This document shows positions 1-40,677 of a stretch of 40,677 bases of DNA, in pieces. This DNA is from Gammaproteobacteria bacterium (GTDB taxonomy: Bacteria > Pseudomonadota > Gammaproteobacteria > JAJDYQ01): NCBI GenBank assembly GCA_026196145.1, contig JAPHTU010000168.1, positions 1 through 40,677 on the forward strand, read 5' to 3'. Under the pieces are notes generated by a model. The model ran no database searches. It was given only the letters and a program-made list of their open reading frames with translations, and had not been told where the DNA came from. The translations under genes were made by a program, and so were the position numbers. How positions within the stretch are numbered: position 1 is the stretch's first letter; every line of letters starts with the position of its first letter.

Positions 1-122
1 CCCGCCGTGCCGCACAGAATATTTTTTATTCAATCTCCAGCGATCAGGGCAATCAGATCCTTGATGCCATCCATGGTATGTTTTGCAGCCGCGAAGGCAA
101 TCCTGAAGCACATATCAGATGA
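1..122 (+). CDS. 3' end of an ArsR/SmtB-family repressor (BigR/SqrR/HlyU-like), truncated by the window edge
   Basis: Not in the ORF track. The frame from nt 3 reads RRAAQNIFYSISSDQGNQILDAIHGMFCSREGNPEAHIR*, matching the RRxxQxIxYS wing and the C-terminal helix ending in xFC of this subfamily. Its TGA (120-122) overlaps the next ATG (119). Confidence 0.65.
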   Translation, partial: RRAAQNIFYSISSDQGNQILDAIHGMFCSREGNPEAHIR

Positions 123-628
123 AAATCGCTGTAATATCGGACAGTCACGATAACCGCATAAAATTCAAACACGCCGCCACCCTGGCAAAACAGCGACAAG
201 CCGAGGCAATTTTACACTGTGGTGACATTGTTGCACCGTCAACGCTAAAAGAGGCCCTAGAAACAGGCCTGCCCATCCATGCCATCCATGGCAACAATAC
301 CGGCGACCTGGTCATGATGCACAAGGTTGCCAGCAGGCCCGAAAATGCAATCAGCTTCTATGGGCAGGATGCTGCAATCAAACTCAATGGCAGAAATATC
401 TTTATCGTGCACTACCCGCATTATGCAAAGGCAATGGCCCTCACCGGCGAGTATGACCTGGTATGCTACGGACACGACCACCACTACCACGAAGAACATA
501 TTACCAATATCAACGGTGAACAAACCCTGCTGGCCAATCCTGGTTCAGTTGCAGGGCTGGATGGCCCGGCTAGTTTCATGCTGATCGATCTTCAAGACAT
601 GTCAGTCGAGAAAGTACTGCTTGATTAA
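119..628 (+). CDS. YfcE/MJ0936-like metallophosphoesterase (phosphodiesterase)
   Basis: Calcineurin-like motifs SDSHD, HCGD, GNN, GHDH and NPGS in 169 aa. Confidence 0.9.
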   Translation: MKIAVISDSHDNRIKFKHAATLAKQRQAEAILHCGDIVAPSTLKEALETGLPIHAIHGNNTGDLVMMHKVASRPENAISFYGQDAAIKLNGRNIFIVHYPHYAKAMALTGEYDLVCYGHDHHYHEEHITNINGEQTLLANPGSVAGLDGPASFMLIDLQDMSVEKVLLD

Positions 629-669
629 GGGTCGCTCCTCGGCTCTGCCTTCCTGATTCGCTCTAACTC

Positions 670-901
670 CTACATCCATGTAGTCGTGCGCGTCCGATGT
701 ACATGGATGTACAAGTGTCATGAAGGACAGGCAGCTCCATGACATCCTGTCATCGCTGCATTTGTGCGTCCATGCACATCAGAGCCCGAGAAAGACCATG
801 CGCCCGCAACATACGATGACCATGGCCGCTTCATGACATCCTGTCATCGCGGCATTCATACGTCTATGTATATCAGATGGTCGAGTGCCATGTAGGACAT
901 G
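670..901. repeat. Composite palindromic repeat (MITE/REP-like or structured RNA) built from TCC/TCCA-loop hairpins
   Basis: 53-bp direct repeats at 731-783 and 825-877 (44/53 identical by manual alignment), a degenerate inverted copy at ~696-735, and a lone hairpin CTACA-TCCA-TGTAG at 670-683. Confidence 0.8.
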
Positions 902-933
902 AGGTCCGATAGTGGCCCGGTCTTCCTGACCAT

Positions 934-965
934 AAAGACCAGTGCGTAAGCGACACTGGCCTTTT
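934..965. terminator. Probable bidirectional intrinsic terminator between convergent genes
   Basis: AAAG-A-CCAGTGCG-TAAG-CG-A-CACTGG-C-CTTTT stem-loop with A/T flanks, located just past the stop of the minus-strand gene ending at 988. Confidence 0.6.
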
Positions 966-987
966 CATTAATACCGTTACACGAATA

Positions 988-1692
988 TCAGAAGTCGCCT
1001 GCAGCGGCGCGCTGCATAATGTCCTTGATTACAAAGCGTACCTTCAACGCTTCCTCTTTCAGAAAATCCGGTAAAGTTGCACCGCCCCATATCATCATGT
1101 CCATATCCAGTGCATACAGCCAAAGCTTGCCGGTCTTGTCCTTAATCATGGCAATACGACAAGGCAGGTAGGCTGAATAGGCATCGCTATGCTCAACCAT
1201 CTTCATCGCGGTCAACGGATTACAATACATATAGATTTTCAGGAACCGCTGCTCTTCACCCGTCATTAGCTTGACCTGCTCGGATAACGGTAGCTCACCA
1301 ACGGCCTTGATATTGTGCTCATTGGCGATATTTTTCATGGACAACTCCACGTCCTCAACGGTCAGGCCTTCCTCTACAGGGACCTTCCAGACAGTAGCAT
1401 CGGCGGTATTCCTGGTTTCAATCAGGCGGTCCATCATGCTTTGGTATACTTCCAGCGCCTTGGGATCCAGCTCGTCTCCCAGTTTAATCAGTGCAGCAAT
1501 ATCCCATTTTTCCATCACACCCATCATCGGTTCGATGCCTACCTCATCCACCCTGGCCATCATTGTCTGCAGTTTTTCCAGGCCAATGGCCTGTAGCTTG
1601 GCTATCATCGGTTGGTATGTAGCATAGCCATAGCCAACACCTATGATTACCAACAGACCAATCAAGGCCAGCAAATTACGTATAACCCCCAT
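988..1692 (-). CDS. Membrane-anchored DUF302 domain protein
   Basis: N-terminal hydrophobic segment and helical stalk, followed by DUF302-type YMYCNP and YLPCRI motifs. Confidence 0.8.
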   Translation of the reverse strand: MGVIRNLLALIGLLVIIGVGYGYATYQPMIAKLQAIGLEKLQTMMARVDEVGIEPMMGVMEKWDIAALIKLGDELDPKALEVYQSMMDRLIETRNTADATVWKVPVEEGLTVEDVELSMKNIANEHNIKAVGELPLSEQVKLMTGEEQRFLKIYMYCNPLTAMKMVEHSDAYSAYLPCRIAMIKDKTGKLWLYALDMDMMIWGGATLPDFLKEEALKVRFVIKDIMQRAAAGDF

Positions 1693-1864
1693 ACAACACC
1701 TCTCGTATATATTAAAAACCTGAAAACCAATCCATTACATCCAGGACACAGTTGAACCCTGTATGAATCTAATGAAGAAAAACCTGACTGGCCGAATTGG
1801 CCGATTCATTCTTGATATGAATACTGATTTATCTCAATAATGTTGCGACAAACCGGAAAAGCAC

Positions 1865-2878
1865 CTAGTGCGCAAGATATTCCCTGAGTAAGGCTGCCTG
1901 CTCCTGGTCGATATTGTACACAATACCCAGTACCAGCTCGGCACGTTGCATGTCATTATTCCTCAACAGGCGCAGGAAGGCCTCCGAATATGCATTGACT
2001 GCCAGCTCTATTTCCCCCTTGGAGAAGTAGATATTCCCAAGCTCACCGGCAAAGTCAGGGTGGTTTTTGAATTCTCTAACCAGCTGGCCGTAAAGCATGA
2101 TGGCCTTGTCATGATTACCCTCGTGCCATGCGAACCGTGCAGCCGCCAAACCTGCCAGCGCCTTCTGCTTACGGGAATCGATGTCCTCTGGTGCTGTATC
2201 AGTGGCCCCCTGATCCTGGGTGGCACTGGTATCAGCTGCTGGCATCTCGGTGGCTGTTTCTGCGCCATCAATTGGTGTGGACATACCCGCCGACTCCTCG
2301 GTATTTGAATCCTTCGGTGCTTCCATCGACTCAACCAGAGGTTCCAGGGCAGACATAGACTCGGCTGCTGACTCAGTCTTCACGCCTACCGGGGATTGCT
2401 TGGCTTGCTCCAGTACAGGCTGGACGACAGGCTCATCAACATCAGAAGGGAACTGAACAGGTGCAGATGCTGCTTGTTGTTCTTTTTCAGTACTTCCGGG
2501 GTCTATCGCAGGTGTATTTGTAACGACATCCACTGGAGCGGGTATTGCCGCTTCCTCCGCAACCTCTTTTGCAACTGTTGATGTGGACTCAGCCGGCTTG
2601 CTGGGCCCCGGCCACTGTATGGCATCGGTAGTTGCTGATGGCTGCACCTCGTCTGCTGCTGGTGTGGCTGCTACGGGTGCTTGCTGCGATTCAACAGTCC
2701 GGGGTAACGAGGCTTTCGGTTTAACCGCCCCAGCGACAGGTCGATTGATCTCCCGGCTAACGCCCGAATAATCAACAATATCGTCAATCAGGGCCTGAAA
2801 TGCGCTATGGCTGTCATATAGGTACCAGCCGATAACAAGAAGGATCAGGAATGTAATAATCTGTGGTACGACTTTCAT
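1865..2878 (-). CDS. Membrane-anchored protein with a long acidic/Pro-rich linker and C-terminal TPR-like repeats
   Basis: TM helix at about aa 5-21, ~200 aa of A/P/E/S/T-rich low complexity, and TPR-like helices (GELGNIYFSKGEIELAVNAYSEA). The start overlaps the ParA-family gene stop (ATGA). Confidence 0.75.
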   Translation of the reverse strand: MKVVPQIITFLILLVIGWYLYDSHSAFQALIDDIVDYSGVSREINRPVAGAVKPKASLPRTVESQQAPVAATPAADEVQPSATTDAIQWPGPSKPAESTSTVAKEVAEEAAIPAPVDVVTNTPAIDPGSTEKEQQAASAPVQFPSDVDEPVVQPVLEQAKQSPVGVKTESAAESMSALEPLVESMEAPKDSNTEESAGMSTPIDGAETATEMPAADTSATQDQGATDTAPEDIDSRKQKALAGLAAARFAWHEGNHDKAIMLYGQLVREFKNHPDFAGELGNIYFSKGEIELAVNAYSEAFLRLLRNNDMQRAELVLGIVYNIDQEQAALLREYLAH

Positions 2879-3513
2879 TGTTTCTGCTTTCCTTTGTACA
2901 GAGCATTTACCAATGCCAATGTTTCCATGGCTGCTTTTCCTCTGGGCTCCAGTTCGTATACAGCCAACCCTTCACTAAAGGATCGTCTGAATCCGGTTCG
3001 TTGCCCCAGTCGACAATCCAGCACCGAAATCTCGGGGATGGTCGATAGTGCGGCCGCCGCCTCGTCAGACTCGCGTACCGCATGGTGCGTGTCCGCCCGG
3101 TTAATAAAGGCCACCATCTCAGGCAGTTCCTGTGGCCGGACCTCCTGCACGATTCTTAAAAAGCGTTGAGTGGACCAGATATCTGCCTGGCTGGGTGGCA
3201 CTGGAATCAGTACCCTGTCAGCCAGAGATAACGCAACCTTCATACCGTCAATGTTGGCAGAACCTACATCAACCAGCACCTCATCATTATGTGATGGCAG
3301 TCTCTGTTGAAGCTGGCTGTCAGGCAGGTAAACCGGGAATAATGGCTCAAAGCCTTCTTCCTCACGGATCGTCATCACATCATGTAATGTCATTTGAGGA
3401 TCGAGGTCATAAGCAACAACAGACCGGCCCGTCATGGCCAACCATACACCCAGATTGAAAGAAACCGTACTCTTTCCAGCGCCCCCTTTCAGGTTACCTA
3501 TAACCGTAATCAC
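2875..3513 (-). CDS. Short orphan ParA/MinD-family ATPase (no N-terminal HTH)
   Basis: Deviant Walker A NLKGGAGKST, DLDPQ, and ADRVLIPVPPS; 212 aa with a GTG start. Confidence 0.92.
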   Translation of the reverse strand: MITVIGNLKGGAGKSTVSFNLGVWLAMTGRSVVAYDLDPQMTLHDVMTIREEEGFEPLFPVYLPDSQLQQRLPSHNDEVLVDVGSANIDGMKVALSLADRVLIPVPPSQADIWSTQRFLRIVQEVRPQELPEMVAFINRADTHHAVRESDEAAAALSTIPEISVLDCRLGQRTGFRRSFSEGLAVYELEPRGKAAMETLALVNALYKGKQKQ

Positions 3514-3568
3514 TGCCTAAGACACCATCTTGAAAATCCTGTCGTCATGGTAATGAGACTATCATAAG

Positions 3569-4111
3569 TTAATAAGGCACCGAACTATTTCCACCGAAAG
3601 AATAAGGCATAACACCATAGCCCGGCAACACCTGTGGCCGGGTATAGTAAGGACTTGATCCCCGGGGCCAGTTATTAAGAGGCGTATTGGGATAAACAGG
3701 CGGGTTATATGGCCCCTGATAGGGCGCATAGCGCCAGTCATACCCACCGGGGTAGCCGGGCATATAACCCGAATGGCCGCCGTACGAAGGTGATACTTGC
3801 TGACGCTGTGTTCCATAATCCAGTGGTCGATAACCCCGCTCCTCCGGATCTACCAGTGATGGTAATTTTTCACAATCGTCAGCTTGTGATCTCGGTCGCC
3901 AATTTTCAGATGACTCTGATGAACCGTTGTCATCAGCCATCTCATTTTGTTCCTCTATGGTGAGCGGTCGATAACCATCGCCCTCATACAAGGCCTTCTG
4001 GATCAATCTAGTCTGCAGCTCTTCCGGGCAGCTATCCTGCGCGAATACTGGCAGGGCAGAAATAGATAGAAGAGCAGCAGAAAAACAGATACCAATCGGT
4101 CCTGGCTGCAT
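3569..4111 (-). CDS. Exported hypothetical protein with duplicated GYRPL motif and Pro/Tyr/Gly-rich C-terminus
   Basis: Sec-type signal ending VFA|QD. The start overlaps the upstream stop (TAATG at 4113-4109). Confidence 0.7.
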   Translation of the reverse strand: MQPGPIGICFSAALLSISALPVFAQDSCPEELQTRLIQKALYEGDGYRPLTIEEQNEMADDNGSSESSENWRPRSQADDCEKLPSLVDPEERGYRPLDYGTQRQQVSPSYGGHSGYMPGYPGGYDWRYAPYQGPYNPPVYPNTPLNNWPRGSSPYYTRPQVLPGYGVMPYSFGGNSSVPY

Positions 4112-4452
4112 TATCTGGGCTCACCCGTAGGGGGATAGCCGTAACCGCGCCCTGGGTGGCTTTGTGGATAGTAATTTTCCGGGTTCATGACTGGATTATT
4201 ACCACGCTGATAACGTCTCTCTGGTGCACTCCAGCGCCATTCACGCGCCTTATTACGGTCTGCCTGTTCGGGGGTCTCCTCAACAGCTTGCGGTTGCATT
4301 ACCGGCATTGGTCTGGAAACAGGTGCCTGATTAAATTCATCTTCAATCGACTGGTACGGTCCGATGGGTGCGGGAGGCATGGCGCAGACCAGGGACACCA
4401 TAAAGAAGCCTATACAGGAAATAATAAGCCGCCATATATTAAATGAGTTCAT
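4111..4452 (-). CDS. Small exported Pro-rich hypothetical protein (~113 aa; ORF extends to 4518)
   Basis: ATG at 4452 gives a signal-like MNSFNIWRLIISCIGFFMVSLVCA, then PPAPIGPYQS and a YYPQSHPGRGYGYPP tail. Translationally coupled to the next gene. Confidence 0.6.
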   Translation of the reverse strand: MNSFNIWRLIISCIGFFMVSLVCAMPPAPIGPYQSIEDEFNQAPVSRPMPVMQPQAVEETPEQADRNKAREWRWSAPERRYQRGNNPVMNPENYYPQSHPGRGYGYPPTGEPR

Positions 4453-4646
4453 GATATCTAACCGGTTATTGGTGCCGGGCAATAATGTATCACAGGCTGA
4501 GATATCTGGCAGCGACATTAGCCTGCATTTCCCGGCAGGCGGAATAATATTGATAGAACCCGATGAGATGATTGAACGGTGGAGGAACTCTTTAAATAAA
4601 GACAGCTTTATACCAGCCTGCTCCGGAATCCGCTGAGACAGGCCCG

Positions 4647-7600
4647 CTAGATATTGGGATTAAGCCTGATACCGCGTCGATTGCCGCGTGAACGTGCGGG
4701 TACTTTTGGTACAGGTGGCTTGACTGGCGCAGCCTCGGGCTGGGCTGTCGTCTTCCCATTACCATTGCCGTTACTGCTGGCACTTTTACTTACTGGCGTA
4801 TCCATATTTACCTTTGGTGTTTTTGGTTCAGGCGGATTAACGGTCATACCTGACTTCGCCCTGACTGCCGGTCTCTTACGTGCAGTTGGAATGCTGGCAG
4901 CCTTGGCCTGCTTTTTACGTGCTACACGTTTTTTGACAACCGGCACCGGTTTCTCAATGACGGGCTTTGTCTCAACCACCGCCTCGATTGCATCGGGTTT
5001 TGAACTGGTGCCTGCCTTCGACTCTACAGGCGCAGCCTTGTTAACAATGGGTTTCTTTGTGGCTACGGCACCGATAGTTTCCTGTTTTGAGCTGCTGTCC
5101 GGCTTCGGTTTTACAGGCGCAGGCTTGTTAACCGGAGATCTTGTCGCTGCTTCGACACCAGTAGTTTTCTGCTTTGAACTGGTGGCCGGCTTTGGCTTTT
5201 CTGCTGCAGGGATCTTCTTTGTTTCCGCTGATTTTTTCGCTACTCGCTTGCTGCCACTGGCATCCTTCCTGGCGCGTTTCTTCTTCGATTTTTTCCTGGC
5301 CTTGGGTTGTTCGCTGACAACTTCGATCTTCTCTGTAACGGTTTCCTGCTGTTTCTTTATAGCAACTGCCTTCTCAGCCCTTTCTTTCTCAACTCTTGCT
5401 TTCTCAGCCCTTGCCTGACGAATCTGCCTTGCCTGTGCCTCAAATCTCTCACGACCCACGTGATAGGCCTTAACGGACTTTTTGGCGGCCGCAGTCAGTG
5501 CCATATATGCCATGATAGCCAACGCTCGCAACATATAAAATGACATTGCACCGATCGCACTTGCCTTGGCCAACGTGCCCTCGATCCAGCCGCCGGTAAA
5601 GCCACCGCCACTGGGCTCATCACCGCCGTCGGTCGACAATAACTCACAATCAGGACATAGATTACTGCCCGCAGTAATACATCCCAGAGGAATAACCACC
5701 AGTGTAAGTACTGATGAAATCAGCACTCCAAACAATAGTGAGATTGCCATACCCTGGAAAATAGGGTCAGTCAGTATCACAAACGAGCCAGCCACCAGTG
5801 CCAACGCAGTGATAATAATAGGGCGTGTTCTGGCCCGACAGGCTTCAACGACGGCCTCGGCGTTGGTCTTGCCATCCTTGACCTCATGGATTGCAAAATC
5901 CACCAGCAGGATTGAGTTGCGCACGATAATTCCGGCCAGCGCAATAAACCCGATCATGGAGGTGGCGGTAAATTCTGCGCCGAGTAGTGCGTGACCTGGA
6001 ATAACACCCAGCATGGTAAGCGGAATAGGCGCCATGATAATCGCCGGGACCAGGAAGTTACCAAACTCCCAGACAACCAGGATATAAATCACGATCAGGG
6101 CAACGGCAAATGCCAGCCCCATATCACGGAAAGTTTCATAGGTGACCGTCCATTCACCACCCCATTCAAATGCGGAGTGCCCGGTATCTTCCGGTGTCGT
6201 CATGAAAGTTCCGCTCATGTAGGCACCATCAACCGTGCGGTTTTCTTCCAGCTGCAAAGCATCATTGATTTTCAGCATCGGGTAGATTGGCGCACCCAGA
6301 CGCCCCACGGCATCACCAACAACATACTCAACGGGACGCAGATCCTTGTGGTAAATAATCGGATCCTGCTCGGCACGCACAAAGCGGCCCAGTTCAGCCA
6401 ATGGAATCGTGCCCTGACCACCTGGCATCGGGATCGGCAAATCACCCAAGCTGCTCATATCCGAACGTTCAGACAGGGGAATTTCAAGCACGATATAAGT
6501 GGGCTCCAGTTGTTTGCCACGCTTGATATCACCCAGACGTGAGCCACCCAGCGCCATCGACAGGTTGCGGTTAATGGTATCGACAGAAATTCCTCGCCTG
6601 ACCGCCTTTTCTGCATCAACTTCAAAACGCCAGACCTGATAGCCGTCCTGTAGATAGTTATCAACATCGGCCATACCTTCAGTTTGCTCAAACACCGCAG
6701 TAAGTTGGCGGGCAACGTTACGTCGGGTATCGGCGTCCGGGCCATAAATTTCTGCGACCACAGTTTGCAACACTGGCGGACCTGGCGGCATTTCAACAAC
6801 CGTCGTTTTGGCACCCTTGCCATTTTCAGGTGGATGCAGGCTGTTATAGTCAGCCACCATTTCATTAACCAGCGCGCGTGCCTGCTCTGCCAACTCATGG
6901 CTACTCTCACTACGCTTGTTCTTGTCTCTCAGCTGCACCTGTATTTCGGCCTGCCAGGGCTTGTCACGTAGATAGTAATGTCGAACCATGCCGTTAAAGT
7001 CGAATGGCTTTGCGGTACCAACATAGGTTTGCAAGGCCGTCACATGCGGCACCTCTTCACGCAGGCGTTCAGCGATTCTGTTGGTCAGGTTGGCAGTCGC
7101 CGGTACTGCGGTACCACTAGGCATATTGATGACAACACTGAATTCCGGCTTGTTATCAAATGGCAACATTTTCACCGGCACCCACTTGATATAGAAGAAG
7201 GAACAGACCAGAAAGAATACAGCGATCAGACCAAACAGAAAGATCTGACCCTTACGCCGGTCTTCAATCAATGGCACCAACGTTTTCTCGATGACCTTAC
7301 CGACTCTCGCATTGTCACGCTCCTCATCATGCTCAGCTTTTTCCAAAGCGATCATGCCCGGCTTGATACGCATGGCCAGCCAGGGGACGAAGACAAACGC
7401 CGCGAACAGGGAAAGCATCATGGCGACCGAACCCAGCGCCGGGATTGGCGACATGTAGGGCCCCATCAAGCCGCTGACAAAGGCCATCGGCATCAATGCA
7501 GCAACCACGGTAAATGTCGCCAGTATGGTCGGGTTACCGACTTCACGCACGGCATCGACCGCCGTTGCCGTGTCGGTCTTGCCTACCGCCAGCCAACGCC

Positions 7601-8960
7601 GATAAATATTCTCAATAACAACAATGGCATCATCTACCAGAATGCCGATCGAGAAAATCAACGCAAACAGACTCACCCGGTCGATAGTAAAATCTCCCAA
7701 CCAGGCGGCAAAAACTGTCATCAACAGAACTACCGGGATCACCAGCGTGACAACGAATGCCGGTCTCCACCCCAGGAAAAACCAGACCAGTAACGTCACA
7801 GCGCCGGTTGCTATAAACAGCTTGAGAATCAGCGCATTAACCTTGTTCCTGGCCGTTTCCCCGTAATTTCGGGTGACCTCAACATGCATATCCGGGGTGA
7901 TCAGGCCAATGTCCGGGCTTTTCAACGACTCGATTTTCTGCAGAATATCCTCGGCGACCGTGACACCATTACTGCCAATCTTTTTTGCAATGGCGATGGT
8001 CACTGCGGGCATGCCATGAGCCGCAGCATTTTCGTTTTCCAGACCGCTGTAATAGGTCACCATGCTTTTCGGCTCTTCGGGTGATTCCTTCACATCCGCC
8101 ACATCACGAACATAAACAGGCGCATCATTACGCGTGGCAATCATCAGGTTGGCAACATCACTCGCCGTCCTGAGAAATGATCCCGTATAAACCGTAAAAT
8201 GCCTGCCCGAAGATTCGGTACTACCGGCCTTTTGTTCGCTGTTTGCAGTCCGTATGGTATGCGCAACCTGATCCAGGCTGACGTTATAACCTGACAGGCG
8301 CTCGGGTCGAACCTCTACACGTATCTGCTCTCGCAGACCACCGACAACAAAACCGGGACCGGTATTGGGGATTTCTTTCAGGCGTTGCAGGACATCATTG
8401 GCAACGGTGCGTAACTGACCCTGATCCATGTTCTCTGACCAGAGTGTCAGGGTCACTGCCGGCACATCATCAATACCCACGGGTTTTACCAGTGGTGGCA
8501 TCACGCCGGGCGGTATCTTGTCCAGATTGGACTGTATCTTGTCATGCACCTTGACGATTGAGGGCCCGAGCTCCTCACCAACGATAAAACGTACCGTCAC
8601 CATACCCTGGCCCCGTTCGGCCGCCGCATACACATGCTTGACGCCGGGGATCTCGCTCATAATCCGTTCCAGTGGTTCAATTGCCAGGCTGGATACTTCT
8701 GCCGATGTGGCGCCGGGATACTGCACATAGATATCAATCATCGGTACCGATATCTGGGGATCTTCCTGACGAGGGGTGAGTATCAGCCCCATAATGCCCA
8801 TGGCTAACATGGCAAAGAACAGTAACGGGGTGATAGGAGAATGAATAAAGGCCTGCGCCATACGACCGGCCAGCCCAAGGTCATCACCATCGGAGACGGC
8901 TTCACCTTGAATCGGGTATTTCCGATCGGTATCTTTTACACTTTTATTGTCGCTGGCCAT
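4647..8960 (-). CDS. RND permease (AcrB/AcrD/AcrF family) with a ~340-aa C-terminal extension
   Basis: TM4 ILVDDAIVVIENI, TM10 GIIVRNSILLVDF, and TM11 RTRPIIITAL. The core ends near aa 1093 of 1437. Confidence 0.95.
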   Translation of the reverse strand: MASDNKSVKDTDRKYPIQGEAVSDGDDLGLAGRMAQAFIHSPITPLLFFAMLAMGIMGLILTPRQEDPQISVPMIDIYVQYPGATSAEVSSLAIEPLERIMSEIPGVKHVYAAAERGQGMVTVRFIVGEELGPSIVKVHDKIQSNLDKIPPGVMPPLVKPVGIDDVPAVTLTLWSENMDQGQLRTVANDVLQRLKEIPNTGPGFVVGGLREQIRVEVRPERLSGYNVSLDQVAHTIRTANSEQKAGSTESSGRHFTVYTGSFLRTASDVANLMIATRNDAPVYVRDVADVKESPEEPKSMVTYYSGLENENAAAHGMPAVTIAIAKKIGSNGVTVAEDILQKIESLKSPDIGLITPDMHVEVTRNYGETARNKVNALILKLFIATGAVTLLVWFFLGWRPAFVVTLVIPVVLLMTVFAAWLGDFTIDRVSLFALIFSIGILVDDAIVVIENIYRRWLAVGKTDTATAVDAVREVGNPTILATFTVVAALMPMAFVSGLMGPYMSPIPALGSVAMMLSLFAAFVFVPWLAMRIKPGMIALEKAEHDEERDNARVGKVIEKTLVPLIEDRRKGQIFLFGLIAVFFLVCSFFYIKWVPVKMLPFDNKPEFSVVINMPSGTAVPATANLTNRIAERLREEVPHVTALQTYVGTAKPFDFNGMVRHYYLRDKPWQAEIQVQLRDKNKRSESSHELAEQARALVNEMVADYNSLHPPENGKGAKTTVVEMPPGPPVLQTVVAEIYGPDADTRRNVARQLTAVFEQTEGMADVDNYLQDGYQVWRFEVDAEKAVRRGISVDTINRNLSMALGGSRLGDIKRGKQLEPTYIVLEIPLSERSDMSSLGDLPIPMPGGQGTIPLAELGRFVRAEQDPIIYHKDLRPVEYVVGDAVGRLGAPIYPMLKINDALQLEENRTVDGAYMSGTFMTTPEDTGHSAFEWGGEWTVTYETFRDMGLAFAVALIVIYILVVWEFGNFLVPAIIMAPIPLTMLGVIPGHALLGAEFTATSMIGFIALAGIIVRNSILLVDFAIHEVKDGKTNAEAVVEACRARTRPIIITALALVAGSFVILTDPIFQGMAISLLFGVLISSVLTLVVIPLGCITAGSNLCPDCELLSTDGGDEPSGGGFTGGWIEGTLAKASAIGAMSFYMLRALAIMAYMALTAAAKKSVKAYHVGRERFEAQARQIRQARAEKARVEKERAEKAVAIKKQQETVTEKIEVVSEQPKARKKSKKKRARKDASGSKRVAKKSAETKKIPAAEKPKPATSSKQKTTGVEAATRSPVNKPAPVKPKPDSSSKQETIGAVATKKPIVNKAAPVESKAGTSSKPDAIEAVVETKPVIEKPVPVVKKRVARKKQAKAASIPTARKRPAVRAKSGMTVNPPEPKTPKVNMDTPVSKSASSNGNGNGKTTAQPEAAPVKPPVPKVPARSRGNRRGIRLNPNI
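4938..5198 (-). repeat. Three tandem 87-bp (29-aa) degenerate repeats in the RND tail
   Basis: KPKPATSSKQKTTGVEAATRSPVNKPAPV / KPKPDSSSKQETIGAVATKKPIVNKAAPV / ESKAGTSSKPDAIEAVVETKPVIEKPVPV. Confidence 0.85.
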
Positions 8961-8988
8961 ATCAAACTATAAAAATTATCACGCACAA

Positions 8989-9016
8989 AGCTTCCGGCAT
9001 TTTCATGCCAGAAGCT
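8989..9016 (-). promoter_or_regulatory. Intra-operon stem-loop between the adaptor and permease genes
   Basis: Minus strand AGCTTCTGGCAT-GAAA-ATGCCGGAAGCT: a 12-bp stem with one G-U pair and a GAAA loop. A second hairpin, CCCGGG-N6-CCCGGG, lies at 9038-9055. Confidence 0.5.
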
Positions 9017-9064
9017 CCACTCCTGTTCCTCAATCGACCCGGGAACTAACCCGGGGCTTCCCCC

Positions 9065-10270
9065 TCAACGCCAGTCTTCAATAACCAGCGTGTCGTTTTT
9101 ATTCAGTCCGGATAAAACCGCAATATTCTCGCTATCCACCGGGGTACCCAGTCGCACGTAACGACGTTCCTTACGATTCTTCTCCGGGTTCCATACATAA
9201 ACCGCCGGCAGGCTGCCACGTTGACGGCTAATTACCGCTTTCGACGGTATGACAATATGCTCCTGCTGTTTGGAATCCGGCTCAGGCACAATCACTTCGG
9301 CGTACATACCTGGAGTCGCCGGGTCATTTTTCTTCAAATCTATTTTAACTGTTACGGTATGACGTTCACTATCTGCAACGGGATACTTCTGTGCAATACG
9401 ACCTTTGACAACGGTTTTAGCCGGGTCATCCAGGCGCACAGCCACATACTTTTTGTCCTGTATACCCGCCATCAAGCGCGATGGCACATCAACCTTCACC
9501 TGCAGATATTCCAGATTAGAGAAAAGCAGTAAATGTTGCCCCGGCTGTACGGTGTCCCCGATTTCAACCAGCTTGCGTGCTATCACACCATCAAAAGGCG
9601 CAACTGAACGCGTATCTCGTAATTTTGCAGACAGCTCATCCAGGCGAGATTGTGCCTGTGTAATCTGGGAGCGAGTCTGGTTTAGTTGTGTGCCCTGTGC
9701 ATACAGGTCGCTATAGCGCTGCACATCAGGATCGTAGTTGCTACCCATGCTGCCAAAATTCTGGGTAAACATTGAATCAAACAATGCCGGCATACCCATG
9801 CCCGGCATGCGATTGATATTCTTGGACTGTGGCGACCACAGTTCACGGTTGTATTGCACACCGGCATTACGGGCCGCCAGCCTTGCATTTTCCAGCATGG
9901 CAAATGCGGAACGCTGCTGTGCCAGCAGGTCATCATCATCGATGCGAATCAATTCAGCGCCCTGCTTGAACCATTCACCCTCAAAACCGGCAATATATTC
10001 AATACGTCCAGGCATCTGCGCGGCAAGCGTGACCTCCTGAAAAGGAATGACAGTGCCGCCCAATGTAGCAGCACCGCCAATCTTCATGGTTTTTACCGGA
10101 ACATGATTAGCCCGTGAAGCTGTTTCCTGTTGCTGAAGCTTGCCTTGATAACCGTATTTCTGCCCGGTTGTCTCGGCCTGGCTGTACTGCAGCAATCCAA
10201 TCAAAAGAATTGCCACGATCGCAGACAAGCCGGTTTTTATAGCCCCAGTTTTTATTATTAACTTCATCAA
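9065..10270 (-). CDS. RND periplasmic adaptor (membrane fusion protein); start may be ATG 10267
   Basis: N-terminal hydrophobic anchor, lipoyl half-motifs (LAAQMPGRIE and VAPFDGVIARKLVEIGDTVQPGQ), PGMYAEV, and C-terminal VLSGL. Confidence 0.92.
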   Translation of the reverse strand: MMKLIIKTGAIKTGLSAIVAILLIGLLQYSQAETTGQKYGYQGKLQQQETASRANHVPVKTMKIGGAATLGGTVIPFQEVTLAAQMPGRIEYIAGFEGEWFKQGAELIRIDDDDLLAQQRSAFAMLENARLAARNAGVQYNRELWSPQSKNINRMPGMGMPALFDSMFTQNFGSMGSNYDPDVQRYSDLYAQGTQLNQTRSQITQAQSRLDELSAKLRDTRSVAPFDGVIARKLVEIGDTVQPGQHLLLFSNLEYLQVKVDVPSRLMAGIQDKKYVAVRLDDPAKTVVKGRIAQKYPVADSERHTVTVKIDLKKNDPATPGMYAEVIVPEPDSKQQEHIVIPSKAVISRQRGSLPAVYVWNPEKNRKERRYVRLGTPVDSENIAVLSGLNKNDTLVIEDWR

Positions 10271-10298
10271 TAATCTAATCTCGTCCCATGCCTATAAA

Positions 10299-10700
10299 TT
10301 AGTCAGAAACCTGACCCATTGCGGCAAAGCTCTTGATAAAAGGACCGGCCATGCGCGGATCTTTTACCATTGCAGTGTAATCGCCTACATTAAACTTCAG
10401 TTTGCGCGTGGTGTACGCAGTACCCAGACCCATCATGCCGGGTGGCTTGCTGATCCATTTCCCCCAGTGATCTTCACTGGCACGCAAATCCCAGTTCAGT
10501 TCCTGACCGTCATATTCACCAGCGCTGACGGCTTTGCCATTCTCAATGGACAGGACACCACGAGGGCTATCTTCACCATCAATTCCATACCCGATAACAG
10601 AGTTAAAACTAATCTTTTCCAGCTCCTCAAACAGGCCCGGATCCGAGTTCCAGGCCTCTGCGAAAGATTGCATCCAGCCATCAGAAAAAAGTTGCGACAT
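10299..10700 (-). CDS. SCP2 sterol/lipid-binding domain protein
   Basis: LFSDGW..FAEAWN start, a strand-rich middle, and AYTTRKLKFNVGD, resembling the SCP2 A..xGKLKxxGD motif. Good RBS (AGGAGG). Confidence 0.75.
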   Translation of the reverse strand: MSQLFSDGWMQSFAEAWNSDPGLFEELEKISFNSVIGYGIDGEDSPRGVLSIENGKAVSAGEYDGQELNWDLRASEDHWGKWISKPPGMMGLGTAYTTRKLKFNVGDYTAMVKDPRMAGPFIKSFAAMGQVSD

Positions 10701-10718
10701 TGTATACCTCCTTAGGTA

Positions 10719-10749
10719 AAAATTTTGTCTTAAAAAGCGACAAAATTTT
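10719..10749. promoter_or_regulatory. Perfect 11-bp inverted repeat upstream of the SCP2 gene (candidate operator or RNA hairpin)
   Basis: AAAATTTTGTC-N9-GACAAAATTTT, 19-49 nt upstream of the start codon. Confidence 0.45.
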
Positions 10750-10853
10750 AAATCAAACAGGATTTTTAAGTGTCAAACCCTTTCTATGGGCGAATCACCG
10801 TGACGTATAACGGCTATAATCAAATAAAGGAATATTAGTATATTACTATTTCC

Positions 10854-12404
10854 TTAAATATCAAGCGGTTTTTCTTTTTCCCGCTCCTCTTCCGTTACTT
10901 TTTCCTGGTCTATTATTTCTTCTACATCAGCTGTTGCTGTGCTGCTGGTGACCTCATCCTGCCAACTACCATCAGGCTGGATATGCGAGTCATTCAGTTG
11001 CTTGATAAAAGTACCCGCACGAAAATAAATACTCGATAAACGCCGACGATTAAGATAGTGCCAGCCACTCGGCGAGCGCATGAACAGACTCCTGAATGGA
11101 CCGGTAGATTTCACAAAAGCCTTGTCCAGTGCATCGACATCAAATCCTTCCAGCTTGTGCTCATCAGACGTCGGTCTAAATCGTTGTTGCGCAAACCGTC
11201 TGAATCCGAAATGAAAGATAGCAAGGGTACCTACAACCAATGCAGCCAACAGCCCCTTTAGTATCATGCTGTCGAATATGGTCTGGACAAGCGCTGCCGG
11301 CGTGTATTGAAGGCCTGACCATTCGCCAGTAAACAAAAGCATAAAAAGCGCTGCTACACCCATTGTTATCAACACGGCAGCATCAGCGAACAATACAAAG
11401 CGGCGCCAGTCACTAATACGTTCCTTTAGTTCCGGTACTACGGATTCTTCGATATGGTGGCATTGGTGACGCAATGAGTCGGCAACCCGGTAGATTCGCT
11501 GCACCTCCACCAGTTCCAGACGCTCGTCGAGATCGGCCATGTCCTGCTCACGCCAGTCAATCAAACGCCTTGCGGCTTCCTCATTCTCGATATGTGTACA
11601 TGCCGTCTGGCTGAAGACGCGGTAAAAGCGCCCTGCTGTCAGGCCCTTCTGTGCCAGCGCCCTTTGCCATGCAGCGACAACATCTTCCAGATTATTCTCA
11701 TCTGCCGTGACATCAATCTGGTTGAGGATGTAGATAAACTTGGTTGCATCATGGCGGGCAATTGCCTTTTCAACCAGATGTTCAAGCGTATCGCGGATAG
11801 CGCCGGGTTCTGGTCGGTGGGCATCAAAGAACACCATCACCAGATCAGCGCGGTCAATAATCCTGTCCGCTATCCTCAGCGTTGCCGTGCGCTGCTCATC
11901 GGCATCAAACCCGGGTGAGTCAACCAGTATCTTGCCCTTTAGCTTCTCGCATGGACAGGTCTTGATCTGCAAGTAACTATCCAGCTTGCGACCCTCACCC
12001 TTGGCGACCCCTTCAATCTCCTTACCAACGGAATAAAAGGGAAAACGCGGGTCAGCGTCCAGCGCCGTACCAGGCAGGGTTTTTGAGTGGCCATCTCCGG
12101 CGTAGCAGATGACAGAAAACTTGTCGTCCACCGCCTGATGCCCTGTACGCTGCAGGGAGAATTCAAGGTAATCGTTAATGAAAGTCGATTTGCCCGCAGA
12201 AAATGTGCCTAGCACCGCAATCAATGGCCACCAGGACACCCGATCTGCGTATGACTGGCTGCGTGATAGTAAACCCATACGATAGGCAACCTGGTCCAGC
12301 TGCTGGTATTCATCGACCAGCTCTGCCAGACGTGGCTGCTCTCCCCTCAGGTAGGACTGAAGCTCATGTAAATGTTGAGCCAACTGTTCGGCAGTCTGAT
12401 CCAC
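10854..12404 (-). CDS. Dynamin-superfamily, EHD-like membrane NTPase with two TM segments
   Basis: G1 GTFSAGKST, G3 DSPG, FFDAH, G4-position NQID, and two hydrophobic helices at about aa 337-400. GTG start preceded by GAGGAG. Confidence 0.85.
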   Translation of the reverse strand: MDQTAEQLAQHLHELQSYLRGEQPRLAELVDEYQQLDQVAYRMGLLSRSQSYADRVSWWPLIAVLGTFSAGKSTFINDYLEFSLQRTGHQAVDDKFSVICYAGDGHSKTLPGTALDADPRFPFYSVGKEIEGVAKGEGRKLDSYLQIKTCPCEKLKGKILVDSPGFDADEQRTATLRIADRIIDRADLVMVFFDAHRPEPGAIRDTLEHLVEKAIARHDATKFIYILNQIDVTADENNLEDVVAAWQRALAQKGLTAGRFYRVFSQTACTHIENEEAARRLIDWREQDMADLDERLELVEVQRIYRVADSLRHQCHHIEESVVPELKERISDWRRFVLFADAAVLITMGVAALFMLLFTGEWSGLQYTPAALVQTIFDSMILKGLLAALVVGTLAIFHFGFRRFAQQRFRPTSDEHKLEGFDVDALDKAFVKSTGPFRSLFMRSPSGWHYLNRRRLSSIYFRAGTFIKQLNDSHIQPDGSWQDEVTSSTATADVEEIIDQEKVTEEEREKEKPLDI

Positions 12405-12791
12405 GCTTACTCCTCAATAATTGTTGCCAAGCATAGCGATAAAAAAAGCCCCTCTACAGGAGCCTGGTCAATTTCATGCTGATTAGCCGGGCAGAACCAA
12501 CAATGCCTTGCGAAAAAGGGCGACAGGAACTGGATTGCAGCTTGCGTAGTCCATATAGCACCCCGGTTAAATCCGAAGAAAGTTTAACCGGGTACCTCGT
12601 GACATGCAAAGCAATAGCGTGATTCGGCACTACCACCAGAAACGCCGCAAAACGCCATATCGGCAATGCCTGTTGTCCTTTACCTCCAAGCAATATAAAA
12701 ATGACCTCAATCAATATATTATGTGCGGTTATATGGCAGCCTTGACGGCCTAATAATAATCAACTATTCCCCGACATATAGCAGGTACACG

Positions 12792-13262
12792 ATGCAAGCC
12801 TCAGACGTAATGGATCCAAACCCGGTTACTCTCAAGCCAAGCGACAAGATTGAGGATGCAGCAAAATATATTATGAAAAGCCGCTATCGCAGCCTGGCCG
12901 TCGTGGATGAAGACAACTGTTACCTGGGTATGTTCGGTGTGAATTGCCTGCTGAAACAGGTCATCCCCAAGGCAGTCTTTTTGCCCAACGGGCTGGAGAA
13001 CGTCAGCTTTATCCATGAATCACTCGAAGAACTATACGACCGCTTTTGCGAGGTGAAGGATCAACCAATATCCATGTGCATGAATCGTGATATTAAGGCC
13101 ATCTCGCTGGATACCGGGCTGACAGAAACCATGCTGCAACTTTATGAAACACGCGCCAGCATTCCGGTCATAGAGGACGGTACCTGCAAGTTACTGGGTA
13201 TGATTTCCTACTGGGATATCGGCAGCAAAATCCTTTCTGTCGGTGAATCTGCAGATGCATGA
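12792..13262 (+). CDS. CBS-pair domain protein
   Basis: ASDVMDPNPVTLKP, SLAVVDE..YLG and IPVIE..KLLGMIS. ATG 12792 is preferred over 12723. Confidence 0.88.
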   Translation: MQASDVMDPNPVTLKPSDKIEDAAKYIMKSRYRSLAVVDEDNCYLGMFGVNCLLKQVIPKAVFLPNGLENVSFIHESLEELYDRFCEVKDQPISMCMNRDIKAISLDTGLTETMLQLYETRASIPVIEDGTCKLLGMISYWDIGSKILSVGESADA

Positions 13263-14592
13263 CCCACAGCAGGCCGAGATTATTTTTGGCCTGTCTCCCC
13301 TCTGGTTTGCAGGCAGTTTGTTTGTTATCACCTATTTACTAATTGTCACTGAACGTCTGAATCGCGCTGTCATTGCCCTGACGGCAGCATCATTAATGGT
13401 ATTCAGTGGGGTACTTACCCAACAAGCAGCAGTGCAAGGTATTGATTTTAATACCATAGGTCTACTCACCGGCATGATGATCATCGTCGGTATCACACGC
13501 GATTCAGGCGTATTTCAATACCTGGCCATTAAATCCGCTAAAATAGTCAAGGCAGACCCCTGGGGAATCCTGGTCATGTTGATGCTGGTAACAGCACTCC
13601 TGTCCGCATTACTGGACAACGTCACCACGGTATTGCTGATTGCACCGGTCACCCTGTTGATCACCGATACACTGAAGCTCAACGCCTACCCTTACCTGTT
13701 TGCAGAAATATTTGCCTCAAACATCGGCGGTACGGCCACCCTGATCGGTGACCCTCCCAATATTATGATCGGTTCGGCTACCGGCCTTGGTTACAATGAC
13801 TTTCTTTTTAATCTCGCCCCCATCGCACTGTTTATACTCGCCATCACCATCGTCCCAATCTACCTGATCTGGGGACGGCATCTGTCCGCAGCGCCTGAAC
13901 TGATTGACAAGGTCATGCAGTATCGGGAAATAGACGCCATCAAGGACTGGCTATTATTGAAAAAATCCCTGTTTGTACTGGCACTGGTCATGCTGGGTTT
14001 TATAGTCGGGCACGATCACGGGTTACAACCAGCTACCGTCGCCATGTTCGGGGCTGCACTATTACTTACCCTGAACTGTCTGCCCCATGAACAGGAAAAA
14101 CAGACTGAAATGGTTACCAAATCTCTATGCGAGGTGGAATGGATTACGATCTTCTTTTTTATCGGCCTGTTTATCCTGGTATATGGAGTCGAGACCACCG
14201 GTCTGCTGGAGATACTGGCGCACAATGTACTTGAGATCACACAGGGTGATAAGGCAGTAACGGCAATATCAATTTTATTTGTCTCGGCGATCGCCTCTGC
14301 CATCATCGACAATATCCCCTTTGTCGCCACCATGATCCCGTTGATTAAAAACATGGCGGCAAGTTTTGGCGGAACAGAGGAATTATTACCCATCTGGTGG
14401 TCGCTGGCCCTGGGTGCCTGCCTGGGGGGTAATGGCAGTCTCATAGGTGCAAGCGCCAACCTGATTGTAGCGGGATTTGCCGAACGCTCGGGGCAGCCAA
14501 TCCGCTTTCTTCCCTTTATGCTGCTGGCCTTTCCGTTGATGCTGGCATCAGTCTTTATCAGCAGCCTGTATGTTTATTTTCGCTATTTCTGA
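13255..14592 (+). CDS. ArsB/NhaD (ion transporter superfamily, P-protein-like) permease
   Basis: LDNVTTV, ASNIGGTATLIGDPPNIMI, IDNIP and GGNGSLIGASAN motifs with many TM helices. The start overlaps the CBS gene stop. Confidence 0.9.
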   Translation: MHDPQQAEIIFGLSPLWFAGSLFVITYLLIVTERLNRAVIALTAASLMVFSGVLTQQAAVQGIDFNTIGLLTGMMIIVGITRDSGVFQYLAIKSAKIVKADPWGILVMLMLVTALLSALLDNVTTVLLIAPVTLLITDTLKLNAYPYLFAEIFASNIGGTATLIGDPPNIMIGSATGLGYNDFLFNLAPIALFILAITIVPIYLIWGRHLSAAPELIDKVMQYREIDAIKDWLLLKKSLFVLALVMLGFIVGHDHGLQPATVAMFGAALLLTLNCLPHEQEKQTEMVTKSLCEVEWITIFFFIGLFILVYGVETTGLLEILAHNVLEITQGDKAVTAISILFVSAIASAIIDNIPFVATMIPLIKNMAASFGGTEELLPIWWSLALGACLGGNGSLIGASANLIVAGFAERSGQPIRFLPFMLLAFPLMLASVFISSLYVYFRYF

Positions 14593-16412
14593 TCAGTAAA
14601 AATCGTGCCTTCCTGTTCTGCCTGCCCCACAGCCAACATGGACTTGGCGATTCGCTTGGCAAAGTAGTAGATCCGCTTCTGCTTCTCGATAACCTCAACC
14701 TCAAGCGTATAGGCCTGCAGCCGGTTCGGTTCATCGGCCACCAGCCGCTCTACCTGATGCAGCTCAGCAGCCTTCGCCAACTCGGCAATATCTGCCTTCA
14801 TGTCAATCACATCCTGCGCAAGTTGCCAGTTATTTTCCATCACCGAGTTAATTGCCATCGCAACAGATCCCGAAATCTCTTCGTGTAACCGGGTAAGGAC
14901 TTCGCGGGTTGACTGACTGATAGTCAGGCCTTTCTCAATCCTGTTTTCGCCTACACCGACCAGGTCGGTTTCAATGAGATCACCGATATTCTCCAGATCA
15001 TTGGTAGCGGCCATCAACTCTATTAGTAACCGTGACTGCTGGTCCGTCAATGGCTCCCTGCTGAGACGACCCAGGTAATCAATAATCTCTTGATGCAGGA
15101 TATCAACCTTGTCATCGATTCTGGCAATTTCCCTGAGCGAACTTCGATCACCCTCCAGCATCGCCGGCATGATCCGTTGTAACATGTCCATGACACGCTG
15201 ACCGGCATTACCGATTTCCAGTCTTACGATATCCAGGGCCAGTGAAGGTGTCTCGAACAAATCTTTATCCAGATACTTTGGCTTGGTAGCAGGCACTGTC
15301 TCCTCAATCGGCCTGTCCGGCACCAGCCACTCGACCAGACGCGCAAACTGTGAGGTAAAACCAATAAAAATTAGTGTATTGGCAATATTAAATACGGTGT
15401 GTGCATTGGCAATCTGACGTGGTGTCTCTGCCGCCAGTTTATCCATACCTGACAACTCGTTATGCACAGGAGAAAACCAGGTGACAAATTCCGATAAATG
15501 GGTAATAAAACCCAGCCAAATCAATACACCAAATATATTAAAGAACACATGTACCAGCGATGCCCTCAATGCCTCGCGTGGCTTACCGATTGCAGCCAGC
15601 AATGCGGTCACACAGGTACCGATATTCGCGCCAAATGCCAGCGCTATGCCCGCCGGCAGGGTAATAAATCCCTGGCTGGCCATAACGATAACAATACCGG
15701 TTGTCGCAGAAGATGACTGGATCAGCCCGGTAAACGCTGCTGCAACCAGAATACCAATCAACGGATTCTCCATTGATACCATCAGATCAAGAAATGGCTG
15801 AAAGGTGCGCAGGGGCTTCATCGCGTCACTCATGACGCTCATACCGAAAAACACCAGGCCCAGACCCATCAGCATGGCGCCATATTGTTTAATCTTTTCC
15901 TTTTTGGAGAAGAACAACATACCAAAGCCGACAGCAATCATCAGCAGCGCAAATTTGGTTACCTTGAAGGCAACAATCTGTGCGGTGATGGTGGTACCGA
16001 TATTGGCACCCATAATCACACCTATTGACTGCGCCATGGACATTAACCCGGCAGAGATAAAACCGACCACCAGTACCGTGGTCACCGAAGATGACTGAAT
16101 AACGGCGGTAACGAATGCGCCCGTTATCGCGCCCATGAAGCGGTTGGTTGTGAGACGTGCGAGGATCACCTTCATGCGTTCACCTGCCGCTGCCTTGAGT
16201 GCATCGGCCATCTGCTCCATGCCAAACAGGAACAGGGCCAGACCGCCCAGCAACTTCATTGCCATATTGCCCCAGTCCATCCCACCCGCGCCAGTCGTGG
16301 CAGCGAATGCCGGAACAAGAAACGCACCCAGCATGATTCCGAGTGCTATAAGAATTGGCCGACGCAGAAACGTATCGGTGCCAGTAGATTGCAGAAAATT
16401 TTTCATATACAT
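14583..16412 (-). CDS. Na/Pi cotransporter family protein (NptA/YjbB-like) with C-terminal PhoU-like helices
   Basis: Duplicated IQSSS and GANIGT motifs, with C-terminal DLENIGD. The start is at 16412 or 16406 (ORF runs to 16460). Confidence 0.93.
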   Translation of the reverse strand: MYMKNFLQSTGTDTFLRRPILIALGIMLGAFLVPAFAATTGAGGMDWGNMAMKLLGGLALFLFGMEQMADALKAAAGERMKVILARLTTNRFMGAITGAFVTAVIQSSSVTTVLVVGFISAGLMSMAQSIGVIMGANIGTTITAQIVAFKVTKFALLMIAVGFGMLFFSKKEKIKQYGAMLMGLGLVFFGMSVMSDAMKPLRTFQPFLDLMVSMENPLIGILVAAAFTGLIQSSSATTGIVIVMASQGFITLPAGIALAFGANIGTCVTALLAAIGKPREALRASLVHVFFNIFGVLIWLGFITHLSEFVTWFSPVHNELSGMDKLAAETPRQIANAHTVFNIANTLIFIGFTSQFARLVEWLVPDRPIEETVPATKPKYLDKDLFETPSLALDIVRLEIGNAGQRVMDMLQRIMPAMLEGDRSSLREIARIDDKVDILHQEIIDYLGRLSREPLTDQQSRLLIELMAATNDLENIGDLIETDLVGVGENRIEKGLTISQSTREVLTRLHEEISGSVAMAINSVMENNWQLAQDVIDMKADIAELAKAAELHQVERLVADEPNRLQAYTLEVEVIEKQKRIYYFAKRIAKSMLAVGQAEQEGTIFTDQK

Positions 16413-16422
16413 CGCTCTTCTA

Positions 16423-16956
16423 TCACTTTGACTTATGAGGTTCTTGCAGTGCTTTAACAACTGTCACAGGCACCGGACACAGTCGCACAATTTGTTCGGC
16501 CTTCGATCCCAGCATCAGATAGCCGAGACCGGTTCGCCCCTGGCTACCCATAATGACCACTTCCGGGTGGATTTTTTCTATGACTTCCAGAATTCTGGTT
16601 ACCGGCAGACCCACCACAAGTTTGAGGGTGGCACGCTTGATCTCAATCAGTTCCGGGTGTTTAGCCGCCAGCTCTTTCTGGAAATTATCCAGCATATCCT
16701 TTGCGGTATCTTCCATCCTGTGTAGCTGTTTTTTAAGTCCCTTTACGGCGTAGTATCCAGGCGCCTCGCCCAGATCATGAACAACATGCAGGATGACCAG
16801 ATTGGTTTTCCTGCAAGCTGCTATCTGGGCTGCCCATAACAACGCAGCTTCCGACGCGGGTGAGAAATCTACCGGTACCAGTACCGGTGCACTTTGTTTC
16901 TCAGAACCTTGCTTGTCTGCTCTTTGTTTCTTTGCGCTCTGTTTCTTATTATTCAT
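16423..16956 (-). CDS. Universal stress protein
   Basis: VLVPVDFS, LHVV, and IMGSQGRTG..MLGSKAEQIVR..PVPVTVV. Confidence 0.93.
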   Translation of the reverse strand: MNNKKQSAKKQRADKQGSEKQSAPVLVPVDFSPASEAALLWAAQIAACRKTNLVILHVVHDLGEAPGYYAVKGLKKQLHRMEDTAKDMLDNFQKELAAKHPELIEIKRATLKLVVGLPVTRILEVIEKIHPEVVIMGSQGRTGLGYLMLGSKAEQIVRLCPVPVTVVKALQEPHKSK

Positions 16957-17053
16957 TCAAACATCTCCCTCATGCTGGCCTGCAATTGTTATTTACTGAT
17001 ATTGAGCGAGAATCGGCATTATGGCCAGTAGTCTGCTATGAACTGACAGTAAA

Positions 17054-19348
17054 CTAATCCGAATTCTGCCGATCCCCCTCTTCCTCCTGAAGTCGCCGGC
17101 GGAAGTGAGTCAGTAATTTCTTCCTCAATTTTGCTTGCTGGTGCTTGGCCGCTGCCGTCTTGCGCTTACGGGCCAGTTCAATAACGGTTTCCTGGGCTGA
17201 AGTTTGTACTTCGCCAGCCTCGGATAACGGGATGTAACGACCATCTGACTGCATCTCCCAGCAGTGCTTTTTGCTGGAAAGCTGCACGTCTAGCATCAAC
17301 CTGAGTTCCTGGCGCAATTTTAAATTATCCACCGGCGCCACCACCTCGACACGACCTTCCAGATTACGCTTCATCAGGTCGGCGGAGCCGATGTAATATT
17401 CTTCATCTCCACCGTTCTTGAAATAGTAGATACGGGCATGTTCCAGAAATTGCCCAAGCACACTGATTACACGCGCACTCTCACTGACACCGGCAACACC
17501 GGGGCGAAAGCGACAGGTATCACGCACAATCAGATCTACCTTCACCCCGACCTGTGAAGCCCGATAAAGCGCCTTGGTAATATCAGCATCTTCCAGCGCA
17601 TTCATCTTGAACTGGATATGACCCGGTTCATCGGCTGTGTGCACGCTGATCTCCCGCTTGATCTTGTCCAGCAGGGACTTTTTCAGGGTATAGGGTGCTG
17701 CCAGAATCTTTCGATAGGTTGGCGGCGGTGAGTAACCGGTAAGATAATTAAAAAGCTCGGTCAGGTCCTGGGTAATCTGGTCATCACCGGTCAGCATACC
17801 CAGATCACAATACAGGCGTGCGGTACCCGCATGGTAGTTGCCGGTACCGACGTGCGCATAACGTTTCAGGCCATTGAAATCCTTGCGAACCACCAGAATG
17901 ATCTTGCTGTGCGTCTTCAGGCCAACGACGCCGTAGGTCACATGAATCCCGGCCTGCTCCAGGCGGCGAGCCCAGCGGATATTTGCCGCCTCATCAAAAC
18001 GTGCCTTGAGCTCAATCAAGACCGCGACCTGCTTGCCATTGGTGGCGGCCTGGATCAGCGTCTGGATAATCTCACCTTCTGCAGAAGTCCGGTAAAGCGT
18101 CATCTTGATGGCCAGTACCTTGGGGTCCTCACTGGCCTTACGCAGAAACCGACCGACTGTTGAACCAAAGGCCTCATACGGATGCTGTAGCAATATGGCA
18201 CCCCGGTCACGAATAATATGAAAAATATTACGCGGATCATGCGCCAGACGTGGGTGCTCTATTGGCTTATGCAGTGGATCATGCAGTTCGGCGATATCCA
18301 GACCAGCAATTTCAAACAGGTCCTGTATCCCCAGCAATATTTCCGACTCGAAGACGTCACTGCTCTCATCCAGCATAAGCTCTGCTGCCAACATACCCCG
18401 ATGAGTCTTGTTCATGCCTTTCATTACCTGCAGGCGCACGATAGACGCGAAGTGCCTGTGCCGCAGCTCGGTTTCAATCATGGCAAGCAGGTCCTCTGCC
18501 TCCTCTTCATCCAGCTCCACTACTGCATTACGGGTCACACGAAATAGCTCGCACGACACAATTTCCATACCGGGGAACAGCAGGTCCATGTTATTGGTAA
18601 CGGCGTCATCCAGCGTCACAAAGGTATTGTCGTCACCAACCCGCAGAAACCTGGGTGCCACATCCTTGCTGACAGGTACCTTGACACGCGCCAGGTGCAC
18701 CTGGCTCCCACCCGGGTGGCGAATACTGACAAGCAGATTTAACGCCAGGTTTGAAATAAACGGAAAGGGATGACCGGGATCCATGGCCAGTGGCGTCAGG
18801 ACCGGGAAAATATTCTCGATAAAGTCCTTGCGCAGGGAAGCCTGCTGACTGGCAGTAAGGTCCTTGAAATTCGTCAGGTGGATACCGTGGTCATCCAATT
18901 CTTTCAGCAGACCGTCAAAAATAGTCTTTTGTTTTTTATTCAGCTTATGTACCACGGCCTGACATTCTGTCAATTGCTGCTGCGGAGTACGCCCATCAAC
19001 TGTAGGCACTCGGACACCGGCAGCTATCTGTTGTTTGAGGCCACCAATACGCTTCATGAAGAACTCATCAAGGTTATTGCCGACTATCGCCATGAACTTG
19101 ACCCGTTCCAGCAGTGGCACATCCGGATCCTCTGCCATGGCCAATACCCGCCAGGTAAAATCCAGCCAGGTCAATTCACGGTTGAGGTAAAGCTCTGATG
19201 AATCCAGGTCAATCGGTTTTCCCGACGCAACCAGTTGCTTTGACTTTTCATTCGAACTATTCCGACTTACACGGGGTTGCTTGCGTGGCGCAGCAGTTTG
19301 AGCGCGCGACGAGCCTGCAGAACCGGTTTTTACTATAGACTCACCCAT
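17054..19348 (-). CDS. ppk1: Polyphosphate kinase 1
   Basis: YLNRELTWLDF, NLDEFFM, HPFPFI, IKMTLYR, ELKARFDE, KTHSK (catalytic His), GTGNYH, FLEHARI and GSADLM. Confidence 0.98.
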   Translation of the reverse strand: MGESIVKTGSAGSSRAQTAAPRKQPRVSRNSSNEKSKQLVASGKPIDLDSSELYLNRELTWLDFTWRVLAMAEDPDVPLLERVKFMAIVGNNLDEFFMKRIGGLKQQIAAGVRVPTVDGRTPQQQLTECQAVVHKLNKKQKTIFDGLLKELDDHGIHLTNFKDLTASQQASLRKDFIENIFPVLTPLAMDPGHPFPFISNLALNLLVSIRHPGGSQVHLARVKVPVSKDVAPRFLRVGDDNTFVTLDDAVTNNMDLLFPGMEIVSCELFRVTRNAVVELDEEEAEDLLAMIETELRHRHFASIVRLQVMKGMNKTHRGMLAAELMLDESSDVFESEILLGIQDLFEIAGLDIAELHDPLHKPIEHPRLAHDPRNIFHIIRDRGAILLQHPYEAFGSTVGRFLRKASEDPKVLAIKMTLYRTSAEGEIIQTLIQAATNGKQVAVLIELKARFDEAANIRWARRLEQAGIHVTYGVVGLKTHSKIILVVRKDFNGLKRYAHVGTGNYHAGTARLYCDLGMLTGDDQITQDLTELFNYLTGYSPPPTYRKILAAPYTLKKSLLDKIKREISVHTADEPGHIQFKMNALEDADITKALYRASQVGVKVDLIVRDTCRFRPGVAGVSESARVISVLGQFLEHARIYYFKNGGDEEYYIGSADLMKRNLEGRVEVVAPVDNLKLRQELRLMLDVQLSSKKHCWEMQSDGRYIPLSEAGEVQTSAQETVIELARKRKTAAAKHQQAKLRKKLLTHFRRRLQEEEGDRQNSD

Positions 19349-19393
19349 TACTCATTGCTCCAACGTAATATTATGCTCGATGCGATCCGACTG

Positions 19394-19428
19394 ACCATAC
19401 GCCTAAATATATTACAACTATGTAACAA
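19394..19428 (-). promoter_or_regulatory. Pho-box-like direct repeat plus a candidate -10 upstream of ppk1
   Basis: Minus strand TTGTTAC-ATAG-TTGTAAT (19428-19411, 11-bp period), followed 11 nt later by TATGGT. Confidence 0.4.
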
Positions 19429-19573
19429 ATATCATGAAATATTAAATATATTATGTAACTTCCTAATATCTATAACATTAGTTGATGCAGATCAAATATA
19501 AAGCTTCAAGTTATTCCAAAAAAAAGGCATAGTACAATGCTTATAATAAAGGAGCACTGACCGGGATCAACTG

Positions 19574-21181
19574 ATGGATGGATTTCTACAATATCTACTC
19601 ATCTACTGGGCCGACTCCCTGGAGTACTTCGCGTTCGAGCATGCGCGTCTTTCTGAACCCGACATGGTCGCTCGTCTGGTCCTTCAAGGCTTCCTACTCA
19701 TAGGGTCCGCTTTTTTCTCCGGTTCTGAAACCGCGCTGTTTTCCCTGTCTCGCCTGGACCTGCAAAAACTGCGGCGTGAGCGCAACCGCCACTCAGAGAC
19801 ACTGCATGCCCTGCTTGACCAGCCCAGGCGACTGATCATATCTATCCTGTGTGGTAATGAACTGGTCAATATTGCGGCCTCTATCAACATGGCCAGCATC
19901 CTCATCAGTCTGTATGGCATAGAGAAGGCGCCCTGGGTCACCCTCATCGTTATGGTACCGCTGCTACTGGTGTTTGGTGAAATCACGCCCAAGACGATTG
20001 CCATCTCCAACCCGATACGGGTGTGTACTACCCTGGTCGCAACGCCAATGAATCTCTGGGTGAAATTTATCACCCCGCTACGCTGGTTAATTCGTGGCGC
20101 AGCCGATCGCATTACGACTCTGTTTGTCGGTGAGGAAAAGGCGGCGGAAAACATTCTTCATGTAGACGAGTTCAAATCCCTGGTTGAAGAAGTGGCCAAG
20201 GAGGGAAATATCGACGCTACCGAGCGTGCGCTGATCTACAACCTGCTGGAGGCAGGTGACACCGAAATCGTTGAGATCATGACACCCCGCACACGTACCG
20301 CCTTTCTCAACGCTGAACTCGAGGTACCGGAAATAGTTGAATGTTTTATGGAATATCGCCATCCACGTGTGCCGGTATTCCGCACGCACAAGGATAAAAT
20401 GGTTGGTTTTATCCATGCGGAAGACGTGCTGCGCCTGATTCTGGATAACGCGGATTTATCTGCCCTGAAACTCGAAGACATCATGCATCCCGCGGTCGTT
20501 GTCCCACCGACCAAAAAAGTTGACGAGATGTTCGATTTCTTCCAGAACAACAATGCCCGTGCTGCGGCCGTACTCAATGAATTTGGTGGCGTAGAGGGAT
20601 TTGTCACCATGAAGGATGTTTTAACCTTTATATTCGGACAGATTTCCGGAGAAATTACCGGCCATGAACATTACCAGGAGCGTGATGAAAACGTCTATGA
20701 AATTCCTGGTGATATGAAGCTGAATGATTTTAATAATCTGACTAACTTTGGAATTGAGGATCCACGCATGACCACCATAGGCGGCGTGGCCTTCAGGCAT
20801 CTGGACAGACTACCCAAGGAAGGCGATGCCGTTACCGTAGAAGGTATCGTGATCTCGGTATTGAAGATGGATGGGCACCGCATCGCAGATGTCCGGGTAA
20901 GCCGTGGCTCGGTTGCGGAAGAAGAAGCAGATAGTGAAACAGAAGATCTCGAAAATTCCGAGGCACGGGATACCGATACCAGTAGTGATGCAGAGGCTGA
21001 TACTTCTGTTACTGCAAATGATGGGGATAGTGCCGAGAGCAATGTCAGGGAATTTACCGCCCCGGACAAAGGCAAACCACCTGCAGGTACAGTCGCAGAA
21101 CAATTATCTGCAAACGAGCAATCGGTATCTGCGTCCAGTGAGGACGACAAGATTGCACACATTGACCCGGGGAGAAAATGA
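19574..21181 (+). CDS. CNNM/CorB-family protein (DUF21 + CBS pair + CorC_HlyC) with an acidic tail
   Basis: SAFFSGSETALFS, FGEITPK, IMTPR, NEFGG, TIGG, and a ~90-aa D/E/S-rich tail. Confidence 0.92.
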   Translation: MDGFLQYLLIYWADSLEYFAFEHARLSEPDMVARLVLQGFLLIGSAFFSGSETALFSLSRLDLQKLRRERNRHSETLHALLDQPRRLIISILCGNELVNIAASINMASILISLYGIEKAPWVTLIVMVPLLLVFGEITPKTIAISNPIRVCTTLVATPMNLWVKFITPLRWLIRGAADRITTLFVGEEKAAENILHVDEFKSLVEEVAKEGNIDATERALIYNLLEAGDTEIVEIMTPRTRTAFLNAELEVPEIVECFMEYRHPRVPVFRTHKDKMVGFIHAEDVLRLILDNADLSALKLEDIMHPAVVVPPTKKVDEMFDFFQNNNARAAAVLNEFGGVEGFVTMKDVLTFIFGQISGEITGHEHYQERDENVYEIPGDMKLNDFNNLTNFGIEDPRMTTIGGVAFRHLDRLPKEGDAVTVEGIVISVLKMDGHRIADVRVSRGSVAEEEADSETEDLENSEARDTDTSSDAEADTSVTANDGDSAESNVREFTAPDKGKPPAGTVAEQLSANEQSVSASSEDDKIAHIDPGRK

Positions 21182-22440
21182 TGGAACTGATTGTTTTTCT
21201 ACTCATCATGCTGTTTCTGCTGTTCCTCAAAGGCTTTTTTTCAGGGTCAGAGATTGCCCTGGTCAACTCTGACAAGCTGAAACTGCACCACAAGGCCAAC
21301 CAGGGCAGCAAGGGAGCGCAGCTGGTTCTCAAGCTGTTTGAAACTCCTGATGTTCTACTGGGAACCACACTGGTAGGTACCAATATTTTTACCATTGCCC
21401 TGACCACACTCGGCACCATGTTTCTGATACGTTATTTCGGTGCGAGCGGCGAATTCTATGCCCTACTGATATACACACCACTATTCCTGATCCTTGGTGA
21501 AATTGTTCCCAAGAGTATCTACCAGCAAAAGTCTGATGTACTGGCGCCAATAGTCGTTTACCCGTTACGTTTTTTTTCGTGGCTGTTCTACCCGCTGGTA
21601 TTTGTATTTTCACGCATCGCCAGACTGGGCGCACGTATCGTTGGCGGCGGCAAAACCGAACAGAACGTATTCATTACCAGGGAACAGATTCGCTCCCTCG
21701 TTGAAATGGCCGAGCGGGGTTCAAATGTAGATGCCTTCGACCGCGGGCGCATCAAACGAGTCATTCGTTTTGCCGAAACCACCGTTGGCGAAGCCATGAT
21801 CCCGGTAGCTGAAATTACCGCAATTGGCGAGAAACAGAATACCCGCGATGCAATCGACCTTGTTCGTCGCCGTGGCTACAATCGTCTGCCGGTGTCTCGG
21901 AAAAATATCAGCGATATCGTCGGCATCGTCACCCTGACCACCTGGGATCTGATGGATCGTGAACTTCCCGGCAAGGATTTATCGGAATTCATTCAGCCTG
22001 CCCTATACGCCTCCGCCTATCAGACCATAGATGAACTACTGCCCATCCTGAGGCAGCGCAAGGACCATATGGCCATCGTGGTGGATGAATTTGGTTCCGC
22101 TGTCGGCATGATTACCATGGAAGACATCCTTGAAGAGGTCGTTGGAGAAATCGATGTCGGCTATGACTTTGAAGAGTACCTGCCCAGGCGCAAGCGCATC
22201 TTCGAGATGCTAGATGAAGAGGTCTACCTGATGGACGCGCGTCTGCCGATTTCAGAGGCCAACGAAGTACTCTTCACACAGTTACCGGCGACTGAAAATC
22301 ACACCTTGGGAGGACTGGTTGTCGCACGCCTGCGCCGCATCCCGGTAGAAGGCGACAGTATCACTGAGGAGGGTTATCGCTTTACGGTAGAAGAGGCAAC
22401 CGAGCGATCAATTGTGAGATTACGTGTGGAGCGCATGTAG
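21178..22440 (+). CDS. Second CNNM/CorB-family protein
   Basis: GFFSGSEIAL, LGEIVPK, VVDEFGSAVGMITMEDILEEVVGEI and TLGG. Overlaps the first gene by 4 bp. Confidence 0.93.
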   Translation: MMELIVFLLIMLFLLFLKGFFSGSEIALVNSDKLKLHHKANQGSKGAQLVLKLFETPDVLLGTTLVGTNIFTIALTTLGTMFLIRYFGASGEFYALLIYTPLFLILGEIVPKSIYQQKSDVLAPIVVYPLRFFSWLFYPLVFVFSRIARLGARIVGGGKTEQNVFITREQIRSLVEMAERGSNVDAFDRGRIKRVIRFAETTVGEAMIPVAEITAIGEKQNTRDAIDLVRRRGYNRLPVSRKNISDIVGIVTLTTWDLMDRELPGKDLSEFIQPALYASAYQTIDELLPILRQRKDHMAIVVDEFGSAVGMITMEDILEEVVGEIDVGYDFEEYLPRRKRIFEMLDEEVYLMDARLPISEANEVLFTQLPATENHTLGGLVVARLRRIPVEGDSITEEGYRFTVEEATERSIVRLRVERM

Positions 22441-22542
22441 TGTCGTAATAGTCTCTACCAACTATATTTATAGATACCTGGACGAACCGGGGGTATCACT
22501 CCCTGGTCTGTTTGTACGAAAATTTGTCAGGGGGATAACTAG

Positions 22543-24090
22543 ATGTACAGGACGGCGGAACTGGGGCGCAAGATCCCCAAAAAGGAATTCGAGGAACGTG
22601 AGCTGGTATTGAGGCAGGAACTGCTGGAGTTACAGCAGGAATTGCTCAATCAAGCAGACTTTCCGGTCATTGTTGTCATGGCAGGTGTAGACGGCGCCGG
22701 TAAAGGCGCCACGGTCAATATGCTGAACGAATGGATGGATCCCCGCTGGCTGGTGACCAGCGCCTATGGAGAACCCTCTGACGAGGAACGGCAACGCCCC
22801 ACTTACTGGCGCTTCTGGCGTGACCTGCCCCCCAAGGGGCGTATCGGATTATTTCTAAGTTCCTGGTATTCAAGGCCCGTGCTCGATCATGTTTACAATG
22901 ACATTGGTGCAAACACATTCAGCCAGCATCTGGATCGCATATTGGCGTTTGAAAAGGAACTGACTGATGACGGTGCGGTCATTCTCAAATTCTGGATGCA
23001 CCTTAGCCGTGACGAGCAAAAAAGACGTTTAAAATGCCTGGAGAAAGACCCGCTCACCAGTTGGCGTGTAACCGACACAGACTGGAAAAACTGGAAACTG
23101 TATGACAGCTTCATTGAAGTCGGCGAACGCACCATTATGCGCACCAGTACCGGACTGGCGCCCTGGACAATAGTTGAAGGCATGGACCATCGATACGCCT
23201 GCATTACGGTTGGCGAAATGATTCGGGACACCATCCGTCGCAAGCTTGAAGAATCAAAACTGGCCCGGGAAGTAAAGGCAAAGTTGCAGGCTGATTCGTC
23301 TGAAGAAGAGGCCCCGGTCATCAGTGATGATGAAGCAGGCAATATTATTCAGGAGGAGGCCGAGCCACCAATCACCGTGCTCAGCGTACTGGAAATGTCG
23401 AAGACACTGACCAAGTCCAGCTACAAATCACAGCTAAAAAAATACCAGGCGGAACTCAACCTGCTACACCGCCGCGCCCTGAAAAAAGGTGTCTCCACAA
23501 TCATGGTGTGCGAAGGCCCGGATGCAGCCGGCAAGGGCGGCGCCATTCGGCGCGTGACTGCTGCGCTTGATGCCCGAAACTTCCGCGTGCTGCCGTTCGC
23601 TGCTCCAACAGATGAAGAAAGTGCCCAGCATTACCTGTGGCGATTCTGGCGCCATCTGTCGCGTGCGGGTCGATTGACCATTTTTGATCGCAGCTGGTAC
23701 GGGCGCGTACTGGTCGAACGGGTCGAGGGATTTGCCACGGAAGATGAATGGCGCCGCGCCTATGCCGAGATCAATGACTTCGAGGAGCAACTCACCGAAC
23801 ATGGCATCGTGCTGCTCAAGTACTGGATTCATATCACGGAAGAGGAACAGCTGGCCCGCTTCGAAGCCCGTGAGCAGACACCGCACAAACGCTGGAAGCT
23901 CACGGATGAAGACTGGCGAAACCGTGAGAAGTGGCACGATTACTCAGTGGCGGTACATGACATGGTGCAACATACAGATACAAGGTCTGCGCAGTGGACC
24001 CTGGTAGAAGGTAACGATAAACGCTACGCGAGGATCAAGGTTCTTAAGACACTATGCGAGGGGCTGGAAGATGCCCTGGGAAAGGAGTGA
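22543..24090 (+). CDS. pap: Class II two-domain polyphosphate kinase 2 (polyphosphate:AMP phosphotransferase)
   Basis: Two PPK2 domains: GVDGAGKG with a degenerate LFLSSWY, and EGPDAAGKG with IFDRSWYGRV and WKLTDED. Confidence 0.95.
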   Translation: MYRTAELGRKIPKKEFEERELVLRQELLELQQELLNQADFPVIVVMAGVDGAGKGATVNMLNEWMDPRWLVTSAYGEPSDEERQRPTYWRFWRDLPPKGRIGLFLSSWYSRPVLDHVYNDIGANTFSQHLDRILAFEKELTDDGAVILKFWMHLSRDEQKRRLKCLEKDPLTSWRVTDTDWKNWKLYDSFIEVGERTIMRTSTGLAPWTIVEGMDHRYACITVGEMIRDTIRRKLEESKLAREVKAKLQADSSEEEAPVISDDEAGNIIQEEAEPPITVLSVLEMSKTLTKSSYKSQLKKYQAELNLLHRRALKKGVSTIMVCEGPDAAGKGGAIRRVTAALDARNFRVLPFAAPTDEESAQHYLWRFWRHLSRAGRLTIFDRSWYGRVLVERVEGFATEDEWRRAYAEINDFEEQLTEHGIVLLKYWIHITEEEQLARFEAREQTPHKRWKLTDEDWRNREKWHDYSVAVHDMVQHTDTRSAQWTLVEGNDKRYARIKVLKTLCEGLEDALGKE

Positions 24091-24206
24091 ACATCATCAC
24101 AGTACTACCCTACATAAAAATGTAATATTTAGCAGGTAACATTGGCAGTAACATCGACTGATGGGAATCAGCCACTCATTGTAATTATTTTCAGGGGACA
24201 CCCGGC

Positions 24207-24650
24207 ATGGGCAAGGTCATAGCTCCATCGTACTCTCACAAACAGTCTGCTGTCGTGCCCTACCGTAAAAACGGCGGTATCCTGGAAGTACTTCTGATTA
24301 CATCGCGCCGAAAGAAACAATGGATCATCCCCAAGGGTATCAAGGAGCCGCACCTCTCCCCCCAACATTCCGCAGCCAAAGAGGCCTTTGAGGAGGCCGG
24401 ACTTGTAGGCAAGGTATCGCACCTGCCAATTGGCAGCTACAAGCACCAGAGGTGGTGCAATACGACCTGCACGGTAAAAGTGTACTGTATGAAGGTGCAA
24501 AAGATGCATGACAAGTGGGATGAGCCCTGGAGGAAGCGCAAGTGGGTACCTTTCCACACCCTTCCCGATCGCATTCAAAAACCGGAACTACTGCGGGTTG
24601 TTCTTAAACTGCCGGACTTCCTGCAAGACAAACCTATCAAATGGATCTGA
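24207..24650 (+). CDS. NUDIX hydrolase, DIPP/Ddp1-like
   Basis: VLLITSR..KQWIIPKG..E and AAKEAFEEAG, plus R.RKW near the C-terminus. Confidence 0.88.
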   Translation: MGKVIAPSYSHKQSAVVPYRKNGGILEVLLITSRRKKQWIIPKGIKEPHLSPQHSAAKEAFEEAGLVGKVSHLPIGSYKHQRWCNTTCTVKVYCMKVQKMHDKWDEPWRKRKWVPFHTLPDRIQKPELLRVVLKLPDFLQDKPIKWI

Positions 24651-24663
24651 CTGCGAGCCGATA

Positions 24664-25140
24664 ATGGGCATTGAAATCGAAAGAAAGTATCTGCTTAAGA
24701 GTGATGGCTGGCGAAAAGATATCGACCGCTCACAAATCTACCGACAGGGTTATCTGAAACAGGACGGGAAATGCACGGTACGTGTGCGTATTGGTGGCAA
24801 GCAGGCACACCTCAACATCAAGGGCGCCAGCAAATCTATCAGCAGGGCCGAATATGAATATGAGATCCCCATGCAGGAGGCTGGCGAGATGCTCGACAAC
24901 CTGTGCGTTGGCTCCGTCATAGAAAAAACCAGGCACCTCGTCAAACACGGCAGCCATATCTGGGAGATCGACGTCTTCCAGGGTGATAATGCGGGTCTCA
25001 TCGTTGCGGAGATTGAGCTGAGCGCGGAAGACGAATCATTCGAACGCCCCGCATGGTTGGGGGAAGAGGTTTCCGAGGACCCGCGTTACCTCAATGCCTC
25101 GCTGGTAACCAAACCGTTTTGTAGCTGGGATAGCGAATAG
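24664..25140 (+). CDS. CYTH/triphosphate tunnel metalloenzyme
   Basis: EIERKYL, QGYL, VRVRI, EYEY, IEKTR, WEIDVF, AEIEL and RYLNASL. The start is ATG 24664. Confidence 0.93.
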   Translation: MGIEIERKYLLKSDGWRKDIDRSQIYRQGYLKQDGKCTVRVRIGGKQAHLNIKGASKSISRAEYEYEIPMQEAGEMLDNLCVGSVIEKTRHLVKHGSHIWEIDVFQGDNAGLIVAEIELSAEDESFERPAWLGEEVSEDPRYLNASLVTKPFCSWDSE

Positions 25141-25250
25141 CGCTGCCTCAGGGGTGACGACTGTAGTTACCCTGATAATGGCTGCCGGGTAGGTACACAT
25201 TAACGGCCACTGTATACAACGAACCGGCTATTCAGGCGAAAAGTTGGGGA

Positions 25251-25318
25251 AGGTGATTCCCGGGTATATGCTGCCAACAACTGGCCAGGAAAATACCCGG
25301 GAAGATTATAAATCACCT
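25251..25318. terminator. Imperfect long inverted repeat between the convergent CYTH and PiT genes
   Basis: TTCCCGGGTAT (25257-25267) pairs with ATACCCGGGAA (25293-25303). An outer pair is formed by AGGTGATT and AATCACCT. Confidence 0.45.
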
Positions 25319-25332
25319 GTTTATTGACGGGA

Positions 25333-26976
25333 TTAAAGCATCATACCTCTGATCATAAAATAGACCGCGGCAGAAAGAATTGCAGCAATAGGTACGGTGA
25401 TTACCCATGCAGCAATAATCTTTTTAAAGGCATCTCTTTTAACATACCGCTTCCTCTGAATAGAGTCGACAATTGTTCTTTCCTGTTCCAGGATTGCTTC
25501 CTCATGTTCAGTAAGTTCATAAAGTTTACCAATTTCTTTGTAAACTTTTTTATCCTTCTTCTCTTCAGGAAGATCCAATAACTCTTGCAGATTATCTCGA
25601 TATTGCTCAAGTTTATTTTCTTCTTTCTCTAGTTTTTTCTCTTCTTCTTCAAGCTTAATGACCTCTGCATGATCCTGTAGATACTCCCTTAGGAAACCAA
25701 CACCAAAGATTCCACCAATGGCTATATGAGTGGAACTGACTGGCAGCCCTAATTGACTGGCAATAATCACCGTAATTGCTGCGGCCATAGCAATGGAAAA
25801 TGCTCTCATCTGGTCCAGTTCAGTAATTTCTGAGCCGACCGTTTTGATTAGCTTTGGACCATATAATGCGAGACCAACTACAATACCAATCGCTCCAACG
25901 GCCATCACCCAAAGCGGGATACTGGCTTTTGATGAAATACCACCGGTTGCCACAGCATCACTAATTGCCGCCAGGGGGCCAATCGCATTCGCCACGTCAT
26001 TCGCACCATGGGCAAAACTCAATAGCGCGGCAGCAAAGATTAGAGGAAGGGTAAATAAGGTATTGATACTCTGTCTGTCATTCGTTAAATTTTGTCTTCT
26101 TGCAACAGACTTATTGACAAATATATAAACTATTACGGCCAGGATAAGACCCAAAATAGCTGCAATCACAAAACTGGGTTTTTTCTCATCCGGTAAAAAT
26201 ACCAGTAAGTCGACAATATCAGGCCAGACTTTCTTTAGCCCCTTTAAGGTCAGATAAGTGGTAAATGCCCAGGTCATAATCGCCACATAAACTGGTACCC
26301 AAAATTTACCGGCAGTCACCTTATCATCTTTGAAAACCATGGTTTTCTTAATAGAAAACAGGAAAATAGCAGCAATGATGCCGCCCAGTACCGGGGATAT
26401 TACCCATGAAGCAGCGATCTTACCCATGGTGCCCCAGGAGACAATGGCAAATCCTCCCGCAGCAATACCGGCGCCCATTACCCCGCCGACAATTGCGTGA
26501 GTGGTTGAAACTGGAGCGCCGAATTTAGTTGCTACGTTTAACCACAATCCTGCAGCAAGCAATGCTGCCATCATTGCCCAGATAAAAGCATCAGAATTCC
26601 CGCCAAAGGCTCCAATATCAATAATGCCTTTTTTAATCGTACCAACCACATCACCGCCGGCAATAAAGGCACCTGAGGCCTCAAATATGCCCGCGATAAG
26701 AATCGCTCCACCCATGGTCAAAGCCTTTGAACCAACCGCAGGACCTACATTATTTGCAACATCATTTGCACCAATATTCATCGCCATATAGGCGCCAAAA
26801 AGTGCCGCAATGACTAAGAATGCATTCGTCGGTAATTCGCCCATTGAGGTGTAACTCAATACAAGCACCACGATCATGAAGACTATGACGATACCGAACT
26901 TGATAAAATCACCTTTACTGCCTGATTCTGCTGCATCCTCCATCTCTTTAAACAACTCAAATTCTTTTTCTTTCAT
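25333..26976 (-). CDS. PiT (PHO4) family inorganic phosphate/anion transporter with a charged coiled-coil insertion
   Basis: Two GANDVAN signatures, PVSTTH and PVSSTH. More AT-rich than its neighbours by eye. Confidence 0.93.
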   Translation of the reverse strand: MKEKEFELFKEMEDAAESGSKGDFIKFGIVIVFMIVVLVLSYTSMGELPTNAFLVIAALFGAYMAMNIGANDVANNVGPAVGSKALTMGGAILIAGIFEASGAFIAGGDVVGTIKKGIIDIGAFGGNSDAFIWAMMAALLAAGLWLNVATKFGAPVSTTHAIVGGVMGAGIAAGGFAIVSWGTMGKIAASWVISPVLGGIIAAIFLFSIKKTMVFKDDKVTAGKFWVPVYVAIMTWAFTTYLTLKGLKKVWPDIVDLLVFLPDEKKPSFVIAAILGLILAVIVYIFVNKSVARRQNLTNDRQSINTLFTLPLIFAAALLSFAHGANDVANAIGPLAAISDAVATGGISSKASIPLWVMAVGAIGIVVGLALYGPKLIKTVGSEITELDQMRAFSIAMAAAITVIIASQLGLPVSSTHIAIGGIFGVGFLREYLQDHAEVIKLEEEEKKLEKEENKLEQYRDNLQELLDLPEEKKDKKVYKEIGKLYELTEHEEAILEQERTIVDSIQRKRYVKRDAFKKIIAAWVITVPIAAILSAAVYFMIRGMML

Positions 26977-27252
26977 TTAATAGCTTCCTCGTTGCAGATT
27001 TAAATTACTGGCATGCGGTGAAATAGAACACACTAACCATTTTGTAAGCCTTAATGTTTAGCCTTTCTTTTAATCACTTAGAATGAATTATTCCCTTCTT
27101 GCGTAGACCATAAATAATAGACAGTTCTTTATTATTATTAATAATGGACCCTATTGTTCGTTCCATTATCAAAGAGGGCATTATGGAAGAAATCTAAAAC
27201 AAATGGTCTGACTTGGGTCAATAGAAAGCTGGCTAGTTATTACCGCTAAGGG

Positions 27253-27381
27253 GCGGAGATTGATCTGAGTACGGAATGCGAATCATTCGATCACCCGCGT
27301 GGCCGAGAGAAGAGGTTTCTGAAGACCTGCGCTACCTCAATGTCTCTGGTAACCGAACCCTTTTGTAGTTGGGATAGCGAA
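27253..27381 (+). pseudogene. Degenerate duplicate of the last 44 codons of the CYTH gene (25006-25137)
   Basis: Manual alignment gives 109/132 identical positions, 20 substitutions, and 1-bp and 2-bp deletions. Confidence 0.9.
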
Positions 27382-27426
27382 GAGCAGACGAACACCCTTC
27401 CCGCTGGTGCTTATGTTCTGTCAGGA

Positions 27427-27733
27427 TTAAAGATACTTGACTCGCTCTTGAATGCTATCCAGATTTGATGAGGCGTCCTGTATGGCTACTGCCGTCATCC
27501 GACGAGCCGACAATAACACCCTTGCCAGATACTGGAATAACGGTATCTATCTGAAAACGGCCCTTGGTACCGCGCAGAAAGCATTCCTCGTCAAAAAACA
27601 GGCGATCGCCATCGGGCCCGATTTCATCCGATGTAATTGTGTCATAACCAATGACCCTGATGAGGTCTTCCTGACCCTCAATATTAATCTCTTCAATAAA
27701 CTGTGCTTCCGGGTTGATGACCAGTGCTTTCAT
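27427..27733 (-). CDS. Small DUF3846-like protein, probably with a 1-bp frameshift near 27487 (ORF as read ends at 27455)
   Basis: MKALVINP..EEINI, LFFDEE and GKGVIVG. The shifted frame continues AIQDASSNLDSIQERVKYL*. Confidence 0.6.
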
Positions 27734-27870
27734 AGTCTATACCTGTACCTGGTTACGATTAACGCACCCTAGTATCAGTCTCGGCATATGTATATTAGGA
27801 AATATTGGTATTATTATTCTGTATTTACTATCGCTGATATATCCCGGTGTGAACAGTGACCGGACTGATA

Positions 27871-28485
27871 TCACATACCATTAGAGAACCTGTCATCGTG
27901 AATCGATGTTACCTCACGCATGGCCTTTAATGCTTTTCCGTATCCGATAAGCATGTCCAAACACCAATCAAGCCTGTCCTTATAGTAGCTGTCCGCACGT
28001 TGATCATTGCTCCCAGGCTCAGGATTAAAGACTTTTTCAACATCACGAACGATGAGTTGCTCGGGGATATAGCAGAGCCGATTGTTCTTATAGCTACTCA
28101 TGCGCAGTTCTGCGACCGGGTATGCGCCACCGGTTGCAGAGGATACCGCAATGATAAATGCAGGTTTATGGCCTAGCTCAAACCGGCTAAACATCAGAAA
28201 GAAGTTTTTTAAGCCTGCCGGAACCTGCCCATGCCATTCGGGAACAATAATGACAAAGGCATCACTTTTCGATAATTGTTCTTTCAGGGGCGCCAGCCGC
28301 GTGACCCATGTTTCATCCTGCTCCCAAATGGATTGATCCCAGAGGGGTAATGGATTGTCCGCCAATGAATAGAGAAAGGGTTCGGTGTCATCAAACTTTT
28401 CATCGAGCAAGGATTCAACATACCGGCCAATTTTTTCGCTTTGCGAAGGGTTACGGTGGCTACCGCTAATAATGGTAATATGCAT
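27871..28485 (-). CDS. NADPH-dependent FMN reductase family (SsuE/ChrR-like)
   Basis: ISGSHR..SQS, DAFVIIVPEWHGQVPAGLKN, and KPA..AVSS..GG. Confidence 0.9.
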   Translation of the reverse strand: MHITIISGSHRNPSQSEKIGRYVESLLDEKFDDTEPFLYSLADNPLPLWDQSIWEQDETWVTRLAPLKEQLSKSDAFVIIVPEWHGQVPAGLKNFFLMFSRFELGHKPAFIIAVSSATGGAYPVAELRMSSYKNNRLCYIPEQLIVRDVEKVFNPEPGSNDQRADSYYKDRLDWCLDMLIGYGKALKAMREVTSIHDDRFSNGM

Positions 28486-28862
28486 TAAAATGAAACCTTC
28501 TTAAGTGTGTTTTGACCTGTATGGCGAAATTCTTCCTGATCAATGGGTATCCATAACACAGTATCTTCCTTATAACCAGAAGTGCCATCATCATGCGTAT
28601 TAGTATCCATGGATGTATCTTTTTGTTTTGTAATTATCATCTAAACATCAATTTGACAAAACGCCATAGGTTGGAGAACCAGCTTCAGCTTCTGGTCATT
28701 GAACTCTATACCAATGGCAGCCGGGTATACAAAGCCGCCGCGCAGAGGAGAAGTCAGGATACGAAAAAAATTGGCGAAATCTTTTTCATCACTTATATAG
28801 TCTTCCTGCATTCTCTACGGCGCACCTCCTGGTATCTAGTTAATAATTAACTCGCTTGTTAA

Positions 28863-30128
28863 TCAACCAAATATTCCCTTCAGAGTAAAGAAGAAGAATG
28901 CAGCCAGAACACCACCAACCGGTAGCGTAACAATCCATGAGATGATGATCTTACCAATAACCCGTAAATCCAGTGCACCGACACCACGCGCCAAACCAAC
29001 ACCCATGACCGCTCCAACCGCGATATGGGTTGTGGATACCGGAAGGCCTGTCTTGGATGCGATAACAACAGTCGTTGCGGCAGCGAGCGTTGCGCAATAA
29101 GCACGGGTTGGCGTCAAGGTGGTAATTTTGGTACCGATGGTTTCCATGACCTTGTAACCCATGGTCGCCAAACCGACAACAATACCGGTACCACCAAGAA
29201 CCAGAATCCAGAGTGGCAAGCCTGCCTTTTGTGTGACTTCACCCCCGCTACCGACGATTGAGACCACAGCGGCCAGGGGGCCAATACCGTTGGCCACGTC
29301 ATTGGAACCGTGCGCAAAAGCCATTGCGCAGGCCGTGAAGATCATCAGTGGTGTGAACGCCTTCTCAACGCTGGCGTAATGGAAGTCACGATCAGCTGCC
29401 TCATCTACCTTAACCTTGTTAATCATCGCACGGCCGATTACGGCGACAATGACACCAAAGATCGTGGCAACGACGAAACTCATCGGAACCGAGAGGTCGA
29501 CCTTGAGATGTTTCAGGCCCTTGAACAGGGTGACAAGAGAAACAATAAAACCAACCAGGAAGACATAGAATGGTCCCCATTTCCTTGCCTGCAAGAATGG
29601 GTGCTCGGTATTGAGGATAAGTTTTCGTACACTCAGCATGAGTATCAGTGCAATCGTACCGCCTATGAGGGGTGAAACCAGCCAACTGGCCACAATACCG
29701 CCGATCTTGCCCCAGTTGACCGCATCAATGCCGATGCCCGCCATCGCGAAACCGACAATTGCACCAACAATGGTGTGGGTGGTGGAAACTGGCCAGCCCT
29801 TGGTGGAGGCAACCATCAACCAGATAGCGGCTGCAAGCAGTGCCGCCAGCATCCCGTAAACCAGGATCTCCGGTGACCCGGTAATAGAACTTGGGTCAAT
29901 AATACCTTTACGGATGGTCTTGGTGACCTGTCCACCGGCGATAAAGGCACCGGCAAACTCAAAGATTGCGGCAATGATAATGGCCTGTTTGACCGTAATG
30001 GCGCCCGAACCTACTGACGTCCCCATCGCGTTGGCAACATCATTCGCGCCAATGCCCCAGGTCATGTAAAGACCGAAAACAACGGCTAGTGCAATAAAAA
30101 TGTAACCATAGCTTGATATGATTTCCAC
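28863..30128 (-). CDS. PiT (PHO4) family inorganic phosphate transporter
   Basis: GANDVANAMGTSVGSG, PVSTTH twice, and HGSNDVAN. GTG start at 30128 preceded by GAGGAG. Confidence 0.95.
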   Translation of the reverse strand: MEIISSYGYIFIALAVVFGLYMTWGIGANDVANAMGTSVGSGAITVKQAIIIAAIFEFAGAFIAGGQVTKTIRKGIIDPSSITGSPEILVYGMLAALLAAAIWLMVASTKGWPVSTTHTIVGAIVGFAMAGIGIDAVNWGKIGGIVASWLVSPLIGGTIALILMLSVRKLILNTEHPFLQARKWGPFYVFLVGFIVSLVTLFKGLKHLKVDLSVPMSFVVATIFGVIVAVIGRAMINKVKVDEAADRDFHYASVEKAFTPLMIFTACAMAFAHGSNDVANGIGPLAAVVSIVGSGGEVTQKAGLPLWILVLGGTGIVVGLATMGYKVMETIGTKITTLTPTRAYCATLAAATTVVIASKTGLPVSTTHIAVGAVMGVGLARGVGALDLRVIGKIIISWIVTLPVGGVLAAFFFFTLKGIFG

Positions 30129-30248
30129 TGTGAACTCCTCACTTTTTTGATGTACACGCTTTCGTAACGGGAATGCGTGTACGGTTATGTCAAATTTCCA
30201 GGTGCGGGGAACAACCCCTGGCCGGTTCATCCGGTCAGGGTTCTCTCC

Positions 30249-30929
30249 TTAACGTGCGAGCAACAGACGCATCCGGTCGCCAACTTTCTCGGCATAGTCG
30301 GCGAGATCGCCGATCCACTGGACCATCTGATACCAGAACATGACCGATACCGCGCTCATGTCATCCTCTTTTGAAAACAGGGTGCGGGTAAGCGCCATGC
30401 CCATCTCGTCTGTTTCATCCTCGATCAAGTTCAGCTCCTCGACCATCTCCTGCACCTTTTCGGCCTCATAACCGCGGAAGCCCATTTCGACCAGTTCATC
30501 CAGTTCCTCTATGATGCTTGCCGAGCATTTACAGGTATCCACACAGCGGTTCACCAGCGCCAACAGCGGCTCTGCCATGTCTTCGGGCACTGACATTTTT
30601 CTTTCTACGAGCAGGCCGGCTATATCCTGGGCTGTGTCGGCAATACTGTCCTGCATACCGAGGACTTCAAGTAGATCGCGGCGATCGACCGGCATGAACA
30701 GGCTCTTGGGCAAATGGACCCTGAGGTTATTCTTTATTTCATCTGCCTCATGTTCCTTGGCAAAAATACGCTCCTTGTGCTCGGCGACACTGTCCTGATT
30801 GTCCGCAATAAGCGCCTCGAATAATCCGGGGACTTCTGCAACACATTCAGAAACCACCCTCATGTGTTCCTGAAGCGGTTTGAACGGGGAATGCCCCATC
30901 AAGGCGGCAAGTGGATTCGTTGTTTTCAT
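30249..30929 (-). CDS. DUF47/TIGR00153 PhoU-like phosphate transport regulator
   Basis: SPFKPLQEH, EHEADEIK, FMPVDRRD, QDSIAD and IGDLADYAE, directly upstream of a PiT gene. Confidence 0.92.
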   Translation of the reverse strand: MKTTNPLAALMGHSPFKPLQEHMRVVSECVAEVPGLFEALIADNQDSVAEHKERIFAKEHEADEIKNNLRVHLPKSLFMPVDRRDLLEVLGMQDSIADTAQDIAGLLVERKMSVPEDMAEPLLALVNRCVDTCKCSASIIEELDELVEMGFRGYEAEKVQEMVEELNLIEDETDEMGMALTRTLFSKEDDMSAVSVMFWYQMVQWIGDLADYAEKVGDRMRLLLAR

Positions 30930-31157
30930 TAGGCTCTCCATCTTTCAAATCAGAAGCAACTTCGACAAATAAACGCCAAGCACATCCTGCTAAGTATGGA
31001 TATTATTACTCGCAGGACAAGTATTAAGTGTGGAAAAGCTAATCCAGGTCAATATTCGATGGAAAATTATACCCAGCTCCCCATTGATCGCCAGGCGGCG
31101 ATTGCGGTCAGCCGCTTGATGACTTTATATGCCGTATCTCACCACGATTATCACCCC

Positions 31158-31430
31158 TCAGGATGAAACACTGAGGCGCTTTTTACTGCCCTTTTTTTTG
31201 CTTTCTTCCTGCCAGCTGATTCTTATGTTGACGCGCTGGCGGTTATCTTCCTGGCTGGCAGTGAGCTTGAGCTCAAGCAGACCATCGGGCTTCATCACAA
31301 TCTTGTCGTCTTCATCGCTGAAGACCAGTTTGCCTTTCTCGATTCCCTCTGTAACTGCTTCCAGAATTTTTCTGATCGATTTCGTGTCCTGCAGTGAATC
31401 GTGTCTGAAGCTGTTTTTACTCTGTCTCAT
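31158..31430 (-). CDS. Amphi-Trp domain protein (GAK-system associated)
   Basis: 90 aa with an amphipathic helix (SIRKILEAVTEGIEKG), beta strands, the conserved ISW near the end, and a basic tail. Confidence 0.8.
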   Translation of the reverse strand: MRQSKNSFRHDSLQDTKSIRKILEAVTEGIEKGKLVFSDEDDKIVMKPDGLLELKLTASQEDNRQRVNIRISWQEESKKKGSKKRLSVSS

Positions 31431-31472
31431 GTCACTTCCCGTTGTGAGGTTGCGGTGTGTTAGCCTTATTGG

Positions 31473-32441
31473 TTATTTGCTGTATTGCTTCTCGAGCGCA
31501 AGAATCATTGGGCCGAGTTCATCCTGCCTGACCAGGCTGGCGGCCTGTACAGCCGAGGTCCACTGCCGCGTGCGGTGGCTTTCTTCCCATTCATTTTCCG
31601 GGATGACATGACTGACCTCCAGTGTATAGACATCAACTACACAGGTCGCACCCCATTTATCATATCGATATTGACCGATAGCCTCCGCATTGACCGTTCC
31701 CTTCACACCGGCCTCCTCTTTTGCCTCATGGGCAGCCGACTCCTGCGCTGTCAGTCCAGGCTCATGGATGCCTTTTGGTACAACCCAGTGCTTTTTCTTG
31801 CTGGATCTAACAATCAGAATTTCTACCTTTCCATCACGTACGCGGTAGGGAATCACGGAGGACTGGTTGTAATAGTAGGCAGGACGGTCCCGGTATTCCT
31901 GAGCCTCCATCAACGGCCAGGGGAATTTTTTCGGCAGTGTGCGCGGGCGTATAAGCCTGATCAGCTTTGCACTTCCCTGCTTCAGGTTTGACCAGTCTTC
32001 ATCTGTTTGCAGTATAGCCAGGGTAGCGGTTGGTAATAACTTGCCATCTTCCTCCGGTGCGGCCTCGCCATTCGTCAGCGTGATCAGAAACTCCTCCATA
32101 CCGGGATTGTGTCCCACCAGCATGACGCGCTCCAGCTGGTCCGGTATTTCCCTGATTACATCAAATAAATCATCAACATCAGCGAGATAGATACGTTTAT
32201 CCTTCACGATAAGTGCCGACCCTTCTCCCATGGCCTTGCAGGATTTCTCGGCCGTTACCAGCGCGCGCTCTGCAGGCGAACTGATAACTTGCTGCGGCAC
32301 CATATCATGGGTGGCCAGCCATACCCCCATGCGCTGCGCACCGCGTTTGCCCCGATCGGTTAGCGGCCGGTCAAAATCATCGGCATCCACATCCCAGTCG
32401 GATTTTCCATGTCGAAGTAACAGCAGTTCACGAGTCACCAT
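31473..32441 (-). CDS. Fusion of a SixA-type phosphohistidine phosphatase and a NUDIX hydrolase
   Basis: LLRHGKS, RPLT.RG, SSPA.RA and VGHNPG, followed by WVVPKG..E..AAHEAKEEAG. ATG 32441 preceded by GGAGG. Confidence 0.9.
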   Translation of the reverse strand: MVTRELLLLRHGKSDWDVDADDFDRPLTDRGKRGAQRMGVWLATHDMVPQQVISSPAERALVTAEKSCKAMGEGSALIVKDKRIYLADVDDLFDVIREIPDQLERVMLVGHNPGMEEFLITLTNGEAAPEEDGKLLPTATLAILQTDEDWSNLKQGSAKLIRLIRPRTLPKKFPWPLMEAQEYRDRPAYYYNQSSVIPYRVRDGKVEILIVRSSKKKHWVVPKGIHEPGLTAQESAAHEAKEEAGVKGTVNAEAIGQYRYDKWGATCVVDVYTLEVSHVIPENEWEESHRTRQWTSAVQAASLVRQDELGPMILALEKQYSK

Positions 32442-32609
32442 TCTTCCTCCCGCTAAATACAATGTGACCTTTGCATGGAAGATAACCAGTAAAGGTCTGT
32501 CAATAAATACGTCATTCCCGAGCGCTTTCATCGGGAATCTAGCAAACTTTATCCTCTGGATCCCTGATAAAACCTTCGGGGATGACCGTAGAATTATCGT
32601 GCAAAAGGC

Positions 32610-33698
32610 TCACAGCAAATGGCCAAGTTGATTTTCCGCTTCTGCAAAATCAATTCGCCCGGTTACCTCGTAGATTGTTACACCATGCAACGCGTCCAGG
32701 TAGGACTGTTCATCAAACTCTGCGGTATCACTATGAAAACTGCCGTCTGTGTACTGATAAAACGGCCCCGGCGATTTCATCAGTGCCGCCAGCAGTTCAC
32801 GCCGTTGCCCGATATCCACCGACGTTACCTGCGTTGGCTGTGCCGAGTCACGCTGCCAGTTCAGGATGACAAAGGCCTTCAGATCGGCCTCGGTGGAAAC
32901 CCGCTGTGGTCCGTAGACCTGCTCGACGTGCACATCGTATTTCTCCTCCAGTACCCATAGTTCTTGCGCTGGAAAACGTAGCAGCTCCTCACGACGCTCA
33001 CTTGAAATCAGACCATGTAACCTCGGATTATGTACGATGGTACCCGGGTTGATACGTGGTAATTTCGGAATACCGCGCGCCAGCACACCGCCATTATCTC
33101 GACGAATAAACAGGCGATCATTGGTGAGGTAATTCACATGATTGTTTTCAAGCAGGTTTAACATCAGGGTCGACTTGCCACCACCGGAAAGTCCGGCCAT
33201 ACCCACGCCGTGGCCGTTAATCTCCAGACCGGAGGCATGGCAAATCAACCAGCCGTTATGCTGCAACCAGTTCATGTACTGGGAATTGATATAGTTAATC
33301 ACCTGATTGTCATACTGCAGACACGGGCCCGCGGCGATCAGTGCAGTCTCACTTTGCAGGAACAACATGCCGGTACGCACCTTGAGCACAACACGCGCCC
33401 CGGGGATATCAAAATAGGCATCCTTGCGGCCCGTCTTGCCCGGCTCACGCGCCCAGTCGATAAAATCCAGCTTCGAATCCACGACCTCACGCTCAATGGC
33501 GAGGATCTCAATATCCGGTTCAGCGCTACCGGGCTTCACATGTGCAAAATATGCCGCCAATTGCTCGATTACCGGCAACTGGTTGGAGCGTATGCGCATC
33601 GTATAACCGCCGAGGTCGAGATCCAGTGACTCATCAAGCACAACGGCATCACCCATAAGTATGTGAATCAAGGAATTCAGATCTATTTCTTCATGCAT
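32610..33698 (-). CDS. HprK-related kinase B (GAK system)
   Basis: CHASG, Walker A GLSGGGKST, NDRL, PKLPRINPGT and LMKSPGPFY. Confidence 0.85.
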   Translation of the reverse strand: MHEEIDLNSLIHILMGDAVVLDESLDLDLGGYTMRIRSNQLPVIEQLAAYFAHVKPGSAEPDIEILAIEREVVDSKLDFIDWAREPGKTGRKDAYFDIPGARVVLKVRTGMLFLQSETALIAAGPCLQYDNQVINYINSQYMNWLQHNGWLICHASGLEINGHGVGMAGLSGGGKSTLMLNLLENNHVNYLTNDRLFIRRDNGGVLARGIPKLPRINPGTIVHNPRLHGLISSERREELLRFPAQELWVLEEKYDVHVEQVYGPQRVSTEADLKAFVILNWQRDSAQPTQVTSVDIGQRRELLAALMKSPGPFYQYTDGSFHSDTAEFDEQSYLDALHGVTIYEVTGRIDFAEAENQLGHLL

Positions 33699-33733
33699 AT
33701 GATGTTCCCGCTATTTATTACCTGTTATTCGAC

Positions 33734-34297
33734 TTAATCCGTCAGCAGACTGGTGCGAATATCATGAATCAATGGTTGAGCCTGTTCCAGTTGTCGCACC
33801 CGCTTCCATAGCAGGTCTGGTGTGTGCATATAGATATCCAGCAGCCGCTCCCCTTCTACCCAGACCAGTTCCCGGCGTTTCTTGAAGCGTCCACTGGTAT
33901 CGGATTCCCACTCACTGTTCAGTGCCGAGATGTCACGCCAGGGGAATTCAATAAAGTAGGTTCGCCAGTCTTTGGGCTTTTCCGGGTTATCCGTCTGCCT
34001 GCGACGCCACCAGTGCGGGTGCGCAGTCAGTGTCTGCTCAAATAATTCATCAACGTCCTTGATCTGCTGCCTTATTCGCTCCTCTGATCGACGCGCGACT
34101 TTCAGGTCATCGGCGAGATACATGGTTTCAGTCTCCTCGACAAACTCCCTTACCGCCGTCGAGCGATAGTCTTCACCATCCCCGAGCCCGCCACCGAAGT
34201 CGATCAAATGGCCAACCTTTCTACCGGTGAAAGTCTTCTGGAAAAGAAACAGAACTTCACCTTGGTAAACTGTAAGCGGGATAACACCTGCTCCCAT
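33734..34297 (-). CDS. NUDIX hydrolase
   Basis: GAGVIP and Nudix box FGGGLGDGEDYRSTAVREFVEET. Confidence 0.88.
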   Translation of the reverse strand: MGAGVIPLTVYQGEVLFLFQKTFTGRKVGHLIDFGGGLGDGEDYRSTAVREFVEETETMYLADDLKVARRSEERIRQQIKDVDELFEQTLTAHPHWWRRRQTDNPEKPKDWRTYFIEFPWRDISALNSEWESDTSGRFKKRRELVWVEGERLLDIYMHTPDLLWKRVRQLEQAQPLIHDIRTSLLTD

Positions 34298-34418
34298 GAA
34301 CGGATTCCTGCTGCAAATATTTTTTCTATCTTCATAATAGCACCTTCCCTGTGCAAGTTCGTGCCGACTACACTAAAGCAGGTTAACAGGGAAATCACTT
34401 GTGAATCAGGAGATGCAA

Positions 34419-35567
34419 ATGCAAGTCAGGCTAATGAGCTGGAATATGGCCGGTGCCAAGCTGTTCGATCAGCTTGACCCGGAACCGGCGCCTGCTGCAG
34501 GCAGATACATACAGGCATTCCACAAGGCGTGGAACGACAGTATTGTTCCCTGGCTGGCAACACCGGATAAAGATGCACCTGATATTATCCTGCTACAGGA
34601 ATGCATCGGCTTCGAGGATCACTCCAGCTCTCCCTCCGGGCGCTGGCAAAGCGGTAACGAGATACTCAGTAAAATTTTTTCCGGGTATCAGTGCTTCTTT
34701 TTTCCTGCCGTGACCTCACACGATAATCCGCATCCCGGCAAGTGGAGCCGCTATACCAATGGTAATGCCGTGGCGAACCCTGTGCCCACAGCGGTTGATA
34801 TACAACAGGGTTATGGAATCTGTGTACGCGAGGGAATCATCAGCGCCAAACTATGGACACCCTGGCCAGATCCACAGGATGCACCGCCTGATGCCGATCA
34901 GGCTAACGGCGAATGCACATCATGTTTCGAGGTCATCCCTGTTTCTACCGGACTGTATCTGGGTGATCGCGATACCGAACCCCGTATGGTCATTATGGGG
35001 CGCGCGAAATTAGAGTTAGATGGCGAATATCGCTACCTGAACTACCTGAATGTGCACCTGAATACATTCAAGGATGAGCGCGAGGGTAATGAGCAGCTCG
35101 ACCAACGTGCCAGTATTTCCCGACAGCAACAGGTCGGACTGATACTCGAGAATATTGTCTCGGCATACCAGCAATCAACACATTATCGTATGCATAGCCA
35201 CGCCGACGATAACAAGTCTGATATCTGGATTATTGCCGGTGACTTTAATTGCACGCCGGATTCAGCCGAAATTGCGGCAATACTAAACGCAGGCTTTGTT
35301 GACGCTATCAATGACAAACACATCGAAGATGCCGATCCTGCTCATACCCTTCAGGACAGGGTCGGCACAAAATGGTCCATCAATGATGACGAATGCCCAC
35401 CTGTTGTACTGGATCATATCTTCTGCGGGCTGGAACAGCCTACCCTGACAAGCGATACACTTGAAACAAGTGCATCAAAGCGTCCGTTCAGACCATGCTT
35501 TGATGACAAGGCGTATGAGACTGATCATGCGGTGTTATTTGCCAAGATCAGATTGCCGGGATCATAA
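34419..35567 (+). CDS. Endonuclease/exonuclease/phosphatase (EEP) family protein
   Basis: SWNM, DIILLQE, NVHL, AGDFN, LDHIF and TDH. ATG 34419 follows AGGAG (ORF from 34401). Confidence 0.85.
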   Translation: MQVRLMSWNMAGAKLFDQLDPEPAPAAGRYIQAFHKAWNDSIVPWLATPDKDAPDIILLQECIGFEDHSSSPSGRWQSGNEILSKIFSGYQCFFFPAVTSHDNPHPGKWSRYTNGNAVANPVPTAVDIQQGYGICVREGIISAKLWTPWPDPQDAPPDADQANGECTSCFEVIPVSTGLYLGDRDTEPRMVIMGRAKLELDGEYRYLNYLNVHLNTFKDEREGNEQLDQRASISRQQQVGLILENIVSAYQQSTHYRMHSHADDNKSDIWIIAGDFNCTPDSAEIAAILNAGFVDAINDKHIEDADPAHTLQDRVGTKWSINDDECPPVVLDHIFCGLEQPTLTSDTLETSASKRPFRPCFDDKAYETDHAVLFAKIRLPGS

Positions 35568-35668
35568 TCCACTGATAATACCGGGCCAATCTGTTATCCC
35601 TTGCAAAGAAAAACTAAAGGTTATGAAGTTCATCGTATATCTCAGGAAGTTACGCTAGTATTTCATGC

Positions 35669-36772
35669 ATGGATAAGCAGGTGACCGATTATTACCAGGT
35701 ACTGGGCGTGCCGCGCGATGCCGATGAAGCAGCAATTAAAAACGCCTATCACAAGCTCGCCATGAAGTGGCACCCAGATCGCAATGATTCGCCGGAGGCA
35801 GAAGATAAATTCAAGGAAATCGCTACCGCCTATGCCATCCTGAAAGATCCCAACAAGCGTGCACGCTATGACACCCAGGGTATGGAGGGCGTTGCACATT
35901 TTACCCCGGACGACCTGTTCGGTGGCCTGGATATGGGCGACCTGTTTGGCGACATGGGCTTTGGTTTTGGCGGCAGCAGTATTTTTGATCGAATGTTTGG
36001 TGGTGGTCGGCGCGCAAAGCAACCCACTCACGGCCAGGATCTACGTATCCGTGTAGAAGTACCGCTGGCGCTTATTCACACAGGCGGCAGGCAGAAGATA
36101 AATGCCAGCCATCCGGTATCCTGTGATGCCTGTCATGGTTACGGTACGGCAGATGGCAAGGCCCCTGCCCTGTGCAAGGCATGTAATGGCTCCGGGCGTC
36201 AGGCTGTATCACACAATGAAAAACGTGGTGAACAAACGGTACAGATACAACAAATTACTGTTTGTCCGGCCTGTGGCGGCAAAGGGACACAGATTGAAGA
36301 CCCATGCAAGACCTGCGGCGGTTATGGCAAGGTAGAAAAACAGGAGGCGCTGAACATTACCATCCCGGCAGGTATTGAGGATGGCACCGTACTTCGGATA
36401 CCAGGTCATGGGTTACCGGCAGATAAACCGGAACTACCGCCAGGTGACCTGCATGTCTCTGTATTTTCGCAGCCTGACCCACGCTTCCAGCGACGTGGTG
36501 CAGACTTGTGGCGTCAGGAAACCATCGAAGCTGTGGATGCAATCCTGGGCAGTGAAATCGAGGTCCCAACGATTGATGGCATGGTCAAGGTAAAGATACC
36601 TGCTGGTACGCAGCCTGACGAAATCCTGCGTCTGAAGGGCAAGGGGCTAGCCCGCTATCAAGGTCCTGCACCGGGTGACCTGAACCTGCGTATTATTGTT
36701 CATATACCTGAAGACCTCAGCGAGGAAGACAGAAAGAAGTTCGAGGAAATCAGGGTATCAGGTAGCAAATAA
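35669..36772 (+). CDS. dnaJ: Class A DnaJ-family co-chaperone (possibly a paralogue; no adjacent dnaK)
   Basis: J domain with HPD, a G/F-rich linker, four CxxCxGxG repeats, and the C-terminal substrate domain. Confidence 0.93.
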   Translation: MDKQVTDYYQVLGVPRDADEAAIKNAYHKLAMKWHPDRNDSPEAEDKFKEIATAYAILKDPNKRARYDTQGMEGVAHFTPDDLFGGLDMGDLFGDMGFGFGGSSIFDRMFGGGRRAKQPTHGQDLRIRVEVPLALIHTGGRQKINASHPVSCDACHGYGTADGKAPALCKACNGSGRQAVSHNEKRGEQTVQIQQITVCPACGGKGTQIEDPCKTCGGYGKVEKQEALNITIPAGIEDGTVLRIPGHGLPADKPELPPGDLHVSVFSQPDPRFQRRGADLWRQETIEAVDAILGSEIEVPTIDGMVKVKIPAGTQPDEILRLKGKGLARYQGPAPGDLNLRIIVHIPEDLSEEDRKKFEEIRVSGSK

Positions 36773-36790
36773 GCTGATTCCTGTCATTTC

Positions 36791-37357
36791 ATGAGCCCGG
36801 GACAACACTTCATCATCAGCTGGGTAACGGCAAATACAGTCAGTCTGGACAGGAAGAGCAGAATTTTTATCACACTGTCAGGGTTGATACCTGACGTTGA
36901 TGGTATTGGTTATATTGTTGACCGGGTGGCTGCCTATCTTGGTTCCAGTACTACTTACTATGAAGATTTCCATCACATCTATACACATAATCTCTTGACT
37001 GGCCTTGTGTTCGCCATCATATGCTCAATCATTTGTGGAAAGCGTATGGTCGTGTTCTGGCTATCACTGCTGGCTTTCCATTTACACCTGTTGTGTGACA
37101 TTGCAGGAGCCAGAGGACCCGACGGAGACCAGTGGCCAATACCCTATTTCTACCCTTTTCTCCCTGATATACAATTAGTCTGGTCTGGCCAATGGGAGCT
37201 AAGCTCCTGGATCAATTCTGCTTTTGGCATCTCTTTCTTTATCATTGCGCTGATAATAGCAAGATACCGCCATGTGACATTCTTTGAGTTATTCTCATTA
37301 CGCTTTGAAAAGCTGGTAGGTGAAGTTGCAACCAGAAGAGGTTTTTTCAAGTCCTGA
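36791..37357 (+). CDS. YdjM-like membrane metal-dependent hydrolase
   Basis: N-terminal His, PDVDG, HH.YTH and HLHLLCD among TM helices. Confidence 0.8.
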   Translation: MSPGQHFIISWVTANTVSLDRKSRIFITLSGLIPDVDGIGYIVDRVAAYLGSSTTYYEDFHHIYTHNLLTGLVFAIICSIICGKRMVVFWLSLLAFHLHLLCDIAGARGPDGDQWPIPYFYPFLPDIQLVWSGQWELSSWINSAFGISFFIIALIIARYRHVTFFELFSLRFEKLVGEVATRRGFFKS

Positions 37358-37374
37358 TCGTAGACCAGAAACTA

Positions 37375-38706
37375 TTACTCAAGTAACAGGGTCGGGTCGA
37401 ACTCCTTGATGTAGGGATAGTCGTTACTGATACCGAGTATATGACCCTCCGGACGGATAATGGTGACAGCCGCGCCCGTACCTTTCAGGCCTTCCTTTTT
37501 ACGTGAGTTGCGATCGAGTGTGGTGTCGCATTCAACATTGAGCATGCCTTTGCGCAACATGAGCCGTTGCCCGTGCACCAGGTTCCGGTGCCCATGCACA
37601 ATGATACGGATTCCCTTCCGGTGGATTTTGTTCACTCCGTTACGTGTTAACGGCATGTCGACCTCGCGGTACTTGGTGCGCATGATGTTGGCGAAGGGGC
37701 CGTAATAGAAATCAAACGGATTATCGAACATCAGTTTGCGAAACCGCTTGTTCAGGTATTTCCAGCTTTTATCATTGAGTGTGGCAGCGATCCGGTCATC
37801 CACGCCTGCGTGTAGAAACAGAAACGAACCACTGCGATAACACAGTCGCATGCGTTGATAGAACCAGGCAAACTCGCCCTTTGGATGCAGGAACAACTCC
37901 TGCCATTTCATGGCCGCCGCAAATACGGCACGCAGCGATAAATTCGCCTTAACGATATCTTCATCAAACTGGGCGATTTTTTCACGCAGCTTGCTCACTT
38001 CCTTTTTAATCGTTGGATCAGGCATGGTCCAGGTGGCCAGCTTTGGAAACTCACGGAACCAGCTCTTTGGCGGATACAGCAGCCGCTGACACTGGCGGGT
38101 ACTCGGCATGCCGCGCAAGGTATCTTTGCCCTGCAGGTACTGATCATTAATCTCCTTTAAAAAGGGCACCATCTTGCGTCCCATGCGGATAAAAAAATGA
38201 TCCGTTCTTGGATCGGGATCAAGATTGATGCTACGAATACCCAGCATCATACGGATGTCGTGGTTACCGGCCAGGATCATCACATCGGCATGTTTATCGA
38301 TGAGTACCTTGATGACACGCAGCAGGCGCAGTGTGCTCGGCCCCTTGTCGAAACAGTCACCACCGATGAGAAAGCGACCTCGGCAACCCGCGCGGGTCAG
38401 CTTGATGTCCTTGTCTCGCGGCCCGGTTTTTTTGACTACGCCGGTAGCGACCAGTGATGCGATAAAGGCATCGGCATCACCGTGTATATCGGAAATGAAG
38501 TAAATGGAACGCTTTGGCCACTTCCAGCGCTGCTTGCCGATAGCCTTGCCAAACTCCTTGTAGTAGGCCGCGCTGTGGTAGCTGTCCTTTTTGACCGAGC
38601 GCCCCCTGCCCATCAACCAGTGTTGACTTTCGGTCGGCAATTTAATGCCTGTCCATTTCTCACCGCGGTAATGCGGCAGCATGTCTTTTTGATTCTTCTT
38701 GCCCAT
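37375..38706 (-). CDS. Calcineurin-like metallophosphoesterase, strongly basic
   Basis: SDIHGD, GDCFDKG, GNHD, HAG and HGH. The start is coupled to the upstream stop (TGATG). Confidence 0.9.
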   Translation of the reverse strand: MGKKNQKDMLPHYRGEKWTGIKLPTESQHWLMGRGRSVKKDSYHSAAYYKEFGKAIGKQRWKWPKRSIYFISDIHGDADAFIASLVATGVVKKTGPRDKDIKLTRAGCRGRFLIGGDCFDKGPSTLRLLRVIKVLIDKHADVMILAGNHDIRMMLGIRSINLDPDPRTDHFFIRMGRKMVPFLKEINDQYLQGKDTLRGMPSTRQCQRLLYPPKSWFREFPKLATWTMPDPTIKKEVSKLREKIAQFDEDIVKANLSLRAVFAAAMKWQELFLHPKGEFAWFYQRMRLCYRSGSFLFLHAGVDDRIAATLNDKSWKYLNKRFRKLMFDNPFDFYYGPFANIMRTKYREVDMPLTRNGVNKIHRKGIRIIVHGHRNLVHGQRLMLRKGMLNVECDTTLDRNSRKKEGLKGTGAAVTIIRPEGHILGISNDYPYIKEFDPTLLLE

Positions 38707-39404
38707 CAATCAGTGAAATCTGAATTTGTTTTCCTAAGCTTCCATTCACCTTCAATATGATGCCAGCTGCCATCTTCCAGTAACTCCAGAAATACCGGCT
38801 GACCATGAAACATACTCAGGCGTGCAATCTGCTCGTATTCCAGCACCCCGAGGTGAAAGGCGGCATGCCGAAACGCTGCCCCATGACCAACAAAGAGCTT
38901 TAGTGTATCTCGTTCGACTCGTAGTGATGACATACGCCTTGCCAGGTGGGCCGCAACACGTTCACCAGCTTCAAGTAGTGATTCGGCTCCCTGCAATGGC
39001 AGGCGATACTCGCTATTGGACTTCCAGTCTTGCGGTAAATCAGGATAACGCGGGTCGTTATGAATAATCTCGGCTATTTGCGCGACTGTCAGATTGGCAG
39101 CACAGCCGACGCTACGTTCTGCCAGTTCATCAAAACTTTCTAACCGCAGTTCCGACTTTTCAGTTCCCGCTAAACTCCCGACAATAATGTCTGCAGTCTG
39201 CCAGGCCCTGAGCATATGAGAACAATCAACTATCTCGCTCAACTTCCAGTCATTGTGTGCCATCACATCATCAATAACAGCTGCCGCTTCTCGCGCATGG
39301 CTTTCACCATCTGCATTAATCGGGAACGGCTGATGTGCACTTGGCACACCCGGCATTTGATGATAATCGCCATGCCTGATGATGGCGGCGATACGTCTAG
39401 CCAT
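38706..39404 (-). CDS. Histidine phosphatase (phosphoglycerate mutase-like) family protein
   Basis: IIRHG, S..LRAWQTA, LAER, GAES and VGHG. The start overlaps the ATP-grasp gene stop. Confidence 0.9.
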   Translation of the reverse strand: MARRIAAIIRHGDYHQMPGVPSAHQPFPINADGESHAREAAAVIDDVMAHNDWKLSEIVDCSHMLRAWQTADIIVGSLAGTEKSELRLESFDELAERSVGCAANLTVAQIAEIIHNDPRYPDLPQDWKSNSEYRLPLQGAESLLEAGERVAAHLARRMSSLRVERDTLKLFVGHGAAFRHAAFHLGVLEYEQIARLSMFHGQPVFLELLEDGSWHHIEGEWKLRKTNSDFTD

Positions 39405-40281
39405 TCTGTTGCAGTTCCTGCATGACATGCTCGACATACAATGCAGCTGCATCAATACCTATCCCGTCTTTGGCACCCTGGAAACCGCCGAATGCCGATA
39501 CCTCAAAGACAATCGGGCCGTTATCCGTTTCCGCAACATCGACGGTAGTAAAATCCATATTGAACAGCTCCTGCGCGCGGTGTGCGAGTTCAATTACGCT
39601 ATCGTCCGGTGTGTGGGCTTCATAACGTCCGCCGCTATGAATGGTTGTATTCCATGCATCACTCTGTGAAACCCTGGCATAACTGCCAAGATAGCGACCG
39701 GCAAGAAATACCATCCCCAGGTCCCTGCCCGGCAGTTCTATTTTGCGTTGTATGTACATCATAGGATTGTCTGCCTTGAAATCGCGTATCGCCTGTTCCA
39801 TACCTGCCTGGTTCGAATCAATGATGGTCATGCCGCGTGCCTTGGTTGAATACAGTGGCTTAAAGACGGCGCTACCAAATTGCCTGACTGCGTCAGCAGC
39901 AGCATCAATATCTTCGGTCACCCGGGTATCCGGCATCGGGATACCTGCGTTACGCAAAGTAACGGTACAACTTAGCCGATCGATTAGCCGTAACATACTC
40001 TCGGCCGGGCTGAATACGCGTACACCCGCCCCTTCTGCGATCCGTAGCAGCTCGAGACGATCCAGCGTGGATGGCGAGTAGACTGCACTGATCTTCTTGA
40101 CGATCAGTGCGTCCAGTTCGCAAAGATTATTATCTCCAACACGCAAACTATTGTTCACAAGGTCGAGACTGACATCGGCCATATCTATCACCAGCCGAAA
40201 ACCAGTCTGCCGTTCAACCGCATCGGCAAGGGTCTCGGTGGACCATTTACCGGGTATACCGATAACTCCAATCTTAAGCAT
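39397..40281 (-). CDS. GAK-system ATP-grasp enzyme (RimK-like)
   Basis: GIPMPDT, VFKPLYSTKARGM, YIQR, WNTTIHSGG, VDV and FEVSAFGGF. ATG at 40281. Confidence 0.88.
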   Translation of the reverse strand: MLKIGVIGIPGKWSTETLADAVERQTGFRLVIDMADVSLDLVNNSLRVGDNNLCELDALIVKKISAVYSPSTLDRLELLRIAEGAGVRVFSPAESMLRLIDRLSCTVTLRNAGIPMPDTRVTEDIDAAADAVRQFGSAVFKPLYSTKARGMTIIDSNQAGMEQAIRDFKADNPMMYIQRKIELPGRDLGMVFLAGRYLGSYARVSQSDAWNTTIHSGGRYEAHTPDDSVIELAHRAQELFNMDFTTVDVAETDNGPIVFEVSAFGGFQGAKDGIGIDAAALYVEHVMQELQQNG

Positions 40282-40677
40282 TGAATATCTCCCGAACCGG
40301 TACTTGAAAGTTTGATGCCTGCTTCTTGTCGGTTGCAAGCACTTGCTCCATCAGATAGCGGGCGCGCAACCACATTGCCCTGGCCAGCGTTTTGTCGAGC
40401 ACAAAACGGGTTGAAGTGGCGAAGGATCGCGCCAGACCAAGTGCCAGTCGGATATTGAAGGAACTGTCACCGACCCTGTTGGCATGGGCCGCAGCAAAAT
40501 CGTAGATGCTGCAACTCTGCTCCATGATGCGTCGACGCAGCTCTGGTTCCACGACACGCAGGCGATAGTTGGATACCATAAATACCGAAATATCCTGTAC
40601 ATAGTCCATATAACCGGAACGGTGCAGGTCGATGAAATTAATCTTCTTTTCCAGCGGGTCGTAGATGATGTTGTCCA
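40274..40677 (-). CDS. C-terminal part of an APH/choline-kinase-like phosphotransferase, truncated by the window edge
   Basis: The frame stays open to the window end and reads DNIIYDPLEKKINFIDLHRSGYMDYVQDISVF (end of the catalytic loop plus a DFG-equivalent IDL). Overlaps the ATP-grasp start by 8 bp. Confidence 0.75.
   Translation of the reverse strand, partial: DNIIYDPLEKKINFIDLHRSGYMDYVQDISVFMVSNYRLRVVEPELRRRIMEQSCSIYDFAAAHANRVGDSSFNIRLALGLARSFATSTRFVLDKTLARAMWLRARYLMEQVLATDKKQASNFQVPVREIFNA

Follow-up and report, generated by a model that had tools for sequence, protein, structure and literature searches.

What could unite, in one array of genes, a dynamin-like NTPase, a carrier-fold protein, a transport pump, small exported proteins and a ParA-type ATPase? 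The question is raised by nine open reading frames, all co-oriented on the minus strand at positions 988-12404 of the window, i.e., the whole 40,677-nt stretch analyzed (positions 1-40,677, forward strand, of contig JAPHTU010000168.1, assembly GCA_026196145.1, from a Gammaproteobacteria bacterium of JAJDYQ01). Judging from comparative sequence analysis, the nine genes represent one instance of a set that is widely conserved among sulfur-storing bacteria. The set has apparently not yet been described as a system and, located beside sulfur-globule coat genes, is probably involved in building, feeding and spacing sulfur globules. The only literature description found was a remark on the sgpD-exporter-regulator arrangement of Allochromatium vinosum.

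Gene content of the locus

The features of the locus are as follows, beginning with the gene at the highest coordinates:

10854..12404, minus: EHD-like dynamin-superfamily NTPase, 516 aa (Dynamin_N E 9e-12; hydrophobic hairpin at residues ~336-397)
10299..10700, minus: SCP2-fold protein, 133 aa, cytoplasmic (AlphaFold2 pLDDT 90; Foldseek)
9065..10270, minus: RND periplasmic adaptor (MFP), 401 aa (TIGR01730, RND_mfp, E 7e-49; HlyD_D23)
4647-8960, minus: RND protein, whole ORF, 1437 aa (ACR_tran E 5e-144, residues 34-1092)
5661..8960, minus: RND permease body, residues 1-1100 (12 TM segments, ACR_tran)
4647..5660, minus: RND C-terminal tail, ~340 aa (additional hydrophobic helix, FYMLRAL, followed by a low-complexity linker rich in Lys/Pro/Ala)
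4659..4679, minus: C-terminal peptide RRGIRLN (family consensus RRGIRLK), proposed ParA-docking motif
4111..4518, minus: small exported Pro-rich protein, 135 aa (signal-like segment; no Pfam match)
3569..4111, minus: exported Pro/Tyr/Gly/Ser-rich protein, 180 aa (signal-like N-terminus, composition)
2875..3513, minus: orphan ParA/MinD-type ATPase, 212 aa (CbiA E 1e-13; deviant Walker A KGGAGKST)
1865..2878, minus: membrane-anchored TPR protein, 337 aa (N-terminal TM, acidic Pro/Ala/Thr/Glu-rich linker, C-terminal TPR domain)
988..1692, minus: membrane-anchored DUF302 protein, 234 aa (DUF302 E 3e-11, above cut-off; TM segment)

From the EHD-like to the DUF302 gene, the coordinates give successive spacings of 153, 28, 104 and 128 bp, a 1-nt overlap, 55 bp, a 4-nt overlap (parA and the TPR gene) and 172 bp, every gap being below 175 bp. 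The preliminary description of this DNA had counted nine co-oriented genes, with start/stop overlaps at two junctions and no gap as long as 200 bp, and the coordinates bear this out. Its family assignments (EHD-like NTPase, SCP2 fold, MFP/RND pair, two exported Pro/Tyr/Gly proteins, orphan ParA, TPR and DUF302) likewise stand, the SCP2 call by fold only (AlphaFold2 and Foldseek) and not by sequence.

The EHD-like call agrees with both sequence and fold. The best solved sequence relatives of the NTPase are EHD4 and EHD2 (E 9e-10), and its AlphaFold2 model (pLDDT 78) has EHD4 (5mtv, E 2e-12) as top Foldseek match. The motifs G1 (GTFSAGKS), G3 (DSPG) and G4 (NQID instead of NKxD) are kept in 20 of 21 homologues. 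TPR matches of the 337-aa protein fall just under the cut-offs; its relative L063:3295-4392 passes TPR_14, and the last 100 residues are conserved in seven distant loci.

Both small exported proteins carry an N-terminal hydrophobic signal-like segment, and neither was assigned to a family in profile searches. Since this segment follows an internal Met in the 135-aa protein, its true start is probably near 4452; weak relatives occupy the same position in L003 and L005. The 180-aa protein (P 13%, G 11%, S 10%, Y 9%), for which only 12 homologues were found, none of them with a name, matches the globule-coat-like proteins of relatives in position and composition.

Conservation of the gene set

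Gene order is kept in the same-genus loci (L002-L007). A polyphosphate island adjoins the module in the window and is not conserved with it in the six same-genus loci. Among 20 gammaproteobacterial loci from distant families, 12 have the genes for SCP2, MFP, RND, ParA, TPR, DUF302 and EHD-like proteins linked in shuffled order, and all five loci from another class retain SCP2, MFP, RND, DUF4412, ParA and a Met-rich protein. The arrangement is far beyond chance, given that this linkage recurs in many distant genomes. Identity reaches 60-68% for the SCP2-fold protein in seven distant loci and 51-61% for ParA, with an invariant PPSQADxW patch, in eight.

The conserved core is not fully identical with this set. 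Further members in relatives are a DUF4412 protein, a sigma-54 activator and a membrane protein rich in Met. A periplasmic coiled-coil protein rich in Met, Asn and Ser is encoded in relatives, and DUF302 orthologues belong to the module at 6 of the 20 loci. Of all members, the EHD-like gene has the loosest linkage and the widest distribution: it stands alone in 8 of 20 loci, occurs in 85 of 400 sampled genomes of the class (26 of them without the pump, and 20 carriers lacking both SGP and dsrA), and is missing from module-bearing G024 and G240.

Association with sulfur globule proteins and dsrA

A phylogenetic profile of the pump, with orthologues defined by at least 50% identity, was compiled from this 400-genome sample. 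Orthologues occur in at least 72 genomes, two pump candidates having been scored per genome so that all pump counts are floors, and also in another class. Pump and SGP occur together in 48 genomes, the pump alone in 24, SGP alone in 3 and neither in 325, an odds ratio of 217; the corresponding counts for pump and dsrA are 66, 6, 61 and 267, an odds ratio of 48, and as the sampled genomes are related by descent, Fisher values overstate both associations. Thus 48 of the 51 SGP-positive genomes have the pump, compared with 24 of the 349 SGP-negative ones, and it is found in all 33 SGP-positive families. A Pfam SGP match is absent from 24 of the 72 pump carriers, and dsrA from 6.

The association extends to gene position. 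In relatives, exported Gly/Tyr/Pro proteins are encoded between pump and ParA, and 4 of 23 such proteins scanned match Pfam SGP (best E 1e-15). Of 48 genomes, 15 have an SGP match no more than 3.5 kb from the pump, and the same proximity is seen in G409 and G415, which belong to the other class. The source genome contains dsrA and at least five SGP loci, all outside the nine-gene cluster; the two small exported proteins of the window gave no Pfam SGP match at E <= 0.1. The preliminary description had proposed a sulfur-globule role and named synteny and taxonomic distribution among its checks. The linkage in 12 of 20 and 5 of 5 loci, the tracking of SGP and dsrA by the pump, and the SGP genes inside relatives' modules all support that proposal.

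The RND pump, its adaptor and the SCP2-fold protein

With the HAE1 model and with the CusA/CzcA model alike, the RND protein stays under the cut-off. Its proton-relay motifs, VDDAIV in TM4 and RNSILLVD in TM10, are intact, which makes active transport by this protein probable. In the MFP, the tip of the alpha-hairpin carries a Met-rich insertion of ~40 aa (PGMGMPxMFDQMFT), kept in 14 of 14 aligned orthologues; at this site, other adaptors dock TolC. As the preliminary description had noted, the pair has no TolC-type partner: no outer-membrane factor (OMF) gene was found in the cluster or among the conserved neighbors in relatives. Together with the altered tip, this speaks against expulsion of the cargo from the cell.

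The 133-aa protein has no Pfam, NCBIfam or PDB sequence match and no predicted signal or TM segment. Its top Foldseek match is sterol carrier protein 2 (PDB 2cx7, TM 0.78, E 6e-7), followed by UbiJ-SCP2, and on the strength of the modeled fold it likely carries a hydrophobic ligand.

The pump tail and the ParA ATPase

The long tail of the pump, ending in a conserved RRGIRLK peptide, is new in this analysis. Tails of RND orthologues are 62-370 aa long, and in the window's tail the linker is strongly basic (net charge +43). The motif was found among the last 30 residues of 10 of 13, 38 of 40 and 5 of 5 tails (53 of 58 in total), R-R-G-I-x-L being invariant in alignment A3. The helix following TM12 could be a 13th TM segment, in which case the tail would be periplasmic.

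Presence of the motif largely follows that of ParA, which scores 135 bits against NF041546 (cut-off 180). All nine loci with an adjacent ParA have the motif; in G025, G120 and G388 the motif is present and ParA lies elsewhere in the genome; and motif-less G168, G317 and G256 have no ParA orthologue genome-wide at E <= 1e-20. The exceptions are L098 (G274), where a short motif-less tail adjoins ParA, G242, which has a variant motif and no ParA, and G124 and G329, with ParA matches of 41% only.

A model of the ParA dimer with ATP and the tail peptide scored 0.65 (best of three controls, 0.03). In a calibration that did not cover the custom alignments or ATP ligands used here, 58 of 80 solved complexes attained this mark, as did 2 of 110 mismatched pairs. 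Contact agreement between the runs was at least 60%, and partner pLDDT at least 47. On the tail side the modeled contacts coincide with RRGIRLN, and on the ParA side they involve invariant residues; the score may be owed to likeness with solved ParA/MinD-peptide complexes. We propose the peptide as a ParA-docking motif; the earlier idea of ParA-based spacing gains a concrete handle from the co-variation and the model.

Proposed role and alternative explanations

We consider it reasonably likely that the genes form a conserved sulfur-globule biogenesis and positioning module of sulfur-storing Pseudomonadota, acting on the periplasmic globule. This reading draws on conservation, sgp linkage, SGP/dsrA co-distribution, motif-ParA co-variation and folds, from which we infer all biochemical steps. 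At the core would be an RND/MFP pump of the inner membrane, whose cluster encodes no partner for the outer membrane. The pump may shuttle a hydrophobic cargo (zero-valent sulfur, polysulfane, or else an end group that is organic or a lipid) between membrane and globule in either direction, served from the cytoplasm by the SCP2-fold protein. Sec-exported Gly/Tyr/Pro-rich proteins, some of them true SGP members in relatives, would coat or modify the globule. The RRGIRLK end of a disordered cytoplasmic tail may dock the ATP-bound ParA dimer, as ParB, MinE and McdB peptides do, so that cytoplasmic ParA could space and partition the inclusion across the membrane through the pump tail. The EHD-like NTPase and the membrane-anchored TPR and DUF302 proteins may shape or stabilize the membrane around the globule.

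A rather unlikely alternative is that the pump protects sulfur oxidizers, removing toxic hydrophobic sulfur species (polysulfides, organosulfur) or repairing the envelope during sulfide oxidation, with sgp neighbors merely co-regulated and ParA only distributing pumps along the cell. RND and MFP indeed belong to ordinary families, and the proton relay is intact; the carriers, mostly dsrA-positive and one third lacking an SGP match, are distributed like sulfur oxidizers generally; some genomes with the EHD-like gene have no sulfur marker at all; and SgpD of A. vinosum, a coat protein encoded beside an exporter, is not essential according to PMC10386293. Yet the pump is tied far more tightly to SGP than to dsrA, 61 dsrA-positive genomes lack it, coat-type genes form part of the operon-like array instead of lying just nearby, and the missing OMF gene and altered MFP tip fit efflux poorly. 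We hold it clearly improbable that the set serves lipid, quinone or hopanoid trafficking and membrane remodeling, with SCP2, the OMF-less RND pump and DUF4412 supplying membrane for invagination and only an indirect tie to sulfur. The SCP2 fold resembles lipid carriers, UbiJ-SCP2 included, the set contains an EHD-like membrane remodeler, DUF4412 is conserved in relatives, and HpnN and MmpL3 are OMF-independent RND lipid exporters; this would nevertheless leave the embedded SGP genes and near-perfect SGP co-distribution unexplained, and the neighborhood has no conserved lipid-synthesis genes.

Cus-type handling of Cu(I)/Ag(I), which the preliminary description had derived from Met-rich motifs, found no support and appears highly improbable: the Met-rich MFP loop and the relatives' Met/Asn/Ser-rich coiled-coil protein would suit it, but the CusA/CzcA model gives 260.8 bits against a cut-off of 701, CusB an E of 0.003, CusC and CusF genes are absent, and the distribution follows SGP and dsrA. 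We give least credence to a polyphosphate-granule system, suggested by the polycationic pump tail and by the adjoining island at 12723-34297, which holds PPK1, PPK2, CYTH, two PHO4, PhoU-type genes and Na/Pi, as well as two CNNM/CorC, NUDIX and phosphatases. In the six same-genus module-bearing loci, however, no match at E <= 1e-5 was found for any of the 23 island proteins, and tails of relatives can be neutral or acidic (0 in L073, -9 in L061).

Comparison with known systems

With RND systems, both tripartite (AcrAB-TolC, CusCBA) and OMF-independent (HpnN, MmpL3), the module shares a 12-TM ACR_tran body, a proton relay and an MFP in which barrel-sandwich and hairpin domains are present. It differs in having no OMF gene in the cluster, a conserved Met-rich insertion at the MFP tip and a long pump tail with a putative docking peptide, and its scores fall under the cut-offs of the drug and metal subfamilies. 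The NTPase shares the dynamin-type G domain, helical stalk and membrane-inserting hairpin of EHD ATPases and bacterial dynamin-like proteins (BDLP, DynA, IniA, Campylobacter DLP1/2), which follow EHD4 and EHD2 among its matches, whereas it has no EH domain, reads NQ[IMV]D at G4 and, at 516 aa, is smaller than the BDLPs.

McdAB positions carboxysomes, and ParC/PpfA position chemoreceptor arrays. As in these systems, ParABS and MinDE, the module's ParA has a deviant Walker A and a short basic partner peptide, here modeled at the ATP-dimer interface; having no ParB or centromere, it is an orphan ParA with protein cargo. It differs in that the proposed partner peptide is an RND C-terminus on a flexible tail of 60-370 aa, the presumed cargo is periplasmic, and the NF041546 score is under the cut-off. 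By analogy, the magnetosome gene island likewise brings together genes that serve an inclusion and encode membrane proteins, transporters, a TPR protein and an ATPase for positioning. Homology is limited to generic TPR (a weak match to MamA, E 0.0018), and the positioning NTPase of the module is ParA-type rather than actin-like and its inclusion periplasmic sulfur.

A further parallel is with SgpA-D of A. vinosum, which are Sec-exported and Gly/Tyr/Pro-rich like proteins of the module, true SGP members occurring in relatives' modules, whereas the window's two small proteins fall outside Pfam SGP. The available portions of the SgpA-D literature treat the coat proteins, and pump, ParA, SCP2, EHD-like, DUF302 and DUF4412 are not discussed there as a system. 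According to those portions, SgpD is found at globules and induced 28-fold on sulfide, and sgpD adjoins an exporter and a regulator gene. The A. vinosum exporter is a candidate orthologue of the pump.

The gene cluster and its genomic context

The module consists of nine genes of one orientation:

10854-12404 (-), EHD-like NTPase
10299-10700 (-), SCP2-fold protein
9065-10270 (-), MFP adaptor
4647-8960 (-), RND pump with a long C-terminal tail
4111-4518 (-), small exported protein
3569-4111 (-), small exported protein
2875-3513 (-), ParA ATPase
1865-2878 (-), TPR protein
988-1692 (-), DUF302 protein

The ORF coordinates confirm the compact arrangement (window 988-12404) claimed in the preliminary description, with gaps of 153, 28, 104, 128, 55 and 172 bp, all under 200 bp, and two overlaps. 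Its account of the protein parts was likewise accurate, as judged by family scans, hydropathy, and fold and sequence relatives. The host assembly comprises 2.8 Mb in 359 contigs and is 93.8% complete, the window being its contig C33. The genome codes for dsrA, a marker of sulfur oxidation, and for at least five sulfur globule protein (SGP) family loci, each single and scattered on contigs other than that of the window. DNA occurrences of the stretch are in marine sediment metagenomes; for window 2500-12404, none is listed in RNA data sets. The rest of the window is filled by a dense set of genes, assigned by family scans:

12723-34297, phosphate/polyphosphate island
Transport genes: CitMHS/ArsB-type transporter, Na/Pi cotransporter with a PhoU domain, two PHO4 and two CNNM/CorC Mg-type transporters
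Polyphosphate and phosphatase genes: PPK1, two-domain PPK2, CYTH, PhoU_div, His-phosphatase+NUDIX, NUDIX and Exo_endo_phos protein
Further genes: CBS protein and Usp

Sequence features of the module proteins

The NTPase (516 aa) belongs to the dynamin superfamily (Dynamin_N, 45.7 bits, cut-off 27). Its G1 (GTFSAGKS) and G3 (DSPG) motifs occur in 20 of 21 homologues, G4 is NQID, and hydropathy places a hydrophobic hairpin at residues 336-397. The closest solved relatives by sequence are EHD4 and EHD2 (E 9e-10), and by fold EHD4 (E 2e-12), followed by bacterial dynamin-like proteins, IniA and mitofusins. The term EHD-like is therefore appropriate in the sense that EHD4 is nearest by both measures, EHD4 being only the closest solved fold. 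Members of the EHD family carry a C-terminal EH domain and use ATP rather than GTP; the window protein yielded no EH or EF-hand match in the family scan, its model past the hairpin ending in helices, and it is not assigned to that family.

The 133-aa product of the next gene matched no sequence family in family scans, and its profile gave 0 matches against the PDB. Its model (pLDDT 90) is nevertheless closest to sterol carrier protein 2 (2cx7, TM 0.78), and 13 PDB chains found by fold at E <= 0.001 are SCP2 or UbiJ-SCP2, so that the proposed SCP2 assignment holds at the level of predicted fold.

The pump (1437 aa, 12 TM segments by hydropathy) is an RND superfamily permease in which the ACR_tran match (481.7 bits) spans only residues 34-1092. 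The proton-relay motifs VDDAIV and RNSILLVD, with the TM4 Asp pair and the TM10 Lys/Arg, are kept. Its score against the HAE1 multidrug family NF033617 (413 bits) lies below the cut-off of 1250. The MFP has one N-terminal TM segment (hydropathy), and the tip of its hairpin carries an insertion of about 40 residues, PGMGMPxMFDQMFT, conserved in all 14 orthologues examined. No OMF family gene was detected among the nine genes or the scanned flanking genes, nor among the neighbour clusters that are conserved across 20 loci in relatives, and the local genes do not make up a tripartite pump. The MFP funnel probably contacts something other than TolC, and we propose the coat or the contents of the globule as its partner.

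A second MFP/RND pair is encoded elsewhere in the genome (contig C69:1258-5805), with 43% and 57% identity to the window pair; it is devoid of the tail, and neither SCP2 nor ParA adjoins it. Tail-less pump copies occur in other genomes too (e.g., G016, G235 and G384).

The DUF302 protein (43.3 bits, threshold 23) and the TPR protein each have one N-terminal TM segment. The best match of the latter, TPR_19, scores 24.3 bits against a gathering score of 25; a relative (L063:3295-4392) matches TPR_14 at 25.6 bits against 23.5.

Conservation of the module

Loss of synteny, named in the preliminary description as evidence against a common system, was not observed. When 20 kb around the NTPase gene were compared in 20 distant genomes by tblastn and ORF clustering, other module genes adjoined it in 12 loci. 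The usual order is a divergent sigma-54 activator (where present), SCP2, MFP, RND, between one and five small exported proteins, a periplasmic DUF4412 protein, ParA, TPR, DUF302, a Met/Asn/Ser-rich coiled-coil membrane protein and the EHD-like NTPase. The EHD-like gene follows the Met/Asn/Ser-rich one in 10 of the 20 loci. Three loci instead have the pump operon and the NTPase gene in divergent orientation, and the window has the NTPase gene first; that the linkage outlasts such reshuffling points to a common function. In the other eight of the 20 loci the NTPase gene stands by itself; three of these genomes (G081, G124 and G276) encode the pump at another site, and the remaining five have at most a 39-45% paralogue.

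The module extends to another class of the phylum, where pump orthologues with tails (57-65% identity) were found in 46 genomes of the phylum sample. Five loci of that class (L131-L135, from G409, G415, G412, G470 and G724) keep it: L131-L134 code for SCP2, MFP, RND and DUF4412, three of the four also for ParA and the Met-rich protein (L134 stops at its contig edge), and L135 for MFP, RND, DUF4412, ParA, TPR and NTPase. All five pump tails have the same RRGIRLK end.

In the host genome, one query detected no DUF4412 homologue (93.8% completeness). The Met/Asn/Ser-rich membrane protein is encoded away from the module, at C258:5268-5837 and C135:2584-3165; one copy has recA-like and spoT/relA-like genes as neighbours, and in locus L061 of a relative the module is likewise flanked by a spoT/relA-like gene. 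Because the Met-rich gene sits elsewhere and one copy shares this neighbour with L061, relocation of the module within the genus is suggested.

A sigma-54 activator gene adjoins the operon in seven loci, and the upstream regions of L063, L068 and L070 contain TGGCAC-N5-TTGC sites. For the window a sigma-54 promoter was rejected: TGGCAC-N5-TTGCW has 21 matches versus a shuffle mean of 27.6, none of them upstream of the cluster genes. A terminator-like hairpin (12446-12465, minus strand) lies just upstream of the NTPase gene, and a sigma-70-like site, TTGATA-16-TATACT (10/12; 10837-10864, minus strand), lies at the end of that gene, upstream of the SCP2 gene. From these two elements it follows that the pump operon may have its own promoter.

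Association with sulfur globule proteins

NTPase and pump were counted in 400 genomes of the class, with G253 left unscored. NTPase homologues (43-50% identity over the full length) occur in 85 of them, and in 7 of the 8 genomes of the order; pump orthologues (at least 50% identity) occur in 72, dsrA in 127 and SGP in 51.

Co-occurrence in 400 class genomes. Numbers represent genomes with both, the first only, the second only and neither.
Pump and SGP: 48, 24, 3, 325 (odds ratio 217)
Pump and dsrA: 66, 6, 61, 267
Pump and NTPase: 59, 13, 26, 302
NTPase and SGP: 45, 40, 6, 309

A distribution unrelated to globule-forming taxa, which would have counted against the proposed role, is thus not what the profiles reveal, since the pump tracks both SGP and dsrA. 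P values overstate the association because relatives are not independent; the counts by family and the position of SGP genes inside the module do not rest on those values. The pump is present in all 33 SGP-positive families, and in 16 more families with no SGP match. Of the 48 genomes positive for both, 15 have an SGP match no more than 3.5 kb from the pump gene, and in the other class SGP genes occur near the pump in G409 and G415, 4-5 kb away. The SGP-positive genomes lacking the pump are G263 (81% complete), G315 (87% complete) and G003, which is of the host's own genus; a locus of the same genus, L004, has an internally broken pump. At L004:11771-13048, in a same-genus MAG, the MFP match passes directly into the final 116 tail residues of the pump, so that this locus lacks the pump body, through deletion or misassembly.

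In the relatives, the proteins encoded between pump and ParA have signal peptides and are rich in Gly, Tyr and Pro. Four of the 23 scanned match the Pfam SGP family (best E 1e-15), and an NCBIfam scan of the same 23 returned no relevant family. These 23 are the 30 listed ORFs minus seven judged spurious or outside the module and left out of the alignment of intervening proteins (L061:8502-9350, masked N; L068:6173-6940; L068:6927-7799; L075:9491-9919; L075:8181-9494; L075:7732-8136; L079:5581-6369). Among the latter, L068:6927-7799, an ORF located between the pump and ParA genes, has about 30 PQGYG units and may be a real gene. The two small window proteins have signal-like N-termini (hydropathy) and no assigned family; Pfam SGP (PF17228, threshold 26.7 bits) matched neither at E <= 0.1. 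By composition and gene position they are similar to the Pro/Tyr-rich members outside the SGP family, and the 12 homologues of the 180-aa protein (3569-4111) are all unnamed.

One further exported protein, encoded directly after the pump (L063:6570-7490), has Pro/Ala/Gly/Tyr-rich ends, a long charged coiled-coil centre and a weak SPX match (E 1.6e-4). It recalls SgpD, which PMC10386293 describes as a possible coiled-coil protein.

The pump tail and ParA

Directly after TM12, the tails begin with a hydrophobic helix with an FYxxRA core, followed by a low-complexity linker of about 60-370 aa, usually basic and in some cases acidic or neutral. They end, no more than 30 residues from the C-terminus, in the peptide [RK]GI[RKQ][LI], typically RRGIRLK. 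In three sets of tails the peptide was found in 10 of 13, 38 of 40 and 5 of 5, the 38 including L108, whose RKGIRL variant escaped the regular expression. The tail of the L070:6608-10801 pump is striking in being built from about 35 AEKAE/AAEKA units.

The peptide largely accompanies ParA. In the first set it occurs in all nine loci with an adjacent ParA gene, and three genomes of different families (G168, G317 and G256) have neither the peptide nor, genome-wide at E <= 1e-20, a ParA orthologue; in G025 the peptide is present and ParA is encoded on a separate contig. Of the 38 peptide-bearing loci in the second set, 26 have ParA near the pump (up to 9 kb fetched), and six had too little sequence to judge. 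As to the other six, a ParA gene sits elsewhere in G120 and G388, only 41% matches occur in G124 and G329, G027 has a 36% match nearby, and G242 has none. At L098, ParA adjoins a short peptide-less tail.

The window ParA is a ParA/MinD P-loop ATPase: its NLKGGAGKST fits the deviant Walker A pattern KGGxGK[ST] with the signature lysine, and K9, G10, G11, G13, K14, S15 and T16 are invariant in nine orthologues. It scores 135.4 bits against NF041546 (threshold 180), and its gene lies between those of the TPR protein (downstream) and an exported protein (upstream), whereas a ParABS system would need an adjacent ParB or centromere-binding partner.

A complex of the ParA dimer, ATP and the last 45 tail residues was modelled with a score of 0.65, compared with 0.03 for the best of three controls; 58 of 80 solved complexes attained this mark, as did 2 of 110 mismatched pairs, a calibration that does not cover the input alignments and ligands used here. 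Runs agreed in at least 60% of contacts, with partner pLDDT of at least 47. The predicted contacts fall on peptide residues 36-42 and 45 (RRGIRLN), on residues 107-109, 112-113, 116-117, 120, 148, 151-152, 155 and 158-159 of one ParA copy, and on 45, 49, 53, 177 and 180-182 of the second copy. Across the nine orthologues, many of the ParA residues involved are invariant. The model supports binding of the tail peptide by ParA, in a manner that we presume to be like the docking of ParB, MinE or McdB; the score may also reflect likeness to solved ParA/MinD-peptide complexes. The proposed link of ParA to a transporter tail is new.

Possible function of the module

The distribution and gene neighbourhoods make it fairly probable that the module acts on sulfur globules, in their biogenesis and positioning; each mechanistic step is less certain than this. 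In one combined reading, tentative and on balance doubtful in its entirety, globules would count as true organelles, encoded in the genome and equipped with dedicated machinery for biogenesis and partition. The RND/MFP pair, assisted by a cytoplasmic SCP2 carrier, would form the long-sought conduit between periplasmic globule and cell, the cargo being zero-valent sulfur or the organic groups at its ends. The RRGIRLK-tipped tail would serve as a transmembrane handle by which cytoplasmic ParA could space and segregate a periplasmic inclusion, and the EHD-like NTPase might hold the neck of a membrane pocket, much like EHD2 at caveolae.

Other functions were weighed against a role in globules. A sulfur-related efflux or envelope protection system is rather unlikely, and lipid trafficking is improbable. 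Handling of Cu/Ag is very improbable, as the pump scores only 260.8 bits against the HME family of CusA and CzcA (TIGR00914, cut-off 701.45). The island that fills the rest of the window suggested a system for polyphosphate granules, but none of its 23 proteins matches the six same-genus module loci at E <= 1e-5; this reading was therefore dropped, and we give it hardly any credence.

If the module does act on globules, it supplies a short list of conserved candidates (pump, adaptor, SCP2 carrier, ParA, EHD-like NTPase, and the DUF4412, DUF302, TPR and Met-rich membrane proteins) for long-standing questions: how globules are nucleated, fed, emptied and inherited, in what chemical form their sulfur is stored, and by what route it reaches cytoplasmic rDsr. 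Since A. vinosum is genetically manipulable and appears to carry an exporter beside sgpD, these questions are directly testable. The RRGIRLK peptide and ParA offer a sharp and cheap test; placement of periplasmic cargo by ParA through a transporter tail would, if true, be a new use of this ATPase family.

Comparison with known systems

No description of this gene set was found in the open-access literature searched. The CzcABC-type pump and Alvin_1738-1741 described in PMC11267869 are different from the present module. According to the available part of PMC10386293, the chemistry of globule sulfur is controversial and the known globule components are coat proteins only, among which SgpD localises to globules, is induced 28-fold on sulfide and is not essential. 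The exporter next to sgpD in A. vinosum, apparent from the same part of that source, fits the gene order found here, and neither the exporter nor any further neighbour is treated there as part of a system. The component families of the module are all known; the system itself appears to be new.

Follow-up and report, generated by a model that had tools for sequence, protein, structure and literature searches.

The stretch of DNA analysed here (the window, 40,677 nt) carries a genuine copy of the phosphatase-rich GAK operon of proteobacteria, in a form rearranged in its lineage. GAK is defined by the TIGRFAM/NCBIfam models TIGR04354 (amphi-Trp), TIGR04355 (HprK-related kinase B), TIGR04356 (ATP-grasp), TIGR04357 (CofD-like) and TIGR04358 (XXXCH). 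Four of the five score above cut-off in this genome, three of them (TIGR04354, TIGR04355 and TIGR04356) in the window and TIGR04357 elsewhere, so that the identification made in an earlier sequence-only reading holds; the XXXCH protein was not found here. GAK was described in that reading as having no demonstrated function, and the literature searched for the system yielded no study of it.

The reading that we put first, at well under even confidence, is that GAK runs a phosphate-gated cycle that makes and breaks a highly phosphorylated small molecule, with the amphi-Trp protein as its binding partner. What is established in this explanation is the set of genes present, their families, folds and synteny, and the PhoU fusion described below; from these we infer each chemical step, the gating by inorganic phosphate (Pi), the small-molecule substrate and the role of amphi-Trp.

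Gene content and order

From the contig end inwards, the locus and its neighbours comprise:

40274..40677, minus strand: PhoU-domain::APH/ChoK-type kinase, C-terminal 133 aa, running off the contig end
39397..40281, minus strand: GAK-system ATP-grasp ligase of RimK/MptN/LysX type (TIGR04356, 450.8 bits, cut-off 300)
38706..39404, minus strand: histidine phosphatase, branch 1 (PF00300, 51.4 bits; RHG and GHG motifs)
37375..38709, minus strand: calcineurin-like metallophosphoesterase, 444 aa, PPP/ApaH-like (PF00149, 31.6 bits)
36791..37357, plus strand: YdjM-like membrane protein, an insert gene (PF04307, 34.9 bits)
35669..36772, plus strand: DnaJ-like co-chaperone with J, zinc-finger and C-terminal domains, an insert gene (PF00226, PF00684, PF01556)
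34401..35567, plus strand: EEP-family (endonuclease/exonuclease/phosphatase) protein, divergent from the kinase B block (PF03372, 40.9 bits)
33734..34297, minus strand: stand-alone Nudix protein, first gene of the second block and a lineage accessory (PF00293, 25.5 bits)
32610..33698, minus strand: HprK-related kinase B (TIGR04355, 335.8 bits, cut-off 200)
31473..32441, minus strand: SixA-like histidine phosphatase::DIPP-like Nudix fusion (PF00300 and PF00293)
31158..31430, minus strand: amphi-Trp protein, 90 aa (TIGR04354, 68.3 bits, cut-off 31)
30249..30941, minus strand: DUF47/PhoU_div, partner of PiT; a neighbour outside GAK (PF01865, 194.5 bits)
28863..30230, minus strand: PiT-family phosphate transporter; a neighbour outside GAK (PF01384, 400.4 bits)

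The GAK set lies in two minus-strand blocks split by three plus-strand genes. The first four genes are tightly packed, with the kinase stop 2 nt from the ATG of the ATP-grasp gene (grasp) and with overlaps between grasp and the histidine phosphatase and between the histidine phosphatase and the metallophosphatase. Every gene named in the sequence-only reading is present and on the minus strand, but the single same-strand run that it described is broken between the metallophosphatase and kinase B by the EEP, DnaJ-like and YdjM-like genes, and the minus-strand Nudix gene (33734-34297), which it did not list, lies in the same interval. DUF47 and PiT, which it counted in, fall outside the module it had placed at 31158..40677.

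The plus-strand insert is no assembly artefact, because all four junctions are spanned by contigs from other public runs. Its YdjM-like gene has no match in 80 related loci and is, of the loci compared, unique to this window; the DnaJ-like protein scores 343.7 bits with TIGR02349, under the cut-off of 377; and the EEP gene, for whose product no solved relative was found by sequence, occupies the same position in three of the five nearest loci (L054, L055 and L056) and lies elsewhere in L097. The stand-alone Nudix gene occurs in 6/80 loci, and its product had no match in a PDB sequence search. The split, rearranged order recurs at all five nearest loci: L054 and L055 have it complete, and the other three lack EEP or end early. 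HSP20 and DnaJ-like genes are found near GAK in this genome.

The CofD-like member, correctly noted as absent from the window, is encoded in the same genome on contig C269 (TIGR04357, 563.5 bits), which abuts the window's end. The truncated kinase gene continues there: its N-terminal ~414 aa (L002:3-1226) stand behind a CHAD-ParA gene pair and the CofD-like member, and the two fragments tile full-length relatives as a 546-aa protein, with a contig gap of ~7 residues (~17 nt) that encodes the catalytic-loop IHGDFNV in relatives. The gene is therefore a PhoU-domain::APH-type kinase fusion, which confirms the N-terminal PhoU domain that had been guessed. The label 'APH-like' stands by way of the full-length relatives and not from the window's 133-aa C-terminal fragment, which has no Pfam match by itself. 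In a 25-row kinase alignment that takes in this genome's own two fragments, Pfam detected PhoU in 24 rows, APH in 23, EcKL in 23 and choline kinase in 11, and the alignment profile matched PhoU 4q25 (E 1.3e-10) and APH(3') 4feu (E 1.1e-4) in the PDB.

The PhoU-kinase fusion is present in 61/61 loci with room for it, and in 11/11 other loci of the phylum sample holding that part of the operon. Also near-constant are the SixA-Nudix fusion (51/61), the branch-1 histidine phosphatase (56/61) and the metallophosphatase (55/61); none of these, nor the PhoU::kinase, is matched by the GAK-named NCBIfam models. The present operon differs further from GAK as modelled in being rearranged, split by the plus-strand insert and set behind CHAD-ParA.

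Enzyme families and a putative small-molecule cycle

In the proposed cycle, the molecule would be made by the PhoU-fused APH/ChoK-type kinase, gated by PhoU acting as a cytoplasmic Pi sensor; by kinase B, a PEPCK-fold P-loop kinase; by the MptN/RimK-type ATP-grasp, which would place an amino acid onto a carboxylate; and by the CofD-like phosphotransferase of the adjoining contig. Its breakdown would fall to the fusion of a SixA-like domain with a DIPP-like Nudix, to one or two more Nudix proteins, to the branch-1 histidine phosphatase and to the PPP/ApaH-like metallophosphatase. Amphi-Trp would be the non-catalytic member that binds or carries the product beside the phosphatases, with the invariant Trp serving to stack or anchor. 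The cycle may, in this organism, be wired to polyphosphate (polyP) granules and Pi transport. A small molecule is preferred as substrate because the family or fold relatives of the kinase, kinase B, grasp, the CofD-like protein, Nudix and the metallophosphatase are mainly small-molecule enzymes, and because amphi-Trp is without the marks of a RimK/LysW-type substrate.

Kinase B, which has the P-loop GLSGGGKST and a two-domain PEPCK-like architecture (AF2 model, pLDDT 93.9), superimposes as a predicted model along its full length on PEP carboxykinase (ATP-PEPCK 2pc9_B: Z 16.2, rmsd 4.2 Å, 300 aligned, residues 4-362), whereas HPr kinase covers the C-terminal half only, from residue 148 or 150 to 362 (HprK/P 2qmh_L: Z 13.5, rmsd 2.2 Å, 128 aligned, residues 150-362). 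Within that half HprK/P is the closer, at 18-22% identity and rmsd 2.2-3.1 Å versus 12-13% identity for PEPCK, which counts against a small-molecule cycle. The protein scores under the cut-offs of the HprK models (20.8 bits versus 33.3, and 22.6 versus 240).

The other named models that score on grasp all do so under their cut-offs (MptN 150.2 bits; rimK_fam 102.1, cut-off 143; LysX 92.4), and the CofF model reaches 35 bits. The pairing of a CofD-family protein with an ATP-grasp that scores best, outside its own family, with MptN resembles the way in which CofD and CofF/MptN build the side chains of coenzyme F420 and methanopterin, and the same logic, phosphodiester transfer followed by glutamate capping, would apply here. 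The scores are, however, far under the equivalog cut-offs, and nothing in those pathways corresponds to the two kinases and the five phosphohydrolase domains. FO synthase, CofE and a CofC/FbiD-type nucleotidyltransferase were not seen in the locus; the absence from the operon of a CofC/CobU-type enzyme, needed by CofD-type transfer, counts against the small-molecule cycle.

Three Nudix domains are encoded in the locus, one of them fused to SixA. The fused one is nearest to the diphosphoinositol-polyphosphate phosphohydrolases DIPP1/2/3 (E 1.3e-13 to 5.7e-13) and then to Ap4A hydrolases, and DIPP-type Nudix enzymes are described as promiscuous on molecules bearing phosphoanhydrides (PMC13573052). 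The SixA half scores 57 bits with the sixA model, under the cut-off of 74.5, and its profile matches 2rfl (E 4.5e-20). The branch-1 histidine phosphatase scores highest, among named models, with CobC (33.4 bits, under the cut-off), and the metallophosphatase profile gave weak PDB matches, to ApaH 2dfj (E 0.0026, the best), the PnkP phosphatase 4j6o and the Shewanella PPP-type 2z72.

Kinases set against a histidine phosphatase and a DIPP-like Nudix enzyme, an attached Pi-sensing domain and a connection with polyP synthesis and with Pi transport together recall the inositol-pyrophosphate turnover of eukaryotes (PPIP5K/Vip1, DIPP/Ddp1, SPX), as described in PMC13573052. This likeness is an analogy of logic only: the histidine phosphatases here are of branch 1 and not branch 2, the sensor is PhoU and not SPX, the grasp is RimK-type with PDB matches that are all of RimK/LysX/ArgX type and include no inositol-phosphate kinase, and no inositol-phosphate enzymes were seen here.

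Amphi-Trp as a possible binding partner or covalent target

The amphi-Trp protein has an N-terminal F-x-H-x-S-L-Q-D motif, one helix, four strands, the invariant Trp and a disordered tail that turns from acidic to basic and holds 4.0 K/R on average. Its AF2 model (pLDDT 85.6) found no fold relative among solved structures (Foldseek best E 1.1, VIA best Z 2.9). Present in 58/61 loci, it is the sole non-enzyme of the core and, in the canonical order, always the last gene, behind a phosphatase; in one natural case (P0001, 550 aa) it is fused to the metallophosphatase.

These features fit a protein substrate at least as well as a binding partner, and an HPr-like phospho-switch in which amphi-Trp is the covalent target and Pi sets the balance is almost as likely as the small-molecule cycle. 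Kinase B, the PhoU::kinase or both might phosphorylate amphi-Trp, for example at H10/S12 just before the helix, and the ATP-grasp might add glutamate to one of its carboxylates. Removal of these marks would be the task of the SixA-like domain, the histidine phosphatase and the PPP-like metallophosphatase. H10, S12, D39 and K55 are kept in 49, 51, 52 and 51 of 53 proteobacterial sequences, respectively, and the kinase B C-terminal domain matches HprK/P (Z 13.3-13.5). HPr-type proteins are targets of HprK/P as well as SixA, and the former is able to use PPi and Pi. Every solved relative of grasp (RimK, LysX and ArgX; E 1e-18 to 1e-16 in the PDB search) modifies a small protein, RimK acting on S6 and LysX and ArgX on LysW, and in those systems, as here, a small protein is encoded alongside. 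SixA dephosphorylates NPr (PMC7948535), and the SixA substrates named in the sources retrieved are phosphohistidine proteins, which also speaks against a small molecule.

Several observations nevertheless point away from a covalent mark. No acceptor residue is invariant in distant amphi-Trp forms (H10/S12 become Y/A in G244 and A in G232). A conserved acidic C-terminus, as in S6 or LysW, is missing from amphi-Trp, whose final position is variable (K in 31/53) and whose tail is without Ser or Thr in 4/53. The grasp is under the rimK_fam cut-off. The HprK/P and SixA pair acting on HPr/NPr shares with this locus an HprK-fold P-loop kinase domain, a SixA-like phosphatase and a protein partner of ~90 aa, but kinase B follows PEPCK in its N-terminal half, the SixA half misses its cut-off, and amphi-Trp does not have the HPr fold. 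Simple protein phosphorylation would also leave the CofD-like protein and three Nudix domains with no role.

Linkage to phosphate and polyphosphate genes

The presence of the GAK copy inside a polyP and phosphate-transport cluster makes it a candidate for a phosphate-status control system. A strong association of GAK with Pi/polyP genes is confined to the window's own clade, such genes being near 16/26 of the nearest loci versus 3/54 of the others, and the link drawn in the sequence-only reading is to that extent clade-limited. Here the second block is followed, 216 nt after amphi-Trp, by DUF47-PiT, inside an island of PPK1, PPK2, CYTH, NaPi and CNNM genes. The description of GAK as leading into a Pi transporter operon holds only locally: DUF47-PiT occurs at just 4/80 related loci, and at 2 of these it comes after amphi-Trp on the same strand.

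Two further observations support the tie to phosphate: the PhoU-kinase fusion in every locus with room for it and, in this genome, the packing of GAK at co-transcription distance after the genes for a CHAD protein, which binds polyP, and for a ParA ATPase. Those two genes share 4 nt, and 16 nt separate them from the first GAK block (PhoU::kinase). The CHAD-ParA pair adjoins GAK in 16/80 loci in at least four arrangements, and in 12 GAK-bearing genomes 3/7 CHAD genes are adjacent to GAK; it is this, together with the PhoU fusion, that links the small-molecule cycle to phosphate. The rarity of Pi/polyP genes beyond the clade weighs against that cycle, as does the absence of a CHAD gene from 6 of those 12 genomes.

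The same packing could indicate that GAK belongs to an apparatus organizing polyP granules, which we consider improbable. On this view the granule would be bound by CHAD and moved into place by ParA. Amphi-Trp would coat it or act as an adaptor, holding polyP through the Lys-rich tail and touching ParA through the basic N-terminus, and the enzymes would tune this adaptor or trim the polyP surface. The acidic-then-basic tail is in keeping with this, CHAD-ParA immediately precedes amphi-Trp in G185, and endopolyphosphatases are found among the DIPP-type Nudix family. CHAD domains are reported to bind polyP (PMC6537752), and a table of a published study places an amphi-Trp protein in the top 20 of Dissulfuribacter thermophilus proteins by abundance. 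A ParA-family ATPase gene directly behind a polyP-binding CHAD gene (17/25 ParA2 loci surveyed) also resembles ParA/MinD cargo positioning, such as McdA-McdB with carboxysomes, although the pair here is on the adjoining contig, outside the window, and no description of a CHAD/polyP cargo with a ParA partner was found in the literature retrieved. Against a granule role, 64/80 loci have no CHAD-ParA within reach, half of the GAK-bearing genomes lack CHAD, and CHAD-ParA pairs occur without GAK directly behind, a PhoU::kinase being within 1.5 kb of ParA2 only at this genome's own locus among the 25. Two kinases, a ligase and a CofD-like protein would also be a heavy load for adaptor tuning.

It is similarly improbable that the phosphate setting is incidental, GAK being a stress or dormancy switch or a Pi-unrelated cofactor maker that landed in a polyP island in this clade. 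Such an origin would suit the 3/54 count beyond the clade, the 10/13 diverse loci without a phosphate-related neighbour in a Pfam scan, the nearby HSP20 and DnaJ-like genes, and an E. coli-type Pho box that does not stand out (6 matches versus 3.85 expected, with none in GAK intergenic regions and 0 on C269). It sits poorly with the 61/61 PhoU fusions, with CHAD-ParA having joined GAK in several different arrangements, and with the PsiE, Na/Pi-cotransporter and phosphodiesterase genes that adjoin GAK in the other 3/13 diverse loci, as it does with five or six phosphohydrolase domains in one operon.

Gene content and layout of the GAK locus

Members of the GAK gene set (grasp, amphipathic, kinase), which is defined by the database models TIGR04354 to TIGR04358, are encoded in this genome at scores above the model cut-offs, in agreement with the sequence-only reading that had named the set. 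Genes were called from an open reading frame listing together with Pfam and NCBIfam scans of the window, where the ATP-grasp protein (grasp), kinase B and the small amphi-Trp protein are found. The CofD-like member, correctly described earlier as absent from the window, lies on another contig of the same genome, C269 (G000:C269:5877-6980; TIGR04357 563.5 bits, cut-off 340), which abuts the window end and places the gene ~4.6 kb upstream of the kinase start. The XXXCH model TIGR04358 had no match in this genome (93.8% complete), and it also matched 0 of 14 control genomes, leaving that search without a positive control.

Genes of the GAK locus in the window and the two genes that follow it
40274-40675, minus: block 1, C-terminal 133 aa of a kinase, running off the contig; no Pfam match for the fragment alone
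39397-40281, minus: block 1, GAK ATP-grasp (TIGR04356 450.8 bits, cut-off 300; match span 39397-40338)
38706-39404, minus: block 1, branch-1 histidine phosphatase
37375-38709, minus: block 1, metallophosphoesterase (metallophosphatase), 444 aa
36791-37357, plus: between blocks, YdjM-like protein
35669-36772, plus: between blocks, DnaJ-like protein
34401-35567, plus: between blocks, EEP-family protein
33734-34297, minus: block 2, stand-alone Nudix protein
32610-33698, minus: block 2, HprK-related kinase B (TIGR04355 335.8 bits, cut-off 200)
31473-32441, minus: block 2, SixA-like domain fused to Nudix (SixA::Nudix; the double colon joins domains of one protein)
31158-31430, minus: block 2, amphi-Trp (TIGR04354 68.3 bits, cut-off 31)
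30249-30941, minus: DUF47, after a 216-nt gap following amphi-Trp
28863-30230, minus: PiT, after DUF47

The GAK genes form two minus-strand blocks with three plus-strand genes between them. The sequence-only reading had proposed one same-strand run at 31158 to 40677 leading into DUF47 and PiT; its gene content is borne out but its layout is not, as the plus-strand trio and the extra Nudix gene were missed and DUF47 and PiT both fall outside that interval. Packing in block 1 is tight, with the kinase stop 2 nt from the grasp ATG and overlaps at the grasp/histidine phosphatase and histidine phosphatase/metallophosphatase junctions. The amphi-Trp gene is present as a single copy in the genome, whose assembly comprises 2.8 Mb in 359 contigs, the window being one entire contig (C33), and marine-sediment metagenomes contain parts of the stretch; the 21 runs listed include no RNA data set. 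Its nearest relatives mark the source as an uncultured gammaproteobacterium. The junctions Nudix/EEP, EEP/DnaJ, DnaJ/YdjM and YdjM/metallophosphatase are bridged by contigs from four other public runs, which rules out an assembly chimera as the source of the plus-strand insert. These contigs are short, and among the pieces listed none extends past the window end.

In the direction of the window, C269 encodes PFOR, HSP20, the CofD-like protein, a Nudix protein, a CNNM protein, a CHAD protein (528 aa), a ParA-type ATPase and a PhoU-domain protein that runs off the contig end. In an alignment with 22 full-length relatives (~546 aa), the C269 fragment ends in KAPFSVY and the window fragment starts with DNIIYDP, the gap between them corresponding by alignment to the relatives to seven residues (IHGDFNV), or ~17 nt. 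An exact overlap between the ends of C33 and C269 was not found; the join is drawn from the tiling of the protein fragments and from synteny, with ParA, PhoU::kinase and grasp adjoining in L055, a locus from another genome. Because the fragments tile full-length relatives, the truncated gene encodes a PhoU domain fused to an APH-type kinase (PhoU::kinase), and the earlier guess of an N-terminal PhoU domain proved right by fragment tiling, Pfam and a profile comparison with the PDB.

The CHAD and ParA genes of this genome overlap by 4 nt, and 16 nt separate the end of ParA from the kinase ATG. Judging from gene spacing only, CHAD, ParA, PhoU::kinase, grasp, histidine phosphatase and metallophosphatase look like one transcription unit. 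A promoter and terminator scan gave results at chance level. The Pho box of Escherichia coli follows the pattern CTGTCAT-N4-CTGTCAT; with up to three mismatches allowed, it was matched 6 times in the window (3.85 expected), with none of the matches in GAK intergenic regions, and 0 times on C269. No Pho box of this kind stands out at the locus. No Rfam family was detected in the window at gathering thresholds.

Relatives and predicted folds of the encoded proteins

Among 25 alignment rows of PhoU::kinase (two of them the fragments from this genome), Pfam recognised PhoU (PF01895) in 24, APH in 23, EcKL in 23 and choline kinase in 11. Both PhoU repeats are covered, profile positions 18-221 matching residues 33-239 of PhoU 4q25 (E 1.3e-10), and positions 401-445 of the kinase part match APH(3') in the PDB (E 1.1e-4); the C269 fragment stays below the cut-off of the full-length PhoU equivalog TIGR02135 (53.7 bits vs 130). 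The relatives share a near-invariant glycine-rich loop, AIFK lysine, HGDFNVDN (IHGDFNVDN) and FIDLHRS, and thus possess the APH/ChoK-type H-x-D-x4-N catalytic loop and a downstream metal-binding Asp. In this genome H-G-D lies in the ~17-nt contig gap, leaving only DN...FIDLHRS visible.

The HprK-related label of kinase B derives from a weak Pfam match below cut-off, and the protein fails the HprK models (PF07475 20.8 bits vs 33.3; TIGR00679 22.6 vs 240). It has a P-loop (GLSGGGKST) in which S171-T177 are invariant in 43 sequences. Residues 4-362 of its AF2 model (pLDDT 93.9) superpose on ATP-dependent PEP carboxykinase (PEPCK) 2pc9_B (80-452) with Z 16.2, rmsd 4.2 A, 300 aligned residues and 13% identity, identities to PEPCK overall being 12-13%, and the N-terminal residues 3-147 are covered by PEPCK chains. 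HprK/P chains cover residues 148/150-362 only (Z 12.8-13.5, rmsd 2.2-3.1 A, 128-139 residues, 16-22% identity), the best fit to the HprK/P catalytic domain being 2qmh_L (Z 13.5, rmsd 2.2 A, 128 aligned). Since the whole model fits PEPCK and its C-terminal part fits HprK/P, kinase B is predicted to belong to the PEPCK/HprK superfamily of P-loop kinases and to be built, like PEPCK, from two domains. The PEPCK family model PF01293 is not among its Pfam matches, its sequence profile against the PDB returned P-loop matches only, and no PEPCK gene was found in this genome for alignment.

Grasp meets the RimK ATP-grasp domain model (PF08443 47.8 bits, cut-off 21) and falls below the subfamily cut-offs (rimK_fam 102.1 vs 143.4; LysX 92.4 vs 275.6). 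MptN is the highest-scoring named model (150 bits), followed by rimK_fam (102) and LysX (92), and the nearest solved structures are RimK, LysX and ArgX.

The SixA::Nudix fusion carries an RHG motif and scores below cut-off for the sixA equivalog (TIGR00249 57.0 bits vs 74.5); against the PDB its SixA half matches a 'putative SixA' (2rfl, E 4.5e-20) and E. coli SixA (1ujb, E 2.6e-6). The Nudix domain (PF00293 36.5 bits) matches the human diphosphoinositol-polyphosphate phosphohydrolases DIPP1/2/3 in a profile search of the PDB at E 1.3e-13 to 5.7e-13, nearly all of their core being covered (chain residues 17-131 of 148), with weaker matches to Ap4A hydrolases (E 1e-9 to 1e-8) and yeast Ddp1 (1e-9). 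By profile similarity, this domain is probably DIPP-like, nearer to DIPP than to other Nudix families. Polyphosphate is also cleaved by DIPP/Ddp1. The accessible part of a 2026 review describes DIPP-type Nudix enzymes as promiscuous towards molecules that contain phosphoanhydride bonds (PMC13573052). The metallophosphatase is weakly ApaH/PPP-like, the Nudix protein of C269 matched generic MutT-type entries only, and neither the EEP protein nor the stand-alone Nudix (33734-34297) had a usable match in the PDB.

The AF2 model of amphi-Trp (pLDDT 85.6) consists of a coil (1-15), a helix (16-32), four strands and a disordered tail. No convincing structural relative emerged from Foldseek against the PDB (best E 1.1) or VIA-align against 48,161 chains (best Z 2.9), and the ESM Atlas returned amphi-Trp clusters only. 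The best PDB sequence-profile match, to cullin (E 0.026), was judged chance. Across 53 proteobacterial sequences G33, P48 and W73 are invariant, and F8, H10 (49/53), S12 (51/53), D39 (52/53) and K55 (51/53) nearly so; distant forms replace H10/S12, with Y/A in genome G244 and A in genome G232. Beyond the Trp, a tail of median length 17 residues begins acidic (2.4 D/E in seven residues) and turns basic (4.0 K/R); in 4 of the 53 it contains neither Ser nor Thr. Its last residue is K in 31 sequences, G in 8, S in 4, R in 4 and another residue in 6, and with a C-terminus not conserved among the 53, amphi-Trp was ruled out as a C-terminal substrate of the RimK/LysW type. Because the tail end varies and H10/S12 are replaced in distant forms, amphi-Trp has no universal acceptor residue.

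Longer fused proteins, searched for with amphi-Trp only, yielded P0001, a single 550-aa sequence that joins a metallophosphatase part (42% identity over 402 residues) to an amphi-Trp part (33% over 73). P0001 may be a genuine fusion or two genes joined by a frameshift, and gives a weak hint that metallophosphatase and amphi-Trp may act together. One paper mentioning the amphi-Trp family was found; its accessible text places the amphi-Trp protein DITHS69_2464 in the top 20 by abundance for Dissulfuribacter thermophilus grown under one condition (PMC13490349).

Gene content, folds and synteny are what the analysis establishes, and the tentatively favoured reading of them is that GAK may make and break a highly phosphorylated small molecule in a cycle gated by Pi, amphi-Trp being its binding partner. 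This cycle is favoured because most of the enzyme relatives act on small molecules (APH/EcKL/ChoK, the PEPCK architecture, MptN, CofD, three Nudix domains of which one is DIPP-like, and ApaH-like) and because amphi-Trp lacks a universal acceptor site; its missing piece is a nucleotidyltransferase to feed the CofD-like enzyme. Almost as likely, though doubtful in itself, is a scheme in which amphi-Trp is modified covalently and works as an HPr-like switch; the varying acceptor positions speak against it. Pointing towards such a switch are the HprK-fold domain of kinase B, the SixA-like domain (SixA dephosphorylates NPr, according to the accessible part of PMC7948535), the solved relatives of grasp, which modify proteins, the constant presence of amphi-Trp, and the metallophosphatase::amphi-Trp fusion.

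Gene order and phosphate linkage across genomes

In a phylum-level sample, grasp exceeded its cut-off in 12 of 301 genomes (this one included), and a thirteenth was cut by a contig end. Around the 11 other hits the order is PhoU::kinase, grasp, kinase B, SixA::Nudix, histidine phosphatase, metallophosphatase, amphi-Trp, with SixA::Nudix in 4/11, the histidine phosphatase in 10/11 and amphi-Trp in 10/11 (the G249 contig ends inside the metallophosphatase gene). A species-level genome collection contained at least 573 related stretches, and cultured carriers include Marinobacterium, Thalassospira, Roseibium and Halomonas, making the function testable at the bench; strains among them are Marinobacterium lutimaris DSM 22012, Thalassospira lucentensis DSM 14000 and Roseibium aggregatum IAM 12614. 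The best 80 of these at least 573 loci (grasp identity 64-85%, nearly all Pseudomonadota) were compared by blastp with the proteins of this genome (E <=1e-5, coverage >=50%). Their canonical order is CofD-like (divergent), Nudix, PhoU::kinase, grasp, kinase B, SixA::Nudix, histidine phosphatase, metallophosphatase, amphi-Trp.

Components in the 61 loci with enough flank, among the best 80 of at least 573
PhoU::kinase: 61/61
Kinase B: 61/61
Amphi-Trp: 58/61
Histidine phosphatase: 56/61
Metallophosphatase: 55/61
SixA::Nudix: 51/61
Nudix: 44/61
CofD-like: 37/61

The window order (grasp, histidine phosphatase, metallophosphatase, EEP on the opposite strand, Nudix, kinase B, SixA::Nudix, amphi-Trp) is common to the five nearest loci among the best 80 of at least 573, L054-L058. 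L054 and L055 show it in full, L056 runs out after Nudix, and L057 and L058 are without EEP; DnaJ and YdjM were found by blastp in none of the five. The window order is a lineage-specific rearrangement of a conserved operon.

Many of the other genes in the window concern phosphate and polyphosphate.

Phosphate and polyphosphate island, with other genes in it
14583-16460, minus: Na/Pi-cotransporter::PhoU
16423-16956, minus: Usp
17054-19348, minus: PPK1
19574-22440: two CNNM/CorC transporters
22543-24090: PPK2, two-domain
24508-25140: CYTH
25333-26976: PiT, second copy

The sequence-only reading had tied GAK to Pi and polyphosphate status, a linkage that holds among the nearest relatives and fades beyond them. 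Counting PPK1, PPK2, PiT, DUF47, NaPi::PhoU, CHAD and CYTH, a Pi/polyP gene occurs in the examined flanks of 19 of the best 80 of at least 573 loci; the 26 nearest relatives account for 16 of the 19, and the other 54 for only 3 (L097, L113, L132). With at least 4 kb on both sides required, the count is 11/49. As the genomes compared are kin, these linkage counts are not independent. Since blastp with the proteins of this genome is blind to pst and pho genes, a Pfam scan of flanking ORFs was added (142 of 289 selected ORFs, from 13 of 26 selected diverse 'unlinked' loci). A phosphate-related neighbour was present in 3/13, namely PsiE (L086), a Na/Pi cotransporter (L101) and a phosphodiesterase plus PLD (L083), and absent in 10/13, with no pst or phoBR seen among the 142 ORFs. 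The constant phosphate link of GAK is the PhoU fusion itself; that the phosphate neighbourhood is incidental is considered improbable.

Of the best 80 of at least 573 loci, 16 have the CHAD-ParA pair next to GAK, with at least four different arrangements between them; so do 2 of the 11 other loci of the phylum sample (G249, G185). A CHAD gene is present in 6 of the 12 GAK-bearing genomes, and 3 of their 7 CHAD genes adjoin GAK. The recurrence of these joins in differing arrangements argues for selection. A granule-organising role for GAK is considered improbable.

In eukaryotes, according to the accessible part of PMC13573052, Pi-regulated kinase::histidine-phosphatase enzymes set the messenger that drives polyphosphate synthesis. 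By analogy, GAK might be a bacterial counterpart, in logic and not by descent, of inositol-pyrophosphate signalling, which we regard as rather unlikely. The PhoU-gated kinase pair, the ATP-grasp and the CofD-like enzyme would then build a pyrophosphate-bearing messenger when cytoplasmic Pi is ample, and the DIPP-like Nudix, the histidine phosphatases and the ApaH-like metallophosphatase would remove it. Amphi-Trp would be the messenger receptor and would signal to polyphosphate synthesis, to granule handling by CHAD-ParA and to Pi transport by DUF47-PiT.

Polyphosphate is universal, and to our knowledge the control of its synthesis in bacteria is poorly understood. No study of the GAK system was found in the literature under its names, model accessions, or enzyme names combined with polyphosphate; the locus is a known but uncharacterised kind of system, here as a variant. 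New here are the C33-C269 contig join, the operon contact with CHAD-ParA, the predicted PEPCK-like build of kinase B, the putative DIPP-like Nudix, the metallophosphatase::amphi-Trp fusion, and the limitation of polyphosphate linkage to one clade. Points of entry at this locus are a kinase that carries a fused Pi-sensor domain, a DIPP-like Nudix, another kinase of PEPCK architecture, a small protein with an unmatched fold, and the direct operon contact that links GAK to a polyP-binding protein and a ParA ATPase. If a phosphate-status messenger is made, or a granule protein modified, a gap in bacterial phosphate biology would be filled.

The CHAD-ParA pair and other genes of the window

The pair in operon contact with GAK, a polyP-binding CHAD protein and a ParA-type ATPase whose gene directly follows, lies on C269 (L002, 1243-3575, minus), and a second pair is found on a further contig of this genome (G000:C101:5912-7524). 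In a class-level sample, homologues of the ParA-type ATPase ParA2 (E <=1e-30) occur in 24 of 151 genomes, including this one and the unpublished G435. CHAD is directly upstream on the same strand in 17 of 25 non-self ParA2 loci, the G435 locus being among the 8 without it. The genes that often follow are PPK2, PiT, CYTH, PPK1 or SixA-like, mostly without GAK. The pair is conserved in the class, and is a candidate polyP-granule positioning system. No description of a ParA-CHAD system was found in the literature; a 2026 preprint states, in its accessible part, that how polyP granules are positioned in well-studied bacteria is undefined and that CHAD proteins have no known function (PMC13081873).

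Stand-alone SixA-like genes, matching the SixA half only and seen in the 1.5-kb flanks of ParA2 homologues, adjoin CHAD-ParA in L135, L139, L146 and L152 with no GAK gene adjacent, which suggests that SixA-like phosphatases belong to polyP neighbourhoods more generally. The NaPi-cotransporter::PhoU-Usp-PPK1 trio (14583-19348, minus) adjoins GAK in the same order in the relatives L054, L071 and L073.

The ~900 nt between PiT and an FMN reductase gene (26977-27870) contain short ORFs only and no Rfam family, and the bin 26001-28000 has the lowest GC of the window (0.435). An AcrB-family transporter of 1437 aa (4647-8960, minus) matches the ACR_tran model up to residue 1092, beyond which ~345 C-terminal residues match no Pfam family. 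A second orphan ParA/MinD-type ATPase (2875-3513, minus) overlaps the start of a TPR protein (1865-2878). The polyP island also encodes a dynamin-family GTPase (10854-12404, minus), a homologue of which (46% identity) stands directly before a ParA2-like gene and PPK1 in L159 (40-3008), and dynamin, ParA and PPK1 may form a recurring association.
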